From assembly GCA_963728205.1 (NCBI GenBank), contig CAVSIV010000005.1, positions 1-18,255 of the forward strand: a DNA stretch of 18,255 bases. The letters run 5' to 3'. Shown one piece after another: positions 1 to 18,255 of this stretch. The notes under the pieces are model-generated. The model made no database searches. It had not been told where the DNA came from and worked only from the letters and a program-made list of their open reading frames with translations. The stretch is from an uncultured Chloroflexia bacterium. GTDB lineage: Bacteria > Chloroflexota > Dehalococcoidia > UBA2979. Every line of letters begins with the position of its first letter. Within the stretch, counting starts at the first letter, position 1. The translations under genes were made by a program, and so were the position numbers.

Positions 1-13
1 ACCAGCACCCCGT

Positions 14-25
14 TCTGAATCTGAA
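14..25 (+). repeat. Tandem hexamer TCTGAA-TCTGAA upstream of the integrase (possible att-arm or integrase-binding motif)
   Basis: Exact direct repeat at 14-19 and 20-25 in a locally AT-richer patch. The function is inferred only from its position. Confidence 0.3.
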
Positions 26-58
26 GCGACACCCTGACTGTTCGATCGCCCGGCGGGG

Positions 59-120
59 TTGTCACGCACAGCGCGCTCCGTGATGATAACTGGACAACGT
101 CCAGCGCAGCCCACGGAGGT
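59..120 (+). promoter_or_regulatory. Putative sigma70-type promoter and RBS of the integrase
   Basis: TTGTCA (59-64), 17-nt spacer, GATGAT (82-87); GGAGGT at 115-120 before the ATG at 126. Confidence 0.45.
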
Positions 121-125
121 GCCGC

Positions 126-1079
126 ATGGCACCCAGACGCCCCCGCGCGACCGTCGATTCGCCGCCGAGCGCTCCCGATCTCGCGGTGCTGGCACAGAGT
201 TTCCGGCTCTCGCTGCTCGCCGCGAACCGCGCCCCCCGCACCGTCGAGACCTACATGGAGGCGCTGGGGCTGTTCGAGCGGTTCCTCCAGTGGCACCGGC
301 ATGCCGCGCCGCGTCGGCGCAATCCACCGCGAGCGCGTTCGAGGCCTCGATCGCGAGCCTCCTCGAGCGCTGGAAGCCCGCGACCGCGCAGGAGAGCCGC
401 TTCAAGAGCATCGAGCAGTTCTTCAAGTGGTGCGTCGACGAGGGGGAGCTTCGGGACCGAGCCGATGCGGAATATGTCGCCCCCGAAGGTCCCGGAGAAG
501 CCGCCCGACGTCCTGACCGAGGAGGACAGCGGCGGCTGGTGCACGCCCTCAAGGGACCGACTTCGAGGCGCGCCGCGACATGGCCATCGTCCGCCTGTTC
601 ATCGACACCGGGATGCGGCGCGCGGACCTCGCCGGGCTGGCGCGTCGAGCGACCTCGACCTGGAACAGGCCGTCCAGGCGTACGTCATGGGCAAGGGCCG
701 CCGCGGGCGCGCCTGTCCCTTCGGACGACGCACGGCACAGGCGCTGAATCGGTACTCTCCGCGCGCGGCGCGCGCACCGCGATGCCGGGGACGAGGCGCT
801 CTCGGCTGGGCCTCGCCGGACCAATGACCCGCTGGGGGATCGTCGACGCGGTCTCGCGCCGCTGGGAGTGCGCCTGCCTCGGGCGCGTCAACGTCCATCG
901 CTTCCGGCACTCGTTCGCACACGAGCTGGCTCACGTCCGGCGGCAACGAAGGCGACCCTTCCGATGCGACTGGCGGGCTGGCAATCCCGCACGATGCTGC
1001 AGCGCTACGGAGCGAGCGCGGCCCCGATGAGCGCGCCCGCGAGGCCCACCGTCGCCTCAGCCCCGGCGATCGCATCTGA
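126..1079 (+). CDS. Tyrosine recombinase/integrase (frameshifted in this sequence)
   Basis: Rebuilt across frames: N-terminal SFRLSLLAANRAPRTVETY, then RRDMAIVRLFIDTGMRR, VMGKGRRGR, HRFRHSFAH, LMRLAGWQSRTMLQRYG (catalytic R, K, HxxR, W, Y; Tyr codon at 1006-1008). Ends HRRLSPGDRI-TGA (1077-1079). Confidence 0.93.
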
Positions 1080-1082
1080 GCA

Positions 1083-1482
1083 TCAGGAGCTGCGCGGCGG
1101 GCGACGGGGCGACGCCAACCGCAGCATCCTGCCGGCATCAGCATGCACGCGCAGCGCACCGACGAGTGCGAAACCCGCGGGGATGAGCGCGACGTCCCCC
1201 GTTCCGCCGGCGTCGTTGGCGCGCCCTTCGGCGGCTCGCAGCGCGAGGCGCGCGAAGTGTGCGCTGCGCGCCGCCTCGGCGCCGGCGCCGCCACTCGGGC
1301 GAGAACCCGAGCGAGACCGGGGCGTCCGGATCGACGTCGCGCTCGAACTTCGACAGGAACGCCGCCCGCGCGGACGCCGTCGTCTCGCGCGGATCGCGCT
1401 GGGCGTGCAGCGACCAGGCGACAACGCGGGCGCGCAATGAGCGGAGAAGGTCGTCCTCCTCGGCGCCGCGACCGCCCGTCAT
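1083..1482 (-). CDS. Small basic conserved hypothetical protein of mobile elements (frameshift near 1310-1325)
   Basis: RSLRARVVAWSLHAQRDPRETTASARAAFLSKFERDVDPD...RRRRAEAARSAHFARLALRAA resembles, from recall, a family seen next to integrases in actinobacterial elements and phages. Its ATG overlaps the toxin stop (ATGA, 1479-1482). The 3' end is uncertain. Confidence 0.7.
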
Positions 1483-1893
1483 GCGAACCAGTCCTCCACG
1501 GCGAGTCCGTGCACCGGCTCGAAGCGGCGTAGCGCGCGCGTCACCACGACGAGGCCGCGCGCGAGCGCGATCGCCGGAGCTGCGCTTCCGCCTGCCCCAG
1601 CGACGCCTCGCCTCGTCCCGGCGCGGCCACGCAGCTCCGCGTATTCCCGCGCGGCGTCACATCGAACGGCAACACCGTGAGGTTGCCAACCAGCGCTCGG
1701 TGGAGGCGCTCGACCCGGTCGGATGCGACAGCGCGCCGCGCTGACGCGCACCAGCGAGCAGCTGCCGCGACCGCGACTGCTCGATGTCGCTATCGCGTCC
1801 GGCGGCGTAGCCGCGATGCGCCGGAGCAGGCAGAACATTGGGAGCCGCGCGCAGGAGTTCGGCCAGCATGTCGGCCTCGAAGAGGTACTTCAT
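1479..1893 (-). CDS. vapC: PIN-domain (VapC-type) toxin (frameshifted)
   Basis: N-terminus MKYLFEADMLAELLRAAPN, then IATSS, VLPFD..AAREYAELR and C-terminal ARGLVVVTRALRRFEPVHGLAVEDWFA*. About 135 codons, directly downstream of the antitoxin with an ATGA overlap at 1890-1893. Confidence 0.85.
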
Positions 1894-2190
1894 GGCGCGA
1901 CCTCCGGGCCGCCGCCGCAGCGCCGGCCGCCCCTCCACCGCTCCGAGCAGTGCGTCGATCTCCGTCGTCGCGCGCGTCGAGCCACAGCGCTACGAGCGCC
2001 AGCGGTCCTGCCGGCCGCGCTCGGAGGGCGTGCCCAACTCGATGCATTCGAGGTCTGCACGGCGACGATTGCTGCAACGGCGTGCCCGTGCCGTGGAGAC
2101 GAGGTAGCGTTCGCGGCGGTGCGCGACGCCTTCAATCACCGCCGAGAAGTTGGCCTTGGCTTCTGCCGTCGTGATGCGTGTTGCGGTCAT
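1890..2190 (-). CDS. Phd/YefM-family antitoxin (frameshifted)
   Basis: MTATRITTAEAKANFSAVIEGVAHRRERYLV.RHGHAVAAIVAV is the typical Phd/YefM N-terminal pattern. RBS GAGAGGA upstream of the ATG at 2190. Confidence 0.88.
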
Positions 2191-2242
2191 GGTGTCCTCT
2201 CAGAGCCAATAGGTCGGGGCGGGCAACCGGTCAGGGTGACCG
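2184..2242. promoter_or_regulatory. Putative antitoxin operator pair and internal TA promoter
   Basis: Perfect palindrome CGGTCA-GGG-TGACCG (2228-2242) and a degenerate copy CGGTCA-TGG-TGTCCT (2184-2198) over the antitoxin RBS and start. Weak minus-strand CTGACC-N17-TATTGG (2234 to 2206). Confidence 0.5.
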
Positions 2243-3985
2243 AGACGGGTCCGCGCGTCGTCCTCCGCGGTCCGCCAGATTGGTCCGAGGAGACCACCGC
2301 CGTTTGCGGGGGTCCGCGCGACGATCGCCAGTCGTTCGTGAGCAGCAGCGGACGCTCCGGCACGCCCGCGGCCGCCTGCTTCACCCGTCGCTCCGCGCGG
2401 TCGTCCGCGCACACGAAGAGCACCAGGGCTCGCGCTCGAAGTCGGCCGCCAGGCGCGGCCTCGAGTAGCGCCGGTACCCTCGAACTTCGCTGCGAAGTCG
2501 CCCCCGTCGAGCGTGCCCGCGGTCGTACTCGAGCAGGAACGGGACGGGTGCATCACCGAGGCGCAGCAGGCCCGCCCCGTCGGGCCGGATGAACCATCCC
2601 CGTCCGTCGCGCGGAAGCGCCGAGTCGAGGCGGCCTCGCTCCGCCACTCGACCAGGCACCCACCCGGCACGCCGCGCGTCGCACGCCAGCCGCACGAACG
2701 TCCGGTTCACGCCGCGCGTGTGCGCGCCGTGCCGGCAACGCCACCTGCCGATCGCGTCGCCGCCGGCGCCACGCCGCCGAGCGCGCGAAACGCGCCGGCG
2801 GGACGACCGCGCCGCGCCGCGAGCCCGCAGCCCGCACTCGCCCAGCAGATAGGCCGGCGCGCCCGTGTCGACCGCGCGGGCGACGCGCTCACCGCGCCGC
2901 ACCGCACGAGCCACGCGAGCCGCCGCGTCGAGCGCCTCGGGCGGCGCGTCCGCGTCAGCGACCGCGAGCTCCTGCGCGGTCAGCAGCGGGTGGTAGGCGA
3001 CCCACTCGACCAGCCGCTTCTCGACGGCGCTCGGTTGCGATCGAGAGCCCGGCGGTGCGCTCGCCCGGCGAGCCGCACCTCGCCCGCCGCGGCGTACGGC
3101 GCCCACGCGCGCAGCGTCCCGTCGCTGCAGCACCGGAGCGGCGCGATCCTCGTGGAGCGGCAGCGAGGGCGCGGGACGGCCGTCGCTCGCCCCACGCGAG
3201 CGCCGGGTGAGGCGTTGCCACCGCTCGCTGCCCGGGGCGCGCCACGCAGTCGCCGGCGGGCCCTCGCGCAGCGCATCCACGCGGTCGGGAGGAGGGCGGG
3301 CACCGCGCGTCGCGCTCGCCGGCATCCAGCAGCGCCCGCTCCCACGGTCGAGTTCCCGTTCGCCGGCGGCGACGACCAGGATGGCAGCCCTCGGCGCCCC
3401 ACCGTCGGACGCCAGGCCGCGGCCCAGCGCGCCACCCGCGCGCGGCGGTGGGCGTCGGGCGCGGCGGCCCGATCCCACGCCACGAAGAAGGGCGCCCACG
3501 ATCCCGGCGCCCAGGCAGCCGTAGCCCTCCACGCCGGGCGGCCACCAGCGCGTCCGCGGCGGGCGCCGGCCAGCGGCAGCGAGCGTACGTCGACGAGCTC
3601 AGCGATCCCGGCATCGCGAGCGGCCGCCGCGAGGTCGCGAGCAGGCGGTTGACGCCGGCGGTCGTCTCCATGCGCGCGGCGCGGTCGAGCACGTCCGCCG
3701 TCGCACGGGCAGGCCCGCGCCAGCTCGGTCCCCGGCAGCCCGATCGCCGCGGCGAGCGCCGGCACCGCCTACTCGCGCAGGTAGGCGAAGCGCCGCTGGT
3801 CGAGCCCCGGCAGCCCGGCACGATCCAGTCGACCCAGCCACGGCGCTCGAGCTCGTGACGGAGCGCCCGCGCGTCCTGCTCATGGACGCCGAGGAGCGCG
3901 CGAGCTCGCGCTCGCCGAGCAGCGGCAGCCGCGCAGATCCAGTCGAGCGCCGGCCCGAGCAGCGCGGTCGATCGGCTGCCCTCAT
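2200..3985 (-). CDS. Replication-relaxation (Replic_Relax, MOB_C-like PD-(D/E)XK) relaxase with a tandem domain duplication (frameshifted)
   Basis: The C-terminal unit has HTRGVNR, WFIRPDGAG, PFLLEYDRGT, FAAKFEGY and VLFVC. The N-terminal unit has parallel but degenerate motifs. The ATG at 3985 overlaps the upstream stop; ends PTYWL-TGA at 2200. Confidence 0.82.
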
Positions 3986-6549
3986 GGCGTCGCTCCGTTC
4001 CCGCGCATCGGCGGGGTCGCGCTCGTCCAGTCCGCGTCGCCCGCCGTGCGGTGACTGTCACCTGTCCCCGCCGGTCTGCCGCCGCGGCTCGGCTGGCTCT
4101 GGTCGGGCCGCGGCCCCTTCGAGGCTGCGGCCGTGCGGGTCCCCGTTCGGGTCGACACGCGCTCGCGCAGCGCCGCGTCGATCTCCGCGCGACGACCTCG
4201 GCTCGCGGCCGGCCGTAGCGCGCGGCCGAGCGCTCCGCGAACGCCCGCACCGTGGTCGGGTCCGCGCGCGGCGGCGCGGTCGACGCGAAGCGTGAACACC
4301 GGCCGGGCGCCGGCCGTCCGTCCCACCACCGCGCGTAGCACTTGAAGTCGTCGAGTCGAGACGAGGTCCTCGATCTCGAGCGTCGCTCGCCGAGCTCCGG
4401 CACGCAGGCGACGCGCGTCCTCCGCGCTCACCTGGAAGACCGTCAGGCCGTCGGTGTTCGAGAGGATCGTCGGGGCGAGGTTGCGGTCGATCGCGTCGAG
4501 CTTCGCGAGCGACTGCGTGACCAGCACGAACGACGCGCCGTACTTGCCGAGCTCGGAGAGCATGCGCGGGTAGTCGACGGCGCCGAGCGTGCTCGACTCG
4601 TCGACGAGCGCCACGACGCGGCGGCGCTGCGCCGGCGGGCAGCGCGACCTGCTCCTCGACGAGCAGCCCCAGCAGGTTCAGGAGGGTCGCGCCGACGAGC
4701 GACGCGGCACCTCGCCCAGCGTCGCCGACCGCGCTGTTCACGACGAGGACGCCGCCCTCGCGCAGGAGCGCGCGCGGATCGAAGGTCGAGCGCGCCTGCC
4801 CGAACACGAGGCGCGAGGCCTCGGTCGACGTGAAGCGGCCGATCTTCGAGGTCACGGGATTCGCGGTCTGCTGCTGCAGCACCCGCCCCGCGCGGTCGTA
4901 GTTGTCGCGCCACCAGGCGGCGAGCGCGGGGTCGTTGACCTGGGCCAGCACGCGCTCGCGGAAGCGCTCGTCGGTGAGCAGCGGAGCAACGTCGAGCAGC
5001 GTGTACTGCTCTTCGCGCGGCGGCGCTGCGCGTTGGCGTCGAGCAGGCAGGCGAGCGACGGCGCGCAGCGCGCCCTCCATGCGCGGACCCCAGTTCGCCG
5101 GCCACAGGCGGTTGAGCATCGTCACGATGTGCTCGATCGTGCGGTCGCGGTCGGGGAAGAGCGCGCCGTCGAGCAGGTTGAGGCCGAGCGGCGTCGACGC
5201 GTCGGCGAAGTTGAGGTACGATCACGCGGTCCTGCAGCGCCTGGGGCACCGAGGCGAGCACCGCCTCGTGCGAGGTCCTGGTGCGGATCGATCACCGCGA
5301 GCGCCGCGTGGTCGAGGCCGGCGGCGACGCGCTCCATGACGCCGGCCGCGATGTGCCGCAGCAGCGTGGACTTGCCGCGGCGCGTCTTCGCGACGATCAG
5401 CTGGTTGCGGTGCAGCAGGCGTCGCCGGCAGGAACACGGCGCTGCCGCGGCCGCCGCGGCCGACGCGCACGCCGCCTGCCCGCGTGGCCCGGCGGCGGGG
5501 CCAGGTCGCGCGCCCGCGGTCCGTGCGGCACGCCGCGGCACCGCCTCGCCGCCCGTCGGCAGGTGCCAGAGCGGCCCGGCCTCGGCCAGCGTTGAGCAGC
5601 AGCGGGCCCGGGTCGCCCACCGCTCGAAGCCATCGTCGCCAGCCGCCCGGGACGCAGCTCCGCCCCGGCGTCGTCCGCGAACACGCCGGAGGCGTCCGCG
5701 ACCGCTTCGCGCGAGCATCGCGCAGGCGCCGCTCGGCGAGTCCGCCGGCCCGAACGCCGCAGATCTCGAGCGAGGCGCGCAGCAGCGGCGACGCGAGCTT
5801 GCGTTCCACGAGCGCGCCGACGGAGCGGCTCGCGCCCGCGGCAGCAGCCGGAACACCAGCGCGCCGAGCGAGCGGCAGCCCCACGAACACGCCGACGCCG
5901 GCGAGGGCGAGCTGCAGCATAGTCCCCGGCGCGGTACCAGCGCGACGCCTGGAGTCCGCCGGCGATCAGCACCAGCAGCGAGGACGATCGGGGGCCGAGG
6001 CCGCGAGCCCCGCGGTCCGCGGCTCGTCGCGCGTGCGCGCGGGCCGCGGTCCTGCGCCGCGCGCGCACCTTCGCCGCGCCCGATGCGGGGCGGCCGGGCG
6101 CCGTCCAGCCGGATCACGACGCGCTCGCCCGTCGCGCGAGCGGTCGCGCGCCGCGCACGCCGGCGAGCGGATCGCGCTCGCGGTCCCAGTCCGCCGCGCA
6201 GCGGCAGCGTCCGCGTCGCCGCCGCAGTCGCAGTCACCTGGCACGCGCTCTCGGGCCCATGCGCCGCGCCGGATCGAGGTCCGGGCGGCTCGCCGCCGAC
6301 CGGCTCCGGTCGACGCCCGGGTGGGTCGCCGCCAAGCCCGCCGCGCGCGCGGTCCAGCGCTCCTCGGTCGCGGCGCGGACGTACCAGCGCGGCCCCGCCC
6401 GGGTGACGACGCGTGTCGAGTGTCATGCCGCGCCGGTCCACGGCGCCGAACATCGCCCGCGCGGCGGCGCATCCCGTCGTCGAGGCATGCGCGGCGGGCA
6501 CGATCTCCGCCAGGCGCGCGGCCGCCTGCGATCACTGTGATCGTCGCAT
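3982..6549 (-). CDS. virD4: VirD4/TraG-like type IV coupling protein (heavily frameshifted)
   Basis: Two hydrophobic segments (~5850-5990), Walker A LIVAKTRRGKST (~5368-5400), VIDPHQDL, NWGPRMEGALR, Walker B ALVDESS, ELGKYGASFVLVTQSL, ILSNTDGLTVFQVSAEDA. GGAGGT RBS before the ATG at 6549. Both termini are approximate. Confidence 0.85.
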
Positions 6550-6561
6550 CGCGACCTCCCG

Positions 6562-7559
6562 TCACGCCTCGCAGTTGCTGGAAGAAGGCCTCGCGCCCGT
6601 CCGGGCGCTGGCCGAGCTCGCCGACGTCCTTGACCCCGGCCGGGAGCGCGAGGACGGTCGCGCGGTCGCCCAGGTCCGCGGCGAGGTCGTGCGCCGCCGT
6701 CGCGCCCGGCGTCGTCGGCGTCGAGCACGAGCACGACCGAGCGGGCACGGGCGAGCAGGCGCGCCACGGTCTGGCCGGGGTGCGAGCCGAGCAGCGCGCA
6801 GGCCGGAAGCCCCCAGCCGACGAGCGTCAGCCAGTCGAACGGGCCTTCCGTCACGAAGATCCGCGCGCGGTCGGCCACGAGCTGCCATCCCAGCAGCGGG
6901 CGTGGGAGCGCGACGGCGCGGTAGCGCGGCTCGCGACCGTCGAGGGACGCGCCCGACCATCCAGACACAGCGGCCCGCGCGCAGCTCCGGCACGACGATG
7001 CGTCCGGCCATCGCCTCGCGCTCGCCGCGGTCGAGCAGGCCCAGCTCCCGCGCCCGGGCGACGCTCAGCCGCCTGCGCTTGAGGTAGGCGGCGAGCACCG
7101 TCCCGTCCGAGTAGCCGAGCCGGAAGCGGCGGGCGACCGGGCGCGAGAACGCCGCGGCGCTCGAGGTAGGCGAGCGCCTCCGGGGCCTGCTCGAGCGCCT
7201 CCTGGTAGAGCTCGCAGGCGGCGGCCAGGATCACGCGGTCGTCGAGCGGTCAGCGCGCGCTGTGCGGGGCGGTCGCTCACCGGCGCGGGCGCCGGCCGCA
7301 GGCCGTCGAGCCGGGTGAGCGCCTGCTTGAAGTCGAGGCCCTCGGCGCGCCGCAGGAAGTCGATCACGTCCCCGCCCGCGCCGCAGCCGAAGCAGAAGTA
7401 GCTCTGCGTCGCCGGGTAGACGACGAGGCTCGGCCTGCCGTCGTTGTGGAAGGGGCAGCGCCCCGTGAGGCGCCGGCCGTGCGGACGCAGCCGCACTCCG
7501 TGCGAGCCGATCACCTGCGCGATCGGGTTGCGGCGCTTGAGCGCGTCGAGGTCGGTCAT
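6562..7559 (-). CDS. DnaG-like primase: CHC2 zinc finger plus Toprim domain (frameshifted)
   Basis: CPFHNDGRPSL...YFCFGCGAGGDVIDF zinc finger; YLERRG, RLGYS, GRIVVP; Toprim VTEGPFDWL and LVLDADDAG; KDVGEL. About 330 codons. The ATG overlaps the VirB4 stop (7556-7559). Confidence 0.92.
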
Positions 7560-9390
7560 GGCTGCACCTCCTCGGGATCCGGGATGGCTTCGGGATTGCC
7601 GTGCAGGTCCTCCGGGCTGGTGGTGCTCACTGCGTGCTCCCGGGCGCTGGCGACAACGGACAGCGCGACGTGATTGCCACGCGCGAGGAAGAGGCCCTCG
7701 CCCTTGCGGCACGAGACGAGGAAGGCGCGCTCGGCGGGCGAGAGACCGAACGTCTCCGCGACGAGTCCCGCCGACGAGGCGTCCTGGCGCATCAGCAGCT
7801 GCACGGAGCTGTTCGCGAGGACGGTGTGGCCCTCGGGCGAGCGCAGGAAGTCCTCGACGTCCTGCGTCACGGTCGTGAGCCCGAGCCAGCGCTTGCGGGC
7901 CCGCCGCGCGACCTGCGCGAGGAAGTGCGCGCCCTCCGGGTAGCGCATGAGCGACCAGGCCTCGTCGATGAGGAGCATCCGCGGCCGCGGGTCCGTGCGC
8001 GCCTGCCGCCAGACGTGATCCGCGATCAGGTAGGTGGCGAGCGGGCGCAGCTCCTCCTCGAGGTCGCGCACGTTGAAGACGGTGAAGGGGCGGTCGAGGG
8101 CGACGGTCGTGCGCTCCGAGAAGACCCGGCCGAGGCTGCCGTCGACGTAGCGCTCGAGGCGATCGCCGAGGGCGTGCGGGTCGTCGCCGGCGCGCAACAC
8201 GCCGAGCAGGTCGCGCAGCACCGGAGCGGCGCGGTCGTGCGTGGCCGGGTCCGCCGTGATCCCAGCCGCCGCGTAGGTGCGATAGAGCGCGGCGTCGAGC
8301 GCGCCTCGCTCGGCGCGGCCAAGCGCCTGCCCCGGCTCGGCCAGCATCAGCGCGAGGAGGCCGTGCAGCGCGAGCACGCGCTCCGCGAGCGCGTCCCCTT
8401 CGCCCGCATCCCCGTCGGAGGCCGGAGCGAGGTCGAAGGGGTTTACGTGATGGGGCGAGGTGCCGGAGAGGCGCACCATCTGCCCGCCGACGGCGTCGCA
8501 GATCCGGCGGTACTCGTCCTCGGGATCGACGACCACGTAGTCGATCCCGAGCAGCAGCGCGCGCAGCGCCTCGACCTTGCAGGCGTAGGACTTGCCGGCG
8601 CCGCTCTTCGCGAAGACGACCTTGTTCGCGTTGTCCTCGGTCGCGGCGAACGGGTCGAAGATCGACGAGCCCGCCGCCCTGGAGGTTGCGACCGTAGAGG
8701 AGACCGCGGCCCGTCCCGAGGTCGCCGGAGGTGAACGGGATCATCGTCGCGGCGCTCGAGGTGTCGAGGTTGCGGCGCCGGCGCAGGTGATCCTGCGCGG
8801 CGGGGAGGCACGAGAGCAGGCCCGGCAGCATCTCGTAGAGGGCGGGCGCCCACCGTCGCCATCGCCCCGCCCAGCTCCGCCTCGACGAAGCGCTGAGCCC
8901 GATCGAGTTCGGCCTCCGTCCGCCCGTGGAGGCGCAGGTAGAGGGCCGTCGAGAAGACGCGCTCGTCCCCGCGCTCGATCGCGTCGCGCAGCCGCTCGAC
9001 GTCCGCGTAGGCGACCTCGCGCTCGGACGACGCGATGCGGCCGCCCTTCGCGTCGAACATGCGCGACGACTGCAGCTCGACGAGGCGGCGCGTGAGCCAG
9101 CGCACGACCTCGCGCGAGTCGAGCGGCTCCAGGTGGAGGCTCAGGTCCAGCGGCTCGCCGGGATCGCCCAGTCGTCCGAGCCAGTTCGGGTGGACGTGCC
9201 GCGGGTACTCCGTGAGGGCCAGCACTCGCGTGCGCTGCCCGTCGACGAGCAGCTCCGCGCGACGCTCCTCGATCGCCATCGGGGCGACGAGATCGACGGC
9301 GGCGCGCCGGCCCGCTGCGAGCGTCTCGGCTGCCTGCCGCGAGGCGCGCGGGACACGCCGCGATCGGAGGGGGAGTGAGTTACGCGCCAC
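7556..9390 (-). CDS. virB4: VirB4-like conjugative ATPase (frameshifts near 8660 and 8840)
   Basis: EYPRHVHPNWL, RNLDTSSAATMIPFTS, DPF..EDNANKVVFAKSGAGKSY (Walker A ~8588-8611), VVVDPEDEY, INPFD-like VNPFD, Walker B LLIDEAW, RRARKRWLGLTTVTQDVEDF. RBS GGAGGAGGT before the GTG at 9390. Confidence 0.93.
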
Positions 9391-10040
9391 GGCGCACCTC
9401 CTCCCGGCTCGTCGCAGACCCGGATGGCCGGGCGCTCCCGGCGATCACGTCGCGCCAGAGCACGAGCAGCTCGTCGCCCGCAAGACGACGGGCGTGCAGC
9501 CCGAGTGCGGCGAGCGCCTGGGTGAGCTCCTCGCAGCGCAGCGCCAGCGTGCGGGCGGCCATCTCGTCGGAGGCTCGACGTGCGCGCGCGTGGCTCCTCA
9601 GCAGGGCGCGCACTCCCGGTTGCGCGCTCGGCGCCGGGACGTCCGCCGTGACGACGACGAAGAACCGCCGCTCGAGCGGGGTGCGCTCGCGCGCGAGACG
9701 CCGCACGAACGAGGCGTGGTCGCGCGCGAGGCGCATCGCCGGCCTCGCCCAGGCGCGCGTCCCGCGCACCCTCGAGCCCCGCGAGGTAGCGCTCGACGTC
9801 GGTCGGCGCGACCCGCACGAGGACCTGGATCGGGTAGGTCAGGCCGTTGAGGAGGCGGCGGTAGCCGGCGAGGATCGCCTCCTGCTCGACCTCGGAGCGC
9901 AGCGCGAAGTTGATCGCGCCCGTCTCCAGGACGGCGCGGCAGGATCCGTCGCGCAGCCGCACGACGTCGCCGGCGATCTCGTCGAGCGGGAGCAGCGCCT
10001 GCACGCTGCCGAGCCGCCGTCGCTCACGCTTCGAGCGCAT
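9380..10040 (-). CDS. TraC-like / VirB4-associated conjugal transfer protein (frameshift near 9745)
   Basis: SVQALLPLDEIAGDVVRLRDGSCRAVLETGAINFALRSEVEQEAILAGYRRLLNGLTYPIQVLVR...LERRFFVVV...ALGLHARRL..ELLVLW, the pattern of the protein usually found between PrgI and VirB4 in such systems. RBS AAGGAGAGG. Confidence 0.78.
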
Positions 10041-10411
10041 CAGCCTCTCCTTCCGAGCACCGCGGTGCCGCGCGTCGCGGGCAGCACGACCTCGTGACGC
10101 GGGCGCCCGTCGCTGCGACAGATCGAGCGGGCGCCACACGCTCACGCGTGGCGCCGCGGCGTACCGCAGCAGCACAAATGCCCACACCTCGGCCGGCCGC
10201 CCGGCGGGCCGCAGCAGCGCCAGCAGCACGCCGGCGATGAGCACGCCGGCGGCCACGACGAGCCGCAGCGCGAAGGGACCGGGGACGCTCGCTGACGGCG
10301 CCGTAGGCGAGCGCGAGGCTCGCGGCGAGCGTGAGCAGCTGGCCGACCGTGAGGCCGTAGAAGGCGCGGTCCGCCACGTCGAGGTGGGTCGGGATCTCGT
10401 GGCGGCCGCAT
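10040..10411 (-). CDS. prgI: PrgI-family (VirB3-like) membrane protein (frameshifted)
   Basis: HEIPTHLDVADRAFYGLTVGQLLTLA, a second hydrophobic stretch AGVLIAGVLLALLRPAGRPAEVWAFVLLRY..APRVSVWR, and a TGATG overlap with the next gene. Confidence 0.85.
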
Positions 10412-10413
10412 CG

Positions 10414-10649
10414 CTAGGTCCCCATCGCGTTCTGGACGAGCCCCGCGATCACGCGGGCGAGCAGCACGATCGCGAACCCGATCAGGGCGTTGACGATCGC
10501 GCTCTTGCCCGCCTCCAGTCTGGCGCGGCGATCCCGCCGAGGCCATGTAGAGGAAGGCTCCCCACATCACGAAGAAGGCCGACACCGCCGCGCCCACCCC
10601 GATCCCGATCTGGAGCAGGTTGGCGAAGAGCGTGTTGATCTGTGTCCAC
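10414..10649 (-). CDS. T4SS pilin (TrbC/VirB2-like, two transmembrane helices; frameshifted)
   Basis: QINTLFANLLQIGIGVGAAVSAFFVMWGAFLYMASAGSPRQ.EAGKSAIVNALIGFAIVLLARVIAGLVQNAMGT*. About 78 codons. RBS GGAGGA before the GTG at 10649. Confidence 0.85.
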
Positions 10650-10663
10650 CGAGTCCTCCGCTG

Positions 10664-11179
10664 CTACTGCCCGGCCACGAGGCCGGGTGATCCCGGTCGA
10701 TGAGCTCGAAGCCGGTCACGAGCCAGCGCCCGTGCAGGCGCTCGAGCACCAGCCGCAACTGCTGTCGGATGTCCTGCTCGTGCCATGCGCCGGACGCGAG
10801 CCAGCGGCGGTGCTGCGTCGCGACGGCGACCGCCGTCGCGACGTCGGCACGGTGCGAGTCGAGCGAGAACGCTTCGATGTCCGTTCGAATGGACCGCTGC
10901 TCGTCGAGCGGCTCCGGCGTCGAGTCGCGCGTCGGCGATCGCGCGACTGCAGCTCTCCGCCGGCGAGGCCGCGGCCAGCGCGGTGGAGGTAGTCGTCGGC
11001 GTTTGCCGCGTCGAAGGTGCCGGCCGCGACCACGAAGTCGCGCGCGGCCGCGGCCGCAGAGTCGTCGGAGGAGGCGTGGAGCCCGGCCGCGCCGCGCGCC
11101 ACGCCGACCACCCCGACGCGAGGGCGGCGAGCGCGGCGAGCGCGCAGGAGGCCGGCGCCCGCCGGCGCGTGCCGATCAC
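10664..11179 (-). CDS. Membrane-anchored NTF2-like protein, probable VirB8/TcpC functional equivalent (frameshifted)
   Basis: N-terminal hydrophobic ALAALAALASGWSAW, then AARDFVVAAGTFDAANADDYL, ATAVAVATQHRR and LRLVLERLHGRWLVTGFELI (an NTF2-type terminal beta-hairpin). Sits inside the tra operon. The fold and role are inferred. Confidence 0.6.
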   Translation of the reverse strand: MIGTRRRAPASCALAALAALASGWSAWRAARPGSTPPPTTLRPRPRATSWSRPAPSTRQTPTTTSTALAAASPAESCSRAIADARLDAGAARRAAVHSNGHRSVLARLAPCRRRDGGRRRDAAPPLARVRRMARAGHPTAVAAGARAPARALARDRLRAHRPGSPGLVAGQ

Positions 11180-11735
11180 GACGCCACCGCCTCGGATGCC
11201 GACCGGCGTCCCGGCGGGCCCGAGCGTCGCGTAGGCCGCGGCGCGCGCGAGCACGATCGCGACGTAGGACCACGAGTGGTTGTAGGCGTAGACCGCGCGG
11301 GCGACGTCGGTAGCCGCGCCGGCCGCGGCGAGGTACCGCGCCATCGCTGGGATCGCGTCGTGGAAGTCGTAGGGGTCGCCGGCGCCGTAGGCCGCCCAGG
11401 TCTCCGGCAGGAACTGCCCGTAGCCGACGGCGCCGGCGCTCGACGTCGCCATGTTGCGGCCGAAGTCGCTCTCGACCGACGCGACCGCCGCGAGGAGCGA
11501 CCAGGGGACGCCGCTCGCCTGCCCCGCGGCGATCATCACCGGGCGCTGGTCACTCGGAATCGCGCGCAGTTGCGAGCCGCCCCCGCGCGGAGCCGCGCAG
11601 AAGCGTCGCGGCGAGCGCGGTCGCGGCCGCGCACGACGACGAGTGCCGGCAGCACGAGGAGCGCGACGATCGCCCCGACGAGCCGCAGGCCCTCGCGCTG
11701 GATGAGCAGCGTGGCGGCAGTGCGGGGGCGCTCAT
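11176..11735 (-). CDS. Membrane-anchored lytic transglycosylase (SLT/VirB1-like; frameshifted)
   Basis: TM LVGAIVALLVLPALVVV; GVPWSLLAAVASVESDFG (catalytic Glu), SSAGAVGYGQFLPETW, ARYL, AVYAYNHSWSYV. ATGA overlap at 11732-11735 and GTGA overlap at 11176-11179. Confidence 0.9.
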
Positions 11736-12386
11736 GGCGTCGCGCTCCCCGCGCCGCCGCAACGGCCCGCCGCCGCGCCGCCGCCCAGCGCGCCCACCGC
11801 ACGCCCGACGACGACCAGCGACACGACCGTGGCGAGCCCGGCGTGATGCGGTCCGCCGTGCAGCACCGCCGGGATCTTGAGGGTGAGCCAGCAGACCGCG
11901 ATCCCGAGGAAGAGCGTGAGCAGTCGTCGGCACCTGCCGAGTGCGGTGCAGCTCTACCATGAGCAGCGTGCCGAGGCGCAGCGCGAGCATCTGCACGGCC
12001 TGCTGGAAGACGGTGATCGGGAAGAGGTGCGCCCACCAGCGCGTCCAGCCCTGCGTCTGCGGGATCGCCCAGAGCACCGCGACGACAGGGGCGCGAGCGC
12101 GATCAGGACGTCGACGAGCGCAAGGCGCATCAGCATCTGGAACGCGAGCAGCAGCGCCACGACGGCGTACGCGACCCCGACCAGCACGTGCGCGATCCCG
12201 TTCGCGGGCGCACCCGCCTGGGCGTAACCGGGTAGCGTCGACGCCCCGATCGCGCCGGTAAGGGCGTTGTTGAGCGTCGATGAGCACGCGCGCGAACTCG
12301 AGCGTGAGGTTGGCGGCGAGCGCCGCGATCGCGATGCGCGGCAGCAGCTCCATCGCGCCGTCGTAGGGACTGCGCGTGTGCTGCTC
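11732..12386 (-). CDS. VirB6/TrbL-like polytopic conjugation membrane protein, 5' part missing
   Basis: EQHTRSPYDGAMELLPRIAIAALAANLTLEFARVLID.NNALT...LLLAFQMLMRLALVDVLIALAP.VAVLWAIPQTQGWTRWWAHLFPITVFQQAVQMLALRLG...LFLGIAVCWLTLKIP. Several TM helices. It begins abruptly at the junction with the hydratase gene. Confidence 0.78.
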
Positions 12387-13069
12387 ACCCGCTCCGCGTA
12401 GCGGTACGACTCGTCGATCTGGAGATGGCGCCATTGATGCGTGACGGCCTTCGTGCCTTCCACGGAGAGCGGCGCATTGTCGGCGATCATCTCCGCGATC
12501 TCCACCGCCCGCGGCATGAGCTGCTTCGGCTCAAGCACCTCGTGCACCAGACCGCAGCGCAGCGCCTGTTCCGGCGAGACGCGATCGCCGGTGAGCAGGA
12601 TGTACATCGCCTCGCCGAACGGGATCACGCGCGCGAGGTGGTGGACCGCGTAGCCGGCGAGGATGCCGCGCTTCACCTCGAACAGGCCGAAGTATGCCTC
12701 GCTTGAGCAGATGCGGATATCGCAATCCAGCGCCCGCTCGAGGCCGCCGGCGAGGCACAGCCCGTTGATCGCCGCGATGAACGGTTTGGGGTTCCGCGAG
12801 AACTGGAGCGTCGTCCCGCCGATCGTGCGCGTCGTCCGCTGGCTACCGCGTGCGTTCCGCGCCGCCATCTCCTTGAGGTCTGCCCCGGCGCTGAAGGCGC
12901 GACCCTCGCCCGTCACGATGCCCGCGCGCATGGCGGGATCCGCGGTGAAGTCCGCGAGCGCCGCGGTCAGTTCCTGCTGCATCGTCCCGCCGAGCGCGTT
13001 CAGGCGCTCGGGACGGTTCATGCGGAATACCGCGTAGCGCTCGCGCTTCTCGTAGACCAGGTCACTCAC
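12387..13069 (-). CDS. Enoyl-CoA hydratase/isomerase (crotonase family), 3' end missing
   Basis: MNRPERLNAL, GRAFSAGADLKE, KPFIAAINGLCLAGGLE..LDCDIRI, FGLFEVKRGI, IADNAPLSV. Both catalytic Glu positions are present. Similarity stops at YRYAERV, without the usual SED..EG..AF.EKR tail. RBS AAAGGAG. Confidence 0.93.
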
Positions 13070-13164
13070 GGTTCGCCCGCTCCTTTCGTCCGCGGGTACT
13101 TGCGCTTCGCGGGCCCACGCCCTGATCCGCTATCTCCATGGCTGCCGCTGGAACGGCATCGCAG

Positions 13165-14365
13165 CTACCCGAATATCCGCGACATTGCGAGCGTGGCGAT
13201 CTCCTCGCTGTCGAAGCCGTGCTCGAGCAGCACCTCGTGTGTGTGTCCTCCGAGATCTGGTGCGGGCCGGCGCGGGCCGACCTCCGAACCCGGCATGCGG
13301 AACGGCACGGCAAGCGTCGAGAACCGTGAACCGTCCGGACGCTCGAGCTCAGCGAAGCGCTCCGCCGCCTCCGCCTGAGGATCGTCGAGCACCTCTGGGA
13401 GCTCGACGATGGGCTCCCAAATCAACCCGGCTCCATCGAAACGGGTCGCCCAGTCTGCACGCGGACACGTCGCCAGCTCGGCATCGATCGCCGCGGTGAG
13501 CGCCTCGGTGTGCTCACGGCGGGCGGCCAGCGAGGCGTAGCAGGGGTCGTGCTCCCATTCCTGGTGCCCGACCCCCCGGCAGAACCCGGGCCAGTACCGA
13601 TCCGACTGCGGCATCACGAGCGCCAGCCAGCGGCCGTCACCGCAGCGGTAGGTGTTGGCGAGCGGGTTGGCCGGCCTTCGGCGGTCCCGAAACTCCGGCT
13701 GGCGCCGCGTGAAGAGCGTTCGCGAATAGTCGCTGCCGATGGTCCACATGCCCGCGGCGAACAGGCTGGCGTCGACGACGCCCCCACGCCCGGTGCGATC
13801 GCGCTCGTGGAGCGCAGCGAGCACCGCGCTGAGGAGCGCGAGTCCCGCCGTGTGATCGCCCTCCCCTCCCCGGAACATGCCGGGCGGGCAGTCGGGTTGG
13901 CCCACGATGCCCATGATCCCCGTGCGTGCCCAGAACGCCGCGTTGTCGAAGCCGGCGCGCTCGCGATCGGGGCCCTCGAGGCCATAGGCCGTCATTGACG
14001 CATGCACCGTCGCCGGCGCCTCGGCGTGGACGGCCGCAGCCGTCAACTCGTAGCGTTCCTGCCGGGCGGCCGTGAGATTGGTAATGAAGACGTCGACGCC
14101 CCGGCAAAGGCGCCGGACGAGCGCGGGGCCTTCCCACTGCTCGAGGTCGACGATCACCGAGCGCTTCCCACGATTATCGAGTTCGAACACCGAGCCTCCA
14201 CCGACCGCCCGGCGCCGGCCCTCCCGACGCGCGCCAGGCGTCCCCGGCCGGCGGCTCGAGCTTTACGACATCAGCGCCGAGGTCGGCCATGATCGCGCCG
14301 GCGCTGGGGGCGGCGACCCAGGTCGCCAGCTCCAGCACGCGGACGTCCTCGAGTGGTCCGGGCAT
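13165..14365 (-). CDS. Family III CoA-transferase (CaiB/BaiF), frameshift near 14190-14230
   Basis: MPGPLEDVRVLELATWVAAPSAGAIMADLGADVVKLEPPAGD, FELDNRGKRS, DVFITN, AYG..GPDRERAGFD (catalytic Asp present), RDRTGRGGVVDASL, APDLGGHTHEVL. Confidence 0.95.
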
Positions 14366-14397
14366 GTGCTTCCTCGCTTCTCGCGCTCCGCGCGCGC

Positions 14398-15574
14398 TCA
14401 ATCGCCCGACGGCGGGCGGTCGGCCAGCATTCGCGCGAACGCGATGCTTCCGCTCGCGAACGCCGCAACCTGGGGGACGTCGACGCTCGACGGGTACCGA
14501 ATCCTCCCGCATGTGGAACAGCGCGTTGTCGTTCGTCAGCGCGGCGTATCGGCGGCCACCGCGTCGATGCACGATCGCCATCTCGCCGCCGCCGCCACTG
14601 CTCTCGCGAGCATCGCGCACTACCAGCCGCGTCTCGCGCGTTCCTGCGCCCTGGAGGGCGCGCTGGAACGCCTCCCCGAGCCGCACGTCCGAGGCCGCGA
14701 TGTTCCCCTGCGTCGCCGCCGCCGCGCCGATGTTCGCCCCGAAGTGCAGCCACGTGGCGTCGGTCGCGAGCGTGGGGCGGGCGGCGAGCAGGACCTCGAG
14801 GCCGTAGAACCCGAGCTCGTGGCCCGTGTTCGCCGCGAAGATCACGGTGGACGCCGGCCGATGCGCGATGAACGCGCGCATCACCTCGAGCCAGCAGGCG
14901 ATCCCGCCGCCGCGCTCGGAAGCCACCTCCCACCAGCCGCTGCGGGGCGTGTTCACGGCGAGCGTGCGTGCCGGGTCGGTGCCGGGGAGGGTCGCGAGGA
15001 CGTTGAAGGTGTCCGACGACACGCGCTCCGCGTGGATCACCGCGCGCACGGTCGCTCCGCGTCGGGCGGCCTCGCGCAGCCGCGGACCGTGCTCGCTCTC
15101 AACCTGCATGACCGGCGGGCCGAAGGGCGCGGTGAAGTGAGGCGCGTTGAGCAGGGCCAGGCCCGGGGTGCGCCCCTCGGTGACGACGACGAGCGCCCGC
15201 TCGGGCCCCGTCCGGCGCGCCTCCAGCAGCGCCGTCGGCTCGCCGTTCGGCGGGCTCGCCGCCAGGCCGATCACGCCGCCGTGGCCGGCCTCGCGCAGGT
15301 CCCCCACGATGCCGTCGCGTCCCGTGTACGAGCAGTCGAACAGCGGCACTCCGTCGATGCGCTCGCCGTCGACCTCCATCCAGCACGCGCGCGGCTCCAC
15401 GCGGTCGAGGTGGACCGGGACGAGTTCCGGCTCGAGGCCGAGCCCGCGGACCTCCTCCGCGAGCCACTCCCCCGACCGCCGATCGACGTCGGTGCCGGTG
15501 CGATGGTGGCCCTGCGCGTCATACTCCTCGATCAGCTTCGAGATGCGCCGAGTGAGCGCAACCGTGCTCGCCAT
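14398..15574 (-). CDS. Divergent M28 peptidase-fold (Zn-exopeptidase-like) protein, frameshift near 14500
   Basis: HRTGT..D..SGEWL, NVLATLPG, VNTPRSGWW..ASERGGGIACWLE, FAANTGHELG..G, WLHFGANIG, LFHMRED-RYPSSVDV...ADRPPSGD-TGA (14398). RBS GGGGAGGG before the ATG at 15574. Confidence 0.7.
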
Positions 15575-15638
15575 GAACCACCGTCCCTCCCCGCAGACCC
15601 CGTGTCGGTCGACACCGTCGCCGGAGCCCTGCAGAGTG

Positions 15639-16795
15639 CTAGGCGACTCCGCTCTCGCCGACAACCCTATCGCGGAGGAGCGCGTCAACCTCGGCCGGCT
15701 CCAGTCCGAGCAATGCTTCGAGGACCTCCCGCGTCTGACCACCGGCAAGAGGTGCAGGGCCGGCGGGCATCGCCGGTGAGCGCGAAAAGCGCATCGGCGG
15801 CCGAAGCAGCGGAACTTGCTTTTCCAGCGGGTCGCTCTCCCACACAACGGTCTCGCGCTCTTCGAAGAACGGGTGGCCGAGCGCCTCCTGCAGGGTCTTC
15901 ACCAGTCCATAGGGAGCCCCGCTCCGCTCGAGACCGTCGACGACCTCTTGCGCCGTGCGCTGCGCGACGAGCCTGCCGATGAATCGTTCGCCTCCGTCCC
16001 GGATGGCGCAACGGCAAAATCGGGCCCACTTAGACCTTCCATCAGCCGCGACCAGTTTCGTGGGCTGCCGAGGTTGATCGTGAAGTGCCGTCCGTCCTTC
16101 CAGCGATGGATCGGGTGCCGGAACGGCTCCCAGTGGTCATCGTCCGCGCCTGCAGCACCCTGGGCCGCCGCCTCGCCGAGGAACGCCAACTGACTTTCCA
16201 TGAGCGTTATGTCGATCTGCTGCCCGCGTCCGGTGTGCTCCCGGTCGTACAGCACCGCCAGGATTGCCGCGAAGGCGTTCATCCCCGTCGCGACGTCCGC
16301 GATCTGCAGCCCCGGCGCCAGCGGCTCGGCCTCGCCGTGAGCGCGCTGCAGGATCCAGAGCAAGCCGGCTTCCGCGTGGGCCGTCGCACCGTAGGCTCGG
16401 CGGGTGGCGTGTGAACCGCTCTGGCCGAACCCGGAGATCGATGCGTAATCAGCCGCTCGTTGGCGGCAGCGAGCGTCGCGTAATCGAGCCCAACCGCGCA
16501 GGACGCCCGGTGCAAAGTTCTCGACGACGACGTCCGAGGCGGCGGCAAGCCGTCCGGCGAGCGCGGCGCCTCGTGGCGACTTCAGGTCCATGGCGATCGA
16601 GCGTTTCCCCGCGTTGTTCGTCGCCCCGCCGTTGCTGCGCACGGGTGCGCTCCCGGCAGGTATGCGATCGATCTTCACCACGTCGGCGCCGAGGTCGGCG
16701 AGCAGACGCGTGCAGTAGGGCCCAGCGATCACCTGCGTGAAGTCCAGGACGCGGATGCCGTCGAGAATGCGACGGCTCATGTAACCCGGGGTCAT
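15639..16795 (-). CDS. Second family III CoA-transferase (CaiB/BaiF), atypical active site (frameshifted)
   Basis: LDGIRVLDFTQVIAGPYCTRLLADLGADVVKID, NAGKRSIAMDLK, DVVVENFAPGV, GLDY..L, YASISGFGQSG, REHTGRGQQIDITL, APLAGGQTREVL. The ATG overlaps the upstream stop (16792-16795). Confidence 0.93.
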
Positions 16796-17841
16796 CGCGG
16801 AGCCGCCGTGGCAAGGCGATCCCAGAGCTCGTGGTCGAACTGCGATCCTGCCGGCGATTGGGCACCGGCCGGCGCGCCGAGGCGCGCTACGACGAGACCA
16901 AGGCTCGGCACGACGTACAGCTTGCAATCGCCCGTCCCCAGCGCGGCGATGAGGTCGTTCGGGGCCGTCGGGATCAGCGGACCGCGCTCGACGTCGCCCG
17001 TCGGCCGGAGCACGCGATCGCGACCGTTGAGCCACCACAGCAGGCCGTACGCCGGGTTGTGCGGTTGCGACGTCTGCAAAGACTCCGAGAGACCAGCCGA
17101 GGACACGATGCGCGTCCCGTCCCACACGCCGTCGGCGAGGACCAGCAGTCCGAGACGCGCCAGGTCGAGCGGCGACGTGGCGAGGCCGAGCATGGGACTT
17201 CCAGCGACCTGCGGGGCATGTGTCCGCTCGATCCAGCGCGTGTGACGCATGCCCAGCGGCGCCGTCAGCCACTGCCGCGTCAGGTCGTCCCGGTCCGTCC
17301 CGGCGGCGGCCGCAATGACCCGCACCAGCAGCTGATACGCAGGCGTGTTGTACCGCCGGCGCGCACCGACCGTGCTCAGGCGCGAGAGCATCATCAAGCG
17401 CGCTCGTCATCGAGAGCAGATGACGCACCGTGACATCACGCTCACGCTCGACGGCTGCACGCGACCACCCATTCCCCAGGTAGTCCGACGCCGGCCGCTC
17501 GAAGTCGAGGATGCCGCGCTCCGTGCGATCTGCGCGAGGAGGCCGTGAAGCTCTTCTGGACCGAGGCCACGTCCTCGATGGGGCCACCATGCGCATCGCG
17601 CCCGAGTGACCTGGGAGCGCCGGGAGGTCGCCGTCGGGCGTACCGGCCGCCGTGTCCGTCGGCGGCCGGCACGTTCGGCGATGATCCGTCCGCGCCAGAC
17701 AACGGCCACGCCGCTGCTCGTGCGCTCCTCCGCGAACCGGAGCGCCGCATCGAGCCGCGCGGCATCCCAGCCGGCTGCCGCCGGTGAGGCACGTGTCCAT
17801 TCAGTTGAGGGAAAGACGAGGGCATCCGTCGTGGCAGCCAC
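16792..17841 (-). CDS. Serine hydrolase, beta-lactamase/penicillin-binding-protein-like family (frameshifted)
   Basis: SxxK motif DVASVQKSFTA, TVRHLLSMTS, YNTPAYQLL, LTAPLGM, DLARLGLLVLADGVWDG, AYGLLWWLN, LYVVPSLGLVVARLG. RBS AAGGAAGG before the GTG at 17841. Confidence 0.9.
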
Positions 17842-17859
17842 GGGCGTTATTGCCTTCCT

Positions 17860-18130
17860 TCACAACCGCCGGCTTCGACGCCGGCGGCGGGTCCACACTG
17901 CGCGCACGCGTGCGCCGAGGCACCCCACAGTTGGCAGACATGCTGCCGGTGGAAGCACCCCTTCCATGCCCCGGCCGGTCACGTCGCGGTGTAGCCGGCG
18001 GCCGGCCCCTCGCATCGGCGGATCCGCGACGCCGCGAGGGCTCGGTGATGATGACCGCGGCGATCGAGTCGGTGGCGGCGACGAGGAGGGTCGCCACGAT
18101 GATCCGGCGGCGCGAGCACCGTCTGGCGGG
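17860..18130 (-). CDS. Possible small hypothetical membrane protein (frameshifted, start unclear)
   Basis: Hydrophobic stretch IIVATLLVAATDSIAAVII with GC-rich third codon positions, and a TGA at 17860 just ahead of the hydrolase RBS. No family recognised. Confidence 0.3.
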
Positions 18131-18255
18131 CGTGCGCGAGCCAAGGGCAACCGGCTACCACGGGAGGCCAACCCAACGTTAGGCATCACGCGCACACCGG
18201 AAACCGCAGTTGCCCAACAAGGTGTCCGGAGTGTTCTTACTGCGCGCGGCGACGC

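Follow-up and report, generated by a model that had tools for sequence, protein, structure and literature searches.

Does the pilin-bearing, monoderm-type transfer locus of a Chloroflexota contig belong to an ICE family that falls outside the standard MPF classes, as the original prediction proposed? The window, by which is meant the whole 18,255-bp contig of this Chloroflexota host, carries the element genes at 126-12386. The element is quite probably an error-ridden and incomplete member of a large, largely undescribed ICE family with a conserved pilin-bearing module. Judged in silico, this family appears abundant, yet of known T4SS and relaxase classes. No published description of such a Chloroflexota family turned up in the literature searched, which agrees with its having been called poorly described.

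Genes of the element

The eleven predicted genes were all recovered within 126-12386, each at or near its predicted position, by Pfam scan and orthologue mapping; the integrase lies on the plus strand and the ten remaining genes on the minus strand. The scan took 160 ORFs, delimited stop to stop and 70 aa or longer, and its window matches were all on the minus strand. Since frameshifts break up the genes in the window, the evidence for several components comes from intact orthologues; pilin, PrgI, TrsD-like, VirB8-like and VirB6-like genes were located by mapping orthologues from Chloroflexota MAGs onto the window.

126..1079, plus: tyrosine recombinase (integrase), XerC/D-like, about 8 frame pieces, transcribed towards the transfer genes (convergent)
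1993..2199, minus: possible Phd/YefM-like antitoxin (PhdYeFM_antitox E 0.077, under the Pfam cutoff)
2251..3977, minus: Replic_Relax/MOB_C-type relaxase, ~600 aa in relatives, HTH-type matches preceding the nuclease domain
3985..6513, minus: VirD4-type coupling protein (T4CP), ~850 aa in relatives, TraG-D_C and TrwB_AAD_bind matches
6572..7607, minus: DnaG-type primase (CHC2 zinc ribbon and Toprim), its start overlapping the VirB4 end
7559..9378, minus: VirB4 ATPase, ~600-630 aa form, P-loop_TraG/AAA_10
9395..10040, minus: TrsD-like protein, a free-standing VirB4-N-terminal-like domain (the predicted "TraC-like" gene)
10014..10410, minus: PrgI (VirB3-like) membrane protein (window piece, PrgI E 0.027)
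10420..10642, minus: VirB2-like pilin (T4SS_pilin), two pieces covering PF18895 positions 4-42 and 45-71
10702..11131, minus: VirB8-like bitopic protein, TM helix and NTF2-like domain as predicted by an orthologue structure model
11198..11786, minus: SLT lytic transglycosylase (VirB1-like), SLT E 2.6e-9 on 11204-11560 (ORF 10667-11731)
11768..12386, minus: TrbL_4/VirB6-like, 5'-truncated, from tblastn and frameshift-aware alignment
12386..12389, no strand: breakpoint, end of homology to the element family, cutting the VirB6-like gene and an enoyl-CoA hydratase gene

The module order is VirB6-like (TrbL_4), SLT hydrolase, VirB8-like, VirB2-like pilin, PrgI/VirB3, TrsD-like, VirB4, DnaG-type primase, VirD4-type T4CP and MOB_C relaxase, then a site-specific recombinase by a tRNA gene. 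At the recombinase end, Phage_int_SAM_4 matches window positions 171-335 (Pfam E 0.011), and 336-755 aligns to the integrase of the intact locus L004 (E 1.4e-7; best reversed-sequence control 0.064), which itself matches Phage_integrase at E 6e-34 (Pfam). Frameshift-aware alignment extends over 336-1076 with 84/233 identical residues and 7 shifts. A tRNA gene adjoins each of the four tyrosine integrases (those of L004, L007, L012 and L058), three of these loci lying on contigs of 58-632 kb. For example, two tRNA-Gly genes about 13.4 kb apart bracket the whole module in L004; no att sites or repeats could be defined in the window, and none were found in L004. The antitoxin candidate retrieved nothing relevant from PDB (phmmer), and a candidate PIN-like partner at ~1560-1990 was spotted by eye only.

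The relaxase aligns with residues 10-611 of the 615 of its L004 counterpart (246/562 identical, 17 frameshifts), and PF13814 matches the window ORF 2384-3598 at E 5e-13 (49.9 bits, cutoff 25.3; relatives score 83-85 bits). Likewise, the T4CP, with its Pfam domains at 3985-4677, covers residues 12-852 of 852 in L004 (435/826 identical, 18 frameshifts). The primase ORF 6426-7553 carries Zn_ribbon_DnaG (E 1.6e-22) and Toprim_2 (E 2.7e-6) by Pfam and aligns with 26-376 of the 392 residues of the L012 primase, with 4 frameshifts. The VirB4 gene matches P-loop_TraG/AAA_10 at 7559-8740 (Pfam E 2e-19) and shares 453/601 residues with P0246 across 2 frameshifts.

The TrsD-like product probably has a VirB4-NTD-like fold: its predicted structure (pLDDT 84.5) found R388 TrwK/VirB4 chains as all of its top 10 PDB matches (E 3.6e-3 to 3.3e-2). 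TraC_F_IV matches the gene weakly (E 0.0018-0.0033), and an orthologue matches TrsD NF041427 at E 3.5e-5, under the cutoff. PrgI matches its L004 counterpart at 72/129 residues (1 frameshift), and its orthologues reach 35 bits against PF12666 (cutoff 27). Singly, the window pilin pieces score 16.1 and 21.7 bits, under the T4SS_pilin cutoff of 26.6; orthologous pilins with 58/74 identical residues score 41-43 bits, and the L002 pilin 43.4. The product of 10702..11131 would have a VirB8-like fold, judging from an orthologue model (pLDDT 93.7) with top Foldseek matches to 7o41 chains (R388 inner-membrane complex/arches), TcpC 3ub1 and PrgL 7aed (E 6.5e-5 to 3e-4); the window aligns with 20-165 of its 176 residues, with 3 frameshifts. 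The SLT hydrolase is without an NlpC/P60 domain, as it is in L002, with which it shares 102/194 residues (3 frameshifts). The VirB6-like gene retains template residues 186-392 of 396, the first ~185 codons being missing, and its orthologues match TrbL_4 PF19597 at E 6e-14 to 2e-11.

Frameshifts, breakpoint and host

Frameshift-aware alignment counts 60 frameshifts across the 11 element genes, none of which is spared. The same aligner gives 0 shifts in 8 of 11 intact-DNA controls, with a range of 0-4 per gene; for example, the T4CP has none on intact L002 and L012 DNA. The original prediction had treated the frameshifts as errors to correct, and for the flank this is borne out by P0123, from another assembly with 99% identity in a flanking gene, which reads through the window shift at ~14195 but is itself shifted at ~13420, a point at which the window follows the 400-aa homologues. 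Because this near-identical assembly is in frame where the window is shifted, and shifted itself elsewhere, the frameshifts are most likely assembly indels. The comparison covers a flanking gene only, and within the element itself assembly indel error is, by inference, the most likely explanation.

A genuinely decayed ICE remnant, in which the frameshifts and the VirB6-like truncation are real mutations and nothing is functional, is an unlikely alternative. It would account for the excess of shifts over the controls and the ~185 missing codons, and also for a density of shifts in the element (60 over ~10.7 kb) several-fold above that of the one flanking gene measured alike, a CoA-transferase gene with 1 in 1.2 kb, a difference which could mean real decay. 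Nor was an intact near-identical copy found, as a search for VirB4 at least 80% identical in another assembly returned none. However, housekeeping genes in the flank are frameshifted too, one gene is shifted differently in two 99%-identical assemblies, and possible in-frame stops alongside the 60 shifts number only 2. In-frame identity equals that of intact pairs (T4CP 435/826 here against 438/815 for L004 and L002), and the highest G+C (0.79-0.80) coincides with the shift-dense T4CP and relaxase, which fits poor consensus quality. The integrase is equally shift-dense, yet in ~0.71 G+C, unlike these two genes.

The homology ends abruptly. At the nucleotide level, 5 of the 8 Chloroflexota-type loci match the window up to 12385-12389 and none beyond this point, where an enoyl-CoA hydratase (ECH) gene running from 13069 down to ~12387 is cut about 30 codons short; its best match to PDB crotonases, with chains of ~260 aa, covers query residues 2-224. 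As the VirB6 end is lost here, the copy as sequenced is incomplete, and the truncation together with the lack of att repeats leaves integration and completeness of the window copy putative. Such a breakpoint could arise if the assembler had joined an ICE or plasmid fragment to the chromosomal fragment (ECH, CoA-transferases) of another population, leaving host and integration unestablished. This is improbable: the assembly is error-prone and the sister assembly has the flank gene with no VirB4 found from it, but a real deletion would look the same, G+C is alike on either side (0.70-0.80), the relatives are chromosomal and adjoin tRNA genes, and element and flank each independently indicate Chloroflexota/Dehalococcoidia. 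The nearest named relatives of the flanking CoA-transferase are Dehalococcoidia and Chloroflexi MAGs (52-63% identity), and the 8 closest genomic VirB4 loci are in Dehalococcoidia or Chloroflexota MAGs, except for one labelled Proteobacteria. Both agree with the predicted Chloroflexota host of the error-ridden element.

Class of the transfer machinery

The best NCBIfam model for VirB4 is conju_CD1110, which represents a VirB4 family of monoderms, and an intact orthologue scores 334.3 bits against its 325-bit cutoff. In the VirB4 tree, the Chloroflexota-type clade (99/96, UFBoot/SH-aLRT) joins the Patescibacteria-type clade (100/98) at 95/88, and both join Streptomyces/Embleya at 94/91. Under the AU test this branching order is not settled: a grouping of the Chloroflexota clade with Streptomyces/Embleya in place of Patescibacteria is unrejected (p 0.29). 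Rooted on diderm TraC, the clade nests amid monoderm and archaeal references, and its Patescibacteria sister is placed within MPF_FATA in PMC12102498 (section 12). The mating-pair machinery thus appears, from sequence, to be a deep branch of monoderm (MPF_FATA-type) T4SSs next to the Patescibacteria and Streptomyces/Embleya clades, and the suggestion of a system beyond the standard classes does not hold.

The same applies to the relaxase, which had been singled out as non-HUH. PF13814 (Replic_Relax) is the MOB_C class (PMC5357655, Table 1), described in PMC12857230 as PD-(D/E)XK-like with a wHTH at the N-terminus, and the window relaxase appears to belong to this established class; no NCBIfam model matched the ~600-aa protein. 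As predicted, Pfam scans of the window ORFs and of the scanned ORFs of intact relatives' modules gave no match for an HUH relaxase, VirB7, VirB9 or VirB10.

Among the best 80 VirB4 loci, 8 are Chloroflexota-type and 72 Patescibacteria-type, and TrsD-like orthologues are present in 69. The Chloroflexota-type loci keep the gene order of the window: VirB4 with primase and the T4CP occur in 8/8 and Replic_Relax in 6/8, the two others being on contigs that stop before that point; four loci have a tyrosine integrase and one has a serine recombinase. By analogy with known families, the element would be excised by the tyrosine recombinase, and its oriT bound and nicked by the PD-(D/E)XK-type MOB_C relaxase. 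The T4CP would then pass the DNA to a monoderm-type channel of VirB4/TrsD, PrgI, VirB6-like and VirB8-like proteins, while SLT may open the cell wall, the VirB2-like pilin may make a pilus or conduit, and the primase would prime the complementary strand.

A non-conjugative T4SS for cell-cell interaction or uptake, Patescibacteria-like and without DNA transfer, is highly improbable. VirB4, TrsD-like, PrgI and pilin are indeed common to the Patescibacteria system, which is mostly without a relaxase and thought repurposed, as far as PMC12102498 describes it. However, the Chloroflexota-type loci conserve T4CP, MOB_C relaxase, primase and recombinase together and side by side, whereas these are missing from the 72 Patescibacteria-type loci, barring one weak T4CP and one weak serine-recombinase match, and tRNA genes adjoin the intact relatives.

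Comparison with known systems

Known MOB_C systems (pAD1 TraX, CloDF13 MobC, streptococcal IME_Class_8) resemble the proposed ICE in PF13814, HTH-type matches ahead of it and a VirD4-type T4CP partner. The window relaxase family differs in its ~600 aa and its lack of an NCBIfam match, and the streptococcal IMEs in having serine integrases and no T4SS of their own. The MPF_FATA systems (pCF10 Prg/Pcf, pGO1 Trs, CD1110-family VirB4) share a VirB4 above the CD1110-family cutoff in an intact relative, PrgI, TrsD-type proteins, a VirB8-like NTF2 protein (PrgL/TcpC structure matches), a cell-wall hydrolase and the absence of VirB7/9/10. In contrast, the Chloroflexota element bears a VirB2-like pilin and a MOB_C relaxase (pCF10 PcfG is MOB_P; PMC12857230), its VirB4 is just 23-34% identical to Bacillota plasmid copies, and its host phylum is Chloroflexota.

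The pilin is less distinctive than supposed, as the 'plasmid' records of Streptomyces sp. BHT-5-2 and Embleya sp. (L090, L001), the next sister clade, with VirB4 43% identical, likewise have a T4SS_pilin upstream of VirB4. In Embleya the gene order matches: a pilin ORF (T4SS_pilin E 5e-20) is followed by a large membrane protein, PrgI, VirB4, T4CP and Replic_Relax. The Streptomyces record is unannotated, and of the genes preceding VirB4 there only the pilin ORF was seen (E 1e-19). These records differ as large linear replicons of Actinomycetota, and in Embleya the cell-wall hydrolase is NlpC/P60 and placed downstream, with primase and integrase both unannotated in the stretch.

The predicted kinship with Patescibacteria (CPR) T4SSs, of which the clade of Quinonero-Coronel et al. 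2025 (PMC12102498) and the Se T4SS of Wang et al. 2023, as cited in PMC12857230, are the comparison systems, is upheld. The VirB4 clades are adjacent and 40-49% identical, a TrsD-like gene lies immediately upstream of VirB4 in 61 of the 72 CPR-type loci, and PF18895 pilin, PrgI/VirB3 and VirB6-like fit the description in PMC12102498. In contrast, the window VirB4 lies outside the closed CPR clade, and CPR systems mostly are without a relaxase and detectable VirB8 in the account given there. The Chloroflexota elements have a T4CP, MOB_C relaxase, primase, VirB8-like protein, SLT and tRNA-adjoining recombinase, which makes them mobile elements as opposed to an organelle fixed in the chromosome.

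Gene content and reading frames of the element

The window is an entire contig with a G+C content of 68-80% over its 18,255 bp, and no tRNA genes or Rfam families were found in it; its own protein P0122 is recorded on a contig of just this length. Ordinary ORF lists being useless at such G+C, the Pfam scan took in every stop-to-stop ORF of 70 aa or longer (160 in all), and every match lies on the minus strand.

Pfam matches within the element
2384-3598, minus, Replic_Relax
3985-4677, minus, T4CP domains
6426-7553, minus, Toprim_2 and Zn_ribbon_DnaG
7559-8740, minus, P-loop_TraG/AAA_10
9383-9838, minus, TraC_F_IV (weak)
10667-11731, minus, SLT

With the proteins of relatives as templates, frameshift-aware protein-to-DNA alignment places all genes of the family on the window in the relatives' order, and the matches are near full-length. 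The relaxase, the T4CP and the VirB4-based mating-pair apparatus are all in the window, each of them frameshifted, and the components listed in the original prediction are present by the Pfam matches and the template mapping taken together.

Family genes mapped onto the window (identical residues; frameshifts)
12386-11768, minus, VirB6-like, template residues 186-392 of 396 only (140/205; 3)
11786-11198, minus, SLT (102/194; 3)
11131-10702, minus, VirB8-like (59/140; 3)
10642-10420, minus, pilin (58/74; 1)
10404-10014, minus, PrgI (72/129; 1)
10040-9395, minus, TrsD-like (112/213; 1)
9378-7562, minus, VirB4 (453/601; 2)
7607-6572, minus, primase (186/344; 4)
6513-3985, minus, T4CP (435/826; 18)
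3977-2251, minus, relaxase (246/562; 17)
336-1076, plus, integrase (84/233; 7)

Outside the element are found an enoyl-CoA hydratase (ECH), two family-III CoA-transferases and a beta-lactamase-family gene, and several genes, the metabolic ones included, are divided between frames. The beta-lactamase-family (PF00144) gene and the second CoA_transf_3 gene (15902-17800, minus) are each frame-split. Upstream of the first CoA-transferase, within the same stop-to-stop ORF, lies a stretch of ~500 codons (14400-15898, minus) with a very strong third-position G+C signal (0.87-0.96), whose sole Pfam match is a weak one to Peptidase_M28 (E 0.0014).

The frameshifts of the element total 60, of which 41 add a single base and 19 add two, and beside them there are only 2 possible in-frame stops. 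When the aligner was applied as a control to the DNA of intact relatives, 8 of 11 alignments had 0 shifts, and the remaining three, which are the lowest-identity pairs, had 1, 2 and 4. A CoA-transferase from a different assembly (P0123, on a 251,754-bp contig) is 99% identical to that of the window (13065-14365); it reads through the window's shift at ~14195 and leaves the frame at ~13420, where the window follows the frame of P0124 and P0125, homologues of 400 aa. As two near-identical assemblies differ in the position of the shift, the shifts in the CoA-transferase are indel errors, and both assemblies of this organism contain such errors. Because a second copy of the element was not found in the protein-database search with VirB4 (best 120 of 4,045 matches), it is only by inference that the same cause is extended to the element's own frameshifts. 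Real frameshifts in a truly decayed element would agree with their density, which is several-fold higher in the element; indel errors are supported by the near absence of in-frame stops, by an in-frame identity equal to that between intact relatives, and by the location of the shift-dense T4CP and relaxase in stretches of 79-80% G+C. At the 13 frameshift junctions inspected there are no long homopolymers, so the junctions give no clue to the sequencing platform.

The homology of the family stops at 12386-12389, within the conserved TrbL domain, and the match of ECH to solved crotonases, whose chains are of ~260 aa, is best over query residues 2-224. Since the TrbL homology and the crotonase match each end short, the VirB6-like gene and ECH are both cut, and they occupy different frames. 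The breakpoint is not an att site: it arose by deletion or by a join made in assembly. On the left the element runs to the contig end, ~125 bp ahead of the integrase start, and its other end is this truncating breakpoint.

Relatives, possible integration and extent of the family

The VirB4 ATPase domain (P0001; window 7559-8740, minus) is the cleanest piece of the element. Its best identity among plasmid records is 43% (Streptomyces and Embleya), and among named proteins of >690 aa in a large protein database it is 47-56% for Chloroflexi and Ktedonobacterales and 44-47% for Patescibacteria. Proteins of 216-690 aa gave 4,045 matches at E<=0.001 among 7,999 scored. The best 120 of these, the window's own fragment aside, are mostly of ~600 aa with 63-79% identity, and are named as Dehalococcoidia, Chloroflexi or Chloroflexota MAGs with the exception of one Planctomycetota MAG. 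An Actinomycetota origin, suspected from the 74% G+C, was rejected because VirB4 identity is only 43% there against up to 79% in Dehalococcoidia; a Chloroflexota host had been predicted correctly.

Of 600 candidate stretches from the GTDB representative genomes, 587 were confirmed, and the 80 best loci were retained. Eight are Chloroflexota-type (L002-L007, L012 and L058; 58-76% identity), seven of them titled Dehalococcoidia or Chloroflexota and one Proteobacteria, and the other 72 are Patescibacteria-type (40-49% identity). The gene order of the window recurs in the Chloroflexota-type loci, with nucleotide synteny over window ~2395-12389 at 64-76% identity, which ends at 12385-12389 in 5 of the 8 and goes further in none. 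By tblastn over the best 80 loci, the primase, Replic_Relax and tyrosine integrase are confined to these eight, and likewise the T4CP except for one weak match in L053; a ~230-aa protein is found in 69 of the 80, and 61 of these 69 are among the 72 loci of Patescibacteria type.

Gene content of the family, by Pfam, from the intact loci L004, L006, L007 and L012 and from L002 and L003, the closest two to the window
TrbL_4 (VirB6-like)
SLT, with or without NlpC/P60
172-178-aa protein, no strong Pfam match
T4SS_pilin, 38.6-43.4 bits (cutoff 26.6)
PrgI
222-231-aa protein, no Pfam match
VirB4
DnaG-type primase
T4CP, 852-919 aa
Replic_Relax protein, 595-615 aa
Recombinase: Phage_integrase in L007 and L012; convergent minus-strand Phage_integrase in L004 (E 6e-34); large serine recombinase in L003, after AbiEi/AbiEii

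Within the family there is exchange of the recombinase module and of defence or addiction cargo. In L003, AbiEi/AbiEii and the large serine recombinase replace the tyrosine integrase. In L012 (1065-8000) the VirB6-like, SLT, VirB8-like and pilin genes are inverted, and an insert with a nucleotidyltransferase and an AbiTii gene separates the inverted block from PrgI-VirB4. Many VirB4 proteins of Ktedonobacterales and Chloroflexi (P0013-P0036) are of 850-1190 aa with an extra domain, PF26593, and this long form is not present in the Dehalococcoidia-type elements. The closest VirB4 relative of >690 aa (P0002; 74% identity, 804 aa) holds VirB4 and Zn_ribbon_DnaG in one protein, the result either of a fusion of VirB4 with the primase or of reading through the overlapping genes.

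The recombinase that marks an ICE is present in the window as a fragmented tyrosine recombinase at 126-1076. Its N-terminal piece matches Phage_int_SAM_4 (E 0.011), and the integrase of L004 aligns to window 336-755 (E 1.4e-7; reversed control 0.064). Confirmation came only through this template: Pfam on the whole plus-strand ORFs gave no better than E 0.16, and neither tblastn against plasmids nor phmmer against the PDB gave a match. Between relaxase and integrase (1560-2199, minus) a candidate Phd-type antitoxin followed by a PIN-type toxin is seen by eye; a Pfam Phd match (E 0.077) is the sole support for this pair, and PDB searches gave no relevant match for it.

The recombinase of the relatives is of the tyrosine or serine type. 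Each of the four relatives that have a tyrosine integrase carries a tRNA gene (Gly, Lys, Met or Arg) just beyond it, and three of the four are on contigs of 58-632 kb. In L004 the complete module from VirB6-like to integrase (4887-18460) is flanked by tRNA-Gly(tcc) on one side and tRNA-Gly(ccc) on the other, at a distance of ~13.4 kb. Provided that these two genes mark its ends, the L004 element is exceptionally compact among ICEs of the T4SS type, and to our knowledge the ~13 kb would place these elements among the smallest. Direct-repeat searches in the window and in L004 gave only GC-rich imperfect repeats and no att repeats, and the exact ends are therefore undefined.

VirB4 phylogeny and class of the transfer system

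A maximum-likelihood VirB4 tree was built from 80 rows and 360 columns with diderm TraC as outgroup (supports as UFBoot/SH-aLRT). For this tree 47 of the 72 Patescibacteria-type loci were thinned out by hand, and 27 database proteins (6 named Chloroflexi or Ktedonobacterales) and a small set of 19 plasmid references were added. The Patescibacteria-type rows form a clade (100/98) with the window outside. Another clade (99/96) unites the window with the Chloroflexota-type loci, the Ktedonobacterales-labelled proteins and a plasmid copy from Chlorohelix, and the two clades join at 95/88. Streptomyces with Embleya is the next sister (94/91), the remaining references (Bacillota, Actinomycetota and archaea) branch outside these, and a quick tree of all 100 rows agrees. 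Strict sisterhood to Patescibacteria was set aside: the branch has 95/88, but with p 0.29 an AU test does not reject a placement of the Chloroflexota clade with Streptomyces/Embleya. Hence the robust statement from these alignments is a three-way clade of Chloroflexota-type, Patescibacteria-type and Streptomyces/Embleya VirB4.

In 22 MAG records titled Gammaproteobacteria, Pseudomonadales or Bdellovibrionales, VirB4 nests inside Patescibacteria subclades (L014, L025-L028, L030, L032, L034, L037-L039, L049, L052, L055, L057, L066, L068, L071, L073, L076-L078). The submitters' taxon labels on these records look wrong; one of the 22 records (L077) is a complete chromosome of 886 kb.

The intact VirB4 of L004 scores 334.3 bits on the NCBIfam model conju_CD1110 (cutoff 325), on which the fragment of the window scores 200.7 bits. 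Rooted on diderm TraC, the Chloroflexota-type clade nests among the monoderm and archaeal references (19 references), and this grouping with monoderm VirB4 points to MPF_FATA. According to PMC12102498, the Patescibacteria VirB4 clade is nested in MPF_FATA and reported without homologues of other origin, from a reference set of 262 plasmid and ICE VirB4s and 12 archaeal VirB4s, and Chloroflexota appears once, as the sister lineage. As the CD1110 score is above cutoff and the Patescibacteria clade is nested in MPF_FATA, the T4SS of the window appears to be a deep branch within the monoderm class, and a placement outside the standard MPF classes, first proposed as a possibility, is not supported.

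Likewise, the relaxase is not of an unusual kind, as had been supposed. The Replic_Relax (PF13814) ORF of the window scores 49.9 bits (cutoff 25.3) and its relatives 83-85 bits. PF13814 is the Pfam signature of the known class MOB_C (PMC5357655, Table 1), in which the window relaxase would fall by its profile. MOB_C relaxases are PD-(D/E)XK restriction-endonuclease-like enzymes, and their prototype, TraX of pAD1, has an N-terminal winged HTH and shows no covalently bound DNA intermediate (PMC12857230). MOB_C is the commonest type among the few relaxases of Patescibacteria (58/109; PMC12102498).

Two further proteins were placed through structure models. The family of the 176-aa protein is small: 59 out of 1.84 billion cluster representatives match at E<=0.001. 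The protein has no VirB8 profile match in Pfam or NCBIfam, where only CaMKII_AD (E 0.028) and Rv0361_Cterm (E 2.4e-4) match weakly. Its model (pLDDT 93.7) has a TM helix and an alpha+beta cone, that is, the N-terminal TM helix and NTF2-like domain of the VirB8 family. The top Foldseek matches in the PDB are VirB8-family T4SS proteins (E 6.5e-5 to 1.6e-3, TM about 0.4-0.5), and generic NTF2 folds rank in between. The VirB8-family matches include chains of the R388 inner-membrane-complex/arches models (7o41, 8rtd), with the R388 TrwG/VirB8 arches entries (8rta, 7q1v) at ranks 18 and 20, and further pCW3 TcpC, pCF10 PrgL, DotI, TraM, and Bartonella and Brucella VirB8. For the ~230-aa protein, NCBIfam gives weak matches to TrsD and to positions 1-67 of the CD1110 VirB4 model. 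The ten best PDB matches of its structure model (pLDDT 84.5) are without exception chains of R388 TrwK/VirB4 (E 3.6e-3 to 3.3e-2), and the next are unrelated folds (E 0.2). The model thus predicts a free-standing VirB4-N-terminal-like protein, as TrsD of the Patescibacteria T4SS has likewise been characterised (PMC12102498).

Pilin and kinship with Patescibacteria

Patescibacteria T4SSs have been called unique among monoderms for their potential pili (PMC12857230), and recent reviews regard VirB2-type pilins as theirs alone among monoderms. The pilin predicted in the window is borne out by the T4SS_pilin profile (PF18895), as the orthologues in the relatives exceed the cutoff; in the window two pieces, each below cutoff, together cover the whole profile. 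The pilin also weakly matches the NCBIfam Mycoplasma-ICE model 'pilin-like conjugal transfer protein'. When 42 membrane-like ORFs near VirB4 in five other monoderm records were surveyed, the T4SS_pilin match was strong in Embleya (71.7 bits) and Streptomyces (70.6 bits) and weak in Rubrobacter (17.5 bits), and none was found among such ORFs of Miltoncostaea or Chlorohelix. Pilin-bearing monoderm T4SS clusters hence occur also in Actinomycetota, and the T4SS pilin is not confined to the Chloroflexota-type family. Both strong ORFs lie upstream of VirB4 (Embleya, L001:6776-7441, E 5e-20; Streptomyces, L090:3845-4351, E 1e-19) and are missing from the gene tables consulted for these 'plasmid' records.

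The origin of the Patescibacteria T4SS and of its pilin has been explicitly left open (PMC12102498, PMC12857230). A tentative reading, on which we remain somewhat doubtful, is that the essential, relaxase-less T4SS of Patescibacteria and the ICE family of Chloroflexota and some Actinomycetota share a pilus-bearing conjugative ancestor. A VirB2-like pilin, TrsD, PrgI and VirB6 would already have been parts of this ancestral monoderm conjugation machine. Patescibacteria would have retained the machine and lost its linkage to the T4CP, the MOB_C relaxase, the primase and VirB8, and the ICE family would persist in circulation in Chloroflexota, the sister phylum, and in some Actinomycetota. If this is true, conjugative pili are a feature of an entire monoderm T4SS lineage and not a peculiarity of Patescibacteria. 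The family itself provides a predicted conjugative counterpart in a neighbouring phylum, with the same core genes and a full DNA-processing module. The question of the origin of the Patescibacteria T4SS and pilin becomes testable by phylogeny and synteny, and MOB_C is nominated as the 'missing' relaxase type. Chloroflexota is a phylum with few genetic tools, for which the family may offer a compact natural vector.

Searches of the literature on conjugative elements of Chloroflexota or Dehalococcoidia, ICE T4SS, VirB4 or PF18895 returned only PMC12102498 or unrelated work. The family merits description and the window copy is a poor representative of it: being truncated and of low quality, this copy contributes little more than a pointer to the family. 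The original observation is confirmed and its interpretation is right in part: the host and the Patescibacteria kinship hold, the latter through the joining of the VirB4 clades and a common TrsD/PrgI/VirB6/VirB2-like set, and the place outside known classes and the unusual relaxase do not. In comparison with the T4SS clade of Patescibacteria, the VirB4 of the window lies outside (its own clade at 99/96 against 100/98), and the TrsD, PrgI, VirB6 and VirB2-like genes found beside virB4 in that clade are found so in the Chloroflexota family as well.

Follow-up and report, generated by a model that had tools for sequence, protein, structure and literature searches.

The minus-strand region 2200..3986 of the window (the whole stretch of 18,255 nucleotides analysed here) is, judging by its sequence and that of its relatives, the relaxase gene of an integrative conjugative element of the Chloroflexota (class Dehalococcoidia). 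We are highly confident both in the relaxase assignment and in the architecture of the product, a duplicated MOBC/Replic_Relax module of about 600 aa. Taken as a whole, the data are on balance probably best explained by a relaxase with a tandem module, in which a live C-terminal unit (C-unit) is accompanied by a partner N-terminal unit (N-unit).

The extent of the whole two-unit Replic_Relax (MOBC-type) relaxase-like gene comes from a frameshift-aware alignment to residues 1-599 of the 599-aa homologue P0002, which shows 298 identical residues in 567 aligned codons; the 3' end of the gene is the stop of the frame-0 ORF 2200-2670. Some 24 frameshifts, each of a single base, and a lone in-frame stop interrupt its approximately 600 codons, and frameshift-aware alignment against a profile of 11 homologues resolves the 24 frame changes into 17 deletion-like and 7 insertion-like ones. 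Three-frame translation and this alignment recover all of the motif pairs quoted in the original prediction (12/12) on the minus strand from 3986 to 2212, scattered across three reading frames. The N-unit (this and all following features of the gene on the minus strand) comprises a winged helix-turn-helix (wHTH) domain at 3748..3959 (P0002 residues 10-80), a degenerate nuclease core at 3342..3703 (residues 95-214) and a tail with an LLTT...G...IWR-like motif at 3198..3341, which is a duplicate of the C-unit tail. It is joined by a variable linker at 3036..3197 (residues 263-318; mean pairwise identity 0.20) to the C-unit, which consists of a second wHTH at 2869..3032 (residues 320-372), a nuclease core with the full predicted catalytic set at 2379..2740, delineated by its PF13814 match and invariant columns, and a tail (LLTxxWR...G..G.iW) at 2212..2378, placed by alignment to homologues.

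The two parallel units that had been noticed in the window are the outcome of a real tandem duplication, which took in the whole module, i.e., winged helix, nuclease core and tail. Profiles of the N-half (P0002 residues 1-260) and the C-half (residues 310-599), both cut from 39 full-length homologues, align to each other in hhalign with a probability of 99.8% and E = 7.3e-29 over 250 columns in local mode, and with E = 3.2e-36 in global mode. Compared on their own, the nuclease cores (E = 4.7e-18) and the winged helices (E = 1.2e-17) are each recognizably related between the units. The control comparisons of the N profile with a column-reversed C profile (E = 0.35-0.4) and with five column-shuffled C profiles (E = 0.42-0.93) show that the parallel between the units far exceeds chance. 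In the ESM Atlas, the N-half (residues 3-265) matches the structure of a single-unit PF13814 cluster (TM 0.79/0.66), and the C-half matches PF13814-rich Chloroflexota clusters. The N-unit wHTH is supported by an HTH_IclR match at residues 19-55 of the homologue L020 and by a sequence search of the PDB, in which IclR/GntR regulators match positions 22-84 of the family profile; the C-unit wHTH, which precedes the core, is supported by MarR_2/HTH_IclR domain matches and by MarR structures. The same PDB search with the family profile returned winged-helix regulators only and no nuclease-core structure.

The two cores differ in the residues expected at the active site. In the window, the C-unit has His at 2722-2720, Pro-Asp at 2584-2579, Glu at 2530-2528, Asp at 2524-2522, Lys at 2487-2485 and Tyr at 2476-2474. 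Among homologues, the H/D/E/D/K set of this unit (H, PD, ExD, K) is complete in 83 of 84 sequences; in a separate count, the tyrosine (Y512) is present in 66/68, and the acidic triad comprises D477 (68/68), E494 (68/68) and D496 (66/68, with Glu in the other two). The corresponding N-unit positions in the window hold Thr (3665-3663), Val-Glu (ending at 3527), Ala (3480-3478), Asp (3474-3472), Arg (3438-3436) and Trp (3426-3424). The proposed decay of this unit thus stands for the His, the Pro of PD, the Glu of ExD and the Tyr, and for the Lys, which has become Arg; the loss is incomplete in that a Glu occupies the place of the PD aspartate and the Asp of ExD is kept. The same pattern runs through the family: none of the 84 homologues has the catalytic residues in both halves, the full five-residue set, an acid at the central Glu position and the Tyr each being found in 0/84 N-units, while the Asp of ExD is retained in 80/84, an acid at the PD position in 45/84, and Arg replaces the Lys in 47/68. 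From these residues, we infer that the N-unit is probably dead as a nuclease, and those that it retains may still allow metal or phosphate binding, or some other activity. Its mean pairwise identity is close to that of the C-unit (cores: 0.318 in N versus 0.362 in C; winged helices: 0.322 versus 0.299), which places the N-unit under constraint. It also has conserved Trp-rich motifs with no counterpart in the C-unit, and W214, encoded at 3344-3342 in the window, is invariant in the 39 aligned homologues.

The C-unit is a clear member of PF13814: against a gathering threshold of 25.3 bits, the window ORF 2381-3532 scores 50.1 bits (4.6e-13), P0002 64.6 bits and L020 86.8 bits. The N-unit escapes hmmscan for this family in P0002, where a single stretch is reported at E <= 10, and it is tied to PF13814 only through profile-profile comparison and the Atlas structure match. 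We also compared the units with the MOBC homologue from pTEF1, which we take to be a pAD1-like plasmid. The hhalign matches are weak (E = 0.06 for the C-unit; 0.013 for the N-unit, confined to the winged helix) and do not allow residue numbers to be carried over. This homologue consists of one unit of 261 aa, in keeping with the earlier statement that known MOBC relaxases are single-unit proteins; it is typed as MOBC by MOB-suite, and in pTEF1 a type IV coupling protein (T4CP) gene is followed by that for the replication-relaxation protein, in the same order as here. According to published accounts, MOBC relaxases are restriction-enzyme-like proteins with a DEE metal motif (PMC6736028, PMC12857230), and TraX has an essential tyrosine, Y181 (PMC6736028). 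In the weak alignment to the pTEF1 protein (E = 0.06), the position of this tyrosine falls on the non-conserved column 505, not on Y512.

A genomic locus search with an 11-sequence alignment as query yielded 43 two-unit loci. The expectation of a single ORF in the homologues holds for 29 of them, in which both units lie in one open frame, and fails for six, in which the region is cleanly split into two genes; in two further loci cut by contig ends, the junction of the units is in frame. Fused homologues are 590-670 aa long, and both units are whole in 51 of 150 protein-cluster representatives. The split site lies at profile positions 379|382, inside the C-unit winged helix, just beyond the part mapped to 2869..3032, and not between the units. 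The split separates the catalytic core from its own helix-turn-helix helices, which go with the N-unit into an N-product of about 385 aa that has two DNA-binding heads. The split loci show a Shine-Dalgarno-like sequence and either an overlapping ATGA or a nearby GTG restart. As the split cuts within a domain, a tight association of both products is implied. We considered a single origin of the split forms and rejected it: a quick tree needs five changes, and the starred branches force at least three; L037, which breaks elsewhere and is possibly an error, was part of this count. We likewise rejected, short of proof, the idea that the window itself holds a split form, as the aligned path is stop-free at the split site; the two closest relatives of the window gene, P0002 and L001, are both fused.

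Directly upstream of the relaxase-like gene is a T4CP-like gene coding for about 850 aa (3981..6600, minus strand), identified by a TraG-D_C match and by alignment to the T4CP of L022, with which it shares 536 of 817 residues across 27 frame changes and one stop. Its end abuts the start of the relaxase-like gene. In 35 of the 43 two-unit loci, a T4CP homologue is likewise placed, its end abutting or overlapping the gene; four of the other eight have enough flank and lack a T4CP, and the remaining four are interrupted by a contig end. The element as a whole reads cell-wall hydrolase, T4SS pilin, PrgI, VirB4-like ATPase, DnaG-like primase, T4CP, relaxase-like gene and recombinase, the last being of either the serine or the tyrosine type. 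Such elements are abundant in Dehalococcoidia, with nine copies on one 3.67-Mb chromosome. No plasmid relatives were detected in tblastn searches of 72,556 plasmid records with the 383-aa window ORF (E <= 1e-5) and P0002 (E <= 0.01) as queries. A search for an oriT next to the gene, which took in positions 1-2300 of the window and, for four loci, the 400-600 bp downstream of the gene, gave no candidate: no repeats were shared or array-like.

This context bears on the very unlikely alternative to a relaxase, in which the protein would serve the element as a replication initiator, as a regulator of transcription or as a nuclease of another kind. The Pfam family is indeed named "replication-relaxation", and a survey of PD-(D/E)XK proteins predicts PF13814 to be a transcriptional regulator with fused HTH domains (PMC3424549); moreover, the NCBIfam models run against P0002 and L020 all stay below cut-off, none coming near it, and a relaxase role for the Chloroflexota members of the family is itself a prediction. 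However, the fixed position of the gene directly after the T4CP in most loci, as in the MOBC-typed pTEF1, speaks for a relaxase, as does the practice of CONJscan, which recognizes PF13814 proteins as MobC, the family being associated with VirD4-type coupling proteins (PMC5357655). The invariant catalytic set in turn favors an enzyme, and a scan of 14 ORFs in L020 found no match to any other relaxase family.

The disrupted frame of the window copy raises a different issue, namely that this copy may have no function or may simply have been sequenced poorly. The gene could be a real pseudogene in a decaying copy of the element, with no mechanism to explain, as opposed to one marred by sequencing or assembly errors; we regard true decay as unlikely, though less so than a non-relaxase function. 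Frame changes cluster in two genes, with 24 over the 1.8 kb of the relaxase gene and 27 over the 2.6 kb of the T4CP gene; the primase-like gene has 4 over 1.07 kb, and the VirB4-like gene 2 over 1.8 kb. Outside the element, the genes at 12-17.4 kb show long GC3 phase runs of about 0.4-2.1 kb, and both patterns would fit decay. Nevertheless, every gene tested is affected, including a non-element CoA-transferase that changes frame within its Pfam domain near 14.2 kb. The two worst genes have one stop each and still show amino-acid identities of 53% (relaxase) and 66% (T4CP), and the catalytic codons of the C-unit are all intact. The dense frameshift stretches coincide with the highest G+C (0.77-0.80), as expected of indel errors in GC-rich sequence, and the frameshift count itself may be inflated where conservation is poor. 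A GC3 phase plot, used as an independent frameshift count, gave no confident calls in the broken region and was informative only at 12-17.4 kb.

How might a dead and a live unit work together? We propose that the C-unit would cut at the origin of transfer, with the N-unit as a partner that has no catalytic role and uses its own winged helix to bind DNA. The N-unit could further fill the place of the second subunit in a restriction-enzyme-like dimer, leaving one active site so that one strand is nicked; in the split forms, the two products would then have to associate. This pseudodimer-nickase step is tentative, and we would put it at somewhat less than an even chance. Slightly less likely in our estimate is that the N-unit only assists as an integral accessory part of the protein, whether as a second sequence-specific DNA-binding domain, as a regulator or as the contact for the coupling protein, with no pseudodimer and with strand specificity coming from the C-unit alone. 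Its role would then be the job of separate relaxosome accessory proteins elsewhere, and the split protein of about 385 aa, which has two DNA-binding heads apart from the catalytic core, is easily read in this way, as are the Trp-rich motifs that are the N-unit's own. The repeats bound by TraX lie far from nic, and working single-unit MOBC relaxases are known (PMC12857230), with the pTEF1 homologue as a single-unit example; since the known ones have no dead partner and still nick, strand specificity in the superfamily does not depend on one. Yet the N-unit keeps the whole nuclease-core fold, as its core identity and the core-to-core match attest, which goes beyond the needs of a DNA-binding head, and a split within a domain would keep the products tightly associated.

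Like TraX of pAD1, MobC of CloDF13 and the pTEF1 homologue, the Chloroflexota proteins carry a winged helix ahead of a PD-(D/E)XK-like core, in which there is an acidic triad (PMC6736028, PMC12857230), and they are likewise encoded beside the VirD4-type coupling-protein gene of a conjugative element (PMC5357655). They differ in having two modules per chain, the first of which is degenerate, with about 600 aa against 261 aa in pTEF1; in a C-unit triad of D-E-D where the one reported is D-E-E (PMC6736028); and in their occurrence in Chloroflexota, in integrated elements. TraX has also been described as binding direct repeats 70-120 bp from nic (PMC12857230), an arrangement that would suit an accessory DNA-binding role and a pseudodimer equally well.

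The closest parallel to the proposed division of labor is in restriction enzymes. In the R1-R2+ heterodimer of BbvCI, one subunit is inactivated and one strand is nicked, and BbvCI R1-R2+, Mva1269I and BsmI likewise pair two nuclease units on an asymmetric site, with one working active site giving a nick (PMC3017599). The claim of an undescribed mechanism accordingly does not survive: active/inactive pairing is already established there, and the mechanism would apply a familiar principle in a new setting. Those nickases are restriction enzymes or engineered variants, and the natural monomeric ones (Mva1269I and BsmI) keep two active sites, whereas we see a natural, fused and family-conserved pair of an apparently dead and a putatively active unit in a conjugation system. 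Descriptions of a tandem or two-unit Replic_Relax/MOBC relaxase, or of these Chloroflexota elements, were not found in the limited collection of literature searched. By way of analogy, archaeal tRNA-splicing endonucleases combine a degenerate and a catalytic repeat, which are fused or split into structural and catalytic subunits depending on the lineage. They too are dead-plus-active nuclease duplications with fused and split forms, but their substrate is RNA, their biology is another and they are without winged helices.

Few relaxase families are as poorly understood as MOBC. A 2025 review reports that no covalent DNA intermediate has been seen and treats DNA recruitment, transfer and rejoining without one as an open question (PMC12857230); in our own reading, the confinement of MOBC cutting to one strand is likewise unexplained. 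A large natural family with two fused modules, one of which is always catalytically degenerate, puts one answer, the asymmetric pairing of dead and live units, within reach of ordinary biochemistry. We would go further only as a doubtful extrapolation: MOBC-type relaxases in general might act as asymmetric dimers, with the asymmetry hard-wired in the Chloroflexota family, where the dead unit would dock at oriT, the single live core would meet one strand, and that core would have been detached repeatedly (at least three changes in the tree) as a recruited subunit. If true, this would make the protein a natural single-chain sequence-specific nickase and offer a handle on strand choice by relaxases that show no covalent intermediate. 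The duplication also matters for annotation: because Pfam sees the C-unit only, the N-terminal 300 residues and the split proteins of about 385 aa currently go unexplained.

The relaxase gene of the window (3986-2200, minus strand) lies in DNA with a G+C content of 0.79-0.80 (0.68-0.80 over the window in 1-kb windows), and no long ORF crosses the whole of 2200-3985; pieces of one protein occur in all three minus-strand frames. Among the raw ORFs of this region the sole Pfam match is to Replic_Relax (PF13814), on ORF 2381-3532 (4.6e-13 and 50.1 bits, cut-off 25.3, covering positions 2-179 of the 191-position profile). When the window's 383-aa ORF served as query in a word-indexed search, a single relative was recovered, P0002, which has the same two-unit layout in one ORF of 599 aa. 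A frameshift-tolerant alignment of the window DNA to a position-specific profile built from 11 homologues spans 3986 to 2212, with 17 deletion-like and 7 insertion-like frame changes (24 in all) plus one in-frame stop, and 298 of the 567 aligned codons are identical to P0002. The three-frame pieces and this alignment contain every motif quoted in the original prediction, which saw here a tandem-duplicated relaxase with one apparently dead and one intact nuclease unit, a candidate single-chain nickase.

The duplication is borne out by profile comparison. When an alignment of 39 full-length two-unit homologues was cut at P0002 residues 1-260 (N-half) and 310-599 (C-half), the two profiles matched locally over 250 columns, colinear end to end (probability 99.8%, E = 7.3e-29), and globally with E = 3.2e-36, against E = 0.35-0.4 for the reversed C-half and 0.42-0.93 for five column-shuffled ones. 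The nuclease cores alone gave E = 4.7e-18 and the winged helices alone E = 1.2e-17. In the ESM Atlas model of P0002 (pTM 0.78), residues 3-265 match a 324-aa single-unit “replication-relaxation family protein” cluster, all members of which carry PF13814 (250 residues; TM 0.79 by query, 0.66 by hit), and the C-half matches PF13814-rich Chloroflexota clusters. When the PDB was searched with the family profile, the only matches were winged-helix regulators, of MarR type at positions 311-400 and of IclR/GntR type at 22-84. Together these comparisons and matches show a module that was duplicated whole, each copy made up of winged helix, nuclease core and tail. The N-unit is hidden from Pfam, which even at E <= 10 finds one stretch only of P0002, in the C-unit.

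The two units differ sharply in their catalytic residues. Seven columns are invariant in the 39-homologue alignment: H430, P476, D477, E494, R497 and K508 of the C-unit (P0002 numbering) and, in the N-unit, W214 alone. Across 68 two-unit sequences (the 39 representatives and 29 fused genomic ORFs), H430, P476, D477, E494 and K508 are present in all, D496 in 66 (Glu in the other two) and Y512 in 66. The N-unit equivalents are His in only three for H430, acidic in 42 for D477 (Glu 29, Asp 13, other 26), Ala in 51 and never acidic for E494, Asp in 66 for D496, Arg in 47 and Lys in one for K508, and Trp in 60, Leu in eight and never Tyr for Y512. With 16 more divergent members added, the five-residue H/D/E/D/K set is found in 83/84 C-units and 0/84 N-units. 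The window copy obeys this rule: its C-unit reads H, P-D, E, D, K and Y, its degenerate N-unit T, V-E, A, D, R and W. Judged by sequence conservation, the N-unit is not in decay, since its mean pairwise identity (0.322 in the winged helix and 0.318 in the core) is near that of the C-unit (0.299 and 0.362), as against 0.20 in the linker. It also has conserved tryptophans (W146, W170, W187, W214 and W248 of P0002; window 3342-3560) in motifs that include WWPP, VAWDR, a W in place of the catalytic-side Tyr, and W214, invariant across the 39 aligned homologues. Most of them are without a counterpart in the live C-unit; the dead unit has gained a Trp set of its own, which suggests a new surface.

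A phmmer search with P0002 over 1.84 billion cluster representatives matched 716 proteins (E <= 1e-3), of which 302 reached E <= 1e-10 and 64 reached E <= 1e-30. We classified 150 of these (the query and 149 matches, with the window's own ORF removed) using separate N-unit and C-unit HMMs. Both units are whole in 51, and both detectable with one or both partial in 12. Eight A-type proteins (368-405 aa) comprise the N-unit and the helix-turn-helix helices of the C-unit and stop there, and six B-type proteins (218-253 aa) begin at the C-unit wing and contain the whole core; a whole C-like unit without a whole N-unit occurs in 26, a partial C-unit only in 23 and an N-unit only in 24. Many of the incomplete proteins are probably fragments from metagenomic contigs, and the counts do not separate these from true stand-alone forms.

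Scanning a single genome for each species yielded 45 loci. Dehalococcoidia and other Chloroflexota MAGs account for 41; one is labelled Gemmatimonadales and one Propionibacteriaceae, and the last two, in an Actinomycetes MAG and a Dormiibacterota MAG, are single-unit relatives. The expectation of a single ORF in homologues stands in part: both units share one open frame in 29 of the 43 two-unit loci, and the junction is in frame in two more cut by contig ends, but six are split into two genes. These six (L003, L034, L035, L036, L042 and L039) are all split at family-profile positions 379|382, past the helices of the C-unit winged helix and ahead of its wing, the point at which the A-type and B-type clusters end and begin. 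In the four junctions read (L003 9050-9230, L034 9090-9270, L035 9070-9250, L036 9060-9240), TGA always ends the first gene, the second starts at an overlapping ATG (ATGA) in three and a nearby GTG in one, and a purine-rich Shine-Dalgarno-like stretch always precedes the restart. The split is a natural one, into two translationally coupled genes. The names of the contigs, as we read them, point to short-read assemblers. On a maximum-likelihood tree quickly built from the nuclease core, five fused/split changes are needed and starred branches force at least three, with L037, whose break is elsewhere, counted among the split forms; on this tree the split forms are not a single clade. The recurrent fission leaves the live core with none of the helix-turn-helix helices. 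Breaks at other positions occur in L025, L030, L037, L038 and L040, and the remaining loci run into contig ends. In the window, no stop lies at the split site along the aligned path, and the nearest relatives are fused.

The conserved neighborhood of these loci corresponds gene for gene to window 2200 to ~11600. It comprises, in order, genes for an SLT/NlpC-P60 wall hydrolase, a T4SS pilin-like protein, PrgI, a TrsD-like protein, a VirB4-like ATPase, a DnaG-like primase with a CHC2 zinc ribbon and Toprim domain (window 6497-7562, minus strand; 4338-5468 in L020), an 850-aa coupling protein, the two-unit relaxase, and a large serine recombinase or tyrosine integrase, followed by ordinary chromosomal genes. 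The coupling-protein homologue ends directly upstream of the relaxase gene in 35/43 two-unit loci, and a recombinase homologue lies downstream in 22/43. The element is an integrative conjugative one, with the gene at the position expected for a relaxase. Of the other two-unit loci, four are cut by contig ends and four (L006, L027, L040 and L042) have 1.9-8 kb of upstream flank with no coupling-protein gene, three of them with a recombinase downstream; these elements may be mobilizable rather than self-transmissible. A Phd/YefM antitoxin and PIN-domain toxin pair, itself frameshifted, directly follows the relaxase gene in the window (~1485-2190, minus strand), and also follows it in L016, L018, L002 and L031. 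The 3.67-Mb Dehalococcoidia chromosome OZ253555.1 has nine relaxase-gene copies (L006, L007, L009, L010, L011, L012, L019, L030 and L037), each except L006 preceded by a coupling-protein homologue, and the CAXXYI MAG has three (L008, L013 and L021); within both genomes the copies are diverged rather than identical. The nuclease cores of L018, the locus labelled Gemmatimonadales, and L016 from Dehalococcoidia are near-identical on the tree, with branches of 0.033 and 0.063, although the two MAGs are placed in different phyla; the cause is either a recent transfer or mis-binning of a contig.

A comparable arrangement is seen in pTEF1, a pAD1-like plasmid, which MOB-suite types as MOBC: its relaxation-protein gene lies downstream of the coupling-protein gene, as in the Chloroflexota elements, whereas its replication-relaxation protein is a single unit (261 aa, PF13814 28.5 bits) rather than two. 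The relaxase assignment is further supported by CONJscan, which calls PF13814 proteins MobC, and by their association with VirD4-type coupling proteins, as given in PMC5357655. The family is of the known MOBC kind, described in PMC6736028 and PMC12857230 as restriction-enzyme-like, with a DEE motif, one essential Tyr in TraX (the pAD1 relaxase) and no covalent intermediate seen. The literature searched gave no description of a two-unit Replic_Relax/MOBC relaxase or of these Chloroflexota elements; as far as could be checked, the fused architecture, the hidden N-unit and the recurrent split are new.

The protein joins two homologous modules with one complete active site and a conserved dead module. 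In the mechanism we propose, the C-unit core would nick the origin of transfer, while the N-unit would bind DNA and substitute for a second subunit, such that a single strand is cut. Pairing a dead with a live unit has precedent among nucleases, and the principle is established for restriction enzymes: BbvCI heterodimers with one subunit inactivated nick one strand, and some monomeric restriction enzymes have two catalytic sites per chain (both from PMC3017599). The main rival is that the N-unit serves only as an accessory DNA-binding or docking module. In its favor, single-unit MOBC relaxases need no dead partner, and the five direct repeats that TraX binds lie well away from nic, at 70-120 bp (PMC6736028 and PMC12857230). 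A search for oriT next to the gene found no candidate, and the results fit the pseudodimer and the accessory module alike.

Frameshifts occur throughout the window, unevenly. By the same frameshift-tolerant alignment, whose counts may run high where conservation is weak, the 1.8-kb relaxase gene with its 24 frame changes and one stop compares with 27 and one in the coupling-protein gene (2.6 kb, 536/817 identical to guide), four and none in the primase-like gene (1.07 kb, 201/348) and two and none in the VirB4-like gene (1.83 kb, 457/600); the coupling-protein to VirB4-like genes occupy 3981-9387. Beyond the element, a CoA-transferase gene has at least one frameshift too, being broken between frames near 14.2 kb, where GC3 phase holds constant over ~0.4-2.1 kb at a time. 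Break density tracks G+C, being highest at 5400-6600 and 2500-4000 (G+C 0.77-0.80). We read the frameshifts as indel errors remaining in very GC-rich sequence. Real decay of this copy of the element retains some probability. To the right of the element, 11954-17800 (minus strand) contains an enoyl-CoA hydratase gene and two family III CoA-transferase genes. ORF 15899-17800 shows a weak beta-lactamase-fold fragment (20.9 bits, below the Pfam cut-off of 27), which we interpret either as the remnant of a serine hydrolase or as an artefact of the reading frame.
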